Shown here one piece after another: positions 1-64,000 of a stretch of DNA of 64,000 nucleotides. The position numbers were made by a program, and so were the translations under genes. This DNA is from Oceanispirochaeta sp. (GTDB lineage: Bacteria; Spirochaetota; Spirochaetia; DSM-2461): contig CAXXOA010000002.1 in NCBI GenBank assembly GCA_963666275.2, positions 832,001 to 896,000 on the forward strand, in the 5' to 3' direction. The notes under the pieces are model-generated. The model had not been told where the DNA came from. It saw only the letters and a program-made list of their open reading frames with translations, and did no database searches. Numbering within the stretch: the first letter of the stretch is position 1; each line of letters begins with the position of its first letter.

Positions 1-726
1 CGGTCTACTTCCTACTTTATTATGGAGCTTCCCGAATACAGGGTGCCCAGTTTAAAAAGAGCAGCCGTCTCCATGATGAGCCGGGCAAAAGCTTTTATCA
101 TCAAAGCCGGTACGATCATACTGGTCTGCAATGCGGTTGTTCAGTTGCTTCAGACTTTTAACTGGCAGTTTCAGGTTGTCAGTGAAAATGCTCCCGGATC
201 CAGTATTCTGGCCTCCCTGGCATCTCCTCTGGCATGGGTTTTTATCCCCCTGGGGTTTGGGTTGTGGCAGTTTGCCGCGGCGGCTATTACAGGATTCATT
301 GCCAAGGAAAATGTTGTGGGAACCCTGGCTGTTACATTTTCCGTTACCAATTTCATTGATGTGGAAGAACTCGCGCTGGTGTCAGGAGGAGTGGAAGTCA
401 TGGGGGTTTTCGGGATCGGCGCTGTGGCGGCTCTCTCCTATCTTGTATTCAATCTCTTTACTCCGCCCTGTTTTGCTGCCATAGGGTCCATGAACTCCGA
501 GATGGAGTCTCCCAAATGGCTGTGGGGTGCCATAGGTTTCCAGTTGGGAATGGGATACACCATAGCGTTTCTGATTTACCAGTTCGGTACACTGTTTACA
601 ACCGGTTCTTTCGGTTCCGGATTCGCCGGGGGGCTTGCCGCTGTGGCAGCCATTATCGGATATGTTACCTATTTAGCCTGGAAAGGCAGCCGGGTGACTG
701 AACTTAAGACTGTAGGAGCTGTTTAA
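1..726 (+). CDS. feoB: Ferrous iron transporter FeoB, C-terminal part (5'-truncated by the window)
   Basis: Frame is open from position 1. FeoB gate motifs F-I-MELPEYRVP, KAGTII, GFIAKENVVGTL and LFTPPCFAAIG. Confidence 0.93.
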   Translation, partial: RSTSYFIMELPEYRVPSLKRAAVSMMSRAKAFIIKAGTIILVCNAVVQLLQTFNWQFQVVSENAPGSSILASLASPLAWVFIPLGFGLWQFAAAAITGFIAKENVVGTLAVTFSVTNFIDVEELALVSGGVEVMGVFGIGAVAALSYLVFNLFTPPCFAAIGSMNSEMESPKWLWGAIGFQLGMGYTIAFLIYQFGTLFTTGSFGSGFAGGLAAVAAIIGYVTYLAWKGSRVTELKTVGAV

Positions 727-727
727 A

Positions 728-892
728 ATGACTTTAACAGATATCATTATTCTGCTGATAGTTGCCGGTCTGGTTTCAATCGCGGTCTGGAAGATTGTAA
801 GAGACAAAAAGAGGGGCAATGCCTGTTCCGGCTGCAGCTGTTCTTCAGGAAGCGGCGCCTGTCATATGAAGCTTCCGGAAAAACTGCAGTAG
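728..892 (+). CDS. FeoB-associated Cys-rich small membrane protein (54 aa, not in the ORF track)
   Basis: ATG 1 nt after the feoB stop. MTLTDIIILLIVAGLVSIAVWKIVRDKKRGNACSGCSCSSGSGACHMKLPEKLQ: one TM helix, a basic patch and a CxxCxC...C tail. Confidence 0.88.
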   Translation: MTLTDIIILLIVAGLVSIAVWKIVRDKKRGNACSGCSCSSGSGACHMKLPEKLQ

Positions 893-916
893 CCATTCGG
901 TTTCTTTCGATCCTGT

Positions 917-953
917 CCCTTTCCGGATTTCTTCACTGGTAAACCGGAAAGGG
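917..953 (+). terminator. Stem-loop after the feo operon (probable terminator)
   Basis: CCCTTTCCGG(ATTT)...(AAA)CCGGAAAGGG inverted repeat. No clear U-tract follows. Confidence 0.5.
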
Positions 954-1035
954 GAACCGGCATGGAATAGATTATTAAAGGGATGCCCCCGGGGGATTCA
1001 ATAGTATTTGTTCCCTCAACCTGCTATTCTGAGGC

Positions 1036-1872
1036 ATGGTTGTTTTCTATGCTGTTTTATCGGCTCTGACTTTCGGTACGGCAGACTTTCTCGGTGGTTT
1101 TTCCTCCAGGAAAAATTCCGCCACCGCCGCCGTGGCCTGGTCCCAGGGCGCGGGATTCCTGACCGTTCTGATCGTGGCGCCCCTGATGGGGGCTGAAGCC
1201 GTTGGTTCTTCTGATATCCTCTGGGGAATCATCGCCGGCCTTTCCGGGGCAATGGGAGTCCTTATCCTCTTCCATGGCCTCTCTACAGGGCTGGCATCAA
1301 TAGTTTCTCCCCTGGCGGCTCTTTCGGGAGCTGTCCTGCCTGTCATTTTCGGTCTTCTCATAGGGGAACGGCCTCCTCTTTTAACCTGGATTGGCGTGGC
1401 CCTCTCACTTCCGGCTATTCTGCTGCTGTCATGGGAGCAGGGAGAAAAACAGGATCATGTTTTCCGTTCCGTCCGGATGGGCCTCCTGTCGGGAGCTTGT
1501 TTCGGCGGCTTCTTTATTTTCATTTCCCGGACTTCCGATGCCTCGGGAATGTGGCCTCTGGCTGCGGCCAGGGCTGTGACGGTGCCGCTTTTTATACTGA
1601 TGACCCTTTTCCGGAAAGGACATGTCAGGCTTCTTCCCGGGACAAAACGTATCACCCTTATCAGCGGTTTTCTGGATATGGCCGCCAATGCGCTCTATCT
1701 GCTGGCTGCCCGGACGGGATATCTGATCCTGGCAGTTGTTCTTACGGCTCTTTATCCGGCTCCCACAGTGGTGCTTCAAAGGGTTTTTCTCCGGGAGAAA
1801 CTGACTCGCCCCCGCATCGCCGGACTAGTCCTTTCCATTTCAGGGGCTGCCCTGATCGGAGCCGGCGGCTAG
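1036..1872 (+). CDS. DMT/EamA family transporter
   Basis: 278 aa, about 10 hydrophobic segments, GTADFLGG...RK start, two EamA repeats ending GERP and LREKL. Confidence 0.85.
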   Translation: MVVFYAVLSALTFGTADFLGGFSSRKNSATAAVAWSQGAGFLTVLIVAPLMGAEAVGSSDILWGIIAGLSGAMGVLILFHGLSTGLASIVSPLAALSGAVLPVIFGLLIGERPPLLTWIGVALSLPAILLLSWEQGEKQDHVFRSVRMGLLSGACFGGFFIFISRTSDASGMWPLAAARAVTVPLFILMTLFRKGHVRLLPGTKRITLISGFLDMAANALYLLAARTGYLILAVVLTALYPAPTVVLQRVFLREKLTRPRIAGLVLSISGAALIGAGG

Positions 1873-2603
1873 AATTCCTCCAGAGTGAGTGAGATTTCGG
1901 ACAGACAGGTGTCATCATAATGGCTTCCCCTGTAGATCTCGCCTATGGTCAGTCTGATGCCGAAAAATCCGTAGACCTCCAGAATGAGTTTCTGATACAT
2001 AAGGGATTCTCCCTCTTCCGGCGATATCCCCAGATCCTTGAGTATCATTTCATAGAAATCCGGATAATCCCCGGCAAAGAGAGTCAGGACTTCTCTGTAG
2101 AAGTCATCCTGCAGGGACTCCCATTTTTCCAGGGAGATTCTCTGACTGTCCCGGGAATCGGATAGGGAGAACCGGGCGGGAATCTGCTGTTCAAGAGTAA
2201 AGTAGAGTGTATAGTCCTGCTCTGTTACAAGCCCCGGAGCTGTAAACCCTGCCACAAAAGAGAGAGAAAAGTCTTTAATCCTGTTATTTTTCTGATAGAG
2301 TCCGGATGAGGAGGCAAACCCATTGGTCAGATCCAGTTCACGCACAATCTGCTGTGTCTGAATCAGAACGGATTCGTGATAGCCGGGGCCATCCGCTCCC
2401 TCCACCCAGGGGCTGGCCGTGTCCCCGTCAAAGAGATTGTCCGGACCATAGGTCAGAGTTTTGCCTCTGATAGTTTCAGTCAGCGAAGAAGAAGCCCAGA
2501 CGGATTCCCCCATAGCTGTTTCAAGATTTTTCCATTCCCTCTGCTGGGTAAACAGACTGGAAACTGCGAACAAAAAGAGCAGCATTGAGACTGAATACTT
2601 CAT
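1869..2603 (-). CDS. Secreted hypothetical protein with a discoidin-like/NADase-type glycan-binding domain
   Basis: Signal peptide. Motifs ASSSL...YGPDNLFDGDTASPWVEG, NGF...YQKNNRIK and IYRGSHYDDTCLSEI. Confidence 0.6.
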   Translation of the reverse strand: MKYSVSMLLFLFAVSSLFTQQREWKNLETAMGESVWASSSLTETIRGKTLTYGPDNLFDGDTASPWVEGADGPGYHESVLIQTQQIVRELDLTNGFASSSGLYQKNNRIKDFSLSFVAGFTAPGLVTEQDYTLYFTLEQQIPARFSLSDSRDSQRISLEKWESLQDDFYREVLTLFAGDYPDFYEMILKDLGISPEEGESLMYQKLILEVYGFFGIRLTIGEIYRGSHYDDTCLSEISLTLEEF

Positions 2604-2739
2604 AGGATTATTATATCACATCGGATTTCCATCTGTTCTATAATAAAAGCAGGACAGAAAGGGTATGACTATCCTTCCTGCATATACACTGGAATGACCG
2701 GAATTCTGTTTCCGGATTTCTATACTGTGAGGTTCTGAA

Positions 2740-3558
2740 ATGGATATGTTAACCGCTTATTTCAACAGCATACAAAAAGAAGATCTGACTGTGATTCTTA
2801 AAAAAATCGGAGTTCTGATTCTGATTTCCCTCCTTGCCTTTATTGCGAATAAGATACTGGTGCGGGCCGTCCGCAGGGCGGATGAAAAATACTATCAGCT
2901 GGATTCCACAGTCGTGCCTGTTCTGATCACTCTGACGAAGTCCACTGTATTCCTGATTGCTCTCATATTTATCCTGGAGGCTCTGGGGGTTAATGCTACC
3001 AGTCTGGTGGCCCTGGTGGGGGCCGCGGGGATCGCTGTCGGCCTTGCCCTGAAAGATACCCTTTCCCATATTGCCGCCGGCATTATGATCCTTCTCCTGC
3101 GGCCCTTCAAAGCAGGGCAGTTTATCGAATGCTCTTCTGTGGCGGGAACGGTAAAAGAGATCGGTCTTTTCTCCACAACACTGGAGACCCCCGACGGCCT
3201 CTATGTGATGGCTCCCAACTCCTCTCTCTGGGGGGCACCCATTAAAAATATCCATAGGAACGGAAAACGGCGGATGGACCTGGTTATCGGTATTTCCTAC
3301 GGAGATTCCATCGATACGGGATTTGAAGTCCTGAGAAGCATTATTCAAAACGAGGCAAGATTTCTGGCTGATCCTGCTCCCCAGGTCATGGTCCTGTCCA
3401 TGGGCGACAGCTCTGTGAATCTGCAGCTCCGTGCCTGGGCCGCCATCGATAACTACTGGCCCGTTTACTGGGAAACCAATAAAATCCTTAAAGAGAAAAT
3501 CGAAGAAGCCGGATTGACCATTCCCTTTCCCCAGGTGGATGTTCATAAAAGAGACTGA
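2740..3558 (+). CDS. mscS: Small-conductance mechanosensitive channel
   Basis: GAAGIAVGLALKDTLSHIAAG, RPFKAGQFI, GTVKEIGLFST, PNS and IPFPQ motifs. Confidence 0.92.
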   Translation: MDMLTAYFNSIQKEDLTVILKKIGVLILISLLAFIANKILVRAVRRADEKYYQLDSTVVPVLITLTKSTVFLIALIFILEALGVNATSLVALVGAAGIAVGLALKDTLSHIAAGIMILLLRPFKAGQFIECSSVAGTVKEIGLFSTTLETPDGLYVMAPNSSLWGAPIKNIHRNGKRRMDLVIGISYGDSIDTGFEVLRSIIQNEARFLADPAPQVMVLSMGDSSVNLQLRAWAAIDNYWPVYWETNKILKEKIEEAGLTIPFPQVDVHKRD

Positions 3559-3561
3559 TTC

Positions 3562-5211
3562 TCAGCTGACCACCTGATTCCGGCCCAGATGTTTGGCTGT
3601 ATAGAGTTTTTCATCCATCCTTTTGAAAAGCTGTTCCAGTGACTCTGTCTTATTGAGAGGAGCCACCACGGAAAAACTGGCCGTCAGTTTTCCCGGCAGG
3701 GGGAACTGGTGTTCCTCCACAGCCATACGGATCTTTTCCGCTGCCGAAGAGGCATCGCTCCTGCTGATATAGGGGAGAAGAATAAGAAATTCCTCACCAC
3801 CCCAGCGGGCCAGTGTATCACTCTGCCTGATATGGGACTGAACCAGGTCCGCCAGCTCTTTCAGCACTTTATCTCCTCTGTCATGGCCGTAGGAGTCATT
3901 CACTTTCTTGAAGTAATCGATATCGAACATGATAAGGGAGAAGGGGGTATCATAGCGCTGATAGGCATGGTAGGCCTTGTTCAGATCATGATCAATTTTC
4001 TGCCGGTTGGCTATTCCCGTCAGAGAATCCACCGTCGCCATTATAAGAAGTTTTTTATTCTGCAGAAAAGACTCTCCATAGAGCTTGGATAGAACAAAGG
4101 TCTGGGTAAAAATCAGAATGATGATGGATCCCTGCCCCAGATTGAAAAAACGGTTCGGTCCGCCCCAGTAATAGATTATATCGAGCAGTGTCAGGGCAAA
4201 GGCCAGAACTCCTGTATAGGTAAAGGTTACCGCCCCGGGCAGCCGGCGTTTACAGGCCCGTATCAGAAGAAGGAATATCACCAGTATCAGAAAAATAATA
4301 TTCGTATTGAGGACAATAATGGTACGGCTCAGTATGCGTATCGGCAGGAGGAGTACGAAAACACTGTATATCCCACTCACTCCCAGAGCGGAAATCACAA
4401 GACCTTTTCTGAATCTCCGGGACGGAGGATAGAGATAGTTGAAGAACAGCAGAAGAGAGGCGCCGCTCAGGATGGCAGCAAGGTATTCCAGGCGATAATC
4501 CATTTTCCAGGGAATGGCCGGGAGAATTGTGGAGATCATATTCTGTCCTGTTGTCACCGCTCTGAGGATCATAAAAAGGGCTGTAAAGGTCAGGAACAAA
4601 GCCGATTTGTTTGTGTATTTATGCAGATAGAGAAAGAGATGGTAGATCGCTGCCAATAGCAGGATCCCTGCAAAAACAGATTCAAATATGATCTTCCTTG
4701 TTTCTATCTTGTGAATGGCACTGTAGGATCCGATCCGTATGGATTCGGTCAGACCGCCCGAACGGAAGTAGCGGTTATGCAGTTCAATTTCTATGGTATT
4801 CTCTGTTTCAAAAAGGAAAGGGATCACGCTTATGGTAAAGTCTGTCAGACCGCTGGAAAGATCCCCTGAGCTATAGATTGTCCTGCCGTTCATCCTTATG
4901 GATGCGGCCTGGGAGAGTTCCGGTAAAAGCAGGGCACCCATGGTTCCCGCGTAGGCTTGGGGGGGGGAGAAGGTCTTTGTATAAGTTCCCCGGGTATAGG
5001 GGGTTCCTGTCAGGATTTCCCAGCTTCCGGGCACTGTTCCGTGGCTTTGCATAGGAGAACCCTGTTCCTGAAAGAGCCATTCTCCGTCAAGATCCGTCAG
5101 GCTGGAAAGATCCAGCTCCGTTAAGTTGAGATGGGGTATTCCCACCTGGGGAAAAAGAGAAAGAACCGGGATAAATACGATCAGGAAAATCCATTTTTTC
5201 ACTTTTTCCAT
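3562..5211 (-). CDS. 7TM-DISM sensor diguanylate cyclase
   Basis: Periplasmic beta-sandwich (LDGEW, VPGSW), about 7 TM helices, DSLTGIANR, DIDYFKKVNDSYGH, RQSD I-site and GGEEF. Confidence 0.9.
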   Translation of the reverse strand: MEKVKKWIFLIVFIPVLSLFPQVGIPHLNLTELDLSSLTDLDGEWLFQEQGSPMQSHGTVPGSWEILTGTPYTRGTYTKTFSPPQAYAGTMGALLLPELSQAASIRMNGRTIYSSGDLSSGLTDFTISVIPFLFETENTIEIELHNRYFRSGGLTESIRIGSYSAIHKIETRKIIFESVFAGILLLAAIYHLFLYLHKYTNKSALFLTFTALFMILRAVTTGQNMISTILPAIPWKMDYRLEYLAAILSGASLLLFFNYLYPPSRRFRKGLVISALGVSGIYSVFVLLLPIRILSRTIIVLNTNIIFLILVIFLLLIRACKRRLPGAVTFTYTGVLAFALTLLDIIYYWGGPNRFFNLGQGSIIILIFTQTFVLSKLYGESFLQNKKLLIMATVDSLTGIANRQKIDHDLNKAYHAYQRYDTPFSLIMFDIDYFKKVNDSYGHDRGDKVLKELADLVQSHIRQSDTLARWGGEEFLILLPYISRSDASSAAEKIRMAVEEHQFPLPGKLTASFSVVAPLNKTESLEQLFKRMDEKLYTAKHLGRNQVVS

Positions 5212-5284
5212 TCCTCTTCAGGAAATAGGAAACCTATTAGTATCCTTACTTAATTATTAGGGTATGAAAGGGGAAAATTCCATT

Positions 5285-5686
5285 TTAAAACTTCTTTTCT
5301 CTCCAGTTCACGGGAACAAGAAAAAAACTCAGGATAACCAGCGCTCCAAAGGACAGATACAGGATCAGGAAAAATGAGTCGGGGAGATCATAGAAAATTA
5401 TTTTATGGATCAGCCGGGCTGTAAAGGACATGGATGTATCCGTATTCTGCCCGGCTTTCTCCCTGAGGCTGTATTCCAGGGTGGTCAGAGGGCAGAATAT
5501 GCCGAGCAGTGATTCAAAGGCCACCAGAAGTACAGCCCCGGCATGGACCAGCCGGAAGAGTCGTCTACGGACCCATTGCCATTTCAACAGTCCCCCAGCC
5601 AGAATGAAAACTTCCCCCAGTACTGTAAACAGGACATAGAGGAAGTGAATCAGCACAATAAGATCAGCTGCCGTTCCCGCATTCAT
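5285..5686 (-). CDS. DUF2784-like membrane protein
   Basis: ADLIVLIHF, CPLTTLE and IIFYD patterns. Confidence 0.75.
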   Translation of the reverse strand: MNAGTAADLIVLIHFLYVLFTVLGEVFILAGGLLKWQWVRRRLFRLVHAGAVLLVAFESLLGIFCPLTTLEYSLREKAGQNTDTSMSFTARLIHKIIFYDLPDSFFLILYLSFGALVILSFFLVPVNWREKKF

Positions 5687-5704
5687 GACTTATGAAGAGG
5701 CTCT

Positions 5705-7171
5705 TCAGGGTGTTCCCAGAATTCCATCCGCACCTTTCTCTCTGAGGATCCGGATCTTTGTATTCAGCTCTTCCAGAAAGCTTTTCTGATTCAGAATCTC
5801 TTGGGGAAAAACCTCTACCATAGAAAGGAAAGGGGTCGCATCATTCATGGAAAGAGCGGCTTTTTCCCTGAGTTTTTCTGCCAGAGGGTCTTTCACTTCA
5901 AAGGCCTCATTGCTCCGGGACTGGTCAAGATAGACAATCCAGGAGGCCAGGGCTGTGGATATGGGAGACACATCCTCATTCTGTTTCAGAAGTATCAGCA
6001 GGCCTCCCACAATGAAGTTCAGAATCTTGCTTGAACCGTCCTCGGCCAGGCGGAGAAGCTTGTCCCGCACGGCAGGGTTGGCAAAGCGCCTGAGGAGTGT
6101 TTCGATATACTCGTCATAATCAATTCCTGCGATAGGATTCAGGGTCTTTTTCAGTGTGTTCATATAGGCTCTGACGAACTCCCTGATCCTGCTGTCATTC
6201 ATCGCATCATCCACATACTGATACCCCGCCAGCAGGGAGAGGTAGGCCAGGGCGGAGTGACCGCCGTTGAGGAGCCGGATTTTCATCAGTTCATAGGGTT
6301 TTACATCCTCCACAAGCTGGGCGCCTATCTCCTCCCAGGCGGGGCGTCCGGCGGCAAACTTATCCTCAATGACCCACTGAATAAACTGTTCGGCAAAAAC
6401 AGGAACTTCATCCTGTAGCCCGTATTTATCTTTCAGATAGGACCGGTTTTCATCGGATGTATTGGGTGTAATCCTGTCTACCATGGTGCAGGGAAATGTG
6501 ATGGACTTTCTGACATATTCCAGCAGGTTTCTATCGCCTGTTTCCTCCAGAAACTGATAGAGAAGCTTTTTCAGCACATCGCCGTTTTCGGGAATGTTGT
6601 CACAGGAGAGAATCGTCAGGGGAAATGCTCCGGTTTTCAGTCTCTCTTTCAGCCCGTAAACGATTAACCCCACAGCCGTAAGAGGAGTCTCTTCTTTTTT
6701 TTCAAGGTCATGCCTGACATTGAGGTTGGTTCTATCCAGGTTCCAGTTGTTGTCGTAGCAGTAACCTTTTTCAGTAATTGTGAGAGAGAGTATCTTCAGG
6801 TTCCGGTTCCGGCAGAGCTCTGCAAATCTTCCCGGTTCCGTAGGAGTATGGATAAAATCCCTGATAGAACCGATAAGGGCTATCTCTTCGTTTTCAAGTT
6901 CCCTGGTGACCAGAGTATACAGGTAGTCCTGGGACACCAGAGCCTCTTTCATCTTTATATCCTGGGGCATCAGACCGGCGCCGCAGATCCTCCATCCGCT
7001 GTCATTCATTTTCATCAGTTGATGCAGATAGAAGGCCTGATGGGATCTATGAAAATTCCCCACGCCCAGATGCAGAATGGAACAGTCCGTCTGTTCCAGA
7101 TTATAATCCGGCATATCAGGGACATTTTTAATGGAGGGTAAATTCTCCTTTTTCAAGTGTATCTGTGTCAT
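5705..7171 (-). CDS. Mannitol dehydrogenase family protein (mannitol/D-arabitol 2-dehydrogenase or fructuronate reductase type)
   Basis: HLGVGNFHRSHQA, LTITEKGY, SCDNIPENG, FPCTMVDRITP, KIRLLNGGHS and RFANP. Confidence 0.88.
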   Translation of the reverse strand: MTQIHLKKENLPSIKNVPDMPDYNLEQTDCSILHLGVGNFHRSHQAFYLHQLMKMNDSGWRICGAGLMPQDIKMKEALVSQDYLYTLVTRELENEEIALIGSIRDFIHTPTEPGRFAELCRNRNLKILSLTITEKGYCYDNNWNLDRTNLNVRHDLEKKEETPLTAVGLIVYGLKERLKTGAFPLTILSCDNIPENGDVLKKLLYQFLEETGDRNLLEYVRKSITFPCTMVDRITPNTSDENRSYLKDKYGLQDEVPVFAEQFIQWVIEDKFAAGRPAWEEIGAQLVEDVKPYELMKIRLLNGGHSALAYLSLLAGYQYVDDAMNDSRIREFVRAYMNTLKKTLNPIAGIDYDEYIETLLRRFANPAVRDKLLRLAEDGSSKILNFIVGGLLILLKQNEDVSPISTALASWIVYLDQSRSNEAFEVKDPLAEKLREKAALSMNDATPFLSMVEVFPQEILNQKSFLEELNTKIRILREKGADGILGTP

Positions 7172-7333
7172 AGAAAACTCCTTTATTCTATATGTCTTTT
7201 CAGGACCTCTTAAATTTATACCCTCCCCGGTGGGAGCGCAAGTTTAATCCCCGGAATCCCGAATTTGTCTACCCGGCTATTTACAGTGGCGTGGTTCCCG
7301 GGTATATCTACAATCAGGGGAGTTTATAATATA

Positions 7334-8299
7334 TTGAAAGAGAAAACAGACTATTCGGGAAATCTGAAAATCCGGCAGGAGCACTGGCAGGACTCACCCT
7401 GCTCCCGCTGCCAGGGTACTCCCTGCTGCCGCAATCTTCCCCTCGCTCCGGGGCGTCTGGAGAGTCAGCGGGATTTTATCAATCTGACAATGGCTTCCGT
7501 CTATAATGGACTTTTCCCGGCTATGAAAGATTCAGGGGAGTGGACCTACTACCTTTCCCGCAGCTGCAGCTTTCTCAGTTCCGAAACAGGGATGTGTACG
7601 ATTCATAAGGAACTCCACCAGAGCCTAATCTGTAAAACCTATGACGCTCACAGCTGCTGGTACACCGATGCTTTCAATTCCCGGCGCTACACAACCATGA
7701 TTCCCTTCAATACGGAAAGGCTGATCTGGCTGGAGAAGCGGTATGATCTGATCCGCAGCAGGTTTGCTTCCTCCCCGGACTGGGAAACCCTCTGCCGGGA
7801 TATGCAGGCGGAGGGTCCCGGTTTCGAATATCCTGTTACAGGGAATCTTTCCCATGCCCTTCAGAGAAAGCTCACTTTTAAAAAATCCCGTTCAAGCCGT
7901 TATCTTCTATTTCCTCCCTATAAACGGCCCGGGGGAAAAAACCATTTTGAACTCCTCTCATTCCGGCTGGGATTTCCCGGGGTCTCACTTGCTCTGAGTG
8001 ATACCACCTGGGCATTCCTTGTGGAGACAGAGATGGATCCCGCAAAACTCGATCTTGTCCGCAGAGAATACTATCCCGCCATTGAACATAAAGACGGGAA
8101 TTTCAGCTTTGACTCGATCGTCCGGGAATACTCCCCCTATTCTGAAACAGGCGAACAGTGGGTTCTTCTCCACCGGGAGGATCTGCCCACTCTGACGGCT
8201 CTGACGGAGTTTGATGCATCAGGGAGGATTAAAAGGCTTCCCAGCTGTGCGGAAATCCTCCACTCCCTGCAGCCATCCTCTCCCAACAGAGTCGCCTGA
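7334..8299 (+). CDS. YkgJ-like (CxxCxxxxCC) cysteine-cluster protein with an internal duplication
   Basis: CSRCQGTPCC and CSFL...CTIH...CKTYDAHSCWY. In-frame TTG at 7334 follows AGGGGAG; the ORF track starts at 7265. Confidence 0.6.
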   Translation: MKEKTDYSGNLKIRQEHWQDSPCSRCQGTPCCRNLPLAPGRLESQRDFINLTMASVYNGLFPAMKDSGEWTYYLSRSCSFLSSETGMCTIHKELHQSLICKTYDAHSCWYTDAFNSRRYTTMIPFNTERLIWLEKRYDLIRSRFASSPDWETLCRDMQAEGPGFEYPVTGNLSHALQRKLTFKKSRSSRYLLFPPYKRPGGKNHFELLSFRLGFPGVSLALSDTTWAFLVETEMDPAKLDLVRREYYPAIEHKDGNFSFDSIVREYSPYSETGEQWVLLHREDLPTLTALTEFDASGRIKRLPSCAEILHSLQPSSPNRVA

Positions 8300-8400
8300 C
8301 TCCTGAAAGACGCATTTGACAGAAAGTCTTCACTTTCTTTTGCATCCGGGTCTCCAGGACTGTTTTCAGAAAAGGGATTTCCCTGTACCATCACAAGCTC

Positions 8401-9180
8401 ATGCAGACTGTCAGTATCAATAACAAAGATATTTATATCGTCAAATCCCACAATCAGGTTCTGGAGGCCTGGGAACCCGGAGAGAAGCAGAATCTTTTTT
8501 CTCTGGATTTTCATACAGATACCCGAAATGCTTTCTACAATTATGCCTACTGGCGAGCCCATAGTGAGGTGAATGCGGGAAAAGTCCCGGATCATAAAGT
8601 CCGGAAAAATGAGCTGATGGAAGAAAAAATCAGGCTGTATCGTAATAACAGAATGACCCTGGAACAGGTTAACGACAATCTGAAACATGATGAGCATCTG
8701 GATTTTGCAGTCAGAACAGAGATGATCGATACGGCGTTTATCCTGGCGAACAACACCAATAAGACCAGTTCCAATCCAAATGTTCACATTGTGAACAGTA
8801 AGGAAGAGTATGATAATCACAGGCTGATCGAGTACTCTCTCTCATCGGCAGACAGTGTAGAGACCGGCGACCAGGGCAGGGAGCAGATGGCTCACCGGGC
8901 AATAGAGTCTGAAGTCCTTGAAGAGGCCTTTTCGGTAGCCGAATCCTACAGGGAAACTTTTTTTGACAGGTTCATACTGGATATCGACTGCGATTATTTC
9001 AATACCGAACAGAGTCTCTATCCAGAAAACAGGGAGTCCTTTGAGAAACTCATCCGGGATTCGGAGTTTATAACCATTGCTCTGGAGCCGGAATGCGTGG
9101 ATATCTGCCGGTATGAGGGGCATGATCTGGACAGCCGGAAAATCCTGAAAAGGCTGCTTGCCATTATCGAACAGGTATAA
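8401..9180 (+). CDS. UPF0489-like protein (arginase/deacetylase-like fold)
   Basis: SHNQVL, LDFHTD, HDEHLD and LDIDCDYF metal-site motifs; ITIALEP. Confidence 0.65.
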   Translation: MQTVSINNKDIYIVKSHNQVLEAWEPGEKQNLFSLDFHTDTRNAFYNYAYWRAHSEVNAGKVPDHKVRKNELMEEKIRLYRNNRMTLEQVNDNLKHDEHLDFAVRTEMIDTAFILANNTNKTSSNPNVHIVNSKEEYDNHRLIEYSLSSADSVETGDQGREQMAHRAIESEVLEEAFSVAESYRETFFDRFILDIDCDYFNTEQSLYPENRESFEKLIRDSEFITIALEPECVDICRYEGHDLDSRKILKRLLAIIEQV

Positions 9181-9202
9181 TTCAGTTTTTCCCTCTCCTA
9201 TA

Positions 9203-9230
9203 TTGACATAGCTCCGGTTTTCCCTATATT
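9203..9230 (+). promoter_or_regulatory. sigma70-type promoter
   Basis: TTGACA (9203-9208), 16 nt, TATATT (9225-9230). The predicted start (~9237) coincides with the 5' end of the structured RNA. Confidence 0.65.
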
Positions 9231-9236
9231 TAGAAC

Positions 9237-9373
9237 TTACAAACATAGCAGACAAAGGAACCTTAATGCTAACAATGTCTGCTTATATCTTTTAAATGTA
9301 AAGGTTTCTCCCTGTATTGAAGGGAGGCTTGAAGGTATAAGTAGTTTCTCTGTTAGTGATGTCCTGTTTGTAA
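9237..9373 (+). ncRNA. Candidate rod-shaped structured RNA / cis-regulatory leader (family unknown)
   Basis: Four nested helices: 9237-45/9365-73 (9 bp), 9268-74/9351-57, 9279-92/9331-44 (14 bp, 3 G-U) and 9307-13/9321-27. Confidence 0.55.
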
Positions 9374-9424
9374 TCCCCCCGCAGAGAACCCCTTTCCTCT
9401 ATTCCTTTACACAAGGAGTTATGA

Positions 9425-9628
9425 ATGAGTAACAAATTGTGGTTTGTCACAAACGGTGTTCAGGTTATTTCTGTATTTGATAACAGAAACATGGCCGAGA
9501 GCGAAATGAAGAAGTATCAGGATGATCCTGATTACAGTTACTATGATTTTTATAACGTGGATATCGATGAACTGGAAGAGTATCCGGATGAGTACGATAT
9601 CGCTCTTGAGGAAGGGTTTATCGGCTGA
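9425..9628 (+). CDS. Small acidic hypothetical protein (67 aa)
   Basis: AAGGAG RBS at 9413-9418. D/E/Y-rich sequence. Confidence 0.75.
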   Translation: MSNKLWFVTNGVQVISVFDNRNMAESEMKKYQDDPDYSYYDFYNVDIDELEEYPDEYDIALEEGFIG

Positions 9629-9636
9629 TTTCTTCA

Positions 9637-9661
9637 GGGAATTCCTTTTTAAGGAATTCCC
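9637..9661. terminator. Perfect 11-bp stem-loop
   Basis: GGGAATTCCTT-TTT-AAGGAATTCCC just after the stop. No U-tract. Confidence 0.55.
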
Positions 9662-9806
9662 GACAATATAATACCTTAAGGTAAAAAAAAGTATACAAAA
9701 CCTTTCTCTGTTTTTTTTTACTAAAAATAAACTTCAAATATTGTTAAAACCCTTTAATGAAGTATATATAATAATGAATAAGTTTATACTAAAATTGGAG
9801 GGTGGT

Positions 9807-10847
9807 TTGAAACGCAAGCACCAGGTATTTTCATTAATTTCTTTTATAATTCTAATTGCATTTGCAGGATGCAGCGGCGGAGGCAGTTCTCTGTCAAATG
9901 AAGACAGTGAATCCAATCCTGTTGAGGAAGTGGCTGTACTTAACTACAGTTTTGATTCCGATTTTGCCAATAACGGAATCATCAATGTGGATCTTATTCC
10001 CCTGGATTCCGCAGGAAACTTCACATCTATCGATTCGATTTCTGCCGTGGCCAGCTTTGATGACGGCCAGCCGGGAGTGACTGCCCGTGCGAATGTGGAT
10101 ATCAATCTGACAGTTCAGCTGAATCAGTATGTTCAGCCTACAGCCTCTTCTCTGCCCTGGGCCTTCGCTGTAGACATTGACAGCAGCGGCAGTATGAGCA
10201 CTAGTGATCCCAGTGATCTGAGAATTGATGCGGCAAAACTGTTTGTTGCTTCCATTCTGGGGGAAAAACCGACCAGTCAGTTCAATATTTATGATTTCGG
10301 TTACAGCTCAAACGGAACTTTTTCTGATACCCGTCAATTAACGGCCGACTGGACTTCTGATCAGACTACGATTGATGCCGCGATTGATCAGGTCGTCGCA
10401 TCCGGAGGGACTCCCCTGTACGATTCCATTTATGAGATTCTTCAGAAATTCACTACTGAAAAGGATGCTTCATCCTATCAGAGAGCCATGCTGGTTCTTT
10501 CTGACGGGTCTCCTAACAGCTATACTTATGAGCAGGATGTGTATGACTATTCTGTAGCCAACAATATTCCCATCAACTCTGTGTCACTGGGTAGCGGCTC
10601 CTATGAACAGAATATGAAGGACTTGGCAGATGAGACTGGAGGTGTTTATACCAAAGCCGTAGATGCCGCTTCACTCAGTACAGCTTTCCAGAATATCTCT
10701 CTGGGAACTTCAAACGGTTATATGGACTACAATCTTGTTTTTCCCGATCCCTCTGTTCTGCCCAATGGAACCAGTACCACTGTAAATGTCACTGTGACGA
10801 TCAGTGCCGGCGGGACAACTCAGACCGCTTCTTTTACTCTGAACTGA
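9807..10847 (+). CDS. vWA-domain lipoprotein
   Basis: TTG start after GGAGG; lipobox FAG-C; MIDAS elements DSSGS, GGTPL and LSDG; LADETGGVY. Confidence 0.8.
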   Translation: MKRKHQVFSLISFIILIAFAGCSGGGSSLSNEDSESNPVEEVAVLNYSFDSDFANNGIINVDLIPLDSAGNFTSIDSISAVASFDDGQPGVTARANVDINLTVQLNQYVQPTASSLPWAFAVDIDSSGSMSTSDPSDLRIDAAKLFVASILGEKPTSQFNIYDFGYSSNGTFSDTRQLTADWTSDQTTIDAAIDQVVASGGTPLYDSIYEILQKFTTEKDASSYQRAMLVLSDGSPNSYTYEQDVYDYSVANNIPINSVSLGSGSYEQNMKDLADETGGVYTKAVDAASLSTAFQNISLGTSNGYMDYNLVFPDPSVLPNGTSTTVNVTVTISAGGTTQTASFTLN

Positions 10848-10866
10848 TCTCAACCAATTCTGAGAA

Positions 10867-10908
10867 AACAGGTGCTACGGAATCTTCGGATTCTTCGCAG
10901 CACCTGTT
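10867..10908. terminator. Terminator hairpin between convergent vWA gene and lacZ
   Basis: AACAGGTGCT...GAATC-TTCG-GATTC...AGCACCTGTT. Confidence 0.7.
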
Positions 10909-10920
10909 ATTATAGATCTA

Positions 10921-14094
<3,174 letters not shown>

Positions 14095-14199
14095 TTACCT
14101 CCCGGGTATATAACCTTGTTCTAGTCCTTTTACACTTGCTTTTACATGAGTGTTCTGGTAAAAAACATATGTAAAATGGTATATCCGGGACTGGAGAAA

Positions 14200-15015
14200 A
14201 TGCAAGAAACAATTCTCTTTCGCTCTCTGGGCGATCAGGAGGACCGTCAGCGGGTGGGCTGCGGCTTCATGTTCAAGCCCGATATCACCCGGGACGAAAC
14301 GGATTCCCTGTTCTCCACCTATGCCATTGTCTATGTCCTCCGGGGGGAGGGGACCTATATAGGTCCCGACGGGATATCCCGCCCCATGGCTGGGGGGACA
14401 CTTTTTCAGCGATTTCCGGGGATACGCCACTCAACAGTACTGAATCCTTCCAGTAACTGGGCGGAATGCTTCCTGGATTTCGGGCCGGGTTTCTATGACA
14501 TGCTGAAGCGGATCCGGGTCGTCAGACCCGAAGAGTATACCCTGCAGCTTAAGGGGAATTTCCGGATAGAGCAGACCATCTACCGCTATTTGAAGCATCT
14601 GGAGAAGGCGGAAGAGAGGGAGCTTCCCGGTCTGAGCCTTGAAATGATGCAGTATGCGGCCTCCCTGCTTCAGCAGGCCCGGGAGGGAAGTCCCGATCAC
14701 TACTGGGGAAGGGTTGAGAAAAGCTGCCGGGATTTTGCTCTTTTGACTTCCCGGCGTGTGGATCTGAAAGAGTACTGCCGGCAGAACGGCTGGGGATATG
14801 AGAAATTCCGGAAGAGTTTTGTCGAGAAGATGGGAATCTCCCCCAAACATTATCTGATACAGAGGCGGATCGACGAAGCCTGCCGGCTGCTCAGATCAAA
14901 CAGGCACAGTGTTAAGGAAATTGCGGAAATTCTGGGGTATTCATCGCCTTTCGAGTTTTCCGCCCAGTTCAAACGGGTCACAGGAGTTTCTCCCCGTGAG
15001 TTCGGCAGGAAGTGA
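14200..15015 (+). CDS. AraC family regulator, divergent from lacZ
   Basis: Cupin-like N-terminus and C-terminal double HTH (SVKEIAEILGYSSPFEFSAQFKRVTGVSP). GGAG RBS favours ATG 14200. Confidence 0.9.
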   Translation: MQETILFRSLGDQEDRQRVGCGFMFKPDITRDETDSLFSTYAIVYVLRGEGTYIGPDGISRPMAGGTLFQRFPGIRHSTVLNPSSNWAECFLDFGPGFYDMLKRIRVVRPEEYTLQLKGNFRIEQTIYRYLKHLEKAEERELPGLSLEMMQYAASLLQQAREGSPDHYWGRVEKSCRDFALLTSRRVDLKEYCRQNGWGYEKFRKSFVEKMGISPKHYLIQRRIDEACRLLRSNRHSVKEIAEILGYSSPFEFSAQFKRVTGVSPREFGRK

Positions 15016-15073
15016 AAACTGCTTGAATTGCGGAAGAAAAGCTGGATTTCCCGGCTCTTTCAGAGTAATATAA

Positions 15074-15102
15074 ATAGAATAGGTTCGTCGAATAAGTTCT
15101 AC
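15074..15102. promoter_or_regulatory. Two overlapping candidate TetR operators
   Basis: ATAGAATAGGTTCGTC and GTCGAATAAGTTCTAC (GAAT-N2-RTTC core). The same motif recurs at 15917-15958. Confidence 0.5.
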
Positions 15103-15326
15103 TTATTTGATTCCAATAGCCATTTCAGCAAAATCCGGTAATTTCTGAAGCCCGTAAGGAATGGAAGGAAGAGTATTTGAAATTGTTTTTCTTTAGATAT
15201 CACTATATGATTGTCAGTGAAATTTCTGTTTTTCAGTTTTTTCTATCCGAAACGGGAGAAACAGATCTGAAATAAAAGGAACGGAAACTATATACCATGA
15301 GATCTATCAGGAATTAGGAGTTTTGA

Positions 15327-15920
15327 ATGGGACAGGTAAAAAAAAATAAGAGAACCCTCCAGGCTGAGGAAACCAAACAGAAAATTTATGAATCCGCTAT
15401 TACCATGATTAAGCAGAAGGGATTCGAAAATGTTACCATTCAGGATATCAATAAACATGCCGGAGTCTCTGTAGGGACTTTCTATCATTATTATAAATCC
15501 AAAGAAGATGTCTTTTTCGAGCTCTATCGCTTTGCTGACGAGTATTTCGAAGATACCGTCTTTCCCAAACTCTTTTCAGAAGATTTCACTACCAGTGAAA
15601 GGATCCTCCTGTTTTTTCAGAATTATGCCGGCTTCAATGTCAAACACGGCATCGACTATGTCAGTCAGTTATACAATACAAAGAACAAACTGTTTATCTC
15701 CCGGGACCGTTATATGCTGGATCTCCTGCTTCGGATAGTTCAGGAGGGACAGAAGAAAGATGAAATCAAAAACAGCATGGATCCGGAAGAGATCATCGAG
15801 GATCTGTTTATCGTGAGCAGAGGAATTGTTTTCGACTGGTGCCTCCATGAAGGAAATTACGATCTCGAGAAGAAAATGCATAAGCATTTGAAGAGGCATT
15901 TGGCCATTTTTTGTAAATAG
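15327..15920 (+). CDS. TetR/AcrR family regulator
   Basis: KGFENVTIQDINKHAGVSVGTFYHYYKSKE HTH; AGGAG RBS. Confidence 0.93.
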   Translation: MGQVKKNKRTLQAEETKQKIYESAITMIKQKGFENVTIQDINKHAGVSVGTFYHYYKSKEDVFFELYRFADEYFEDTVFPKLFSEDFTTSERILLFFQNYAGFNVKHGIDYVSQLYNTKNKLFISRDRYMLDLLLRIVQEGQKKDEIKNSMDPEEIIEDLFIVSRGIVFDWCLHEGNYDLEKKMHKHLKRHLAIFCK

Positions 15921-15992
15921 AATCGATTCATAGAAAAAATTCGCCGAATGTGTTCGATAAAACTTGACAGCTGGGAATTTCGCCCCTATCAT
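15917..15992 (+). promoter_or_regulatory. sigma70 promoter of the oxidoreductase operon, with two upstream candidate TetR sites
   Basis: TTGACA (15964-69), 17 nt, TATCAT (15987-92). Sites ATAGAATCGATTCATA (15917-32) and GCCGAATGTGTTCGAT (15943-58). Confidence 0.7.
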
Positions 15993-16098
15993 GAATCAAG
16001 TAGTTTATCTAACACATCACAACTCATTGAATTCTTCCGTACAATCCGAAGGTTTGATAAGTCATGATGTACATTGAAATCTTTTACTGGAGATGAAC

Positions 16099-17562
16099 AT
16101 GAGCGACACATTGAATCGATTGATTGGTATTGTTGGAAAAGACCGGGTTGTGGAAAATCCGGATTTTACCAGTGATACTGTCGGTTGCAGAGCCGTTAAA
16201 GAGCCGATGCAGCCGGAATTCCTCGTTAAACCTTCCAATACGGAACAGGTTCAGGAAATTGTTAAGATGGCAAGTGAATCAGCCATTCCCCTTATCCCTG
16301 TCAGTTCCAGCGGTCCCCATATAACAGGGGGCGTATCTGCCAGTGCACCCGGTGCCATTGTGGTGGATATGAGTGGAATGAACAAAATTCTTAAAGTGAA
16401 CAGACGGCATCGCCTGGCTTTGATCCAGCCTGGTGTTACCTGGGATCAGCTGGCAGCGGAGCTTGCTGAAAACGGACTGAGAATTCCCCAGCCTCTGCTT
16501 CCGAAAAAAGGGAAATCCGTTATTGCCTCCCTGCTGGACAGAGAGCCCCTTCTTTCGCCCAAGTATCAGTGGAATATGACGGAACCACTCCGGTCTATGG
16601 AGATCGTCTTCGGAACAGGAGACATCGTCTACAGCGGTATGGGAGGTCATAGAGGTGAAAAAGAAGAGAACTGGGAAAACGGTGAAATTCCCGTAACCAA
16701 TGCGGGTCCCCATCAGTTTGACTTTATCAAAATGGTTACAGCTTCTCAGGGTACCTTTGGTATTGTTACCTGGGCCTCGGTCAGAGTCGAAGCTGCCACG
16801 ACTGTGGAAAAGCCTGTTTTTGCCGAAGCCGCCTCCCTGGAAGCCCTCTCTAATTATATGTATAAGAATCTGAAATTCCGCTTTGGCGACGAGGTCTGCC
16901 TTTTCAACAGAAAAGCCATGGCCAGTATTCTGGCAGAGACGGGAGATTCTATATCGTTATACGAAAGCAATCTTTCAAACTGGACCGCCATGATCAATAT
17001 CAAATGGGGAGCCCTCCGTGCGAAAGAGAAAGTAGAGGTTCAGGAAGCGGATGTCATGGATATCGCCCAGGAGAACGGCCTGGTTCCGACAGCCTCTGTA
17101 GCGGGACTGCCCGCGGCGGAAGTGACGGGAAAAGTTCTGGCATTGCCTTCGGAAGAGAGCTGGAAAGACAGGAAAACAGGAAAGTCCAAAGAGATTTTCT
17201 TCCTGTCCACTCTGGATAAAATCCCCGGTCAGCTCAAGGCTGCTGCCGCTCTGGCGGACAAGCACGGTTATGCCTTTGCAGAATGCCCCGTATATATTCA
17301 GCCCCTTCATCAGGGAACCGCTGCCCATTGTCATATAGTCCTTCCTGTAACAGGAAATGAAGCGGAGACAGAAGAGTTTGCCGCCCTGTACCGTGACTTG
17401 AGCAGAGAACTTATGAACGCCGGAGCATTTTACTCCAGACCTTACGGTATCTGGGCGGATCTGGTTTATGACAGGAATGCCCAGAATACAATTCTTACCA
17501 GCAAGATGAAAGATATCTTCGATCCGAAGCATATCATGAATCCTGGAAAACTGTGCTTCTAG
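16099..17562 (+). CDS. FAD-binding oxidoreductase (VAO/PCMH, GlcD/E-like)
   Basis: VKPSNTEQVQEIVK, VDMSGMNKIL, QPGVTW, SQGTFGIVT and C-terminal FDPKHIMNPGK. GGAG spacing favours ATG 16099. Confidence 0.85.
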   Translation: MSDTLNRLIGIVGKDRVVENPDFTSDTVGCRAVKEPMQPEFLVKPSNTEQVQEIVKMASESAIPLIPVSSSGPHITGGVSASAPGAIVVDMSGMNKILKVNRRHRLALIQPGVTWDQLAAELAENGLRIPQPLLPKKGKSVIASLLDREPLLSPKYQWNMTEPLRSMEIVFGTGDIVYSGMGGHRGEKEENWENGEIPVTNAGPHQFDFIKMVTASQGTFGIVTWASVRVEAATTVEKPVFAEAASLEALSNYMYKNLKFRFGDEVCLFNRKAMASILAETGDSISLYESNLSNWTAMINIKWGALRAKEKVEVQEADVMDIAQENGLVPTASVAGLPAAEVTGKVLALPSEESWKDRKTGKSKEIFFLSTLDKIPGQLKAAAALADKHGYAFAECPVYIQPLHQGTAAHCHIVLPVTGNEAETEEFAALYRDLSRELMNAGAFYSRPYGIWADLVYDRNAQNTILTSKMKDIFDPKHIMNPGKLCF

Positions 17563-17578
17563 GAGAGGGGAGGAAATT

Positions 17579-18847
17579 ATGTCATTGAAAGATTTTACTA
17601 AAGAGATAGAAAGGTGCAGCGCCTGTTCCTACTGTAAGTGGATTCCTTTTGATCAGGTGAAAAGCTGGCGGTATTCAAAAAACTGTCCCAGCATCGATTA
17701 TTATAACTTCAACAACTATTCCGCCAGAGGCCGGTATCTGACAAGCCGCTCCATCTTAAGAGATGAGATCGAACTGACAGACGAGGTTATGGACATTGCC
17801 CATACCTGCCTTAGCTGCGGCGCCTGTGATGTATCCTGTAAAATCGCACGGTACAACCTGGAACCTCTGGACATGACCAGGGATCTGAAGGCTGAACTGG
17901 TGGAGAAAGGGAAATATCCCGAAGCCCATAAGGCCATACTGAAAAACCTTGAGAAAGAACTGAATGTCTTCGGTAAGGACAAGAAAAAACGGGGCGACTG
18001 GGCCAAAGGCCTGGGAATCAAGGACCTGACAAAAGAGAAAGCGGAAGTGGTTTTTCATGCCGGCTGCAGCTACAGTTTTGATGAGAAGTTGAGCGGAACT
18101 GTACAGACGGCGGTGAAAATTCTCCAGAAAGCCGGAGTGGACTTCGGTATCATGGGAAATGCGGAGATGTGCTGCGGAGCCAAAGCGTATTCCATGGGAC
18201 ATTATGATGAGTTCCAGAAACTGGCAGATCCGAATATGAAACTCTGGGAGAAAGCCGGTGTCACCACCATTGTGACAGCCTGTTCCGACGGATATCATGC
18301 TTTTAAAAGAGTCTATCCCCAGTACGGAAGCAAGTTCAAAGTCATGCACATTGTGGAGTACATAGATCAGCTTATAAAAGAGGGGAAACTCACTTTCACA
18401 AAAGAAGTCCCTATGACAGTTACCTACCATGATCCCTGTCATCTGGGAAGGCTGGGTGAACCTTATGAAGAGTGGAATGGCGAGGAAACTACCTATAAAA
18501 ACCAGATCATTGTGCATACCCCCCGCAAACCCCGGTACAACGGAATCAAGGGAATCTACGATGAACCCAGACATATACTGGAAAGTATTCCCGGTGTGAA
18601 ACTGCTGGAAATGGAAAGGATCCGGGAGTACAGCTACTGCTGCGGAGCCGGCGGGGGAGCCAAAGAGAGCTATCCCGAGTTTTCCAACTGGGTTGCTGGA
18701 GAGAGACTGGATGAAGCGGTATCTACCGGTGCGGAAACGATGATTACCGCCTGTCCCTGGTGTAAGACGAATTTTACTGATGCTCAGAGTGAGAGCAGTT
18801 CCATGAAAATTCTTGATATTCTCGATCTTGTGCAGATGGCACTGTAA
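17579..18847 (+). CDS. 4Fe-4S dicluster plus two CCG domain protein (GlcF/GlpC/HdrD-like)
   Basis: CSACSYC...CP and CLSCGACDVSC; HAGC..CCG..TAC; YHDPCHLGR..CCGAGGG..TACPWC. Confidence 0.9.
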   Translation: MSLKDFTKEIERCSACSYCKWIPFDQVKSWRYSKNCPSIDYYNFNNYSARGRYLTSRSILRDEIELTDEVMDIAHTCLSCGACDVSCKIARYNLEPLDMTRDLKAELVEKGKYPEAHKAILKNLEKELNVFGKDKKKRGDWAKGLGIKDLTKEKAEVVFHAGCSYSFDEKLSGTVQTAVKILQKAGVDFGIMGNAEMCCGAKAYSMGHYDEFQKLADPNMKLWEKAGVTTIVTACSDGYHAFKRVYPQYGSKFKVMHIVEYIDQLIKEGKLTFTKEVPMTVTYHDPCHLGRLGEPYEEWNGEETTYKNQIIVHTPRKPRYNGIKGIYDEPRHILESIPGVKLLEMERIREYSYCCGAGGGAKESYPEFSNWVAGERLDEAVSTGAETMITACPWCKTNFTDAQSESSSMKILDILDLVQMAL

Positions 18848-18862
18848 TCAAGGAGATGCAAA

Positions 18863-20521
18863 ATGAGTTTAACAGATACGCAATATAAAGAACTGGAAAC
18901 GATCGTAGGTAAAAGGAATATCTCCAGAGATCCGGGAGTTCTTGACGGTTACCGCTACAATCTGGCACATACGGCGATTCATCTGGGACCCCACTTTGAT
19001 GTTCTGACTCCCCGGGGTCTGGCAGTACTTCTGCCGGGAAATACGGAAGAGGTCCAGAAAATTGTAAAATGGTGCAACAGAAACGGAATCAAGTACAAAC
19101 CGTCTTCCACTTTCTGGTCTGCCCAGGGATACCCCTGTGATGACAATACCCTTGTGCTGGATATGCGCAGGATGGATAAAATCCTGTCGATCGATGCGAA
19201 GAATATGATTGCCGTTGTGGAGCCCGGTGTTATCGGGGCGACCCTTCAGGCTGAAGTTATGAAAGTAGGACTGAACTGCCATATTCAGGGTTCAGGCTGT
19301 TCCTGTTCCATCCTGGCGGGTGCTACAGCATGGCTGGGATCCGGTCCCGGTAACCTTTATGCGGGATGGCAGTATGAAAACCTGCTCGGAGCCGAGTGGG
19401 TGCTTCCCACCGGAGAGGTTGTCAGAACAGGATCCCTGGGTTATGACGACGACGCCTGGTACTGCGGCGAGGGTCCCGGACCCAGTATGCGTGGTGTCAT
19501 AAGAGGTATGTTCGGTTCGAAAGGGTCTCTGGGAACATTTACAAAGTGTGCCGTAAAACTGCACGCCTGGCCCGGTCCCAACCATCTGCCTGTGTACGGA
19601 AAGGCTCCTGCCTATACCACAAAGCTTCCTGATAACTTTGCGGCTTTTACGCTGGGATTCCCCGACTGGCAGGCCTGGGCTGATACAGCCCATCTCCTCT
19701 GGGAAAACGGGATCGGATACTCTGCCCACAGACAGTTCAACTTTCTGGGAAGGGATCTCAAATGGGGTATGATTCAGATCCTTACTGATCCTGAAAAAAC
19801 CATTTCCGACCTGGAGGGCCTCGTCAATGAACCGGGCTTCAAGGAAGTCAACGATTCCATGAAAATTGACTTCCAGCTGATCATGGCCGGTATGACCCAG
19901 CGTGACTTTGACTGGCAGAGGGAAACTCTCGACGAGATCCTGAAAATAACAGGAGGCTATATTGTCGAGTGCATGGATACGGAGCACCTGGAAAACTACA
20001 CCCTTCTGTATCTGCTGAGGCTGGGACACAAGTCTCTCAACTTGGTCTACGGCGGTGGTTATGACGGAAACTTCGGTATGATCAATGCTATCGATTTCGG
20101 TGCCCAGCGGGCCGAAGAAGCCGGAGCCCTCAAACTGGAATGGGAGAAAAAAGGTCAGATCGTTGCCGGAGGCGGTGACTGTATGATGGGACCCATCGGT
20201 GGTCAGGGGGGAGGCGGAACCGGTCTGTGGGAAAACTTTACCTGTTTCGACAGTGCCAGCAAAGAATCCACAGACGGTGCTCTGGCTTTCTTTGATGCCT
20301 CTTTTGAGTATGCCAAGTCCAAAGGCTGGAGCGGAAGCGGTTTTGAGAAACTGAACTCCATGGCCCGGGGTTACGATGGATACTCTACTCCCAAAGAGAT
20401 CAGGGACAAGGGCCATGCTGGCAGTCCCAATGCAACAGCATTTCGTTATCAGGCAAAGGTCTACAGATCTTTGAATCCCAACGATATGGGTGATACCTAT
20501 TACGAGATACTGGAAGACTGA
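18863..20521 (+). CDS. Second FAD-binding oxidoreductase (VAO/PCMH type)
   Basis: LPGNTEEVQKIVK, LDMRRMDKIL, VEPGV, EWVLPTGEVVRTGS, GEGPGP and GSLGTFTKCAVKL. Confidence 0.82.
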   Translation: MSLTDTQYKELETIVGKRNISRDPGVLDGYRYNLAHTAIHLGPHFDVLTPRGLAVLLPGNTEEVQKIVKWCNRNGIKYKPSSTFWSAQGYPCDDNTLVLDMRRMDKILSIDAKNMIAVVEPGVIGATLQAEVMKVGLNCHIQGSGCSCSILAGATAWLGSGPGNLYAGWQYENLLGAEWVLPTGEVVRTGSLGYDDDAWYCGEGPGPSMRGVIRGMFGSKGSLGTFTKCAVKLHAWPGPNHLPVYGKAPAYTTKLPDNFAAFTLGFPDWQAWADTAHLLWENGIGYSAHRQFNFLGRDLKWGMIQILTDPEKTISDLEGLVNEPGFKEVNDSMKIDFQLIMAGMTQRDFDWQRETLDEILKITGGYIVECMDTEHLENYTLLYLLRLGHKSLNLVYGGGYDGNFGMINAIDFGAQRAEEAGALKLEWEKKGQIVAGGGDCMMGPIGGQGGGGTGLWENFTCFDSASKESTDGALAFFDASFEYAKSKGWSGSGFEKLNSMARGYDGYSTPKEIRDKGHAGSPNATAFRYQAKVYRSLNPNDMGDTYYEILED

Positions 20522-20529
20522 AAGTAATA

Positions 20530-20550
20530 CCGGGGGCTTCGGCCGCCCGG
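20530..20550 (+). terminator. GC-rich cUUCGg hairpin between the flavoprotein genes and the ALDH
   Basis: CCGGG-GGC-TTCG-GCC-G-CCCGG followed by TTGATTTT. Confidence 0.5.
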
Positions 20551-20679
20551 TTGATTTTAAAAAAATTAGGTACTTGGTCTCTGGATTGTTGGTGTAACGA
20601 TGGTGCTGGCAGGCATGATTATTCCAGCGTAAATCCGGATCAGAACAGACTTGCTGTTTTTAAGGAGGAATGAAAAACT

Positions 20680-22059
20680 ATGTCTGAATATGTAGCAGGA
20701 TTATTGAAAAGGGCGAGAGATGCCCAGGCGCAGATTGAATTTCTGTCTCAGGAAAAAGTCGACGAGATTTGTGAAAATCTTGCCTGGACTACAATCCAGG
20801 AGCCCTTTGTGACCGAACTGGCCAAACTGGCTGTGGAAGAGTCCAGGATGGGGCTTTTTGAAAGCAAACACGGCAAAATGATGAATAAAGTCCGGGCCGG
20901 ATGGTTCGATATGAAAGGCAAGAAATCCGCCGGTGTGATTGAAGAAGATCCTGCTCTGGGACTGATCAAAATCGCCAAACCCGTAGGGGTTATCGGAGCC
21001 ATGGTTCCCACCACCAACAACGAAGCCACTCCGGTTCTCAAATCCATGAGCGCCATCAAAGGCAGAAATGCCATTATCCTGGCACCCCATCCCCGGTCCA
21101 TCAAAACCAACGAGATGGTTGTGAACAAGATGCGGGCGGTACTGAAAAAACTGGGTTACCCGGAAGATCTGATCATCCATGTGGATCAGGTAACCATGGA
21201 GAACTCCCAGGAGATCATGAAACAGTGCGATCTGGTTCTGGCAACCGGAGGAGCGGGCCTTGTTAAAACCGCCTATTCCAGCGGAACCCCCGCCTACGGT
21301 GTAGGAGCGGGAAATGCCGTTACCATCGTTGACGATACACAGGATATGAAAGTTGTTGCCGACAAAATCAGACGGTCTAAAACTTTCGATATGGCTACAA
21401 GCTGTTCTGCTGAAAACTCCTGCCTGGCTCAGGATACGATCTATGAGGAACTCTGCAGCGCTCTGGAAGCCGAAGGCGGTTTCAGAGTGAAAGAGGCAGA
21501 TAAGGGGAAGATCGAAAAAGCCCTCTGGCCCGACGGTGAGCATCTGAACCGGGACATCGTGGCTCAGCCTGCGGCAACCATTGCGAAGATCGCCGGCATC
21601 GAAGTTCCCGAAGGAACCAATTTCTTCTTTGTGGAAGAGAGCGGAATCGGCGAGGGATATCCCCTGAGCGGTGAAAAACTGTCTGTAGTGATGACCCTCT
21701 ACAAATGGAGCGACTTTGACAAGGCCGTCCAGATGGTCAACGATATTACCAACTACTCCGGCGCTGGTCACTCCTGCGGTATCCATACCGAAAAGAAAGA
21801 GAGAATCCTTCAGCTGGCTGAGCAGGTGAAAGTGTCCCGTGTTATGGTCAATCAGCCTCACTGTCTTGCCAACAGCGGAGCCTGGACCAACGGTATGCCC
21901 ACCACTCTGACTTTGGGCTGCGGTTCCTGGGGTGGAAACATCTCCAGTGAAAATGTCACCTGGAAGCACCTGATCAACACCACCTGGGTTTCTTCTCCCA
22001 TTGCCAACAGACAGCCTTCCGATGAGGATTTATTCAGTGAGAGCGTCAGAAAAGGTTAA
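20680..22059 (+). CDS. CoA-acylating aldehyde dehydrogenase (SauS/EutE/SucD-like)
   Basis: KPVGVIGAMVPTTN, APHP, LATGGAGLV, GVGAGN, RSKTFDMATSCSAENS (catalytic Cys), SGEKLS and TLGCGSWG. Confidence 0.9.
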   Translation: MSEYVAGLLKRARDAQAQIEFLSQEKVDEICENLAWTTIQEPFVTELAKLAVEESRMGLFESKHGKMMNKVRAGWFDMKGKKSAGVIEEDPALGLIKIAKPVGVIGAMVPTTNNEATPVLKSMSAIKGRNAIILAPHPRSIKTNEMVVNKMRAVLKKLGYPEDLIIHVDQVTMENSQEIMKQCDLVLATGGAGLVKTAYSSGTPAYGVGAGNAVTIVDDTQDMKVVADKIRRSKTFDMATSCSAENSCLAQDTIYEELCSALEAEGGFRVKEADKGKIEKALWPDGEHLNRDIVAQPAATIAKIAGIEVPEGTNFFFVEESGIGEGYPLSGEKLSVVMTLYKWSDFDKAVQMVNDITNYSGAGHSCGIHTEKKERILQLAEQVKVSRVMVNQPHCLANSGAWTNGMPTTLTLGCGSWGGNISSENVTWKHLINTTWVSSPIANRQPSDEDLFSESVRKG

Positions 22060-23680
22060 TAAAAAAAAGGAACTTTCCAATAGGGAAGAAGAGAAACCTG
22101 AACAGGGCATAGACTATGATAGTCTTCCTGCCGCTCATCGGGAGAGTCTGGCCAACATGACCAGGACCCGAGAGACAATGCTGGCCGGTGGCGGTGAGTC
22201 CCGGCAGGCTAACCAGAGAGCAAAAGGAAAAAAAACAGCCCGGGAAAGGATTCAATATCTGACTGATAAAGGGAGTTTCGTAGAAAACCAGCCCTATATG
22301 AAGAGCCGGAATGAGGATTTCGGCATGGATAAGAAGAAGTTTTTCGGAGACGGCGTTGTTACAGGAAGCGCTCTGGTGGATGGAAGGCAGGTATGGCTTT
22401 CATCCCAGGATTTCACCGTTCTCGGTGGATCCCTGGGGGAGGCTCATGCCGCCAAAATTGCCAAAGCCCAGATGGAAGCCATGAAGACCGGAAAGCCCTT
22501 TATCTCCATAAATGATTCCGGCGGAGCCAGGATCCAGGAGGGAGTTCTCTCTCTGGAAGGGTACGGAAGCATCTTCCGGGCCAATACCCTGGCCTCGGGC
22601 GTGATCCCCCAGATGTCCATTATTATGGGCCCCTGTGCGGGAGGCGCCGCCTACTCTCCGGCTCTGACAGACTTTGTCTTTATGGTGGATAAAACCGCCC
22701 ATATGTATATTACCGGTCCCGATGTTATCAAGGCCGTTACCGGTGAAAATGTGACTCACGAAGCTCTGGGCGGGGCAGAAGCCCATAACAGTAAAAGCGG
22801 TAATGCCCATTTCCGCTGTACCTCCGAGGAAGAGTGTCTTATCACTCTCAGGCGGCTTCTGTCCTATCTACCTTCATCCAATAGGGAAGCTCCTCCCATA
22901 GTGGAGTGTATGGACGATCCCGGCAGGAATACAGGAGAAATCATGAATATCCTGCCGGATAAGCCCAACAGGCCCTATGATATCCGTACTGTGATTGATC
23001 TGTTTTTTGATCAGTACAGCTTCCTGGAGGTTCATAAGGAGTTTGCTCCCAGTATGGTAGTCGGTTTTGCCCGGTTGAACGGAAGATCCGTGGGGATCAT
23101 CGGCAATCAGCCTATGGTTTTTGCCGGTTCCCTGGATAAGGACTCTTCCGATAAGGCTGCGCGGTTCATCCGTTTCTGCGATGCCTTCGGTGTTCCCATT
23201 GTGTCTCTTGTGGATGTGCCCGGATATATGCCGGGTACGGTACAGGAGTATGGCGGAATTATCCGTCACGGAGCCAAGCTGCTCTATGCCATTGCGGAAG
23301 CCACAGTGCCCAAGGTGGCTCTGGTTCTCAGAAAAGCCTACGGAGGCGCCTATATCGGTATGGCTTCCAAAGCGCTGGGATATGACAGAGTTCTGGCCAT
23401 GCCTATGGCGGAAATCGCAGTTATGGGAGCGGCGGGAGCGGCGAATATCATTTTCAGGAATGATATCAATGCAGCCCGGGATCCCGAACTGATCCGGGAG
23501 ATCAAGATCCATGAGTACCAGGAGAAGTTCATGAACCCCTATGCGGCGGCATCTCTGGGAATTGTGGATGATGTGGTGCATCCCGAGTCAATCCGTACAG
23601 AACTGATCCGGTCTGTGGAAATGCTTTCTGACAAGATGGAGGATCTTCCCCGGAAGAAGCATGGAAACATTCCGTTGTGA
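22037..23680 (+). CDS. Acyl-CoA carboxyltransferase (PccB / methylmalonyl-CoA decarboxylase alpha type); start uncertain (GTG 22037 or ATG 22157)
   Basis: GKKTARERI, GDGVVTG, QDFTVLGGSLG, DSGGARIQEG, GPCAGGAAYSPALTD, DVPGY, RKAYGGAY and KKHGNIPL. Confidence 0.9.
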   Translation: MRASEKVNKKKELSNREEEKPEQGIDYDSLPAAHRESLANMTRTRETMLAGGGESRQANQRAKGKKTARERIQYLTDKGSFVENQPYMKSRNEDFGMDKKKFFGDGVVTGSALVDGRQVWLSSQDFTVLGGSLGEAHAAKIAKAQMEAMKTGKPFISINDSGGARIQEGVLSLEGYGSIFRANTLASGVIPQMSIIMGPCAGGAAYSPALTDFVFMVDKTAHMYITGPDVIKAVTGENVTHEALGGAEAHNSKSGNAHFRCTSEEECLITLRRLLSYLPSSNREAPPIVECMDDPGRNTGEIMNILPDKPNRPYDIRTVIDLFFDQYSFLEVHKEFAPSMVVGFARLNGRSVGIIGNQPMVFAGSLDKDSSDKAARFIRFCDAFGVPIVSLVDVPGYMPGTVQEYGGIIRHGAKLLYAIAEATVPKVALVLRKAYGGAYIGMASKALGYDRVLAMPMAEIAVMGAAGAANIIFRNDINAARDPELIREIKIHEYQEKFMNPYAAASLGIVDDVVHPESIRTELIRSVEMLSDKMEDLPRKKHGNIPL

Positions 23681-23873
23681 TGTAAAGTTTCTTCGGTAAA
23701 AAGAGCTGAGTGGAATCTGCCGGTGACAGAATATCACCGAAAAAATTATTGACAGGCGTCATGGTGTTTACTGTGACGCTGTTATTCGGGTATCCAGGAC
23801 GATCAGACAGAGAGAATCTGAAGCTAATCAATCTCTCCTCCTGATAGGTTCTCTATATAAAATTATCGGTTTT

Positions 23874-23933
23874 CCGGCATCAGCCCTCCCTGCAGAGAGA
23901 AATCCTTCCGGGCTGGTGTCGGTTTTTTATTTT
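23874..23933 (+). terminator. Intrinsic terminator
   Basis: CCGGCATCAGCCC / GGGCTGGTGTCGG 13-bp stem with G-U pairs, followed by TTTTTTATTTT. Confidence 0.7.
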
Positions 23934-24087
23934 CATCAATACATAAACAATGAAGCCGTGAAAAGTAGTTATAAACCGGAATCTGAGTTAATATATTGTG
24001 GACTGGTTCCTGATCTGGTTCTCTTTCCTCAGTATGGACAAAAAGAATCTCTCATCTACTGGATTATTCATCTCACAGGGCTTAAAT

Positions 24088-24765
24088 ATGCATAAAAATA
24101 TCATTGTGTTTGTAAAAAAAAGTATTTTGTTTATCTTTGGTCTCTTTATTATCTCCATTGGTGTGGCTCTCTCTGTTAAAGCCAATCTGGGAGTGTCTCC
24201 CGTCTCGTGCATCCCCTATCTACTCAGTCTGAAATTTTCCCGGTCACTGGGAACATATACGATTTATTTCAATATCACTCTTATTCTTATTCAGGTTCTT
24301 ATTCTGAGGAAAAACTACCCGCTCTTTCAGATGATACAGCTGCCTGTTGTTCTTTTTTTCGGACTCTTCATTGATACTGCCATGCATCTGGTCTCGGGAA
24401 TCGCCGTTTCCTCCTACGCGGGGCAGTTTCTGCTCTGCAGTCTCAGCTGTATCGTGATTGCCATCGGAGTCCTTATCGAGGTGAAAGCGGACTTTACCTA
24501 TCTTCCGGGAGAGGGCGTGGCTCTGGCTCTGACAAGGACATTCGGCTTCCGGTTCGGTAAATCAAAAATGGGGACAGATACCGCCATGGTTGTGGTGGGA
24601 ATTCTGTTCTCTGTTCTTTTCTTTCGGAATATTGTGGGAATCCGGGAGGGGACTGTCCTCGCTGCCGTCGCCGTTGGATTTCTGGTAAGACATTTTCATA
24701 GCTTTTCGATATGGCTGGCAGATATGCTGAGCCAGGAGTCGGGAGATAGTAAAAGTGCCGCATAA
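24088..24765 (+). CDS. YczE/YyaS/YitT-family membrane protein
   Basis: ANLGVSP, PGEG and GIREGT motifs; hydrophobic throughout. ATG 24088 preferred. Confidence 0.8.
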   Translation: MHKNIIVFVKKSILFIFGLFIISIGVALSVKANLGVSPVSCIPYLLSLKFSRSLGTYTIYFNITLILIQVLILRKNYPLFQMIQLPVVLFFGLFIDTAMHLVSGIAVSSYAGQFLLCSLSCIVIAIGVLIEVKADFTYLPGEGVALALTRTFGFRFGKSKMGTDTAMVVVGILFSVLFFRNIVGIREGTVLAAVAVGFLVRHFHSFSIWLADMLSQESGDSKSAA

Positions 24766-24859
24766 AGGAAGGGACAGTCTCTGTAACTGCTGAGCTGTTT
24801 CCTGTGGTATGATTGTTTTCTCCTGACTGTATTTCAGATACCCTGTGAAAGGAGAAAAT

Positions 24860-26299
24860 ATGAACGGATTGGACGCAATCTCTGAACTGACAGATAAGGG
24901 CATTTCCAACCTGAAACTGTTCAGCAATACCATACTCCATCAGATCATAGAGAATACCAATGACGGTATTATGGTCACAGACAAGGATGGCCTGGTTATC
25001 CTGGCAAATCCTCCTGCTGCCAGGTTTATGAACAGAACACCCGAAGAACTGGTCGGGTATAATGTCAGGATTCTGCTTAAAAAAGGCTTTTATGACCGTT
25101 CCACCATTCTGGAAGCCATAAGGACAGAAGCTCCCGTTACAAGAGTCATCTCCCTGCCTCACGGTAAAAATGTCATGTCCACAAGCATGCCGATAATGGA
25201 TGAAAACCATAGAGTCGCCATGATTGTCACAACTACGATCAATCAGGACATAGTGGATACCTATGCCGCTGCGATAGAAAAAGAGAAGATCAAATCCGAA
25301 CAGTACAAATCTGCCGCCACCTATCTTGAAAATCTGGGGATCAGCGGAGAGGAACTTATTTCGATGAGCCCTGTGATGCAGAGTATCCGGAGTGAAGCCT
25401 CCCTCATTGCCAGGACAGACAGTACAGTATTCATTTCTGGAGAATCAGGAACAGGGAAAGAGGTGATAGCCCGGTTTATCCATAAGAACAGTAACCGGAG
25501 GAATGAACCATTTATCCCTGTGAACTGTGCCGCCATTCCGGGAGAACTGATGGAGTCTGAATTCTTCGGCTACGAGAAAGGAGCCTTTTCCGGAGCTTCT
25601 CCCAGTGGAAAGCTCGGCTTCTTTGAGATGGCAAGCAAGGGAACTCTTTTTCTGGATGAGGTGGGAGAGCTGCCCTTGCATATGCAGTCAAAACTTCTGA
25701 GAGTTCTGGAATCGGGCGAGTTCAAGAGGGTGGGGGGAACAAGATTTATCAAGACCGATGTCAGGCTGATTGCCGCCACCAACCGAAATATGGAGTATCA
25801 GGTGCGCCAGAAACTTTTCAGGGAAGATCTGTTCTACCGTTTGAATGTTCTGCCGATTATTCTGCCCCCTTTACGGGAGAGGCCGGAGGATATCATTGCT
25901 CTGGCTGAAAGATTTCTGATCAGATACAACACAAAGTTCGGGAGTAATAAAGTTTTCTCTAAGGACTTTCTTCAGTCCATGATCAATTACTCCTGGCCGG
26001 GGAATGGCAGGGAGCTGCGTAACCTGATAGAACGGCTTGTTATTGTCACCCCCGGGCAGGAGCTTGAATATGAACTCCTCAGTAATGGAAATCCCGTGAG
26101 AACTGACTGCAGAGAGGATTCCGGAAATACGGAGAATCAGATGCTGCCTCTTAAAGACGCTGTCAGGGATTTTGAAGCCCGATATATCAACAGAATGCTG
26201 TCCCAATGTGAAGGAAGGGTTTCCCGGGCGGCGGAACAGCTGGGCATTCACAGAACACAGATCTATAGAAAACTGAATAGCTGCAAAGAACTGGATTAG
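24860..26299 (+). CDS. PAS-domain sigma54-dependent activator (bEBP)
   Basis: PAS N-terminus; [42 protein letters not shown]; Fis-type HTH. Confidence 0.93.
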   Translation: MNGLDAISELTDKGISNLKLFSNTILHQIIENTNDGIMVTDKDGLVILANPPAARFMNRTPEELVGYNVRILLKKGFYDRSTILEAIRTEAPVTRVISLPHGKNVMSTSMPIMDENHRVAMIVTTTINQDIVDTYAAAIEKEKIKSEQYKSAATYLENLGISGEELISMSPVMQSIRSEASLIARTDSTVFISGESGTGKEVIARFIHKNSNRRNEPFIPVNCAAIPGELMESEFFGYEKGAFSGASPSGKLGFFEMASKGTLFLDEVGELPLHMQSKLLRVLESGEFKRVGGTRFIKTDVRLIAATNRNMEYQVRQKLFREDLFYRLNVLPIILPPLRERPEDIIALAERFLIRYNTKFGSNKVFSKDFLQSMINYSWPGNGRELRNLIERLVIVTPGQELEYELLSNGNPVRTDCREDSGNTENQMLPLKDAVRDFEARYINRMLSQCEGRVSRAAEQLGIHRTQIYRKLNSCKELD

Positions 26300-26316
26300 T
26301 GCAAAATTGCATCATA

Positions 26317-26357
26317 TGTCGTAAAATCACAACAAACATTGTTGCAGATATGCGACA
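26317..26357. promoter_or_regulatory. Two TGT-N12-ACA upstream activator sequences
   Basis: TGTCGTAAAATCACAACA (26317-34) and TGTTGCAGATATGCGACA (26340-57), about 75-110 bp upstream of the -24 element. Confidence 0.6.
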
Positions 26358-26429
26358 TTCAGGCATTCCACTGCTGGATATTCAGCCTCCGAAGCACATT
26401 TTATGAGACTTTCAGAGTCTTTTCTTTTT

Positions 26430-26445
26430 TGGCACATTAATTGCA
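26430..26445 (+). promoter_or_regulatory. sigma54 (-24/-12) promoter
   Basis: TGGCAC-ATTAA-TTGCA. Confidence 0.88.
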
Positions 26446-26536
26446 ATTCCTTAGGATGAGGATTAATCAACCTCTCTCCAGTTCCTGTAACTGGTAAAAC
26501 ATTTTAAGGAGTTCTTATGAAAAGGAGATTAAATCT

Positions 26537-27838
26537 ATGGTAGTTGCATTAAGTGGAATCGGTATCCTGCTTGGATTTATCAATCTGATGTTTGGCGCCT
26601 GGAAAAAAGTGAACCTGCTTGTTGTGACTTTGATTACCAGTGCCATTATTGCTATTTTCAGCGGCATGAACATCGCTGAGGTCTGGACCGGTCCCTTTAT
26701 GGAGGGATTTACAAGCTTTGCGGGAAAATACCTGCTGCTGTTCTGTTTCGGAGCCCTCTTCGGAAAAATTATCGAAGACAGCGGTGCGGGCTGGCGTATC
26801 GCCACTTCCATCGCCAGTAAAACCGGAAACCGGATGGCTCTGGGAGCATTGACTCTTGTCACCGCGCTTCTGCTGTACGGAGGCGTCAGCATTTTCGTTA
26901 TTGTCTTTTTTATCCTTCCCATAGGAAAAAGCCTCTTCAAGAAAATAGGGATTCCCTGGTACCTCTTTCCCGGTATTGCCATGATCGGAACAATTCCCGC
27001 AGTGGGTATGCTTCCCGGGACTCTTCAGATTCTGAATATCATCCCCACAAACTTTCTCGGCACCACTCTGACTGCCGGCGCCGGTGTCGGCCTTTTCGCC
27101 ACGGTCCTCTACTGTGCCATGGCCTATCTCTATACAAAGCGCATCCTCAAAACCAATGCGGCCAATTTTGATCTGGAAGAATTTAACGCCGGGCATCAGG
27201 TGGAACTGAACGAAGCGGAACTGGAAAGCAAAGCCCCCAACGTTCTTGTTTCTATTGCTCCCATTGCTGTGGCTCTTATCCTGATCAATGTTTTCAAAAT
27301 CAACATCGTTATCGGAATGATCCTGGCCAGCCTTGCAGGTATCGCTCTGTTCTGGAAATCCCTGGGAGGGGCAAACTTCTGGTCTACTGTGAATAACGGT
27401 ATTGCCAACGGGATTGCTCCTGTTATCTATGTCTCTGTTGTTGTGGGCGTTGCCAGAACCGTGGCGTCTGTTCCCTTCTTTGAAGTCATGAGAGATTCCC
27501 TTCTGAACCTTCAGATCAACGGCCTTCTGAAAGTGGTTGCCACCACTTCGGTGATGTCTGCCATGACAGGTTCCTCATCAGGAAGTATGACAATGATTCT
27601 GGATCTCTTCGGAAAAGAATTCCTCTCCTGGGGATACAATGCCGGACTGCTGCACAGACTCATTTCGGTTGCCTCTCTGGGCTTCGATTCCCTTCCCTGG
27701 AACTCTGTAGTGGTTGTCTTCTTTACACTCAGCGGTGTTTCCTACGCCAAGGGGTACAAACATGTTTTCGCCTATACCGTGTTGATGCCCTTCCTCTGTG
27801 CTCTGGGAATCATTCTGGTCTCACCTATTTTCTATTAG
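26537..27838 (+). CDS. GntP-family organic acid permease
   Basis: GALFGKIIEDSGAG, LLYGGVSIFVIVF, PGTLQILNIIP, TGSSSG and GFDSLP; AAGGAG RBS. Confidence 0.85.
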   Translation: MVVALSGIGILLGFINLMFGAWKKVNLLVVTLITSAIIAIFSGMNIAEVWTGPFMEGFTSFAGKYLLLFCFGALFGKIIEDSGAGWRIATSIASKTGNRMALGALTLVTALLLYGGVSIFVIVFFILPIGKSLFKKIGIPWYLFPGIAMIGTIPAVGMLPGTLQILNIIPTNFLGTTLTAGAGVGLFATVLYCAMAYLYTKRILKTNAANFDLEEFNAGHQVELNEAELESKAPNVLVSIAPIAVALILINVFKINIVIGMILASLAGIALFWKSLGGANFWSTVNNGIANGIAPVIYVSVVVGVARTVASVPFFEVMRDSLLNLQINGLLKVVATTSVMSAMTGSSSGSMTMILDLFGKEFLSWGYNAGLLHRLISVASLGFDSLPWNSVVVVFFTLSGVSYAKGYKHVFAYTVLMPFLCALGIILVSPIFY

Positions 27839-27868
27839 AAGAGATTTTATCAGGAAGGAGGAACAGAT

Positions 27869-28249
27869 ATGCCTGCACTACAGGAAAAAAATAAAGAGAT
27901 TGTCAGGGACTTTTATGATCTGATAATAAATAAAAAAGACTTTGCTGCGGCAAAAAAATATGTAGGTCCCCGGTATAAGCAGCATAATCCACTGGTAAAA
28001 GACTATCCGGAAGGACTTGAGGAGTTTATAAATTTCCTCAGAGATAACTATCCCGATGCCCATAGTGAGATTAAAGCCATATATGCGGATGGGGACCATG
28101 TCATTCTACACGTCCTGTCCTACAGGGATGAGACTTTAAAACGGGCCATTATTGAGATTTTCCGTCTGGAAAACGGCAGGATTGATGAGCATTGGGATGT
28201 GATACAGGAAATTCCAGCCAAATCAGCCAATCTCAACGGTATGTTCTAG
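27869..28249 (+). CDS. SnoaL-like / NTF2-fold protein
   Basis: NKEIVRDFY, YKQHNP, ADGDHVILH and IFRLENGRIDEHWDVIQ. Confidence 0.85.
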   Translation: MPALQEKNKEIVRDFYDLIINKKDFAAAKKYVGPRYKQHNPLVKDYPEGLEEFINFLRDNYPDAHSEIKAIYADGDHVILHVLSYRDETLKRAIIEIFRLENGRIDEHWDVIQEIPAKSANLNGMF

Positions 28250-28366
28250 TCCGGAGTGACAATTCATATGCGGCAGAGTTCTGCTTTGGCCGCTATTCAT
28301 TCCCGGGAGGGATTTCCAGCTCTCCCGGTTCACAAAAATCAATCAGATATTCCAAGGAGTTCTCAT

Positions 28367-28816
28367 ATGCACGAAAATAATCAGGGTGAGTACGGTAAAT
28401 ATATTATTCAGGAACTTCAGGATCCCAACCTGGGGTCTCCGGATTTTCAGGAGATGTATAAAAAATTCTCCAACAGAATCTTATGGATAGACAATAATGT
28501 CCTGGAGGGGGCGTTTCAGATGAATACAGCCTGGTACTATGCGGTTCCTCCTGTCAGCCCTGTTTTTGATGAGCATGTTCATGACCATGATGAGCTTATC
28601 GGTTTTTTCGGGTCCAATCCGGAAGATCCCTATGATCTGGGAGCCGAACTCGAGGCGGGGATCAATGGGGAGATGCATAAAATTACAAAGTCTTCGCTTA
28701 TCTTTGTTCCCGGGGGAATGAAGCACATGCCCCTTTCCATCAACAGGGTGGATCGTCCCGTCTTTCATTTCTCCATTGTTCTTAACTCCGAATATGGAGA
28801 CGGAGCGTATAAATGA
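28367..28816 (+). CDS. Metal-binding cupin protein
   Basis: HVHDHDE...VPGGMKH cupin ligands; AAGGAG RBS before ATG 28367. Confidence 0.75.
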   Translation: MHENNQGEYGKYIIQELQDPNLGSPDFQEMYKKFSNRILWIDNNVLEGAFQMNTAWYYAVPPVSPVFDEHVHDHDELIGFFGSNPEDPYDLGAELEAGINGEMHKITKSSLIFVPGGMKHMPLSINRVDRPVFHFSIVLNSEYGDGAYK

Positions 28817-28978
28817 TCTCCCGGCAGCTTCTGCTCTTTCCCTATAATAGAAGCTGCCTCTATTTCCCCTGATTCCCGGGAACCTCCTGATACCGCTATC
28901 CATAACATTGTTTTCAGTTTGTAAGTTTTCCTCCCCGAACTTTTCTAATGGGGCTGGCCTATGCCGAATATGCCTTAA

Positions 28979-29092
28979 GAACAAGAAAACTCAGAAACGC
29001 ATTTTAACCCGAAAGTCGTAGATATGTTTCTTCAGTCCGAAGAGGTGTTCAAGAATTTCAGTGCGGGAATGACTGGCGGATGTATCCGGTGA
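28979..29092 (+). pseudogene. Remnant of an HD-GYP phosphodiesterase C-terminus
   Basis: Frame reads EQENSETHFNPKVVDMFLQSEEVFKNF, matching the GTHFDP-x-VV-x-AF tail. An in-frame TAA at 28976 precedes it. Confidence 0.55.
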
Positions 29093-29303
29093 TCGTCTGA
29101 TCCTTTCCTTATACGTAAAGTTATAATGAGGCTAAAGACTGATGGAAAAAAGAAAAAATTGGATAAAATATACGAAATAGGTAGAATTCTCTTCGGAAAA
29201 CGTAAAAAAAATAATTATTACAAAAAAGTATAAATCCGTGATATGCTTTGTGACAATTGATCAATCAAGCAATAGGGATCCCTCCTGGTTTTTAAAACCT
29301 AAA

Positions 29304-29329
29304 AGGTCAGACAACTTGATGTCTGACCT
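29304..29329. promoter_or_regulatory. Perfect 10-bp inverted repeat (candidate GntR/FadR-type operator pair or RNA hairpin)
   Basis: AGGTCAGACA-ACTTGA-TGTCTGACCT. Confidence 0.5.
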
Positions 29330-29419
29330 CATGAACTCGCTGTCTTGAAAATTACAGGACTCTGAGTTATCTATAGAGTTCAAAATTTTACTAACTATTG
29401 GAATATAAAGGAGGGACAT

Positions 29420-30817
29420 GTGGATATCTTTACTGCAGCTATCTCAAAAATTAACAGTTTTGCCTGGGGACCGGTTATGATCATTTTTCTGGTCGGTACA
29501 GGAATTCTTCTCTCGGTTTTAACAGGATTTGTACAGTTTCGTAAACTGGGAATGGCTTTTCGCCTTCTCTTTTCAAAGGACCATCAGGGTGAAGGGGATA
29601 TTACTCCCTTTCAGGCTCTGATGACCTCTCTTTCCGCAACAATCGGTACAGGAAATATTGCCGGTGTTGCAACGGCTATTGCCCTGGGAGGGCCTGGTGC
29701 CGTGTTCTGGATGTGGGTTACCGCTGCTTTCGGCGGAGCTACAAAGTTTGGTGAAGCCGTACTGGCTATCCGCTATAGGGAAGTCAACGAAAAAGGTGAA
29801 CAGTCCGGCGGCCCCATGTATTACATTAAAAACGGGATGAAAGAGAAGTTCGGCGGCAACTGGGCCTGGCTGGGATGGCTTTTTGCTTTCTTCGGTGTGG
29901 TGGCTTCCTTCGGTATCGGAAATATGGTTCAGTCCAACTCTGTAGCCGATGCGATTGAACTCAGTTTCGGCGTTCCCCTCTGGGTTACAGGAATTGTTAT
30001 CACAGTTCTTACCGGTCTGGTTATCATCGGAGGGATCAAATCCATTGCCAAGGTAACATCCAAGATCGTTCCCTTTATGGCACTTTTTTATGTTCTTGGT
30101 TCCCTTATTGTCCTGATTACCAAGGCCGGAATGGTTCCTGCCGCTTTCAATCTCATCTTTTCCCATGCTTTTTCTGCTACCGCAGTGAGCGGCGGGCTGG
30201 TCGGTACGGTTATCCGATTCGGTGTGGCCAGAGGTGTTTTTTCCAACGAAGCAGGACTGGGTAGTGCCCCTATCGCCCATGCGGCGTCCTCCAATAATAA
30301 TCCCTATACTCAGGGTCTGATCGCTTCTCTGGGATCATTCCTTGATACTCTGGTTATCTGTACCATGACAGCCCTGGTTATCCTGATTTCCGGTCTGATT
30401 ACATTCGGAGCAGACGGGCTTATGATTGTGGCGGGAGACCTGAACGGAGCCTCTCTGACAACCACTGCTTTCAACACGGCATTTCCGGGACTTGGAAAAT
30501 TCCTTGTTTCATTCGGACTGATCTTTTTTGCCTTCTCCACCATTCTCGGCTGGTTCTATTACGGGTCAAAGTGTATGGAGTATATCGGCGGAACCCGCTC
30601 TGTATCAGTTTACAAATGGGTCTTTCTTGCGGTTACCCTGCTGGGATCAATCATGAAGATCGGTATTGTCTGGGACCTGTCGGATACATTCAACGGTCTG
30701 ATGGCTATCCCCAACCTGATTGCCCTGCTGGCACTCAGCTCCATTATCCTCCAGACCTCCCGGTCCGGAAAAGTGGACATAGATCCGAAAGCGGTTCCTG
30801 CTGGAGAGCCCGCCTGA
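29420..30817 (+). CDS. Alanine/glycine:cation symporter (AGCS)
   Basis: IGTGNIAGVATAI, GGPGAVFWMW, GGPMYYI, RGVFSNEAGLGSAP and MAIPNLIAL. Confidence 0.95.
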   Translation: MDIFTAAISKINSFAWGPVMIIFLVGTGILLSVLTGFVQFRKLGMAFRLLFSKDHQGEGDITPFQALMTSLSATIGTGNIAGVATAIALGGPGAVFWMWVTAAFGGATKFGEAVLAIRYREVNEKGEQSGGPMYYIKNGMKEKFGGNWAWLGWLFAFFGVVASFGIGNMVQSNSVADAIELSFGVPLWVTGIVITVLTGLVIIGGIKSIAKVTSKIVPFMALFYVLGSLIVLITKAGMVPAAFNLIFSHAFSATAVSGGLVGTVIRFGVARGVFSNEAGLGSAPIAHAASSNNNPYTQGLIASLGSFLDTLVICTMTALVILISGLITFGADGLMIVAGDLNGASLTTTAFNTAFPGLGKFLVSFGLIFFAFSTILGWFYYGSKCMEYIGGTRSVSVYKWVFLAVTLLGSIMKIGIVWDLSDTFNGLMAIPNLIALLALSSIILQTSRSGKVDIDPKAVPAGEPA

Positions 30818-30848
30818 GGCTGAAAATTTCAGTTTAATTCTGAAAAAC

Positions 30849-30880
30849 AAAACCCCCTATGATCATTCAGAGGGGGTTTT
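30849..30880. terminator. Bidirectional intrinsic terminator
   Basis: AAAACCCCCT...AGGGGGTTTT between convergent genes. Confidence 0.75.
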
Positions 30881-30966
30881 CTTTGCTATGCCTACCTGAT
30901 AAGGGGTTTCCTCTCTCCGGTTTTTTTCCCAGAGAGCGGGTTTCCCCGCAAGAGTTCTATAAGAGT

Positions 30967-32127
30967 CTAAATATGGATGGATATCAGTGAGACATCGTCA
31001 TGAAAGTGTTCGATATCCCGGACCATCTTGGACTTCTTTATGACGCTTTCATTGAAATCCTGATCCCTTCCGGCTTCAACAAGAAACCTCTGAACCACTT
31101 CCTCCCTGATCTTGGTATGAAGGATTTCCGATTCCAGCAGACCGTCTGTATAAACAACGATAATATCGTCTTCATGGAGCGGGATTTCAAGCTCCGCATA
31201 GGCCATATCCGGAAGATATCCCAGGGCGGGACCATCCACAACGTGGGATGTGCAGTTTTCCTTATTGATAATATACAAAGGCATATGTCCCGCATTCGCC
31301 AGGGTCAGGGTCCTCTTCTCTGTATCAATCAGCAGGCTGGAGAAGGTAACAAGCATCTCCCCTGAGTTTTTAAGAAGCGAGCAGAGCTGTTTGTTCAGGA
31401 GTTTCAGAAGCCGGCCCGGAGTGTAGAGTTCGCTTCTGTTTTTTTTGCTGATGGAACTTGTCAGGACCTTCAGCATGGCTGTCACAAAGGCCGGTTTGAC
31501 TCCGTGTCCAACCACATCTCCGATATTGACTAGAAATCTGGCTTCATCGAGTTTGATAATGTCGTAATAGTCTCCGCCGATTTTCATCTTTTCGTAGGGG
31601 ATATAGGAGAGTTCCACTTTGGCATTCTGTATTTCCGGTATGGTCGTATCAAGGAGCTTTTTCTGAAAATCTCCGGCGGTTTCCAGCTGGTAGTCTATCA
31701 TTTTCCGGAAAGAGTCATCATCGGTCTTCATCTGGTGGAACGACCGGGCATCCGCTATTTCAAGAAGGAGTTTATCAGGATCCCAGGGTTTGAGGATGAG
31801 TGACCGGATCCTGGCAGTGATGGCTTTCTGAATATCATCGATATCGTTGTAGGCTGTCAGCATGATCAGCTCAATATCGGGGTACTCCTTGTTCAGAGAC
31901 AGGAAAAAATCACTTCCTTTCATACCGGGCATTCTGAGGTCGGAGATTATGACGGATGTTTTGTCTGCAATCTGGGGAAGCTCCTGAAGGCACTCCAGGG
32001 GGGAGGGGTAAACCTTGAGGCCGATGCTGTTCTCTTCGGCATAATCTGATAATTCTCTTGTTAGAGCCTTGATGACCTGATATTCATCATCTATTAAACA
32101 AATGTATTCTTTAATGTTTTCTTTCAT
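30967..32127 (-). CDS. Response regulator fused to a SpoIIE/PP2C phosphatase (RsbU-like)
   Basis: REC: IDDE, SDLRMP, KPW. PP2C: GGDYYD, GDVVGHG, NAGH, YTDGL, DDVS. Confidence 0.92.
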   Translation of the reverse strand: MKENIKEYICLIDDEYQVIKALTRELSDYAEENSIGLKVYPSPLECLQELPQIADKTSVIISDLRMPGMKGSDFFLSLNKEYPDIELIMLTAYNDIDDIQKAITARIRSLILKPWDPDKLLLEIADARSFHQMKTDDDSFRKMIDYQLETAGDFQKKLLDTTIPEIQNAKVELSYIPYEKMKIGGDYYDIIKLDEARFLVNIGDVVGHGVKPAFVTAMLKVLTSSISKKNRSELYTPGRLLKLLNKQLCSLLKNSGEMLVTFSSLLIDTEKRTLTLANAGHMPLYIINKENCTSHVVDGPALGYLPDMAYAELEIPLHEDDIIVVYTDGLLESEILHTKIREEVVQRFLVEAGRDQDFNESVIKKSKMVRDIEHFHDDVSLISIHI

Positions 32128-32176
32128 AATAGTAAAATAATATTACATTCACTATTCGGAGTCAAATTGTAAACGC

Positions 32177-34015
32177 ATGGAATATATTATTTATCTGATT
32201 CTTTCTCCTATTGCCTTCACTGTCATGTTCATCACAATGACGGTGACCTGGAAATACAGGCATGAAAAGACCGGCCGGTCTCTGCTGATCTATTTTGCAT
32301 TTGTTCTTCTTTTTCTGACTACTAATGTTTTCGAACTTATGGCTCTGAGTGAACGCTGGATGCTTACCTGGACAAAATTTCAGATCTCCTTCTACTCGCT
32401 CATTCCTGTAGCCTGGGTCATGTTTGCTCTGAGGCTCACAAGATCAGAAAGCGATTTCGTCAGAAAGCTGAAATATCTTCTTCTGATTATTCCTTTCTTT
32501 ACAATTCTTCTTGTCTCCGCCTATCCCCGTCTCTCTTTTTTCTACACGGGACACTCTGTCAGCCTCATAGGGCAATATTCCACACTGGATACCAGGTACG
32601 GGCCTTTTTTCTGGGTTTTCGGAGCCCATGCCTATCTCCTGCTGATCGTAGGAGCCATGATCATTCTGAAATACATATACTCCGACAGCCTTTATGTCCG
32701 GAGACAGGTTTTCTTTGTCTCTCTGGGAACAGCCCTTCCTCTGATGGCAAATATCCTCTATATCCTGCCACTGCCTTTTTTTACCCATAAGGATTATACT
32801 CCCCTGGCCTTTTCTCTGGCGGGGCTCCTCTTTTTTATAAGCATCTACTGGCACCGCTTTCTGGAGGTCATCCCCTATGCCAGGAATATCATCATCGACG
32901 AAATGGATCAGGCTCTGCTCATACTGGATCACGAAGGATCTGTGATAGATGCCAATCGGTCGTTTCTGGATCTTTTTGCTCTGGATAAGGGCATCATAGG
33001 TAAGAATGTGAATACCCTGGAACCTGTCTGGCCCTATATTGATAGGGAATACCTCTCTCAGAAAGATCTTTTTGAAGTGGTCCTGGCTATGGGGGAGAAG
33101 AGGATTACCTGCAGCGTAAGGATTAAACCGATTCTGATGGAAGGGAACAGGGAGTACGGCAGGCTCATTACTTTTTCGGATATTTCTCTTCTGGTTGGAC
33201 TCTATAATGAGAAGCTCGATCTTCTGAAAAAAATGGAAGAGACCTATCAGAAACTGAACAGTACCAAATTGCAGCTCATACACAAGGATAAACTGGCCGC
33301 CATTGGTCATATTTCTGCCGGAATGGCCCATGAAATAAAGAATCCCCTGAGCTTCCTCACAAGTAATCATCGATATCTGTATAAACAGCTCGAAAAAATG
33401 AAGAGTGATCCCGGTCTGGACGTTTATGCGGATATTCTGACAGAGATATGGGAAGTCCTGGATGATTCGGGAGAAGGAATGCAGCGAATTCTGGACGTTG
33501 TGAATAATCTTCTGGATTTCTCCCGTAAAGAGGGGGAAGATACGATGGATCATGAATTTGACCTCAATTCCGGGGTGGAAAGGACTTTGAAAATACTGAA
33601 GGGAACCATAAATCCCTCCCTGTCTGTAGAGAAAGATCTTGGAAGTTTACCCGGTATAGAATGTTTTAGCAGCGAGATCAATCAGGTTATGCTGAATCTG
33701 CTGACCAATGCTGTTCAGGCTGCCGAAGAGGAGCTGACCCCGGACTCCTCTGTGAAGGTGAAAACCTGGGCTGCAGATCAGAAGGTAGCCTTTTCTATTA
33801 CCAACACGGGAGCTCCCATAAAGGAAGAGAGCCTTAAAAAGGTTTTTGATCCATTTTTTACGACAAAAATCGCGGGGAAGGGCACCGGACTGGGGCTCAG
33901 TATAGCCTCGGATATTGTGGTTAAAAGGCATAACGGCACTATAGATATTGACCGCAGAGGCGAGTATACTGTTTTTACTGTTTCTCTTCCTGTCTTTCAG
34001 GGTGCCTGCAGATGA
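32177..34015 (+). CDS. HisKA_7TM-PAS sensor histidine kinase
   Basis: 7TM N-terminus, PAS, AGMAHEIKNPL (H-box), NLLTNA (N-box) and FDPFFTTK..GKGTGLGL. Confidence 0.92.
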   Translation: MEYIIYLILSPIAFTVMFITMTVTWKYRHEKTGRSLLIYFAFVLLFLTTNVFELMALSERWMLTWTKFQISFYSLIPVAWVMFALRLTRSESDFVRKLKYLLLIIPFFTILLVSAYPRLSFFYTGHSVSLIGQYSTLDTRYGPFFWVFGAHAYLLLIVGAMIILKYIYSDSLYVRRQVFFVSLGTALPLMANILYILPLPFFTHKDYTPLAFSLAGLLFFISIYWHRFLEVIPYARNIIIDEMDQALLILDHEGSVIDANRSFLDLFALDKGIIGKNVNTLEPVWPYIDREYLSQKDLFEVVLAMGEKRITCSVRIKPILMEGNREYGRLITFSDISLLVGLYNEKLDLLKKMEETYQKLNSTKLQLIHKDKLAAIGHISAGMAHEIKNPLSFLTSNHRYLYKQLEKMKSDPGLDVYADILTEIWEVLDDSGEGMQRILDVVNNLLDFSRKEGEDTMDHEFDLNSGVERTLKILKGTINPSLSVEKDLGSLPGIECFSSEINQVMLNLLTNAVQAAEEELTPDSSVKVKTWAADQKVAFSITNTGAPIKEESLKKVFDPFFTTKIAGKGTGLGLSIASDIVVKRHNGTIDIDRRGEYTVFTVSLPVFQGACR

Positions 34016-34116
34016 TTTACGGGGATTTGCTCTGTGATATATACTAAATACTGGTTTTCTCTTATGGGTTTTCGTTTTAAAATGCTATTAGATCAACCAT
34101 TAAGGACATTGTAAAC

Positions 34117-35820
34117 ATGGATTATTTCCTTTATATGATCCTTTCACCGATCGCTTTTGCCGTCGTCTTTATAACTATAACGGTAACCTGGAAATTCAGG
34201 CATGAAAGGATAGGCCAGGCGCTGCTGGTCTATTTTCTGCTGGTTATCCTGTTTCTGGTGACAAATGTCTTTGAGCTTCTGGCCGAATCCGAATCCTGGA
34301 TGCTGATCTGGACAAAGCTTCAGATCTCTTTCAACTCCCTTATTCCTGTGGCCTGGGTTGTGTTTGCTCTGAGCCTGACCCGTTCAGAAAGCCCGTTTAT
34401 AAAGAAGCTGATTTTCCTGCTGCTGATTATTCCTTTTTTTACAATCATCCTGGTTTCCTCCTATCCTCTGAACCATTTTTTCTACACAGGCCACTCAGTT
34501 GTAGAAGTGGATATCTATTCGACTCTGGATACGGATTATGCACCCTTTTTCTGGGTATTCGGCACCCATGAATACACCCTGCTCATTGCAGGAGCCATTC
34601 TCATTCTGAAGAATATACGTTCGGAGAATATTATATTCAGGAGACAGTCCCTATTTATTACTCTGGGGACGGCAGCTCCTCTTGCTGCCAATCTTATCTA
34701 TATTCTTCCCCTTCCTTTTCTGTCTCATAAAGATTTCACACCCCTTGCCTTTGCTCTGTCGGGTCTTTTTTTCTTCATCTGCATTTACTGGGAGAGATTC
34801 CTTGAAATCATTCCCTTCAGCCGAAATCTGATTGTTGATGAGATGGATCAGGGGCTGCTGATTGTGGATCCCAACGGGGTTGTGGTCGATGCCAACAGAT
34901 CGTTTCTCTCTCTTTTTTCTCTGGAGGCACCGGACATCCTCGGTAAAAGTCTGAGCACTGTCTCTCCAGTCTGGGATATAATCATGGAACCCTATCTGCT
35001 GAAGAAGCCGGTTTCTGAAGTCATAGTGTCCAGGGGAGAGAATAGAATTACCTGCAGTGTCATGATCAAACCGGTGATGCTCCGTAAAAATACCGAATAT
35101 GGAGTCCTTCTCATGTTTACAGATATCTCTCTCCTGGTGGGGCTTTACGATGAAAAACTGGATATGCTCAGAAAGATCGAGGATTCCAACAAAAGACTGG
35201 AAGGCGCGAAACTTCAGCTTATCGAAAAAGAGAATCAGGTAGCCCTGGGGAATCTGGCATCGGGAATCATTGCTGAACTGAGAGATCAGGTTTTAAAAGG
35301 AGAGGAGCTGAAGGGAGAAGCCCGTTCCAGAACACTGGAGGTCTTCAGCAATTTCCTTTACCTGGCTGATCATGATAAAGAGGATCCGGAAGGTTATGAT
35401 ATGAATGGGGCCTTAAAAAAGATTCTGGATCTGCTGATCCTCTGGCTTAAACCGTCTTTTCCCGTAGACACATCCCTGGGGGATCTGCCGTCTATAGGAT
35501 TCTGTGGAAACAAAGTGAATCAGATCCTTCTGGCTCTTCTTGTGTATGCCCTAAAGGCGGCAGAAAGGCTGGAGAAATCAGAAAAAAAAGTTCTTATACA
35601 AACCTGGAGAGATGATTCCTCTGTATTCTGTTCTATTTCCCATACAGGGCAGTTTCTTGATCTCTCCCGTCCCGGAGAGGCATGGCAGCAGAACGATGTT
35701 TCCGATCTGATCAGTACTCTGGAAATAATAAAAAAACACTACAATGGAACCTTTGATCTGGGATACCAGGACAGGATGGCCGTGTTCACCCTGTCTCTGC
35801 CTGTCAGAACAAAGGAGTGA
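34117..35820 (+). CDS. Paralogous HisKA_7TM-PAS pseudokinase
   Basis: Collinear with the upstream kinase, but the H-box reads SGIIAELRDQ, the N-box reads ALLVYA, and the F/G2 boxes are absent. ORF is intact. Confidence 0.85.
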   Translation: MDYFLYMILSPIAFAVVFITITVTWKFRHERIGQALLVYFLLVILFLVTNVFELLAESESWMLIWTKLQISFNSLIPVAWVVFALSLTRSESPFIKKLIFLLLIIPFFTIILVSSYPLNHFFYTGHSVVEVDIYSTLDTDYAPFFWVFGTHEYTLLIAGAILILKNIRSENIIFRRQSLFITLGTAAPLAANLIYILPLPFLSHKDFTPLAFALSGLFFFICIYWERFLEIIPFSRNLIVDEMDQGLLIVDPNGVVVDANRSFLSLFSLEAPDILGKSLSTVSPVWDIIMEPYLLKKPVSEVIVSRGENRITCSVMIKPVMLRKNTEYGVLLMFTDISLLVGLYDEKLDMLRKIEDSNKRLEGAKLQLIEKENQVALGNLASGIIAELRDQVLKGEELKGEARSRTLEVFSNFLYLADHDKEDPEGYDMNGALKKILDLLILWLKPSFPVDTSLGDLPSIGFCGNKVNQILLALLVYALKAAERLEKSEKKVLIQTWRDDSSVFCSISHTGQFLDLSRPGEAWQQNDVSDLISTLEIIKKHYNGTFDLGYQDRMAVFTLSLPVRTKE

Positions 35821-35835
35821 AGAGAGCCTTCGTTT

Positions 35836-37110
35836 TCATTCGCAAATGACAGGAAACCTTAAGATCACCCTGGTCCCCGAGGGAGAAAGATTTGTCACTT
35901 CCATCTTCCCTTTGTGAGCCTCTGTTATGGTTTTAACTATACTGAATCCCAGACCGAATCCCCCCTCTATTCTTGTTCCGCTTCTTGAGCTGTCTGCCAG
36001 CAGAAAAGGTTCTCCCAAACGGTGGATCAGATCGTCCGGAATGCCGGGGCCATTGTCTGAAACCTCTATCAGGAATTCCTTTTGCTGCCGGGATAATGTG
36101 ATATCAATGTCAGAACCCGGAGCATGCCTGAGAGCATTTTCTACAATACTTCTCATAGCCAGTTCCAGTCTCTCTTTGTCCATGAAGGCTGGGAAGGGGG
36201 AATCGCAGGTGGATCTGAATGTTACAGGAAGCTGTCTGGTATTATAGGATTTACAGAAATTTTCCAGCCATTCTGTTGGATTAAACTCTTTTTTTATAAG
36301 AAGTCCCGGCTGAGTCCGGAGGCGGCTCTGCTCCAGAAGTTTCTCTGTCAGGCTGTTAAGGCTGTCTATTTCCTCAATAAGTGACTGTTTCAGCTCCTGA
36401 TTCTCCATGAATTCAAGGGCTACTTTCATTCTGGTTAACGGGCTTCTGTATTCATGGCTGACCGCTCTGATCAGAGCGTGGATGGAATCTATATACTGTT
36501 CTATCCTGTCGGCCATCCTGTCCATTTCGCGGCCCAGTATGGCCAGCTCGTCATCTCCCCGGGGAGTCACTCTGTGTTTCCAGTGATCCACGCCGAACTC
36601 CAGGGCTGTCTCTGTCATTTTTCTAAGAGGTTTCAGCAGCTGCCTTACTGAGATATAGCTGAAGCCTATGCTGAAAATAAGGAAAATCCCCAGTATAAAG
36701 GTGTTGAAGAGTGTAATCCGGATATCTGAATGATAGTCTCTGTACTGATAGGAAAATTTTCCTCTTTCAATGTGTACGGAGTAATCAACCAGGTCATGTA
36801 AATAAAGAAAAAGTCCGCTGAACTCCTCTTCTTCATCATGGGTACTCCAATGGACTCCCGGCCCGGTTATCGTTATTTCCAATCCGGAGTCATAGTATAT
36901 TTTTTCTGCCTTTTCCAGATCGGGCGGGGTGCCAATCGAGTCGGTTAGCAGTTCGGAAAAGAGGGCCAGATTCAGGGACGAGATACTGTAGTTCCTTGTG
37001 GATGAAGAGGACTGCCTGAACAGAATCAGTCCTGAAATGAGAAGGCAGAGGGTGGTAAGGTAGATTATGATGAGACGGGAGAAAACTGATTTCCGGATTC
37101 TCTTTTTCAT
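35836..37110 (-). CDS. HAMP sensor histidine kinase (OmpR/CpxA type)
   Basis: Two TMs, HAMP, SHEYRSPLTRM, ENALRH, DNGPGI and GFGLG. Confidence 0.92.
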   Translation of the reverse strand: MKKRIRKSVFSRLIIIYLTTLCLLISGLILFRQSSSSTRNYSISSLNLALFSELLTDSIGTPPDLEKAEKIYYDSGLEITITGPGVHWSTHDEEEEFSGLFLYLHDLVDYSVHIERGKFSYQYRDYHSDIRITLFNTFILGIFLIFSIGFSYISVRQLLKPLRKMTETALEFGVDHWKHRVTPRGDDELAILGREMDRMADRIEQYIDSIHALIRAVSHEYRSPLTRMKVALEFMENQELKQSLIEEIDSLNSLTEKLLEQSRLRTQPGLLIKKEFNPTEWLENFCKSYNTRQLPVTFRSTCDSPFPAFMDKERLELAMRSIVENALRHAPGSDIDITLSRQQKEFLIEVSDNGPGIPDDLIHRLGEPFLLADSSRSGTRIEGGFGLGFSIVKTITEAHKGKMEVTNLSPSGTRVILRFPVICE

Positions 37111-37811
37111 TGAACTGTTCCGGTGAAAACATAACCAAAGCCGTGGATCGACTGAATATAACGGGGGGCTCTGGCATTCTCTCCGAGTTTTGCCCGGAGA
37201 CGGCTGATTACAATATCAATAGACCTGCTATAGCTGGAGGCATCTCCTCCCTGAATAACCTGTGCAATTTCATCCCGGCTTAATTTCTTGCCGGGATTCT
37301 TCAGGAAAAGCAGGAGTAATTCATACTCCATGGATGTCAGATCCAGGGGCGTCTCCCTGAGGATGACTCTGCGTTCGGTCGGGTAAATGATCAGGTCCCC
37401 TGATTTCAGCGGCCCTTCCTGGTTTTCCCTGTTCTCTCCGTCCGGGGGAGTATAGGACCTCCGTAGGATCGAGTTGATTCTGCTGACTAGTTCCCTCGGG
37501 TCAAAGGGTTTGCTCATATAGTCGTCTGCCCCCAGTTCCAGTCCCAGAATTTTATCGGTTGAGTCTCCTCTGGCCGAAAGCATCAGTATGGGGAGGTCAC
37601 TTGTCTGCCGTATTTGCCTGCAGACTTCGAAACCATCCATACCGGGCATCTGAATATCAAGGATCACAATATCGGGCCGGATTTGAGCCAGGTTTTCCAG
37701 GGCTTGCCGGGGATCTGTTTCCGTCTCAGCGGAAATCCTGTATCGGGGGAGGTATTCGGAGAGCAGTTTCAGAAGCTTTGTATCATCATCAATTATGAGT
37801 ACCCGGGGCAA
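37107..37811 (-). CDS. OmpR-family response regulator
   Basis: IIDDD, LDIQMP, GADDYMSKPF and a wHTH (RSIDIVISRLRAKL...GFGY). TTG start; 4-nt overlap with the kinase. Confidence 0.95.
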   Translation of the reverse strand: MPRVLIIDDDTKLLKLLSEYLPRYRISAETETDPRQALENLAQIRPDIVILDIQMPGMDGFEVCRQIRQTSDLPILMLSARGDSTDKILGLELGADDYMSKPFDPRELVSRINSILRRSYTPPDGENRENQEGPLKSGDLIIYPTERRVILRETPLDLTSMEYELLLLFLKNPGKKLSRDEIAQVIQGGDASSYSRSIDIVISRLRAKLGENARAPRYIQSIHGFGYVFTGTVQ

Positions 37812-37864
37812 TTTTCCCTCCTCATGCAGAGAATAGAAACAGGTTAATCAGGGGAATCCTTCTA

Positions 37865-37904
37865 TTGTTACAATTTAATACAATTTTTTACAGTATTGTA
37901 AAGT
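37865..37904. promoter_or_regulatory. Tandem 10-bp direct repeats (candidate OmpR/CpxR-type binding sites)
   Basis: TTGTTACAAT TTAATACAAT TTTTTACAGT ATTGTAAAGT. Confidence 0.6.
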
Positions 37905-37936
37905 TATCTCCAATTTCATTGATTACACTTTTAAAC

Positions 37937-38452
37937 ATGAAAAAGAATCTATGTATTTCCATCATTCTGCTTACCCTCCTTCCCGTTTTCGGATTTTCTC
38001 AGGTCCCGGAGACGGGAGTGATGCCGGTAACAGAAACTCTTGAGGTTTCAGAACTGTTTGTCCAGCCCGAAGGTTTCGGCTGGGGGAACGACGGAGACAA
38101 TCTGGCTCTGTACTCGACCCTCGGTACTATTCACAAGGTTCTGGGGTATTCCGCTGTTCTGGCGGGTATTTCAGCAGGGGTATTCAATCCGGCTGTTGTG
38201 AGTAAGAGTATTCATACCACTCTGGGAGCCGGCGCTGCTGCATTGAGTGCTGCCACAATGGGCATGGGATTTGTTGTCTACAGCGGCGTATTTTCTCCCG
38301 ATGACGGGGTGGATTCCAATATGGTCCATGCCATCCTGGGGATTACCGGGGGAACAATGATGGTCATCACACCCCTTCTGGGAGGTACCGCCCATAAGGT
38401 TGTCGGTATCACAGGAACTGCGGTTATGGGTCTTTCTGTAGCTGCCAAGTGA
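37937..38452 (+). CDS. Membrane protein with four His-initiated Gly-rich helices (possible di-haem cytochrome b-like)
   Basis: Signal peptide, then HKVLG, HTTLG, HAILG and HKVVG. Confidence 0.55.
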   Translation: MKKNLCISIILLTLLPVFGFSQVPETGVMPVTETLEVSELFVQPEGFGWGNDGDNLALYSTLGTIHKVLGYSAVLAGISAGVFNPAVVSKSIHTTLGAGAAALSAATMGMGFVVYSGVFSPDDGVDSNMVHAILGITGGTMMVITPLLGGTAHKVVGITGTAVMGLSVAAK

Positions 38453-38488
38453 GTTTATTAAAAAATAAAGATATTTCAGGAGCAAAAT

Positions 38489-39004
38489 ATGAAAAGAATT
38501 ATTACTATTTTAGTCATTTTAACGGGTCTGCTCGTTCTGGCAGGAGCCGCCTCTTCCTCACGGAATGAAGTCGCTCTTCTCTATCATGGTATCAGCGGCG
38601 TAAACAAGGAAGCCATGAATCATCTGAGGCAGGAGGTTAAAAAGCAGGGCGCGAATTTTGATTTCAAACCTGTTAGTGTCACATCCTCGTTTAATCCGGA
38701 AGACTTCAAAGCCGTCGTTATTCTGAATACAGGGCAGGCTGATGGGATTGATCCTGCCATTTCAGATTTTCTTTCTGCTCATTCAGGCTTGTCCCGGATG
38801 ATCCTTGTGAATCTTATTAAAGGCAGTCAGGAGTATAAGGTCGATGTTCTTGCACCTTCTGATGCTACAGGTGGAGTGGATGCGGTGTCCGCATCATCCC
38901 TCTGGAAAGCACCCGGCCTGGGAGGATTCAAAAAGAAAGCTGAAATCCGGGCTATGCACGATGAATGGACCGGGATTGTCTTCGATATGCTTGAAAAGGA
39001 ATAG
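38489..39004 (+). CDS. Exported hypothetical protein, possibly flavodoxin-like alpha/beta fold
   Basis: AGGAG RBS; signal peptide; alternating beta-alpha pattern (FKAVVILNT, MILVNL, VDAVSASS). Confidence 0.6.
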   Translation: MKRIITILVILTGLLVLAGAASSSRNEVALLYHGISGVNKEAMNHLRQEVKKQGANFDFKPVSVTSSFNPEDFKAVVILNTGQADGIDPAISDFLSAHSGLSRMILVNLIKGSQEYKVDVLAPSDATGGVDAVSASSLWKAPGLGGFKKKAEIRAMHDEWTGIVFDMLEKE

Positions 39005-39018
39005 AGGGGAGGCGCTCA

Positions 39019-40311
39019 ATGGCTGGAATCTTTATTCTCTATCTGCTGATCCCTGTTTACCAGGTTATAGTCTATACGGGACTTCAGTTTGAGCTGCTTC
39101 CCATGGATGTGGTCAACTATGCGCTCTCCATATCGGCATTCTACTGGATGATGGGGAACCTTCTCATGGCTTCTAAACTGCCAGTCCTCGACCGTCTCAT
39201 TTCCTACGATCAAAGGATAAGGCTCCATATTTTTTCCTCTGCGGGGATTACTGTGGCTGTGGCTTATCATGGGCTGTATAAGATTCTGATGGGATATGCT
39301 CTGGCTCCGGTATCTATGCTCCTTCTGATGGGATTTACCGGCCTTGTCCTGACTTCCGTACATTGGATACCTCTGCCGGGCTTAAAGGCTTTCCGCAGTT
39401 TTGTCATCCGCAGGATCAGGCATAATGTGGAAAAGGATTATGACAGAACAAAAACTCTGCATTCCTTGCTTGTTCTGGCAATCGGCGGTCTTGTTTTTTT
39501 TCATGTGGCCGGAGCAGGCGTTTTTACCGAGACACCTCTGATCTCTTCTCTGCTCTATCTTCTTATTTATCTCTCTGCTATGGGAATCTTCCTGTACAGC
39601 AGGTATCTGAGAAAACCGGTAGCAGCCCGTATCCTCACTGTCGTCGCAAATGGAGATCTCCTTGTGATTGAAGGGGAAACAGAAAAGGATATCCCCTACC
39701 TGCCCGGGCAATTCGCCTTTCTGGGGATGAAAAATGAAAAGGGGAAATGGATTGAACACCCTTTTTCCTTCCTATCCAGTAATACCAGGGATTCCTCGGA
39801 GAAAAAGCAGAAACAGATAGTCAGTTTTGCTGTAAAGATGGTGGGAGATTTTACAAAGAATCTTTCTCTTTTGAAATCCGGTGATCAGGTCCGAATCAGA
39901 GGAGCTTTCGGCGGGTTCCGGCCGGAGCTGGGGGAAAAGGCCTGCCTTATTGGCTCGGGAATCGGGATTGTTCCGATTCTGAGCATTCTCAGAGGGCTGA
40001 AAAAGGAAGATTCCGATAAGACGGAACTTCAGGTTTTTCTGGCCGTGAACCGGCAGGAGGAGATTCCGGAAAAAGACGAGATTCTGAAAATTTCAAAGGA
40101 TATGCCGGGCGTTCAGATCAATTTGCTTGTCAATCAGGAAGACGGAATACTTTTTTCGGATGACTATTTTAAAGGGAAACTTCCTGATCCGAAAGATTTT
40201 CACTACTACATCTGTTCATCCCCGGGAGTCAGAAAAATCCTTCTTGGAATACTCAAAAGATTCGGTATCTCCGGTAAAGCTATTCATTATGAAGCTTTTT
40301 CTTTCGGCTGA
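39019..40311 (+). CDS. Ferric reductase/NOX-like membrane oxidoreductase (TM bis-haem plus FNR domain)
   Basis: Two H-x13-H helices; PGQFAFL; HPFS (FAD); GDFT; GSGIGIVP (NAD(P)H); CSSP...HYEAFSF. Confidence 0.85.
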   Translation: MAGIFILYLLIPVYQVIVYTGLQFELLPMDVVNYALSISAFYWMMGNLLMASKLPVLDRLISYDQRIRLHIFSSAGITVAVAYHGLYKILMGYALAPVSMLLLMGFTGLVLTSVHWIPLPGLKAFRSFVIRRIRHNVEKDYDRTKTLHSLLVLAIGGLVFFHVAGAGVFTETPLISSLLYLLIYLSAMGIFLYSRYLRKPVAARILTVVANGDLLVIEGETEKDIPYLPGQFAFLGMKNEKGKWIEHPFSFLSSNTRDSSEKKQKQIVSFAVKMVGDFTKNLSLLKSGDQVRIRGAFGGFRPELGEKACLIGSGIGIVPILSILRGLKKEDSDKTELQVFLAVNRQEEIPEKDEILKISKDMPGVQINLLVNQEDGILFSDDYFKGKLPDPKDFHYYICSSPGVRKILLGILKRFGISGKAIHYEAFSFG

Positions 40312-41298
40312 TCAGAGTCTGTCGATTATGGTGACATCGTAGAACAGTTCCCTTTTCAGGTATTCCCGGGAATCGGGCTGCTCAATGAATCCCACCAGAT
40401 TTTCCACCGCCGCCGCTCCGATTTCAGCGGTAGGCTGGGAAATAACAGAAACAGGAATTTTAAGGTAGTCAAACCATTTATTATCATCATAGGTGATTAT
40501 TTTTATTTTTGCCTGCTCTTCCGGGGGCAGATCGTTTAAGACGCTGATCACTTCATAGCATACTGCAGATGTTGCGCAAATAATTCCATCCAGCTTGTTC
40601 TCTCTGATAAAATTCTGAATGAGAGGGTAGGAATTTTCCTTGTGATAACTCAGGCTCAGTACTGCCGGAGGCTGAGGGGATTCCGCTTCCTGCTGAAATG
40701 TCTTATACCCCAGAATCCTCTGTTTTATAGTATATACCGTATCGGCGTATCCTATGAATCCAATTCTCTGAGCTCCTTTGGATTGCAGATGTCCGGCTCC
40801 CAGGTAGCTGCTGTTCAGATTGTTGATCCCTATAAACAGGAAGTTATGATTTTTATACTGCCTGTCAATCAATACAACGGGGATATCAACTGTTGCAAGC
40901 ATTTTAGGCATTTTTTCTGAAGCAATTGGCGCAAGAATCAGTCCGCTTACATTGCGGTCCAGCAGCATTTTAATATTTTTGGACTCTTTCTCTGCATCAT
41001 CCTCGGAGTCGCAGACAATAATGGAAATTCCCATGTCAAAAGCCACGGTTTCAATTGCCTTTGTGACAGAGACATAATAGTCTTCCCTGATGTCCGCGAT
41101 GATAACCCCGACATACTCTATCTGATTGCCCCGTTTGGATTTAACACCTCTGTAGTTCAGTTCCTCCATAGCTCTGATGACAGCCTCTTTGGTTTCCTGG
41201 TTCACATGCCTGGTTTTGTTAATCACATGGGAGACTGTTGTGATGGAAACACCCACTTTCTCAGCTATGGTTTTCATGGTGATATTCTTCTGCTTCAT
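40312..41298 (-). CDS. LacI family regulator
   Basis: TMKTIAEKVGVSITTVSHVIN HTH plus sugar-binding domain. ATG 41298 preferred. Confidence 0.93.
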   Translation of the reverse strand: MKQKNITMKTIAEKVGVSITTVSHVINKTRHVNQETKEAVIRAMEELNYRGVKSKRGNQIEYVGVIIADIREDYYVSVTKAIETVAFDMGISIIVCDSEDDAEKESKNIKMLLDRNVSGLILAPIASEKMPKMLATVDIPVVLIDRQYKNHNFLFIGINNLNSSYLGAGHLQSKGAQRIGFIGYADTVYTIKQRILGYKTFQQEAESPQPPAVLSLSYHKENSYPLIQNFIRENKLDGIICATSAVCYEVISVLNDLPPEEQAKIKIITYDDNKWFDYLKIPVSVISQPTAEIGAAAVENLVGFIEQPDSREYLKRELFYDVTIIDRL

Positions 41299-41358
41299 AG
41301 GTTCAATGTACCCTGAGATTCCGGGTTTGGCAAGAATCAATAAAAAAATATCGTAAAA

Positions 41359-41405
41359 TTTGCGCAAAAAAAGTTGTTGACGTGCGCAAAAAGTGGGGTG
41401 ATAAT
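41359..41405 (+). promoter_or_regulatory. sigma70 promoter overlapped by two TGCGCA-centred candidate LacI operators
   Basis: TTGACG (41377-82), 17 nt, GATAAT (41400-05). TTTGCGCAAA at 41359-68 and GTGCGCAAA at 41382-90. Confidence 0.65.
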
Positions 41406-41435
41406 GAGCCCAGATAAGCCAAATAAGGAATTGTG

Positions 41436-42476
41436 ATGAAAGCTGTTATTTTAGAAGAAAAGGGCAGTATCAGCCTGAGAGATATTGAAGTTGAAGACAG
41501 AGTCGGTCCGGATGATGTCAAAATCAAACCGGCGGCAGTAGGTATCTGCGGAAGCGATGTCCACTATTACCTTGAAGGAAATATTGGAGATTTTGTTGTC
41601 CGGGAACCCATGATTCTGGGGCATGAAGCCAGCGGTGTTGTCACAGAGGTCGGTGAAAACGTCAAACATCTGAAAGTGGGGGACAGGGTCTGTATGGAGC
41701 CGGGGATTCCTGATTTTAAAAGCAGTGAGACCCTTCAGGGAATGTACAATCTGGATCCGGCTGTCGTGTTCTGGGCAACCCCGCCAGTCCACGGCTGTCT
41801 GAGGGAGTCTGTGGTTCACCCCGGAAGCCTCACTTTCAAGCTCCCGGAAAATGTCTCTTTTGACGAAGGCGCTCTGGTGGAGCCTGTTGCCATTGGTATG
41901 CACTCTGCCAACAAAGCAGAAATCTCTTCTGGGGATACGGCTCTGGTTCTGGGAGCGGGGACCATCGGTATAGTCACGGCTCTGGCTGCGGAGGCTTCGG
42001 GCTGTTCCAAAGTATTTATTGCCGATTTAAAAGCGGAGAAACTGGATTTTGTCCGTAATCATTACGGAGATAAAATCACAGTTGTTGATCTGAAAACCCA
42101 GACAGTAAAGGACGTTCTGTCCGCTCATGATGTGGATCTTGTGGATATTGTATTTGAAGCCAGCGGAAGCGCTAAAGCCTATGAGGGCATTGCCGACTTT
42201 GCCAGACCCGGAGGGACCATCGTGCTGATTGGTATGCCCGGCGGACCTGTTCCTCTGGATGTTGTAGCCCTTCAGGCGAAAGAGCTGAGCATAAAAACGA
42301 TCTTCCGTTACGTGAATATCTACCCCAGGGTTATCAATCTTATTGCCTCGGGCAAATTGAATGTGAAACCCCTGGTAACAAAAAAATACAAATTCAAAGA
42401 GGCTGTAGAGGCTTTTGAGTTTGCTTCAACCCTGCCGGGTGATCAGATCAAAATCATGATCGAAACAGGGTTCTAG
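41436..42476 (+). CDS. MDR-family polyol dehydrogenase (xylitol/sorbitol dehydrogenase, D-xylulose reductase type)
   Basis: [31 protein letters not shown] and GAGTIG. Confidence 0.85.
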
Positions 42477-42524
42477 AAAAATTGGAAGAATGGCTAAGGC
42501 CATAAAAAATAAAGGAGTTACTAT

Positions 42525-43481
42525 ATGAAAAAGATTTTATTGGTAATGCTGACAATCTGTCTGGCAGCTCTTCCTGTCTTCTCAAGCGGACAGGCTGAAG
42601 ATGATGGAACATTTAAGGTCGCCTACATCGCCAGAGCCCAGGCGGATTCATTCGCTGCCTGGCTGGCAAATGCGGTTATTGAGGAAGCGGACAAGTATGA
42701 TGATATTTCTGTAAAGGTTTTTGATGGACAGGCTTCGGATGATAAAGTCAATTCTCTGATTGAAAATGCCATTGTGAACAAATTCGACGCTATCATTATT
42801 CAGCCCAATAATGGGGAATCTCAGAGACCCTATGCGGAAAAAGTTGTTGATGCGGGAATTATCTGCATCACCACCAATGCCAGAATTGCCGGAATACCCG
42901 GAGCGTCCTCTGTCGATGCCGATCCCTATGAGCAGGCGGCGGTTAATGCCCGTGCTGCGATCGAACAGGTTCCCCAGGGAGCCAATGTGGTTGTTCTCAA
43001 GGGCCCTCCCGGAAACTTCCATGCTGATGAAAGAAGAAAAAGCTGGGAAAATGAGTTTTTTGCCAAAAGACCTGATGTTACAATAGTGGGAGAGCAGATC
43101 GCCAACTGGAATAAAGACGAAGCTATGGCTCTTATGGAAGACTGGGTTCAGGCAAACGACAGTATCGATGCCATTATTGCCATGAATGACAATATGTGTG
43201 CGGGTGCTCTGGAAGTTGTGAAAGACAATCCCAAGTTTGACGGGATCCTGGCTTACGGTGTTGACGGAACAGCAGAAGCTACTCTCCTTATTCAGGAAGG
43301 ACTGATGACCTCAACCTGTCTGCAGAGTGCCTATGCACTGGCTGAAAATCTCCTTTCTGTAAGTCATAAACTGCTTACCGGAGAAGAGACTCAGATCGAC
43401 GTGGATATCGACGCACCTCTTGTGACAAAAGAGAATGTTCAGCAGTACATCGATATGCATAAAAGAGCCGGTGCTCTTTAA
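42525..43481 (+). CDS. Sugar/polyol ABC transporter substrate-binding protein
   Basis: RbsB-like fold motifs (ANWNKDEA, AMNDNM, GVDG); AAGGAG RBS. Confidence 0.9.
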   Translation: MKKILLVMLTICLAALPVFSSGQAEDDGTFKVAYIARAQADSFAAWLANAVIEEADKYDDISVKVFDGQASDDKVNSLIENAIVNKFDAIIIQPNNGESQRPYAEKVVDAGIICITTNARIAGIPGASSVDADPYEQAAVNARAAIEQVPQGANVVVLKGPPGNFHADERRKSWENEFFAKRPDVTIVGEQIANWNKDEAMALMEDWVQANDSIDAIIAMNDNMCAGALEVVKDNPKFDGILAYGVDGTAEATLLIQEGLMTSTCLQSAYALAENLLSVSHKLLTGEETQIDVDIDAPLVTKENVQQYIDMHKRAGAL

Positions 43482-43499
43482 TCTCTGAAGTTGTTGGTT

Positions 43500-43534
43500 A
43501 AGCCCCGACGGCGGAATGTCGCCGGGGCTTTTTT
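43500..43534 (+). terminator. Intra-operon hairpin with U-tract after the SBP gene
   Basis: AAGCCCCG...CGGGGCTTTTTT. Confidence 0.7.
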
Positions 43535-43558
43535 GTCTGTAATAAATTAGGAAAACAA

Positions 43559-45067
43559 ATGGAAGAAATCAAACTGAAGGTTTCCAATATTGAAAAATCC
43601 TTTCCCGGTGTTAAGGCCCTGAAAAGCATCAATTTTTCCGTGCATAAGGGGACTGTCCACGTTCTGTGCGGAGAGAACGGTGCAGGAAAGTCAACGCTCA
43701 TGAAAATCATCAATGGTGTTTATAAACCAGATGACGGCATCATTGAAATTGACGGGAAAGCTGTGGATATCAAAAATCCCATTCAGGCCCGGGCTCATGG
43801 AATATCTATGATTTTTCAGGAACTCAACTACATTCCGGAAATGACAGTTGAAGAGAGCCTTTTTGTCGGGCGTCTTCCGGTCAATAAATTTCAAAAAGTA
43901 GACTGGAAAGAGATCAGACGCAGAACAAAAGAGCTGCTGGAAGCAGAAGGGCTTCCCTATGCACCCACTACCAGACTCCGGGATCTCTCTGTTTCGGATA
44001 TACAGATGCTGGAGATACTGAAGGCTATCTCTTACAAGTCAGAGATTGTCATAATGGATGAGCCCACTTCGGCTATCACACAGAAAGAAGTGGCTCTTTT
44101 ATTTGAAAAGATTCAGAAGCTGAAAAGTAACGGTGTCAGTATTATCTATATCTCCCACAAGATGGATGAGATTTTTCAGATCGCCGATGAAATTACAGTA
44201 CTGAGAGACGGCAGTGTTATTGAAACACGGAATAAAGACGACATTACCATTGATGAAGTGATTGCCCTCATGGTCGGCAGGGAGCTGTCCAGCGAATATC
44301 CCAAGGAAGAAGTTTCTATGGGAGAGGAAATCCTTGCTGTCAGGAATTTTACCAATCCAGGTTTTTTTGAAGACATCAGTTTTAACCTGAAAGAAGGGGA
44401 AATTGTCGGTTTTTCCGGTCTTATGGGCGCCGGCAGGACGGAAGTCATGCGGGCTGTCTTTGGACTGGATCCCTTTCAGGAGGGGGAAATTTCCAAAAAC
44501 GGCCTGAAAATTAATAATTCAACTGTAGAGAAAAGTATAAAGAACGGAATCGTCATGCTGTCGGAAGACAGGAGACGCTACGGGATTATCCCTGTGAGAG
44601 GGGTCCGGGAAAATGTCTCTCTGGCCAACCTGAAAAAGTTTTTTTACAGGGGGCATCTCCACAAAAAACAGGAACTCCAGACCATACAGGAAATCTGCAG
44701 CCAGATGAATGTGAAAACACCGACACTGGAAACGTCTATAGATTCCCTGAGCGGGGGAAATCAGCAGAAGGTTGTTCTGGCAAAATGGATGATCAATGAC
44801 CCGGATGTTCTGATTATGGATGAACCTACCAGGGGCATCGACATCGGAGCCAAGTTTGAAATCTATAAACTGATGACCTCCTTTGTGAAAAAGAAGAAAG
44901 CCATCATTATGGTTTCTTCGGAGCTTCCGGAACTGATCGGAATGTGTGACCGCATTTATGTCATGTCCAAAGGCAGGCTCATGGGATGTCTCAACCGGGA
45001 CGAATTCTCTCAGGAAACAATTATGAAAATGGCAACGGGTGTCATGAAAAAGGAGTCTGAAAAATGA
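43559..45067 (+). CDS. Sugar ABC transporter ATP-binding protein (RbsA/MglA type)
   Basis: GENGAGKST, MDEPT, LSGGNQQK and DEPTRGID. Confidence 0.95.
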   Translation: MEEIKLKVSNIEKSFPGVKALKSINFSVHKGTVHVLCGENGAGKSTLMKIINGVYKPDDGIIEIDGKAVDIKNPIQARAHGISMIFQELNYIPEMTVEESLFVGRLPVNKFQKVDWKEIRRRTKELLEAEGLPYAPTTRLRDLSVSDIQMLEILKAISYKSEIVIMDEPTSAITQKEVALLFEKIQKLKSNGVSIIYISHKMDEIFQIADEITVLRDGSVIETRNKDDITIDEVIALMVGRELSSEYPKEEVSMGEEILAVRNFTNPGFFEDISFNLKEGEIVGFSGLMGAGRTEVMRAVFGLDPFQEGEISKNGLKINNSTVEKSIKNGIVMLSEDRRRYGIIPVRGVRENVSLANLKKFFYRGHLHKKQELQTIQEICSQMNVKTPTLETSIDSLSGGNQQKVVLAKWMINDPDVLIMDEPTRGIDIGAKFEIYKLMTSFVKKKKAIIMVSSELPELIGMCDRIYVMSKGRLMGCLNRDEFSQETIMKMATGVMKKESEK

Positions 45068-46056
45068 AATTCAGTTCAAAAAAAATAGATCATATGTGGA
45101 GCAATGCGAAAGACAGATACAGCATCATTCTGGTTCTGATCTTTTTAACAGTTATTTCAACGCTTATAAATCCCAATTTTCTGACAGCCGGTAATATGTC
45201 CAATGTTTCCCGTCAGATTGCGGTAACAACAATCCTGGCGTTCGGTGAAACCATCCTGATCATTTCGGGAATGCTCGATCTTTCCTCCGGGTCGGTACTG
45301 GCTCTGTCAGGGGTTCTTTCTGTTGCCGTTTTCAAAGCGACGGGAAACCTTTTACTTGCCTTTTTCGTGGCTATTTTCGTGGCGGTTTTCTGCAACCTTA
45401 TTAATGCCCTTATGGTAACCCGGTTCAAAACTCCTCCCTTTATTGCCACCCTGGCAATGCAGGCTATGGCCCGGGGAGCCGCCCTTCTGTACACTAGCGG
45501 GCAGAATATCTATCAGATCGACAGATACACCGTTTTCGGTCAGGGCTTTGTGGGATTCCTTCCCACTCCGGTGGTCTTTCTGATCGTTCTGTTCATTCTG
45601 ACCTGGTATATTCTTAAGCATACCCGATTCGGCCGGTCCCTGTTTGCCATCGGGGGCAATGAAGAGGCTGCCATCGCCTCGGGAATCAGCGTCAACCGGA
45701 ACAAGGTTATTGCCTACATGCTCAATGGTGTCCTTGTCGGTATTGCAGGTGTTCTGTTCATGTCCCGTGTTAACTCAGGCCTTCCCAACGGCGCCATCAA
45801 CTACGAGTTCCAGGCTCTGACCTCTTCGATCATAGGAGGAACCAGCTTTTCCGGCGGTATCGGAACGGCAGGAGGAACCGTGGCCGGTGCTTTTATTGTG
45901 GGATTCCTCAACAACATAATGAACCTGACCAATGTGAACTCCTATCTGCAGCAGATCATCCGGGGTGCGATCATCGCACTGGCTGTTATCTATGATATCA
46001 ATTCCAAGTCAAAACGGGATAAGAAAAAACTCGGAAACATCACGGAAAAGAAATGA
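45064..46056 (+). CDS. Sugar ABC transporter permease
   Basis: DLSSGS, PPFIATL, GGNEEAA and IGGTSFSGG. Confidence 0.95.
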   Translation: MKFSSKKIDHMWSNAKDRYSIILVLIFLTVISTLINPNFLTAGNMSNVSRQIAVTTILAFGETILIISGMLDLSSGSVLALSGVLSVAVFKATGNLLLAFFVAIFVAVFCNLINALMVTRFKTPPFIATLAMQAMARGAALLYTSGQNIYQIDRYTVFGQGFVGFLPTPVVFLIVLFILTWYILKHTRFGRSLFAIGGNEEAAIASGISVNRNKVIAYMLNGVLVGIAGVLFMSRVNSGLPNGAINYEFQALTSSIIGGTSFSGGIGTAGGTVAGAFIVGFLNNIMNLTNVNSYLQQIIRGAIIALAVIYDINSKSKRDKKKLGNITEKK

Positions 46057-47540
46057 AAACAGTAATCGGAATAGACAACGGAACCCAGAGTACCAAGGTT
46101 GTCTTCTATGACTATGAGAATAAAACCATCGCCGCTTCAGCTACGGCCCCCCATGATCTGATCAGCCTGGACGACGGCAGCCGGGAACAGAAGGCCCAGT
46201 GGTGGATCACCGCCCTGGAAAACTGCTTTGCCGCGATCGATCCTGAAATCCGAAAGACCGCTCAGGCCGTGGGCGTTTCAGGACAGCAGCACGGCTTTGT
46301 TCCCCTGGACAGCGAGGGGAATGTTCTGAGGGATGTGAAACTCTGGTGCGACACCTCCACTGCCGGAGAGTGCCGGGAACTGACCGAGTCCTTCGGGGGA
46401 GACGAGAAACTCCTGGAGGAGACAGGAAATCTGGTTCTGCCCGGTTATACGGCTTCGAAAATCCTGTGGCTCAAAAAGAACGAGCCCGCGTCCTATGAGA
46501 AAATGGCCCATGTGCTTCTGCCCCACGACTATCTGAACTTCTATCTGACCGGTGAGTATGTGATGGAGTTCGGCGATGCCTCGGGAACAGCCCTTCTGGA
46601 TGTGAAGAACCGCTGCTGGCACAAAGAGCTGGTTCGCGCTCTGGATCCCCAGCGGGATCTGATGAGTACCCTGCCCCGGCTGATTCAGAGCTGGGAGCCA
46701 GCGGGAACCGTGAAGGCCGATGTGGCGGAAAAACTGGGAATCCCTGCGGGGATACCCGTTTCCTCCGGCGGAGGAGACAATATGATGGGCGCCGTGGGAA
46801 CCGGAACGGTCCGGGACGGGGTTCTGACCATGAGTCTGGGAACCAGCGGAACCCTCTACGGATATTCGGACAGCCCCATTATTGATCCCGACGGGAACCT
46901 GGCGGCCTTCTGCTCCAGTACCGGCGGCTGGCTGCCCCTGCTGTGCACCATGAACTGTACGGTGGCTACCGAACAGATGCGTCAGCTTTTCGACTACGGC
47001 GTGAAAGAGTTCGACAAACTGGGCGCATCGGCCCCCGCCGGAAGCGAGGGGATTCTGACTCTTCCTTTCTTCAACGGGGAGCGGACGCCCAACTTCCCCA
47101 ACGGCCGGGGCTGTATTGTGGGGATGACTTCATCCAATGTGAAGAAGGAGAACATCTTCCGCTCCGCCCTGGAATCGGCGATTCTGGGAATGAAACTGGG
47201 GCTGGACTCGTTTCAGAAGCTGGGATTCCAGGCCCGTGAGGTCCGCCTGATCGGAGGGGGAGCCAACTCTCCCGTGTGGCGTCAGATTACGGCGGATATT
47301 CTGAACCTGCCTGTAGTCGTGCCTGTCACCGCCGAAGCGGCGGCTCTGGGGGGAGCCCTCCAGGCCCTGTGGTGCCTGAAAAAGGACGAGGGGACGGATA
47401 TCAATACTCTGGTGGATGAGCATGTGGCGCTGGATGAGAGTCAGAGCTGCCGGCCCGACCCGGAGAATGTGAAAATCTATGAAAAGACCTATGCCGAATA
47501 CACCCGTTATGTTGAGGCATTGAGCGGTCTTTTCAGTTAA
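46053..47540 (+). CDS. xylB: Xylulokinase
   Basis: GIDNGTQSTK, SGQQHG, LWCD, GGGDNM, SLGTSG, FNGERTP and GGGA. Confidence 0.88.
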   Translation: MKTVIGIDNGTQSTKVVFYDYENKTIAASATAPHDLISLDDGSREQKAQWWITALENCFAAIDPEIRKTAQAVGVSGQQHGFVPLDSEGNVLRDVKLWCDTSTAGECRELTESFGGDEKLLEETGNLVLPGYTASKILWLKKNEPASYEKMAHVLLPHDYLNFYLTGEYVMEFGDASGTALLDVKNRCWHKELVRALDPQRDLMSTLPRLIQSWEPAGTVKADVAEKLGIPAGIPVSSGGGDNMMGAVGTGTVRDGVLTMSLGTSGTLYGYSDSPIIDPDGNLAAFCSSTGGWLPLLCTMNCTVATEQMRQLFDYGVKEFDKLGASAPAGSEGILTLPFFNGERTPNFPNGRGCIVGMTSSNVKKENIFRSALESAILGMKLGLDSFQKLGFQAREVRLIGGGANSPVWRQITADILNLPVVVPVTAEAAALGGALQALWCLKKDEGTDINTLVDEHVALDESQSCRPDPENVKIYEKTYAEYTRYVEALSGLFS

Positions 47541-47560
47541 GTGAATTTTCGGGACTTTAC

Positions 47561-47597
47561 AGATACCGTGGCGGTTATTCTGTCTGCGGTATCTTTT
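47561..47597 (+). terminator. Hairpin after xylB
   Basis: AGATACCG...CGGTATCT followed by TTT. Confidence 0.55.
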
Positions 47598-47620
47598 AAT
47601 TTTATAAAGGGGGGAATAGA

Positions 47621-48415
47621 ATGGATTTGAATCTGAAAGGGAAGCAGGTCTTCATTACTGGTGGAAGTGTCGGTATCGGTCTTGCCGTGGCCAGAGCGTT
47701 TGCCCGGGAGGGGGCAGATGTTGCTATCGGGGCCCGGAATAAAGAACGTGTTGAGGCGGAAGCGAGAAATATTGCAAAAGATTATGGCGTGAGGGCTCTG
47801 GGTCTTTCTGTGGATGTAACTAAGCCGGAAGATATTGAAAGTGCCGGGAAGGCGATTGAAGAGGCTTTCGGCGGAATTGATATTGTTATAAATAATGCCG
47901 GCTCAGGGACAGAAGAAACCGTAATGAACTCTAAAGATGAGGACTGGTATGCGGTCTGGGACCTGCATGTCATGAGTACTGTCAGGACAACCCGGACTTT
48001 TGTTCCCTATATGAAAAAGCGGGGGGGCGGGGTGATCCTCAATACGGCCAGTATCTGTGCCACCCAGCCTCTCTGGTACGAACCCATATACAATACAACC
48101 AAAGCGGCGCTTCTGATGCTGGGGAAGTGTCTGGCCAATGAGCTCATTGGTGACAATATCCGTGTGAATACAGTCAGTCCCGGGCTGGTTCTGACTCCGG
48201 ACTGGTGGAAAACTGCCGGGATTCTGGCCGAAAAAGAGGGGATTACTCCCAAAGAGTATCTGGATAATATTGCCAGAGACAGCGCCCCGATCAACCGCTT
48301 TGCCAGTCCCGAAGAGATTGCCGAATACTATGTTTTCCTGGCTTCCGATAAAGGGGCCTATTCGGTGGGATCCAACTATTATATAGACGGCGGCTGGCTG
48401 AACGGTGTGAGATAG
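47621..48415 (+). CDS. SDR family oxidoreductase
   Basis: TGGSVGIG, NNAG, YNTTK catalytic motif and VSPG. Confidence 0.9.
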   Translation: MDLNLKGKQVFITGGSVGIGLAVARAFAREGADVAIGARNKERVEAEARNIAKDYGVRALGLSVDVTKPEDIESAGKAIEEAFGGIDIVINNAGSGTEETVMNSKDEDWYAVWDLHVMSTVRTTRTFVPYMKKRGGGVILNTASICATQPLWYEPIYNTTKAALLMLGKCLANELIGDNIRVNTVSPGLVLTPDWWKTAGILAEKEGITPKEYLDNIARDSAPINRFASPEEIAEYYVFLASDKGAYSVGSNYYIDGGWLNGVR

Positions 48416-48430
48416 TTCTATTTTCCGGAA

Positions 48431-49417
48431 TCACCAGCAGTGATGGACGTAGTGCCTGATGTATTTATCATAGATCCGTCGGACTGCATCCATCTTCTCT
48501 GGTGAAAAATCCGGGTATTCCGCCGCTTTAACGTTGGATATCACCTGTTCCTGACGACTGGCTCCCGGGATAATACAGCTGACCTGGCTGTGCATGAGGA
48601 TCCATTTCAGGGCAGGCTGGACCAGCAGATCCTCCTGAGGAAAGTGTTTCCGCAGTTCTTCCACAGCATCCAGTCCTGCTTCATAGGGAACTCCGGAAAA
48701 GGTTTCTCCCCGGTCAAAAGCCTCTCCTTGGCGGTTGAAGGTTCTATGGTCCTCTTTGGCGAATCGGGTATCCTTCGTGAATTTCCCTGTAAGAAGACCG
48801 CTGCCCAGGGGTACTCTGACAATAACACCGATTTTCCGATCTTCCGCCTGCCGGAAGAAGAGCTCCGCCGGGCGCTGGCGAAACATGTTGAAAATGATCT
48901 GAACTGTCTCTACTCCCTCGTATTCAATGGCTTTCAGGGCTTCTTCAACACGTTCCACACTCACGCCGTAGTGCCGTATCTTCCCTTTCTGTTTTATCCT
49001 GTCCAGTGCTTTGAAGAGAGACGGATTGTAATAGACATCCGTGGGCGGGCAATGAAGCTGCAGAAGGTCCAGCGATTCCATCCCTGTGTTTTTCAGGCTG
49101 TCATCGATGAAACCTTCAATGTTTTCAGGTGTATAGCCCCGGGCGGTATGGGGATCCAATCGTCTTCCTGCCTTTGTGGCCAGGACAATCTCCTGCTTCC
49201 TCTCCCGGAGGACCCTGCCTACGGCTCTTTCGCTTAAACCGTCGCTGTAGACATCTGCTGTATCAATAAAGTTGATTCCCTGATCTATGGCAAGATTCAG
49301 TGTCCTGTAGGCATCTTCCTCGTCAAAAGATCTGCCCCAGCCGCCTCCCAGCTGCCAGGTTCCCAGAGAAATCTCCGAAACTGTAAAACCGGTTTTTCCT
49401 AACGCTCTGTATTTCAT
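48431..49417 (-). CDS. Aldo/keto reductase
   Basis: LGTWQLG, DTADVY, ATK, DLLQLH and IPGA. Confidence 0.92.
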   Translation of the reverse strand: MKYRALGKTGFTVSEISLGTWQLGGGWGRSFDEEDAYRTLNLAIDQGINFIDTADVYSDGLSERAVGRVLRERKQEIVLATKAGRRLDPHTARGYTPENIEGFIDDSLKNTGMESLDLLQLHCPPTDVYYNPSLFKALDRIKQKGKIRHYGVSVERVEEALKAIEYEGVETVQIIFNMFRQRPAELFFRQAEDRKIGVIVRVPLGSGLLTGKFTKDTRFAKEDHRTFNRQGEAFDRGETFSGVPYEAGLDAVEELRKHFPQEDLLVQPALKWILMHSQVSCIIPGASRQEQVISNVKAAEYPDFSPEKMDAVRRIYDKYIRHYVHHCW

Positions 49418-49486
49418 AGGTATAAGTATGAAGGATTTTTATCAGGAATGACAGAAAACAGTCATACAACCCATCCATTCCGGAAT

Positions 49487-49771
49487 TCAGAGATACTCTT
49501 CAATATCATGCCCGTAGTTGCGTCTCTGATAGCCTTGAGATCGTTTCCTGGCATACTCTCTGATCTCCGGGAACTCAATGAATTCTCCCAGATAGGTAAA
49601 ACCGCCGTCTTCTGTGGCACTCTCAAAGGAGAGATAGAGCATGGTCTTGTCTATCTGTTTGAAATCTCTGTCGTACACCCGGGAAATCTTTCCCCCGCTG
49701 TCCCTTTCTATCCACATTTCTTCATGAGGCCGGGATATGCCCCGGACCCTTTCCAGTTTATCTTTGTTCAT
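49487..49771 (-). CDS. Hypothetical protein (94 aa)
   Basis: Fills the gap, co-oriented with the AKR gene, protein-like composition. Confidence 0.5.
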   Translation of the reverse strand: MNKDKLERVRGISRPHEEMWIERDSGGKISRVYDRDFKQIDKTMLYLSFESATEDGGFTYLGEFIEFPEIREYARKRSQGYQRRNYGHDIEEYL

Positions 49772-49908
49772 ATTCTGTACTCTATGTTACAACATCCCCC
49801 GGGAAAAATCATTACAACAGGGCAGTGGAGCCGAAGCTTTACTGTCGGGAGACGGAGTTTTTGTGTACTATGAACCCTAAGGAAGGAAATTTGTTCTGAG
49901 GAGCTTGT

Positions 49909-50403
49909 ATGGATCTGGAGTTTATGGCGATTCTCATTGTGACGGGAATTCTGCTGGGGCTATCTCTGGCCGGGAGCAGAAAGAAAACAGGGCTGGTTCT
50001 GAAGATGGCGGGGAAGCGTTTTATTAAGATATTTCCCATGGTGGTCCTGATGGTCCTTCTTCTGGCGATCACATTTCTGTTTATTCCCGCAGAGGATTTA
50101 TCAGCCTATCTGGGAAGTGATAATATTCTGGAGGGAACTGGACTTGCCGCCCTGATCGGTTCCATTTCTCTTATGCCTGGGTTCATCGCCTTTCCTCTGG
50201 GGGGCGCCCTGAGAGATTCGGGGATTCCCTATATGGTCATATCAGCCCTCACATCCTCTCTGATGATGGTGGGAATCCTCACGATTCCTGTGGAAAGGCA
50301 GTACTTGGGGCTGAAGGTCACTCTGGTGCGGAACCTTGTCTATTTTTTTGTGGCCCTACTGGTGGCACTGGTCACAGGACTGGTTTACGGTGAATTGGTA
50401 TGA
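49909..50403 (+). CDS. Permease (ArsP/DUF318-like), first gene
   Basis: Hydrophobic; LIGSISLMPGFIAFPL; PVERQYLG..RN. Confidence 0.7.
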   Translation: MDLEFMAILIVTGILLGLSLAGSRKKTGLVLKMAGKRFIKIFPMVVLMVLLLAITFLFIPAEDLSAYLGSDNILEGTGLAALIGSISLMPGFIAFPLGGALRDSGIPYMVISALTSSLMMVGILTIPVERQYLGLKVTLVRNLVYFFVALLVALVTGLVYGELV

Positions 50404-50918
50404 GAAAAAAAATATCATTTTTTTATCCTCTTCTGATTCTGGCACTGCTGTTCTGGGCTGTTCTGTATCTGGTGAATCCGGCATCAGGAAAGATTGTTTC
50501 CCGGAATTTTTTCGGGTCTTTTCTGACAATGATGAAAATTCTGCCTTTCACTTTTATTCTGATAAGCCTTTTCGAGGTATGGGTGAAAAAAGAGAAGGTG
50601 GAGAAGCATCTGGGAACAGAAGGAGGCGCTCTCAGTTTTCTCTGGGCCCTGGCCCTGGGAGGAACCACTGTGGGGCCGATGATCGTAGCCTTTCCCGTGG
50701 CTTCCGCCCTTCACAGAAAAGGGGCAAGGCTATCTGTTGTATTCACCTATATCGGTGCCTCCGCAGTCTGCAGGATCCCCATGACCATTTTTGAGAGCTC
50801 CTATCTGGGAGTCAAATTCACACTTATCAGGTACGGGGTTTCCCTTCCCCTTATCGTCCTGACTTCTATCATTATGGGGAGAGTTCTGGAAAAGAGAAAT
50901 TTCAGTATTACAGGATAA
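50400..50918 (+). CDS. Permease (ArsP/DUF318-like), second gene
   Basis: ATGA overlap; GPMIVAFPVA, KGA and FESSYLGVKF. Confidence 0.7.
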   Translation: MRKKISFFYPLLILALLFWAVLYLVNPASGKIVSRNFFGSFLTMMKILPFTFILISLFEVWVKKEKVEKHLGTEGGALSFLWALALGGTTVGPMIVAFPVASALHRKGARLSVVFTYIGASAVCRIPMTIFESSYLGVKFTLIRYGVSLPLIVLTSIIMGRVLEKRNFSITG

Positions 50919-51066
50919 TCTCTCTCAGGACCCGTGTACCCCGGGGTAGAAAAGGCTCCGGATTGTACGGAAATGTATTAATATCTGTTGGCTTTGGATC
51001 TGTTTCGTTCTGTTTTGTTATGTTAAGAACTGTTTAAACCTGTTCCCCGGCTGTTTTTGCCTCTTT

Positions 51067-51081
51067 TGGCACGGGTATTGC
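51067..51081 (+). promoter_or_regulatory. sigma54 promoter upstream of modA
   Basis: TGGCAC-GGGTA-TTGC, 42 nt before the modA ATG. Confidence 0.75.
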
Positions 51082-51123
51082 GTTCTATTTGGCAGAACTT
51101 AAAGATAGAATGGATGGTTTCGC

Positions 51124-51888
51124 ATGAAAAAAAGACTGTTTGTCACGTTTCTGGTTTTATATCATTTTTCACTTTCCGCCGGAGGTGTTCAGGATCAGGG
51201 AAAAGGCATTACCCTTTACATTGCCGCCAGTACGACTGATGTCATTTCTGATGCGGCGGTCCTTTACCAGGAGAAGACCGGTGTTTCGGTTCAGATAAAT
51301 CCCGCTTCCAGCGGGACTCTGGCAAATCAGATTGAGCAGGGTGCTCCGGCGGACGTCTATATCTCCGCTTCCCGCAAGTGGATGGACTATGTGGAGACTC
51401 TGGGCGCTGCTGAGGATGTCTCTTCTCTTGTCAGGAACAGACTGGTTCTCATCGCTCCTTCGGACTCTCCGGACGGGTCATTTATCCTGGACGGGAATTC
51501 CTCTTTTCCCTCCTCTTTTGAGGGGTATCTCTCCATGGGAGACCCCGAACATGTCCCGGCGGGAAAGTATGCCCGGGAAGCGCTGACCTATTTTGGCTGG
51601 TTTGGGGAACTCGAGCCCAGGATGCTTCCCGCCGCTGATGTCCGGGCCGCTCTTTCCGTTGTTGAGCTTGGCGAAGCCGAAAGAGGGATTGTCTATGAAA
51701 CAGATGCGGAAAAATCCGGAAGGGTCAGGATTCTGGGGGCATTCCCTGAAGAGTCCCACACGCCCGTAGAATACTTTTGCGCCCTTCTGAGTGATGCGGG
51801 AGAAGAGGCCGGGGCCTTCTATGAATTCCTCCTGCATGACCAGGATGTGAAAGACCTTTTTACACGCTACGGATTTACTGTAAAATAG
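51124..51888 (+). CDS. modA: Molybdate ABC transporter substrate-binding protein
   Basis: AAST, ASSGTLANQIEQGAPADVYISA, GDPEHVPAGKYA, DVRAAL and GIVYETDA. Confidence 0.95.
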   Translation: MKKRLFVTFLVLYHFSLSAGGVQDQGKGITLYIAASTTDVISDAAVLYQEKTGVSVQINPASSGTLANQIEQGAPADVYISASRKWMDYVETLGAAEDVSSLVRNRLVLIAPSDSPDGSFILDGNSSFPSSFEGYLSMGDPEHVPAGKYAREALTYFGWFGELEPRMLPAADVRAALSVVELGEAERGIVYETDAEKSGRVRILGAFPEESHTPVEYFCALLSDAGEEAGAFYEFLLHDQDVKDLFTRYGFTVK

Positions 51889-51913
51889 GGCTCTTCCTTC
51901 AATTGGGGTATAT

Positions 51914-52609
51914 ATGAATTTTCATGATATTGTTTCGACAGTATTCCTTTCCATAAGGATAGGGGTCCTGGCCACAGCTATTAATCTCCCTCTGGCTCTC
52001 GGTGTGGTTTACTTTCTTACGCACACTCAGTTCAGGGGAAAGAATCTACTGGATGGTCTGATAAACCTCCCTCTTGTGATGCCTCCTGTTACAACGGGAT
52101 ATATCCTCCTTTTTCTGTTCGGGAAAAAGGGGCTCATTGGTTCTGTCCTGTTTTCTTTCTTCGGGATGAGGATTGCTTTCACCACCATGGCGGCTGTGAT
52201 CGCTTCCATGGTGGTTTCTTTTCCCCTTATCACAAGAAGTCTCCGGATTTCCATGGAAATGGTTGATCCCAGGCTGGAGCAGGCCGCCCGGACTCTGGGC
52301 GCAGGTAAAAGGGCTGTCTTTTTCCGGATCACTCTGCCCCTGGTTCTGCCGGGAGTTCTCAACGGTGTGGTTCTGGGATTTGCCAGGAGTCTGGGGGAGT
52401 TCGGAGCTACCATGACTTTTGCCGGGAATATCCAGGGGGTCACCAGAACAGTTCCCCTTTCGGTTTATTCGTTCCTGCAGATCCCCGGAAGAGAGCGGGA
52501 GGCGGCGGTTCTGGTGTCTATTTCCATCGGTATATCCTTTATGGCCATGTTTTTATCCTCTCTGTTCAATGCCCGGAGCCGGAACAGAACAATTCGGGAG
52601 GCTCTATGA
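51914..52609 (+). CDS. modB: Molybdate ABC transporter permease
   Basis: LPLVMPPVTTGY and FARSLGEFGAT..AGNI. Confidence 0.95.
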   Translation: MNFHDIVSTVFLSIRIGVLATAINLPLALGVVYFLTHTQFRGKNLLDGLINLPLVMPPVTTGYILLFLFGKKGLIGSVLFSFFGMRIAFTTMAAVIASMVVSFPLITRSLRISMEMVDPRLEQAARTLGAGKRAVFFRITLPLVLPGVLNGVVLGFARSLGEFGATMTFAGNIQGVTRTVPLSVYSFLQIPGREREAAVLVSISIGISFMAMFLSSLFNARSRNRTIREAL

Positions 52610-53661
52610 GCCTTGTTTTTGATCTGACCATTCCCCGCAGGGATTTCCCTCTCTCTCTGAAGGGAGAGTTCGCCGATTCCACAGTGGGAATCTTCGGTTC
52701 CTCCGGTGCGGGAAAAACCTCCTTTTTCAGCCTTCTGGCGGGGCTGGAAAAACCCAGTCAGGGAGGCATTACTCTTAACGGCAGGGTTCTCACCGATACG
52801 GAAAAGGGAATCTTTGTCCCTCCCCAGAAAAGGCGGATCGGCGTTGTTTTTCAGGACAAGCTGATGTTTCCCCATATGACAATCCGGGAGAACCTCCTGT
52901 TCGGAGTTCCCTATGTCAAAAAGAAAAGGGTGGCTCTGGATGATGTGGTGGATCTTCTGGACCTGGGAAATCTGCTGGACTCCATGCCCCATGAGGTTTC
53001 CGGAGGCGAGCAGCAGAGAACGGCTATCGGACGGGCCCTGCTGACCTCTCCGGAGCTTCTGCTTCTGGATGAGCCCTTCAACGCCGTCGACAGCAGCCTC
53101 CGGTACAAGATCCTTCCCTATCTCAGAAAACTGAGGGACAAGCTTGGCATTCCCATGCTTGTGATCAGCCATGATCTTCCGGATATTCAGAAGCTTACCA
53201 ACAGAGTGTATCTGATCGAGAAGGGAGAGTGCCGGGGTGACGGGGAGCTTTTTGAACTGCTGGGACGCGGATCAGTGCTTCCGAATAACCTGAATATTGT
53301 GAATACTTTTCATCTCTACAGCCCCCGGGAGGAGAGCCGGGGACTTTTTACCTGCGCTGTCAGGGGAATGCCCGGACAGTTCCTGAAAGTACCGGCTCAT
53401 TCTTCCGAATTCGGTGTCGTCACAGTTCAGCCCAGTGAAATTGCTCTGGCAAAAACCCGCATAGAAAATATTTCCATGCAGAATCAGATACGGGGAGTCA
53501 TTGAGAAACTCTATGATTCGGATGACCGTTTTTTCTGTCTTGTCGATACGGGAGTGCCTGTCCTTGTGGAGATTACCGCTGCTACAGCGGAAGCCCTGCA
53601 GCTGAGAGAGGGGATGGAAGTACTCTGCCTCTTCAAGGCCCACTCTCTGAGGACGGGATAG
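52606..53661 (+). CDS. modC: Molybdate ABC transporter ATP-binding protein with TOBE domain
   Basis: GSSGAGKT, SGGEQQR, LLDEP, ISMQN and LFKAH. Confidence 0.93.
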   Translation: MSLVFDLTIPRRDFPLSLKGEFADSTVGIFGSSGAGKTSFFSLLAGLEKPSQGGITLNGRVLTDTEKGIFVPPQKRRIGVVFQDKLMFPHMTIRENLLFGVPYVKKKRVALDDVVDLLDLGNLLDSMPHEVSGGEQQRTAIGRALLTSPELLLLDEPFNAVDSSLRYKILPYLRKLRDKLGIPMLVISHDLPDIQKLTNRVYLIEKGECRGDGELFELLGRGSVLPNNLNIVNTFHLYSPREESRGLFTCAVRGMPGQFLKVPAHSSEFGVVTVQPSEIALAKTRIENISMQNQIRGVIEKLYDSDDRFFCLVDTGVPVLVEITAATAEALQLREGMEVLCLFKAHSLRTG

Positions 53662-53748
53662 AAGCAAAACCTCGAAAAAATCCCGATTTGGAATTAGACT
53701 TTCTTAAAAGGAATTAATAGCCCCCACTGACTTTCAAGGAGAGCCCAT

Positions 53749-54246
53749 ATGAAATTGCCTGTAATCCTTTTCTTTTCCGCCCTGGTCCTTGTCTCCTGTT
53801 CCTCCCTGCCCGATTCAACCGGGGCGGCTGAAGAGTTCAGCTGGGAGGCGGCAGATCAGCTTAAAGGCCGGAACGGTCTTGTCCTGGCTCTGGCGGAACT
53901 GGAACAGGAGGATATCCCCTCCCGCCTGTACACCCTTTTTCAGAACGATCTGACCACCGCTCTGGTGATGTCTTTCCGGGAGGAAGGCGTGGATATACAG
54001 GTTGTCACCAGGGATAAAATTCAGCGGATTATGGATGAGAAAGCGCTGGAGTTCCAGGGGATGACCTATCAGGATGCGCAGATTCAGGTGGGGATGCTCC
54101 TGGGAGCAGACCTTCTTGTGACAGGTTCTCTGGTCTGGCTGGAGGATGATATCTATAAGTTCTCAGGACAGATCATAGAGGTCGCCACGGGCACTCAGGT
54201 CGGGGGCTATTCCAATGAGTTCTGGTTTGATACGGAATCGGACTGA
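53749..54246 (+). CDS. Lipoprotein, CsgG/HfaB/FlgO-like
   Basis: Lipobox LVS-C; VVTRDKIQRIMDE; VGMLLGADLLVTGS; IEVATG. Confidence 0.65.
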   Translation: MKLPVILFFSALVLVSCSSLPDSTGAAEEFSWEAADQLKGRNGLVLALAELEQEDIPSRLYTLFQNDLTTALVMSFREEGVDIQVVTRDKIQRIMDEKALEFQGMTYQDAQIQVGMLLGADLLVTGSLVWLEDDIYKFSGQIIEVATGTQVGGYSNEFWFDTESD

Positions 54247-54252
54247 CGACTC

Positions 54253-55278
54253 TCAGATTGTTCCTTTCAGAGCATCCAGACGATCCATAAGACGGGGATT
54301 CTTCTCTCCGTACTCTTCCAGAATATCCTCCACTCTCTCTTTCTCCTCTTCTGAAAGGCCGTTCCACATCTCATCGTAGAGTGTGAGTGTTCTTACCGCT
54401 GTCTCCAGAACTTCATCGGAACTGCCGGGGGATCTGCCCATCCTTCCCATGAGGGATTCACATTTTCTCAGGTAGGGCAGCTTCTCAGAGGGAATCTCGC
54501 CAAGAATCTCTCCATGAATTTCCGGGAGGGCCGGTGCCAGGGCGGCAGAAAACTCCTGAATCATTTCGATCTGCTCCCGGGAGAGTTCCAGAGAGACAAG
54601 AAGGGTTCCGGGGCTCAGGACCACGCGGCTGATCTGCATCCCCGGGCTGATCTTTTCCGACAGGGCTTCCAGGTCGACAAAGGAATACCGGTCCTGACGG
54701 GACAGGATCTCTCCCAGAGCATCCGGGTCCCTTTCGGGGGATTGCGACCGGGCTCGCTCCTCCAGTTTGTATAATAGTGAGACCGGAAGATTGAGGCGTC
54801 CCAGTTTCAGTTCCGTCAGTTCCAGACGCAGCCGAGAGCCTTTGATCATATCCGTATTCATGGCGATGGTGACCATGAACCGGAAAATCCCGTCTTTAAA
54901 AAGGGGAAAATCCACGGGGACGGCCGCCGCGGCTCTGAACAGAACGGCATCTTCGAAGAGTTTTATCTCCGCATTTCCATCGGCGGGAAATCCCTCTTCC
55001 TCCAGGAGCAGGGCAAACACCTGATTCAGCTGGAAATTCAGTCTCTCTTCGGAGAGGACTATTCCCTTTTCGGAATAGGAGAACCCTCCGGAGGAGTAGG
55101 GAATCTCCTGAAAACTCAGACTGTCCCATTGTTCCTGGGACGGCTGGATCCGGATCAGAAGTATCACAGGTATAGCGATAAGTATAAGCAGGATGGCAAA
55201 AGCAATGATCAGTGCATTTCTGCAGCCCCGGGGCTTTGCAGAATCCTGATTGGGAATATTGGACTGGTATTGGCTCAT
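54253..55278 (-). CDS. Membrane-anchored hypothetical protein
   Basis: Single N-terminal TM (GCRNALIIAFAILLILIAIPVILL); LKLGRLNLP beta region. Confidence 0.65.
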   Translation of the reverse strand: MSQYQSNIPNQDSAKPRGCRNALIIAFAILLILIAIPVILLIRIQPSQEQWDSLSFQEIPYSSGGFSYSEKGIVLSEERLNFQLNQVFALLLEEEGFPADGNAEIKLFEDAVLFRAAAAVPVDFPLFKDGIFRFMVTIAMNTDMIKGSRLRLELTELKLGRLNLPVSLLYKLEERARSQSPERDPDALGEILSRQDRYSFVDLEALSEKISPGMQISRVVLSPGTLLVSLELSREQIEMIQEFSAALAPALPEIHGEILGEIPSEKLPYLRKCESLMGRMGRSPGSSDEVLETAVRTLTLYDEMWNGLSEEEKERVEDILEEYGEKNPRLMDRLDALKGTI

Positions 55279-55284
55279 AAGGAT

Positions 55285-55989
55285 TTATCCCTCCAGATTT
55301 TTATAACAGATATACCGGGCAATTTCTGCGGGAATGACGATACTGTTTTCACAGCAGTCTATAGTCAGGTCTCCCCGGCTGTCCCGGGAGGTTATGCATA
55401 ATGATTTTCCCGGAAAAAGTTCATTCCGGTGACAGAATTTGAGAAGCCCTTCCGCGGCTTCGCCCTCTTCTGTTATCCGGATTATCTGCAGTCTTGAGTT
55501 TTCGGGAGCCCTGTCCAGCCTGGGAGCCGATATCAGCTCCTCTTCTCTTTCGCTCCCGGGAAAAGGATTGCCGTGGGGGCAGGTCTGGGGTTTGTTGAAG
55601 TAATCATAAAGGTAGTCTGTAAATTCTTCTGAAAGGCTGGTCTGGAGTCTCTGGGCTTCCTCATCCGATTTATCCCAGGGATAGTTGGTTGTGGTAATCA
55701 GGAGATGTTCGATAAGGTAGTGCTTTTCCAGGGTTCTCACGGCAAATCCCCGGCCTTTTTCTGTCAGCCTGATATCTCCATAGGGATCCTGTTCTACCAG
55801 TTCGTGTTTCTTCAAACGTCCTATGGCCTGGTTGACCGCAGGTTTGGAAACTCCCAGATTGCCTGCAAGCCTTGTATTCCCGGTTTTTCCATACTCTCTC
55901 TGTATAAGGAATATAGAGACAAGGTAGTTCAGGGCGGCAGGAAATTTCTTCTGGAGTTCTTCAATATCAGATGCGGTAGGGTTATACAT
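55285..55989 (-). CDS. DtxR/MntR family metal-dependent regulator with C-terminal FeoA/SH3 domain
   Basis: NYL, LGVSKPAV, LTEKG, KHYLIE and CPHGNPFP. Confidence 0.9.
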   Translation of the reverse strand: MYNPTASDIEELQKKFPAALNYLVSIFLIQREYGKTGNTRLAGNLGVSKPAVNQAIGRLKKHELVEQDPYGDIRLTEKGRGFAVRTLEKHYLIEHLLITTTNYPWDKSDEEAQRLQTSLSEEFTDYLYDYFNKPQTCPHGNPFPGSEREEELISAPRLDRAPENSRLQIIRITEEGEAAEGLLKFCHRNELFPGKSLCITSRDSRGDLTIDCCENSIVIPAEIARYICYKNLEG

Positions 55990-56133
55990 TTGCTTTCGAT
56001 TATCCCACTTTTAATTGGCTACGGCCGGGTTTTCGGGCTGTTTTCAGGATAAGTTTAAAAGGGGGAGGGGAACGTGTCAAATGAAAGTGATCCACTATTG
56101 CTTTTTTGCTGGAAGGACAGGTATTTTTATAGC

Positions 56134-58908
56134 ATGGATTTCCCCGGAAAAAAATCATTGCTACCGGTTCTGCTGATCTTCATTCAGGTCCTTCTTGCTG
56201 CCCAGCATATCCCGGGAACTCGCTGGAAAACTGTCGAAACCGAAAACTTCAGGGTTATCTTCCCGGAAGAGCTGACAGAGCAGGCTGCCGATCTGGCAGG
56301 TAAAATGGAAGTCCTCTATGCTCTGGAATCCCCCTCATTATCCCCTCCCCGAATCTCCCGGTGGACCATCGTTATTACAGGGGAGGATACGGATGCTAAC
56401 GGGTTTGTCTCCCTGCCTCCCCGCAGGAGCGTCTGGTCGGCCTTACCAGCCGGAGACAGCCTTCCTCCTCTGGAGTGGATGGATCTTCTGGCTCTTCATG
56501 AAGGGCGGCACATGATCCAGTACGATGCTCTGAACCGGAGACTCAACAGACTTCTGTATACCCTGGGAGGGGAAGCGGGCCTTTCGGTCGGCCTGTTCTG
56601 GGGGGTCCCCGGCTGGTTCCTTGAAGGGGATGCGGTGGGAGCCGAAACCGCCTTCTCCGGAACCGGTCGGGGCAGGGATCCTCTTTTTTTCAGACAGATG
56701 AAAGAGATCATCCTGAAGGAAGATTTTTCCTATCAGAAAATGGTGAACCGCTCCTACAGGAATTACATTCCCAATGAATATGTAACAGGCTATTTTCTGA
56801 CGTCCTATCTGAAGAATCATTACGGACCGGACAGTCTGGCCAGATTTCTGAACGGTCCTTCAACCATACCCTTTCCCGCCCTGGGAATGTATCTGGGAGC
56901 CAGGACTACCACCGGACAGTCCTGGTCGGCTCTCTATGACCAGATGGCCCGGGAGCTCCGGGAAGCCTGGGAGCAGCAGAACAGGGATATTGTCCCCATA
57001 GAAAACAGTAAAATCACCGAGCCCGCCGGGAGGGATTACCTTCTCTGGGATCCCCTCCTTTTTGAAGAGGACCGCATCATTGCCCGCAGAACCTCCCTGT
57101 CGGGAGTCCCCCGGCTGATTGAGATCACACCTGAAGGGGAGCAGTCCCTTGTCCGGGTTCCATCGACAGACCATATTGCCATCCACGGGGACCGGGCCGT
57201 TTGGGCCTATTCCAGACCCTCCGCCGTGTATGACTCTCTGAGCTGGTCGGACCTGGTTATGACGGATATCCGGACGGGAAAGAGAACTATCCTCACAGAG
57301 AAGCAGAAGTACAGATACCCCGCGTTCAGTCCCGACGGAAGGGAAATTGCCGTTATTTCCCGGTCATTAAAGGGGGAGGACTCCCTGGTGATCCTCAACA
57401 GTACCACCGGAGAGGAAACCCTTCATCGGCTCCTTCCCCGGGGAGATGCCGCGGGAATTGCCGCCTGGTCTGCCCGGGGTGAGTCTCTTTTTCTGACCCT
57501 GCAGGATGCGGAAGGGCGGGCCATTCTCCGTCTGGAAAGAGAAACGGGAGATTTCAGCTATCTGAAGGATTTCAGCTACGAATCGGTAAAGAGCCTTTCC
57601 TTCTCCCGGGGGCTGCTCTTCTATTGTTCCAACCTGACGGGGGTGGAGAATGTGATGGCCCTTGATCCGGAGACAGGAGAGAGCTTTCAGGTCTCCTCCC
57701 GTTTCAACAGTGTCAGGCTCCCCCTGGCAGGAGTCTGGCGGGGAGAAGAGGTCCTCCTTTACAGTGAATACACCTCTTCCCGGGGGGAGCAGCTGGCCAT
57801 TCAGGAGCTGAACCCTCTCGAATGGCGCGGGGAGGACGAGATTGTCTCCCGGGAGTTTCTCTATTATCCCCGGAGCACTCTGGAATACCCCGACTACCGG
57901 GAGGCTCTGGCAGCGTCTTCCGGAGAGTCCCCTGTTACAGTGGAGGATTACTCCCTCCTTCAGGGACTGGGCAATATACACTCCTGGGGGCTTGCTCCGG
58001 ATGAGGAATCAGGAACAGCGCTGAACCTGTATATCCAGTCCGATGACGTCCTGGATACCTTCGGCTGGAGACTGGGGGGAGCTCTTGATGCGAACGACAG
58101 CAGCCGGGGAGGTTTCTTTAACCTGAACTGGCGCGGGGGCGTTCCTGAAATCGCCCTGAACAACCGCTACTGGTACAGGGATATTCAGGGTTCCCTGTAC
58201 CAGGATCTCTCTTCGGTTTTTCTGCTCTCCCAGCCTCTGAATTTTGACAGACCCCTCTGGTATCACAGGCTTGTCCCCTATGCGGGAATGGGGGCGGACG
58301 TTCTCGTTCCCGAGGATCCGGAGCATGAGAGTGAGAGCTCGCTTCCCCTCCATTTCGGAGTACAGGGCAGTTCTTTCCTTCCCGGCGGGCCCAGGAGTCT
58401 GAATCCCCTCTGGGGAGTTTCCGGGCGGAGTTATCTTACCTTTTCTCCCTTTACGGACCGGGACAGGTATCTTTTTTCTTCGGCACTGATTTTCTATCTT
58501 CCCGGAGTGATCCGCAATACAAGTCTTGTGCTGTCCGGATCCTACGAACAGCAGGACAGGTCCTATCAGAGCCGAATACTCTTTTCCCGGGGCTACGAAG
58601 CGGTTAAAGGAGAGGAGTTGTATCAGTTTTCAGGATCCTATGAGTTTCCACTCCTCTATCCCGATCTGGCTCTGGGGTCCTGGATGTATATCAATAGAAT
58701 CCGGGGGCAGTTTTTCTATGATCATACAGGGGTCGACAATCCTTCGGCAGAGCCCCGGATCTACCAGTCCCTGGGGGGCTCCCTGTCTTTTGAGTTTCAT
58801 CCCTTCAATACCCCCCATTTCCCTCTTTCTCTGGGGTTCCGCTATGCCTGGCTTGTCGAAGAGGAGAGGTCCTCTTTCGAGATCCTCTTTATGACTCTGG
58901 GCCTATAG
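56134..58908 (+). CDS. Exported protein: gluzincin metallopeptidase domain, TolB-like propeller and probable C-terminal beta-barrel
   Basis: Signal peptide; HEGRH; PGWFLEGDA; PAFSPDG; amphipathic aromatic-rich C-terminal strands. Confidence 0.7.
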   Translation: MDFPGKKSLLPVLLIFIQVLLAAQHIPGTRWKTVETENFRVIFPEELTEQAADLAGKMEVLYALESPSLSPPRISRWTIVITGEDTDANGFVSLPPRRSVWSALPAGDSLPPLEWMDLLALHEGRHMIQYDALNRRLNRLLYTLGGEAGLSVGLFWGVPGWFLEGDAVGAETAFSGTGRGRDPLFFRQMKEIILKEDFSYQKMVNRSYRNYIPNEYVTGYFLTSYLKNHYGPDSLARFLNGPSTIPFPALGMYLGARTTTGQSWSALYDQMARELREAWEQQNRDIVPIENSKITEPAGRDYLLWDPLLFEEDRIIARRTSLSGVPRLIEITPEGEQSLVRVPSTDHIAIHGDRAVWAYSRPSAVYDSLSWSDLVMTDIRTGKRTILTEKQKYRYPAFSPDGREIAVISRSLKGEDSLVILNSTTGEETLHRLLPRGDAAGIAAWSARGESLFLTLQDAEGRAILRLERETGDFSYLKDFSYESVKSLSFSRGLLFYCSNLTGVENVMALDPETGESFQVSSRFNSVRLPLAGVWRGEEVLLYSEYTSSRGEQLAIQELNPLEWRGEDEIVSREFLYYPRSTLEYPDYREALAASSGESPVTVEDYSLLQGLGNIHSWGLAPDEESGTALNLYIQSDDVLDTFGWRLGGALDANDSSRGGFFNLNWRGGVPEIALNNRYWYRDIQGSLYQDLSSVFLLSQPLNFDRPLWYHRLVPYAGMGADVLVPEDPEHESESSLPLHFGVQGSSFLPGGPRSLNPLWGVSGRSYLTFSPFTDRDRYLFSSALIFYLPGVIRNTSLVLSGSYEQQDRSYQSRILFSRGYEAVKGEELYQFSGSYEFPLLYPDLALGSWMYINRIRGQFFYDHTGVDNPSAEPRIYQSLGGSLSFEFHPFNTPHFPLSLGFRYAWLVEEERSSFEILFMTLGL

Positions 58909-58968
58909 ATTTAATTCGGGAAATCCTGTTTTATATAAGACTCTCAAAACGTTGATGACGAGGTTGTA

Positions 58969-59322
58969 ATGACTCTTTTCATAGAAATCCTTCTTATTGT
59001 CCTGATCTATCTGGCGGGGATGGGGCTGGGCCTATTTATTCCGGTTCCCTTCAGCCTGCTCAGCATGGGACTTTTTTTTCTGCTTCTCATGACAGGTCTC
59101 CTCAAAGATCGTCTTTTTACAAAAATATCCACCCTGATCCTCTCTAACCTGGCCTTCTTTTTTATTCCCCCCGCAGTGGAGATTGTTGATTCCATGTCTG
59201 TTCTGGAGGGAAACTATCTGAAACTGATTGTGATCATGGTTGTCAGTAATATTTGCGTTCTGGCTGTGACCGCTCTGGTCGTGCAGGCTGTGCTGAACAG
59301 GAAGGAGAACAATCGTGACTGA
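58969..59322 (+). CDS. CidA/LrgA family protein
   Basis: IPVP..LLSM and LAFFFIPPAV; about 4 TMs. Confidence 0.85.
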   Translation: MTLFIEILLIVLIYLAGMGLGLFIPVPFSLLSMGLFFLLLMTGLLKDRLFTKISTLILSNLAFFFIPPAVEIVDSMSVLEGNYLKLIVIMVVSNICVLAVTALVVQAVLNRKENNRD

Positions 59323-60016
59323 CTGGCTGACTTCTACCCCTCTCTTCGGAATCCTGCTGACGCTTGGCTGTTACTTTCTGGCAATGCGGCTTTACAAACG
59401 GGTGACCATTCAGCTGCTCAACCCTTTTATTGTGAGTTTCGCAGCAATCCTGATCATCCTTTTTCTGCTGGATATTCCCCTTTCCCGATATATGGCGGGA
59501 GGTAAGTATATTAAGATGCTTCTTCCTGTGACCATACTGCTTCTGGCTCTTCCTCTCTACAGGCAGCTGCCTCTTCTGCTGGAGCATAAACTGGCTATCA
59601 TCCTGGGGATCCTAGCAGGGGTGCTGACATCGGGAGTTTCGGTATTTCTTCTCTGTATCCTTCTGGATGTGGATAAACAGCTTCTCCTCTCTCTCATTCC
59701 GAAATCCATAACGACGCCTCTGGGGATCATCCTCTCTGAAACCCTGGGAGGTTTCGTGAGCGTAACGGTTATTTCCATAGTCATTACAGGAATACTGGGG
59801 GTTCTTTTCCATGGCCCTGTCTTCCGGTTCCTCAGGATCACCCATCCTGTGGCCCAGGGCATCGCCATAGGAACCGCTTCTCATGCTATTGGAACCTCCA
59901 AAGCTATGGAACTGGGAGAAGTCCAGGGCGCAATGAGCGGACTGGCCATTATCCTGGCCGGGATTATCACTGTATTTTCGGCGCCCCTGTTCCTGCTTCT
60001 CTACAGTCTTCTTTGA
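59315..60016 (+). CDS. lrgB: LrgB/CidB family protein
   Basis: LLNP, LALPLY, PKSITTP and GTASHAIGTSKA. Confidence 0.9.
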   Translation: MTDWLTSTPLFGILLTLGCYFLAMRLYKRVTIQLLNPFIVSFAAILIILFLLDIPLSRYMAGGKYIKMLLPVTILLLALPLYRQLPLLLEHKLAIILGILAGVLTSGVSVFLLCILLDVDKQLLLSLIPKSITTPLGIILSETLGGFVSVTVISIVITGILGVLFHGPVFRFLRITHPVAQGIAIGTASHAIGTSKAMELGEVQGAMSGLAIILAGIITVFSAPLFLLLYSLL

Positions 60017-60017
60017 A

Positions 60018-60037
60018 ACGGGTAATCACTTACCCGT
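60018..60037. promoter_or_regulatory. Perfect 8-bp inverted repeat (candidate bEBP enhancer or terminator)
   Basis: ACGGGTAA-TCAC-TTACCCGT, about 120 bp upstream of a sigma54 promoter. No U-tract. Confidence 0.45.
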
Positions 60038-60153
60038 CCCGTGTAGTTCCGGCCACTTCCGGGAGCCGTCTCCCTGTAAGCCCATCACCTTCTTTCTCTT
60101 CTAAATTTATTCCAGGTAAGGGAATAGTTCTTTTCTGAACAGGGATCCTCTTT

Positions 60154-60169
60154 TGGCACAGCAATTGCA
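60154..60169 (+). promoter_or_regulatory. sigma54 promoter
   Basis: TGGCAC-AGCAA-TTGCA. Confidence 0.85.
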
Positions 60170-60194
60170 TTAGAGTAGGCAAAAGGAGCACATT

Positions 60195-60353
60195 ATGGAA
60201 ACAAGAGGAGTATTCAGCCCGGAGCAGGGACAGGAACTGTCCGAATTTGTAATCATTCAGTCAGAGCCACCTCAGCCTCTCTGGGAGGAAGACCTGTTTG
60301 AAATCACAGAGCAGGGACAGAACCAGCTTCTGAATCTGCAGGAAAGGAATTAA
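60195..60353 (+). CDS. Small acidic protein (52 aa, not in the ORF track)
   Basis: AAGGAG RBS then ATG. METRGVFSPEQGQELSEFVIIQSEPPQPLWEEDLFEITEQGQNQLLNLQERN. Confidence 0.7.
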   Translation: METRGVFSPEQGQELSEFVIIQSEPPQPLWEEDLFEITEQGQNQLLNLQERN

Positions 60354-60392
60354 ATCCTATCATACCGACAGCTGTGGTATACTGTTGATCCC

Positions 60393-61379
60393 ATGAAAAC
60401 CAGAGTTTTATGCCTCATCCTCCTATGGTGCCTCTGCTCCCTGTTTCCCGGGGGGCAGGCAGAGGGGGAGGAATCTGCCACTGTCAGAATCCTCTTTATG
60501 CCCGGGGTAGCCGATCCCTTCTACTACTCCCTTGAAAAAGGAGCGAGAACAAAAGCTGATGAACTGGGAATCCCCTTTACCTCCGCACCTTTTCCCTCTG
60601 TATGGGATCCGGATGAACAGATCCTGATCCTGTCCGATGCTGTAAGCCGGGAGGATTATAACCTCGTTATTATCTCTCCCACCGCAAAAGACGCTCTTAT
60701 CGGGCCGCTGAAAACTCTCCATAACCGGGGAGTGAGCATCATAACAGTGGATACAGCCATCGGAGACGGGGATTATTCAGGCAGCAGCGAGTGGAGTTTT
60801 CCCCTGACTCATATAGGCACAGACAACTACGCGGGAGGAGTTCACCTGGCCGAGTATCTGGCGGAACAGGTGCATGAAAAGGGAAAAGTCTATATCAATA
60901 CCACCACCAGGGAGACCTCCACCACCGAAGAGAGAAGAAAAGGGTTCGCCGACGGGATTGCCCGTTTTCCCGAGATGGAACTGGTCCGGACCGATTACAA
61001 CGGGGACCGGCAGGAGGTGGCGGCAGAACAGACTCTTCAGGCCCTTCTGGCTTTTCCGGAGCTTGTGGGAATCTGCGGCACCAATGTTTTCAGCAGCCAG
61101 GGGGTTGCCGATGCCGTTTCCGGAACAGGACTGTCCGGGGCCGTCAAAATTGCCGCCTGGGATGCCACCGAGTCTCTTATAGAGGGGCTCAGGAACGGGG
61201 AGGTGGATGTTATCATGTCCCAGAAACCGGGAGACATAGGGGCTCTTGCCGTGGAATGGGCCTACAAATATCTGATAGAAGGAAGTAGGATTCCCGGAAG
61301 GATTACCTCGGGTTCCATCCTCTTTACCCCCTCCAATCTGAATGACCCTGCTGTCAGTCAGTATATCTATACCCGCTAG
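60393..61379 (+). CDS. Sugar-binding periplasmic protein (RbsB-like), likely a sensor partner
   Basis: DPFY, VDT, IGTDNY.GG, ERRKGF and AWD; no transporter genes adjacent. Confidence 0.85.
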   Translation: MKTRVLCLILLWCLCSLFPGGQAEGEESATVRILFMPGVADPFYYSLEKGARTKADELGIPFTSAPFPSVWDPDEQILILSDAVSREDYNLVIISPTAKDALIGPLKTLHNRGVSIITVDTAIGDGDYSGSSEWSFPLTHIGTDNYAGGVHLAEYLAEQVHEKGKVYINTTTRETSTTEERRKGFADGIARFPEMELVRTDYNGDRQEVAAEQTLQALLAFPELVGICGTNVFSSQGVADAVSGTGLSGAVKIAAWDATESLIEGLRNGEVDVIMSQKPGDIGALAVEWAYKYLIEGSRIPGRITSGSILFTPSNLNDPAVSQYIYTR

Positions 61380-61394
61380 GACGGCTGAGACCCT

Positions 61395-63458
61395 ATGAAA
61401 CTTTTCCCCAAACTGGTCCTGGCCATTTCGCTTCTTATCCTTGTACAGGCTTTTACTACGGGAGTTCTTGTGAGCCGGTCGGTCAGGAGCAGCAACAGGG
61501 AAGACTCGCTTGTGGAGCTGAGAAAAGAGTCGTCTGTGATGCAGAATAATTTCCACTCCTGGAAAAGGCACCTGTGGAAACAGCTTGTGCGAATTCAGAC
61601 TATGGACACCACGCCCAGCAGGGAGAACCTGACCCTCTCCATGAGGTCTTCCAATGTGGATGCTGTGATTGTCAGATCCGGAGCGGAGGTTTTCACCATT
61701 GAAGCCATAAGTACAACCGGCGACTTTGTTCTGCCTTCTGCGGATGCTCTTCTCGTCTTCTATCCCCATCCCTATATCAGGCTCTACAGGATTGACGGTC
61801 AGTTCTACATGGTCGGAGCTATCTCTCTGAAAGAGTATTCTCCTGTAAAAGATGTTTTTCTTATAAAACATATTAACGGCAGTTTTCTCAGGAACATTGC
61901 CTTCAATAACCGGGGGGCCCTGTTTTTTCATACGGATCAGGAAATCCTTGTCAGCGATATCCCGAACGAACAGCTCCCGGCGGATTCTCTCCACAATGGT
62001 CAGGAGAGTGCCTATACGGAGCAGCTTGACCTGATCCTGAAGGGAACTTCCTACAATGTGGCCAGTGCCAAGTGCGGAGTGACGGGGTATCCCGGACAGG
62101 AGGAGATCGTCTACCTGTCGTCGGTGCTGTCGAACGAACCGTTTTCACGGAGGATCCAGGATGTGGAGAAGGCTGTGCTCACCGTGTCTCTGGCAGCCAT
62201 GCTGATTACTGTGTTCCTGAGTATGCTGATTTCCCGGGGGATCACAAAGCCTGTTATCCTGCTGGCACGAGCTATGGAGGATCTGAAAAGCGGCAATTTC
62301 GGTGTCCGTCTTCGGAATCCCCCCGGCGATGAGATCGGCATCCTTCTGCGGGGGTTCAATGATATGTCCGAAACCCTCTCTCAGGATCAGCTTGCCATTG
62401 AACGTTCTCTCCATGAGATCACTTTTCTCAACATGTACAATGAAAAGGTTATTAACTCCATCAGGGCCGCCATCGTCGTGGTGAATGAATCGAGAACCAT
62501 CGAGAAGTCCAACCATTTCTTTCAGACCCAGTTCCCAGAAGCGGAAAAGGGATCTCTTCCCTTTGACAGTTCCGTTCTGAATGAGATTGATCAGATTGTC
62601 CGGGGGAGGAAGGAGTTTCATATTCAGCGTTTCAGGGGAAAGGATCAGAGGGTTTATGAGCTGAAAATCTACCCCCTTCAGAGAGACAGCAGAAACGGAG
62701 GAGTCAAAAATCTGGCTGTTCTGCTTCTGGAGGATATTTCTGAAAAAAATGCCTACGAGGAGAAAATCTTCCAGGCGGAAAAACTGACCTCTGTGAGTAT
62801 GCTCTCCGCCGGGATTGCCCATGAGATCAATAATCCTCTCTCTTCGATTCTGACAAATGTTCAGAATCTGATTTACGACGAACAGGATGAGGAGTCTCTG
62901 GACACTCTCCGGCTGGTGGAGAATGAGACTCTCCGGATTGCCAGAATTATCCGGGATCTTCTGGATTTTACTTCTCAGGAGCAGAATGAAACCATCAGTG
63001 TGAATCCCCTCTCGGCGGCGGAAGAAGTTATCCGGCTGATTCAGCACGCGGGCCATGCCAGGGGCCGGGGAATCTCTCCTCTGAAAATTGAATGTCCCTT
63101 TTCTCCGGGCAGTGTTACAATATCCAAGGGTGAACTGATGCAGGTTTTTATCAATCTTATTCAGAACGCTCTTCATGCCAGCAGAGGAGAGGATCCTGTG
63201 GTGCTCCGCTTTGGCAGGGAAGAGTCGGGGTTTCTGACGATTTCTGTCAGAGACAGGGGGGAAGGCATCCCCGATGAGCTGCTGACCCGGGTCTTCGACC
63301 CGTTTTTTACAACAAAAGCCAATGGAGAGGGCACGGGATTGGGGCTTTCCGTGGTTTACGGGATCATCATGAAATACAACGGCACAATCCGGATTGACAG
63401 CACTCCCGGCAGGGGGACGGAGGTGATTTTTCAATTGCCTCTGGAAGGATCATTGTAG
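61395..63458 (+). CDS. HAMP/PAS sensor histidine kinase (NtrB type)
   Basis: AGIAHEINNPL, NLIQNA, DRGEGI and FDPFFTTK..GTGLGL. Confidence 0.93.
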   Translation: MKLFPKLVLAISLLILVQAFTTGVLVSRSVRSSNREDSLVELRKESSVMQNNFHSWKRHLWKQLVRIQTMDTTPSRENLTLSMRSSNVDAVIVRSGAEVFTIEAISTTGDFVLPSADALLVFYPHPYIRLYRIDGQFYMVGAISLKEYSPVKDVFLIKHINGSFLRNIAFNNRGALFFHTDQEILVSDIPNEQLPADSLHNGQESAYTEQLDLILKGTSYNVASAKCGVTGYPGQEEIVYLSSVLSNEPFSRRIQDVEKAVLTVSLAAMLITVFLSMLISRGITKPVILLARAMEDLKSGNFGVRLRNPPGDEIGILLRGFNDMSETLSQDQLAIERSLHEITFLNMYNEKVINSIRAAIVVVNESRTIEKSNHFFQTQFPEAEKGSLPFDSSVLNEIDQIVRGRKEFHIQRFRGKDQRVYELKIYPLQRDSRNGGVKNLAVLLLEDISEKNAYEEKIFQAEKLTSVSMLSAGIAHEINNPLSSILTNVQNLIYDEQDEESLDTLRLVENETLRIARIIRDLLDFTSQEQNETISVNPLSAAEEVIRLIQHAGHARGRGISPLKIECPFSPGSVTISKGELMQVFINLIQNALHASRGEDPVVLRFGREESGFLTISVRDRGEGIPDELLTRVFDPFFTTKANGEGTGLGLSVVYGIIMKYNGTIRIDSTPGRGTEVIFQLPLEGSL

Positions 63459-64000
63459 ATGAATATTCTCATAGCGGACGATGAAAAAGGAATTCAGAAC
63501 GGCCTTTCCAGACTGTTTTCCAGAGAGGGATTCGGTGTTTTTGCCGCCGGTGATTATGATCAGGCCCTGAAAATTGTCAGAGAGAATGAAATACAGGCCG
63601 CTCTGATCGATATCCGTCTGGGCAGCGGGGACGGAACGGCCCTTCTGAAAGAGATCATGAAAACCGATCAGGATACGGTATGCATCATGATTACAGGGTA
63701 TGCCAGCATCAACAGTGCTGTCGAGGCAATGCGGCTGGGAGCTGCAGACTATCTTATGAAGCCCCTGGATAATACCAAACTCCTGCAGAGTGTGCGTTCC
63801 AGAATCGAGATCCGCAAACTGAGGCATGAGAACTCCTTCCTCCGGTCTGAACTGGAGAATATGCGAGACAGGATTCCCTTTCTGTTCCGGGATCCCCGGA
63901 TGGGTGAGATCAGAGAACTGGCCGACAGGGTCAAGGATACGGATGTGACCATTCTTGTCGGAGGGGAGAGCGGCACGGGAAAAGAGGTACTGAGCCGGTA
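63459..64000 (+). CDS. NtrC-family sigma54 response regulator (3'-truncated, not in the ORF track)
   Basis: ATG directly after the kinase stop. MNILIADDE...IDIRL...MITGY...GAADYLMKP...[10 protein letters not shown]. Confidence 0.93.

Follow-up and report, generated by a model that had tools for sequence, protein, structure and literature searches.

A flavin/Fe-S gene trio of Oceanispirochaeta sp. and a copied inositol-cluster gene pair: a candidate catabolic route through malonate semialdehyde

In a 64,000-nucleotide stretch of Oceanispirochaeta sp. DNA (the window), the genes of an aldehyde dehydrogenase (ALDH) and a carboxyltransferase (CT) constitute a recent copy of the pair found in the inositol cluster of the same genome, inserted upstream of the terminator of an operon encoding two flavoproteins (FP1 and FP2) and an Fe-S protein (FeS), hereafter the trio. 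The copying of ALDH-CT and its placement behind the trio in this anaerobic spirochaete suggest the latter as the maker of malonate semialdehyde (MSA), possibly through removal of the side chain of plant aromatic acids. We propose a TetR-controlled catabolic operon of two layers, in which the trio would make MSA and ALDH-CT would consume it.

Results

The six genes (TetR, FP1, FeS, FP2, ALDH and CT), whose co-transcription we infer, all lie on the + strand (Table 1). The original prediction of two divergent flavoproteins flanking an Fe-S protein holds for the arrangement and the gaps (16 nt for FP1-FeS and 15 nt for FeS-FP2), while the divergence is one of sequence only, FP1 and FP2 being full-length homologues with 22% identity encoded on the same strand. 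Their products would form one complex with FeS. Candidate starts of CT are a TTG at 22001, overlapping the end of ALDH, and in-frame codons at 22022, 22037 and 22157. The hairpin following FP2, a possible partial terminator or stabiliser, may reduce transcription onward into ALDH. Three DNA runs of a single sample gave contigs that span the FP2-ALDH junction; since this may be the source sample, they argue only against mis-assembly. The SnoaL and cupin genes of the window sit in a separate sigma54-type cluster.

Table 1. Coordinates of the genes and signals of the locus within the window
Feature	Position	Strand	Basis or remark
TetR-family regulator; probably represses the trio	15327..15920	+	PF00440; 44-54% homologues adjoin the trio in many loci
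Palindromic operator CGAA-N4-TTCG, putative TetR site	15945..15956	+	7 nt upstream of the -35 box; TetR binding inferred
Sigma70-type promoter TTGACA-17-TATCAT	15964..15992	+	Top site of scan, 11/12; -35 box kept in relatives
FP1, VAO/PCMH-fold flavoprotein, 489 aa	16093..17562	+	PF01565+PF02913
FeS, Fe-S subunit, 422 aa	17579..18847	+	4Fe-4S dicluster domain + 2xCCG
FP2, VAO/PCMH-fold flavoprotein, 552 aa	18863..20521	+	PF01565 only
GC-rich hairpin with weak T run 3' of FP2	20529..20551	+	60-nt region folds at -18.3 kcal/mol; single copy in genome
CoA-acylating ALDH, predicted MSA -> malonyl-CoA	20680..22059	+	97% identical to inositol-cluster copy; gene contexts
Stand-alone acyl-CoA carboxyltransferase (CT), predicted malonyl-CoA decarboxylase alpha subunit	22001..23680	+	PF01039; start uncertain
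Intrinsic-terminator-like hairpin with T run	23874..23928	+	Common to FP2-YczE site in trio locus L001 and post-CT site in inositol cluster
YczE/DUF6198 membrane protein	24088..24765	+	Directly 3' of trio in L001; marks far side of insertion

The window pair is 90% identical to the inositol-cluster pair, which adjoins iolG, iolB, iolD and iolE, and the duplicated segment runs intact from the ALDH start (ATG) to the CT stop, between FP2 and the terminator. In the tree, the window ALDH and the inositol copy are sisters, the end branch of the former being the longer (0.031 against 0.0025). The original prediction had missed ALDH-CT as a separate module copied recently from that cluster.

Among the 11 genomes of the genus, the same seven contain iolD, the ALDH (at least 73% identity) and the CT (at least 77%), and in G036 and G037 an MMSDH-like gene lies beside iolD with no ALDH or CT match. 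The best MMSDH (TIGR01722) match in the genome under study scores 257.6 bits, with none over the cut-off of 448.5. CT adjoins ALDH in all 15 fetched loci of ALDH orthologues with at least 54% identity, the gene 5' of ALDH being a transaldolase in ten, a class-III aminotransferase in three and cut off in two. A 56% ALDH relative heads a PreT-PreA-amidase-dihydropyrimidinase-aminotransferase operon, and a 65% CT relative occurs in an operon for malonate uptake with MadL, MadM, a CoA-transferase, a biotin carrier and a Na+-pump beta subunit. Very probably, ALDH-CT replaces the one-step MMSDH/IolA, converting MSA to malonyl-CoA and this to acetyl-CoA and CO2. These contexts support the order of semialdehyde, malonyl-CoA and decarboxylation originally drawn, and the link to a Na+ pump is plausible. 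The predicted net reaction is that of MMSDH/IolA, and inositol, beta-alanine/pyrimidine and trio contexts are common to both, whereas the route proposed here needs two unrelated proteins and would pass through free malonyl-CoA, which would permit Na+ pumping or malonyl-CoA supply.

The best family of the ALDH is SauS (NF047625), at 519.2 bits below the cut-off of 600, with an active-site stretch resembling SauS at position 232; the MMSDH model TIGR01722 is not among its family matches. The SauS likeness first noted is thus real, but not a sign of sulfonates, as the score is below cut-off and neither a sulfoacetate-CoA ligase nor another sulfonate gene was found beside ALDH. SauS and SucD (8CEI, the best solved match) share with it the acylating ALDH branch, whereas its clade is separate from the SucD-like enzyme of the genome. 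CT matches PF01039 with 621 bits, and its best family, MmdA (TIGR01117; 752 bits, below the cut-off of 999), agrees with the PccB/MmdA type assigned before. Ile stands at the position of Asp422 of S. coelicolor PccB (placed by motif; a passage of PMC7835884 gives the role of the residue). The Na+-pumping (methyl)malonyl-CoA decarboxylases of the MmdADCB type have such a PccB/MmdA-type alpha subunit, and 63-65% CT relatives belong to complete pump operons, whereas the window locus has the alpha subunit alone, without biotin carrier, beta or gamma/delta subunits, and would borrow an Oad pump. A biotin carrier lies beside the ALDH-CT pair in none of 21 loci, and biotin motifs in the genome are confined to OadA (two biotinyl domains) and an 1829-aa carboxylase, with one OadB. 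Malonyl-CoA reductases, archaeal Asd-type and bacterial SDR-type, also interconvert MSA and malonyl-CoA with folds that differ from ALDH, and these two types are the ones named in the pertinent part of a 2025 review (PMC12041015).

A motif search found no EHG, HxGDG, HxxDGN or HHG motif in FP1 and FP2, and GEGPGP at position 202 of FP2, as first described. The His/Glu metal-binding motifs, which we take to be a mark of GlcDEF and the D-2-hydroxyacid dehydrogenases, are likewise absent from all 240 close homologues; an EHGxG pattern occurs in 2 of 150 distant representatives of the family. The likeness to GlcDEF (E. coli glycolate dehydrogenase), Dld and LctD survives as architecture, namely two VAO-fold (FAD_binding_4) flavoproteins plus a CCG Fe-S subunit and a NAD-independent electron exit, but not as family membership, as those enzymes carry the metal motifs and structural identity is 16-18%. 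GlcDEF itself, and with it a plain lactate or glycolate dehydrogenase, was rejected on scores far below cut-off (GlcD, 64.5 and 74.2 bits against 567.9; GlcF, 56.4 against 333).

Top sequence matches of FP1 and FP2, at ~20% identity, are the 4-phenol oxidoreductases (VAO, EUGO, PCMH, vanillyl-alcohol dehydrogenase), whose VAO fold extends along the whole chain of both. The first fold matches of the FP1 model (pLDDT 84) are 4-phenol dehydrogenases (TM 0.77), and for the FP2 model (pLDDT 70) D-lactate dehydrogenase and 4-phenol oxidases are about equally good matches (TM ~0.6). The 4-phenol enzymes use cytochrome c or O2, whereas the trio has its Fe-S/CCG gene and the cluster no cytochrome gene. 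Of their phenolate pocket, presumably Tyr-Tyr-Arg, the N-terminal Tyr is not evidently kept in FP1 or FP2 by alignment (FP1 has Thr and most relatives Arg); the invariant Arg449 and Tyr451 fall in the pocket region, where the alignment scores only 7.5 bits. FP2 is the probable substrate-binding subunit, judging from its 62-66% identity within its clade versus 45-49% for FP1, and its C-terminal half is very variable over the wider family.

Putative benzene-activating flavoprotein trios are known as BzS1_12970/80/90 (Musat et al. 2026, PMC13416013) and 'Magic' proteins #24-26 of Ca. Anaerobenzenivorax ORM2 (Toth et al. 2026, PMC13101534), orthologues being 63-89% identical among benzene degraders; addition of benzene to a C3 unit was inferred from labelled 3-phenylpropanoate (Musat et al. 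2026, PMC13416013). Gene order and domains are the same as in the window trio (one flavoprotein combines both FAD domains, the Fe-S protein has two CCG domains, and the other flavoprotein has only the N-terminal FAD domain), sizes are similar and, compared by eye over the first ~400 residues given in the supplement, #26 has several short FP1 motifs and #24 resembles FP2. By contrast, the 390 fetched relatives, among them the 150 best cluster representatives, all lack three short motifs of #24/#26, the neighbours of the benzene trio (MaoC dehydratases, paired CoA-transferases, BamQ; beta-oxidation) are absent from the window, and the window trio is tied to MSA. By eye and by motif absence, the two look distant, with an identity probably far below the range among benzene degraders.

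An MMSDH or an ALDH of the window type lies near the trio in 21 of 90 loci, which are scattered across the FP2 tree, and at most two genes downstream of it in 14 of 71; the window type recurs in L003 and L160. No MSA dehydrogenase was seen in the other 69 loci, many of them short but including 25 of the 39 of at least 10 kb. The CGAA-N4-TTCG operator also precedes FP1 in L004, L006, L007, L160 and the paralogue within the genome and, with the -35 box, precedes ALDH in G013 and the Na+-pump operon of CT in G844. These 21 loci and the operator at ALDH or CT in two other genomes make it probable that the pathway of the trio yields MSA, in agreement with the semialdehyde-type product foreseen originally. 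The trio-associated MMSDHs, scoring 496-563 bits, could instead take a substituted semialdehyde. None of the three outcomes named as fatal to the original reading was observed: the GlcD and GlcF scores are low, one operator is shared by the trio and ALDH/CT genes of other genomes, and the ALDH type recurs beside the trio. CT was seen beside the trio in none of the 90 other loci.

Discussion

In the explanation that we tentatively put forward, the substrate would be a 3-(hydroxyphenyl)propionate, e.g. phloretate, hydrocaffeate or hydroferulate. The flavin would take the benzylic hydride to give a quinone methide, as in VAO/PCMH, water would be added, and the aryl-carbon bond would be broken to phenol and MSA, with electrons leaving via the 4Fe-4S/CCG subunit, probably to menaquinone. 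ALDH would turn MSA, NAD(P)+ and CoA into malonyl-CoA, and CT would move the carboxyl group to biotin, releasing acetyl-CoA; at perhaps even chances, the carboxybiotin would be handed to the oxaloacetate-decarboxylase Na+ pump of the genome, its likeliest acceptor. As a whole, this scheme falls somewhat short of an even chance.

Clues to the substrate come from neighbours in other genomes. MhpT-like transporters adjoin trios in G323 and G331 (393-399 bits, below the cut-off of 410), the operator also occurs at a TRAP gene with indole-acid-binding proteins as its best solved matches, and trio neighbours include benzyl-alcohol-dehydrogenase-family, UbiD/UbiX, transhydroxylase-like, VprA-like and corrinoid methyltransferase proteins; the 31 loci counted as 'aromatic' include URO-D and AOR, neither specific for aromatics. 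UbiD, alcohol dehydrogenase and AOR neighbours suit a benzaldehyde/benzoate product equally with a free phenol. Neither a transporter for aromatics nor a ring-handling gene lies in the window, and our literature search found no oxidative aryl-C3 cleavage to MSA. The 4-phenol-dehydrogenase fold matches and the aromatic-acid neighbours favour hydroxyphenylpropionate, itself a tentative choice, over 3-hydroxypropionate, which we consider rather unlikely. The primary alcohol first named as substrate has accordingly lost its priority, fold and neighbours pointing at least equally to an aromatic C3 acid.

That less favoured possibility makes the trio a GlcDEF-like, NAD-independent dehydrogenase of 3-hydroxypropionate (or 3-hydroxyisobutyrate), with ALDH-CT finishing the route. 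It offers the simplest chemistry to MSA, fits all the MSA-link evidence equally, and agrees with the subunit architecture, the D-lactate dehydrogenase structures topping the FP2 matches and an SfMCT-type monocarboxylate transporter in L006. It leaves unexplained the MhpT-like and indole/aryl-acid-type TRAP transporters of the regulon and the nearby aromatic enzymes; acrylate/DMSP, glycerol or beta-alanine genes do not recur among annotated trio neighbours, and the hydroxy-acid dehydrogenase metal motifs are missing.

It is improbable that the role of the trio ends with PCMH-like oxidation or hydroxylation of an aromatic side chain, leaving another enzyme (MoaF-, SnoaL-, cupin- and ThDP-type candidates) to free MSA, perhaps from a side chain that is longer or of another kind, with a benzaldehyde as co-product. 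Such chemistry is ordinary for VAO/PCMH, an aldehyde or acid product would go with the benzyl-alcohol dehydrogenase, AOR and UbiD neighbours, homologues of the window's cupin-like gene adjoin trios in L058, L060 and L091, and MoaF appears in 4 of 90 trio loci. However, no accessory gene is constant, several loci are trio plus MMSDH with nothing between, and the SnoaL and cupin genes of the window belong to their separate cluster.

VAO-family enzymes oxidise C-N and C-O bonds, and CCG domains handle thiols in HdrB, properties that would suit C3 oxidation and hydrolysis to MSA of a propionate substituted at C3 via S, N or O (3-mercapto- or 3-methylthiopropionate, N-substituted beta-alanine, an ether). 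The preparation of these substrates could fall to corrinoid/URO-D methyltransferases, alcohol dehydrogenase and AOR, but the transporter matches are for aromatic acids and sulfur- or amine-specific genes do not recur among annotated neighbours, which leaves such a substrate quite improbable.

A purely accidental settling of the inositol-pathway duplicate behind an unrelated trio is highly improbable. The lack of CT beside other trios would suit it, as would the GH2-AraC pair upstream of the window, which flanks transaldolase-ALDH-CT in G003 and G009 and so reveals local rearrangement. Against it, the copy is intact from start to stop in its place before the terminator, the trio acquired MSA dehydrogenases of other lineages in separate events, and the operator stands before ALDH in G013 and before the CT Na+-pump operon in G844.

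Oxidation of isethionate by the trio to sulfoacetaldehyde, and of this by ALDH to sulfoacetyl-CoA, can be dismissed almost entirely: SauS is the best NCBIfam match and isethionate/sulfoacetaldehyde are isosteric with 3-hydroxypropionate/MSA, but, besides that sub-threshold score and the near identity of ALDH to the inositol-cluster enzyme, CT would have no role, SauT-like ligase and Xsc are absent beside ALDH, the ThDP gene of L004 is acetolactate-synthase-like, and the isethionate TRAP binding protein matches only weakly (40 bits versus 124).

Returning to hydroxyphenylpropionate cleavage, the trio might be, though we regard it as doubtful, the first of a flavin/Fe-S family that cleaves (or forms) the bond joining an aromatic ring to a C3 acid, the MSA then being oxidised by an undescribed Na+-conserving malonyl-CoA route. 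If so, anaerobes could use the side chain of lignin monomers. Cleavage by the trio would be the formal reverse of the addition of benzene to a C3 unit (Musat et al. 2026, PMC13416013), so that anaerobic benzene activation would have in this clade a model amenable to assay, and MSA, or a C3 acid of neighbouring oxidation level, would be nominated as the missing co-substrate of benzene.

Organization of the operon

The gene content and coordinates of the original prediction were confirmed, with TetR, FP1, FeS, FP2, ALDH and CT all on the plus strand, as were the domains and motifs of the six products (domain and family searches, motif patterns) and the gaps of 15-16 nt within the FP1-FeS-FP2 trio, measured here as 16 nt and 15 nt. 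FP1 and FP2 are homologous over their full length, with 22% identity. A palindrome CGAA-N4-TTCG, a putative operator for TetR, lies 7 nt upstream of the -35 box. Palindrome and -35 box occur together twice in the genome (0.65 expected), both times upstream of an FP1 gene, and a relaxed pattern was present in 8 of 55 FP1 upstream regions versus 99 of 5865 background 300-nt blocks. The pattern is mainly confined to spirochaetes and appears also in locus L007, where it separates TetR from a TRAP binding-protein gene. Neither a sigma54 site nor the operator was found, by eye and pattern search, in the 158 nt separating FP2 from ALDH. Mis-assembly is unlikely, since the two ALDH-CT copies of the genome differ (90% identical) and the FP2-ALDH junction is bridged by other contigs. 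A search for expression listed no RNA run. TetR, trio, ALDH and CT are judged to be a real operon.

Features of the operon and of related loci (window positions unless a contig, C1-C3 of the same genome G000, or a fetched locus, L, is named)
Feature	Position	Remark
GH2 beta-galactosidase and AraC genes	10921-15015	upstream of TetR
TetR	15327-15920	regulator
Near-consensus sigma70 promoter	15964-15992	upstream of FP1; promoter scan
FP1	16093-17562	VAO/PCMH-fold flavoprotein
FeS	17579-18847	4Fe-4S dicluster, two CCG
FP2	18863-20521	VAO/PCMH-fold flavoprotein
ALDH	20680-22059	predicted CoA-acylating aldehyde dehydrogenase
CT	22001-23680	acyl-CoA carboxyltransferase
YczE	24088-24765	membrane-protein gene
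Regulator, permease, SnoaL-like and cupin-like genes	24845-28816
Duplicated ALDH-CT segment	20680-23673; C2:1888960-1891953	90.3% identity
Transaldolase-family gene	L013:7781-8854 (C2:1887780-1888853)
Second trio (L011)	G000:C3:38643-52965
UbiD/UbiX locus (L170)	G000:C2:1108000-1127999
MqnL-prenyltransferase locus	L173:3357-9684 (G000:C1)
OadA-like protein	L014:6851-8947	two tandem biotinyl domains
Single-chain carboxylase	L015:7609-13098	1829 aa
Na+-pumping decarboxylase operons	L177:5723-9345; L184:5338-11476	genome G040
Second acylating-ALDH clade	L143:8891-14522	also L144, L145, L146
Protein following MMSDH	L008:14349-14774	141-166 aa

The GH2 and AraC genes also flank transaldolase-ALDH-CT in genomes G003 and G009, which indicates a rearrangement at this site. 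Downstream of the operon, genes for a PAS-sigma54 regulator, a GntP-like permease, a SnoaL-like protein and a cupin-like protein with no Pfam match may be part of the trio pathway. Homologues of the cupin-like protein adjoin trios in L058 (31%), L060 (41%) and L091 (58%), and its ESM Atlas matches were unnamed clusters only.

Origin of the ALDH-CT pair

The segment spanning ALDH start to CT stop has a second copy in the genome, the encoded proteins being 97% (ALDH) and 90% (CT) identical. This second copy is preceded by a transaldolase-family gene, with iolG, iolB, iolD and iolE homologues alongside. In the ALDH tree both copies are sisters (100/99) placed inside a group of inositol-linked orthologues, with a longer terminal branch for the window copy, so the copying proceeded from the inositol cluster to the trio. 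In L001, the locus of the nearest relative (FP2 90%), a terminator-like hairpin and then YczE come after FP2, whereas in the window that hairpin comes after CT, which argues that ALDH-CT was inserted upstream of the operon terminator.

Several inositol clusters lack the kinase IolC: G000, G003, G006, G009, G011, G012, G013 and G015 have iolD and no IolC above cut-off. The transaldolase-family gene is found upstream of ALDH-CT in six IolC-less genomes, all where the position is visible, and by analogy with sulfofructose transaldolase its product may cleave unphosphorylated 5-dehydro-2-deoxygluconate to malonate semialdehyde (MSA), with ATP saved.

Function of ALDH and CT

Inositol breakdown yields MSA at its end, which is normally disposed of by methylmalonate-semialdehyde dehydrogenase (MMSDH/IolA). 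MMSDH above cut-off is absent from the genome under study and was detected in 1 of the 38 genomes of the family, 21 of which have iolD. Within the genus (n=11), iolD is carried by seven genomes, the same seven that have close ALDH and CT homologues, and all three are missing in the other four. In G036 and G037 an MMSDH-like gene that scores 418 bits, which is under cut-off, adjoins iolD, and there is neither an ALDH nor a CT match. Among the 20 ALDH loci fetched, CT is adjacent in all 15 with at least 54% identity, their upstream neighbour being a transaldolase in ten (iol genes within the fetched stretch in eight), a class-III aminotransferase in three and cut off in two, while the five loci at 44-48% identity have no CT. 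Outside the family, a 56% ALDH comes first in a reductive pyrimidine operon with PreA and dihydropyrimidinase above cut-off; the end product of that pathway, beta-alanine, yields MSA upon transamination. A 65% CT relative shares its operon with a CoA-transferase, a biotin carrier, the beta subunit of a Na+ pump and the malonate transporters MadL/MadM; another pump operon of this kind is found close to a 58% ALDH and an aminotransferase. CT itself has Ile, which favours acetyl and malonyl groups (PMC7835884), at the motif position taken as PccB Asp422. The three separate sources of MSA and the single malonate context are in agreement, and ALDH and CT very probably convert MSA to malonyl-CoA and then to acetyl-CoA and CO2; the predicted order of semialdehyde, malonyl-CoA and decarboxylation is well supported by gene context (inositol, aminotransferase, pyrimidine and malonate operons). 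Membership tests placed ALDH in neither SauS nor MMSDH, and a sulfonate pathway with a SauS-like ALDH was rejected in view of the sub-cut-off score, the gene context and the 97% inositol paralogue.

A second clade of acylating ALDHs (45-48%) belongs to a conserved cluster that also encodes a CoA-transferase, an HMG-CoA-lyase-like protein and a split transketolase. Other iol-like genes are found nearby in G005, G008, G025 and G029, and the cluster perhaps handles a different cyclitol or a branched sugar. Two highly similar Na+-pumping decarboxylase operons occur in G040, one with a malonate transporter and a CoA-transferase, the other near an ALDH, an aminotransferase and a nucleobase-type permease.

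Across 21 ALDH loci from the family, no biotin-carrier motif was found. Biotin motifs of the genome reside in an OadA-like protein, a candidate shared carrier for orphan carboxyltransferases, and in a single-chain protein combining biotin carboxylase, biotin carrier and carboxyltransferase. The one OadB of the genome is 61% identical to the pump beta subunit beside a related CT, and we give even chances to the borrowing of the Oad Na+ pump by CT; OadB is present in 36 of the 38 family genomes, so its presence is no test of this borrowing. Alternatively, malonyl-CoA might be decarboxylated slowly without biotin, or be used for lipids.

The trio family and its probable link to MSA

The trio is the core unit of the locus. 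Of 8000 candidates scored, 1089 are related to FP2 at E<=0.001; a profile search yielded 253 clusters (50% identity) at E<1e-30, and the ESM Atlas matches of FP2 were unnamed clusters only. The genome itself belongs to a spirochaete, as judged by the named organisms closest to it. Matches occurred in 9 of 401 genomes of a Spirochaetota sample, and a phylum-wide search around G038 gave 1 of 401 at E<=1e-150, with no loci new beyond G038. Trio loci came from 10 genome loci, from further regions and from metagenomes, where the top 79 loci among at least 593 matches were taken. The order FP1-FeS-FP2 is kept wherever the contig permits, often with a TetR homologue, one subunit being missing in a few loci according to our ORF calls. 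L049 and L050 contain a second, distant trio (34-37%) with an AbfD-like gene, an Fe-alcohol dehydrogenase, an alpha/beta hydrolase and a CoA-transferase, perhaps another subfamily with C4 chemistry.

After three duplicates were dropped, two continuation loci merged and eight left out (FP2 distant, fragmentary or uncalled), 90 trio loci were counted. An MSA-type dehydrogenase was present in 21, MMSDH in 19 (three as contig-end fragments) and the acylating ALDH type in two, including that of L160, which was added manually on the basis of its first 61 residues. MMSDH or ALDH lies at most two genes downstream in 14 of the 71 loci having downstream sequence, and occurs in 14 of the 39 loci of at least 10 kb. 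The trio-linked MMSDHs tested score above cut-off when whole and keep the Arg-Cys motif; their loci are scattered over the FP2 tree (quick method) and the sequences are of two types, with 43-45% identity. A protein with no Pfam or NCBIfam match comes nearly always after the trio-linked MMSDH (L008 and ten other loci). Against a tie between trio and MSA, most of the 90 loci show no MSA dehydrogenase. The acylating ALDH type recurs with the trio, in the two loci mentioned; CT adjoins the trio at no locus of the 90, which also speaks against the tie.

At the genome level, a trio of this clade is carried by 16 genomes. Five of them have MMSDH and no acylating ALDH match, eight have ALDH of at least 54% identity and no MMSDH, and three have an ALDH that is partial or 49-53% identical. 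No genome combines the two enzymes, and two genomes with distant trios only have neither. ALDH is present in 16 of the 38 family genomes regardless, which leaves this test with moderate weight. Two operator contexts give stronger support. In G013 an ALDH orthologue begins directly after a paralogue-type trio with an operator variant and -35 box, CT opening another contig, and in G844 an operator half and -35 box lie upstream of a CT Na+-pump operon. The pathway of the trio is probably tied to MSA.

Substrate and mechanism of the trio

As predicted, the trio is not a plain lactate/glycolate dehydrogenase, an identity rejected on family scores and motifs, nor did membership tests assign it to GlcDEF. 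The first sequence matches of both FP1 and FP2 are 4-phenol oxidoreductases, which also come first by fold for the FP1 model (pLDDT 84; TM 0.77 versus 0.69-0.72 for D-lactate dehydrogenases); fold matches of the FP2 model (pLDDT 70) do not discriminate. Behind its best solved matches, the co-regulated TRAP protein of L007 matched 7NSW, 7NRR, 7NR2 and 7NQG, which we take to be hydroxycinnamate-binding TarP proteins. Those best matches bind D-Trp, indolepyruvate and indoleacetate (PMC10443332). The trios of G323 and G331 adjoin MhpT-like transporters (just under cut-off) and corrinoid methyltransferase genes, and other trio neighbours include members of the benzyl-alcohol-dehydrogenase family, pyrogallol-transhydroxylase homologues, UbiD/UbiX, a VprA-like protein (313 bits versus a cut-off of 600) and a URO-D with CdmB as best match. 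Aromatic-type markers, counting URO-D and AOR, which are not aromatic-specific, were present in 31 of the 90 loci and 23 of the 39 long ones, in nine cases with an MSA dehydrogenase too.

The second trio of the genome (38/58/47% identity to the window trio; same operator) adjoins a family-III CoA-transferase, Had/Fld-type dehydratase subunits with their activator, an acyl-CoA ligase and a URO-D-family gene, with a glycyl-radical enzyme gene further along. The best models for this 2-hydroxyacyl-CoA dehydratase set are HadB/C, under cut-off, aryl-lactate and leucine types being the candidates. Elsewhere in the genome, L170 contains two UbiD-family decarboxylases, UbiX, two xanthine-dehydrogenase-family molybdoenzymes, an ALDH and an Fe-alcohol dehydrogenase.

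An aryl-C3 acid is tentatively placed ahead of the other candidate substrates of the trio. The simplest reaction between an aromatic acid and MSA would be the two-electron conversion ArCH2CH2COO- -> ArH + MSA, which could proceed through benzylic hydride transfer, hydration and, finally, ring protonation with retro-aldol-type cleavage; tyrosine phenol-lyase offers an analogy for aryl release. That the trio performs such a cleavage is a tentative proposal, which we consider less likely than not. As to the electron partner, ETF was discarded, as no PF01012 match was found in the 97%-complete genome, and so was a de novo futalosine menaquinone route, with no MqnA/MqnD match in the genome and MqnL and a prenyltransferase only. 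The latter two (the prenyltransferase being UbiA/MqnP-like) lie with a U32 protein, an aminotransferase and a binding protein in a locus for possible menaquinone head-group salvage. Because ETF and MqnA/D are missing while MqnL and the prenyltransferase are present, salvaged menaquinone is the likeliest acceptor.

Relation to described systems and implications

Among described systems, the one nearest to the window trio is the putative benzene-activating trio, which has the same architecture and is described without assays by Toth et al. 2026 (PMC13101534) and by Musat et al. 2026 (PMC13416013). Musat et al. report distant syntenic homologues (23-42%) with other functions likely, and the detection of labelled 3-phenylpropanoate, suggesting that benzene is added to a C3 unit; malonate has 0 mentions in that paper, and the passages covered here discuss a link to MSA in neither paper. 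Benzene activation in the organism studied here was rejected on the apparent sequence distance and the gene context. Our literature search, covering titles and abstracts and few subscription journals, found no assayed member of the trio family and no published description of either the ALDH-CT route or aryl-C3 cleavage to MSA.

Overall, ALDH and CT look like a non-orthologous replacement of MMSDH/IolA in many spirochaetes, which would supply a step missing from the inositol, beta-alanine and uracil pathways of these bacteria and let anaerobes pump Na+ from a step wasted by MMSDH. It would also add an ALDH-superfamily enzyme for the MSA/malonyl-CoA step, relevant to 3-hydroxypropionate and malonyl-CoA engineering. 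For anaerobic benzene activation, the foremost candidates are relatives of the trio. With the product side set to MSA for one clade, and with a regulator, an operator and a brief list of substrates at hand, the chemistry of the family becomes testable in a simple system.
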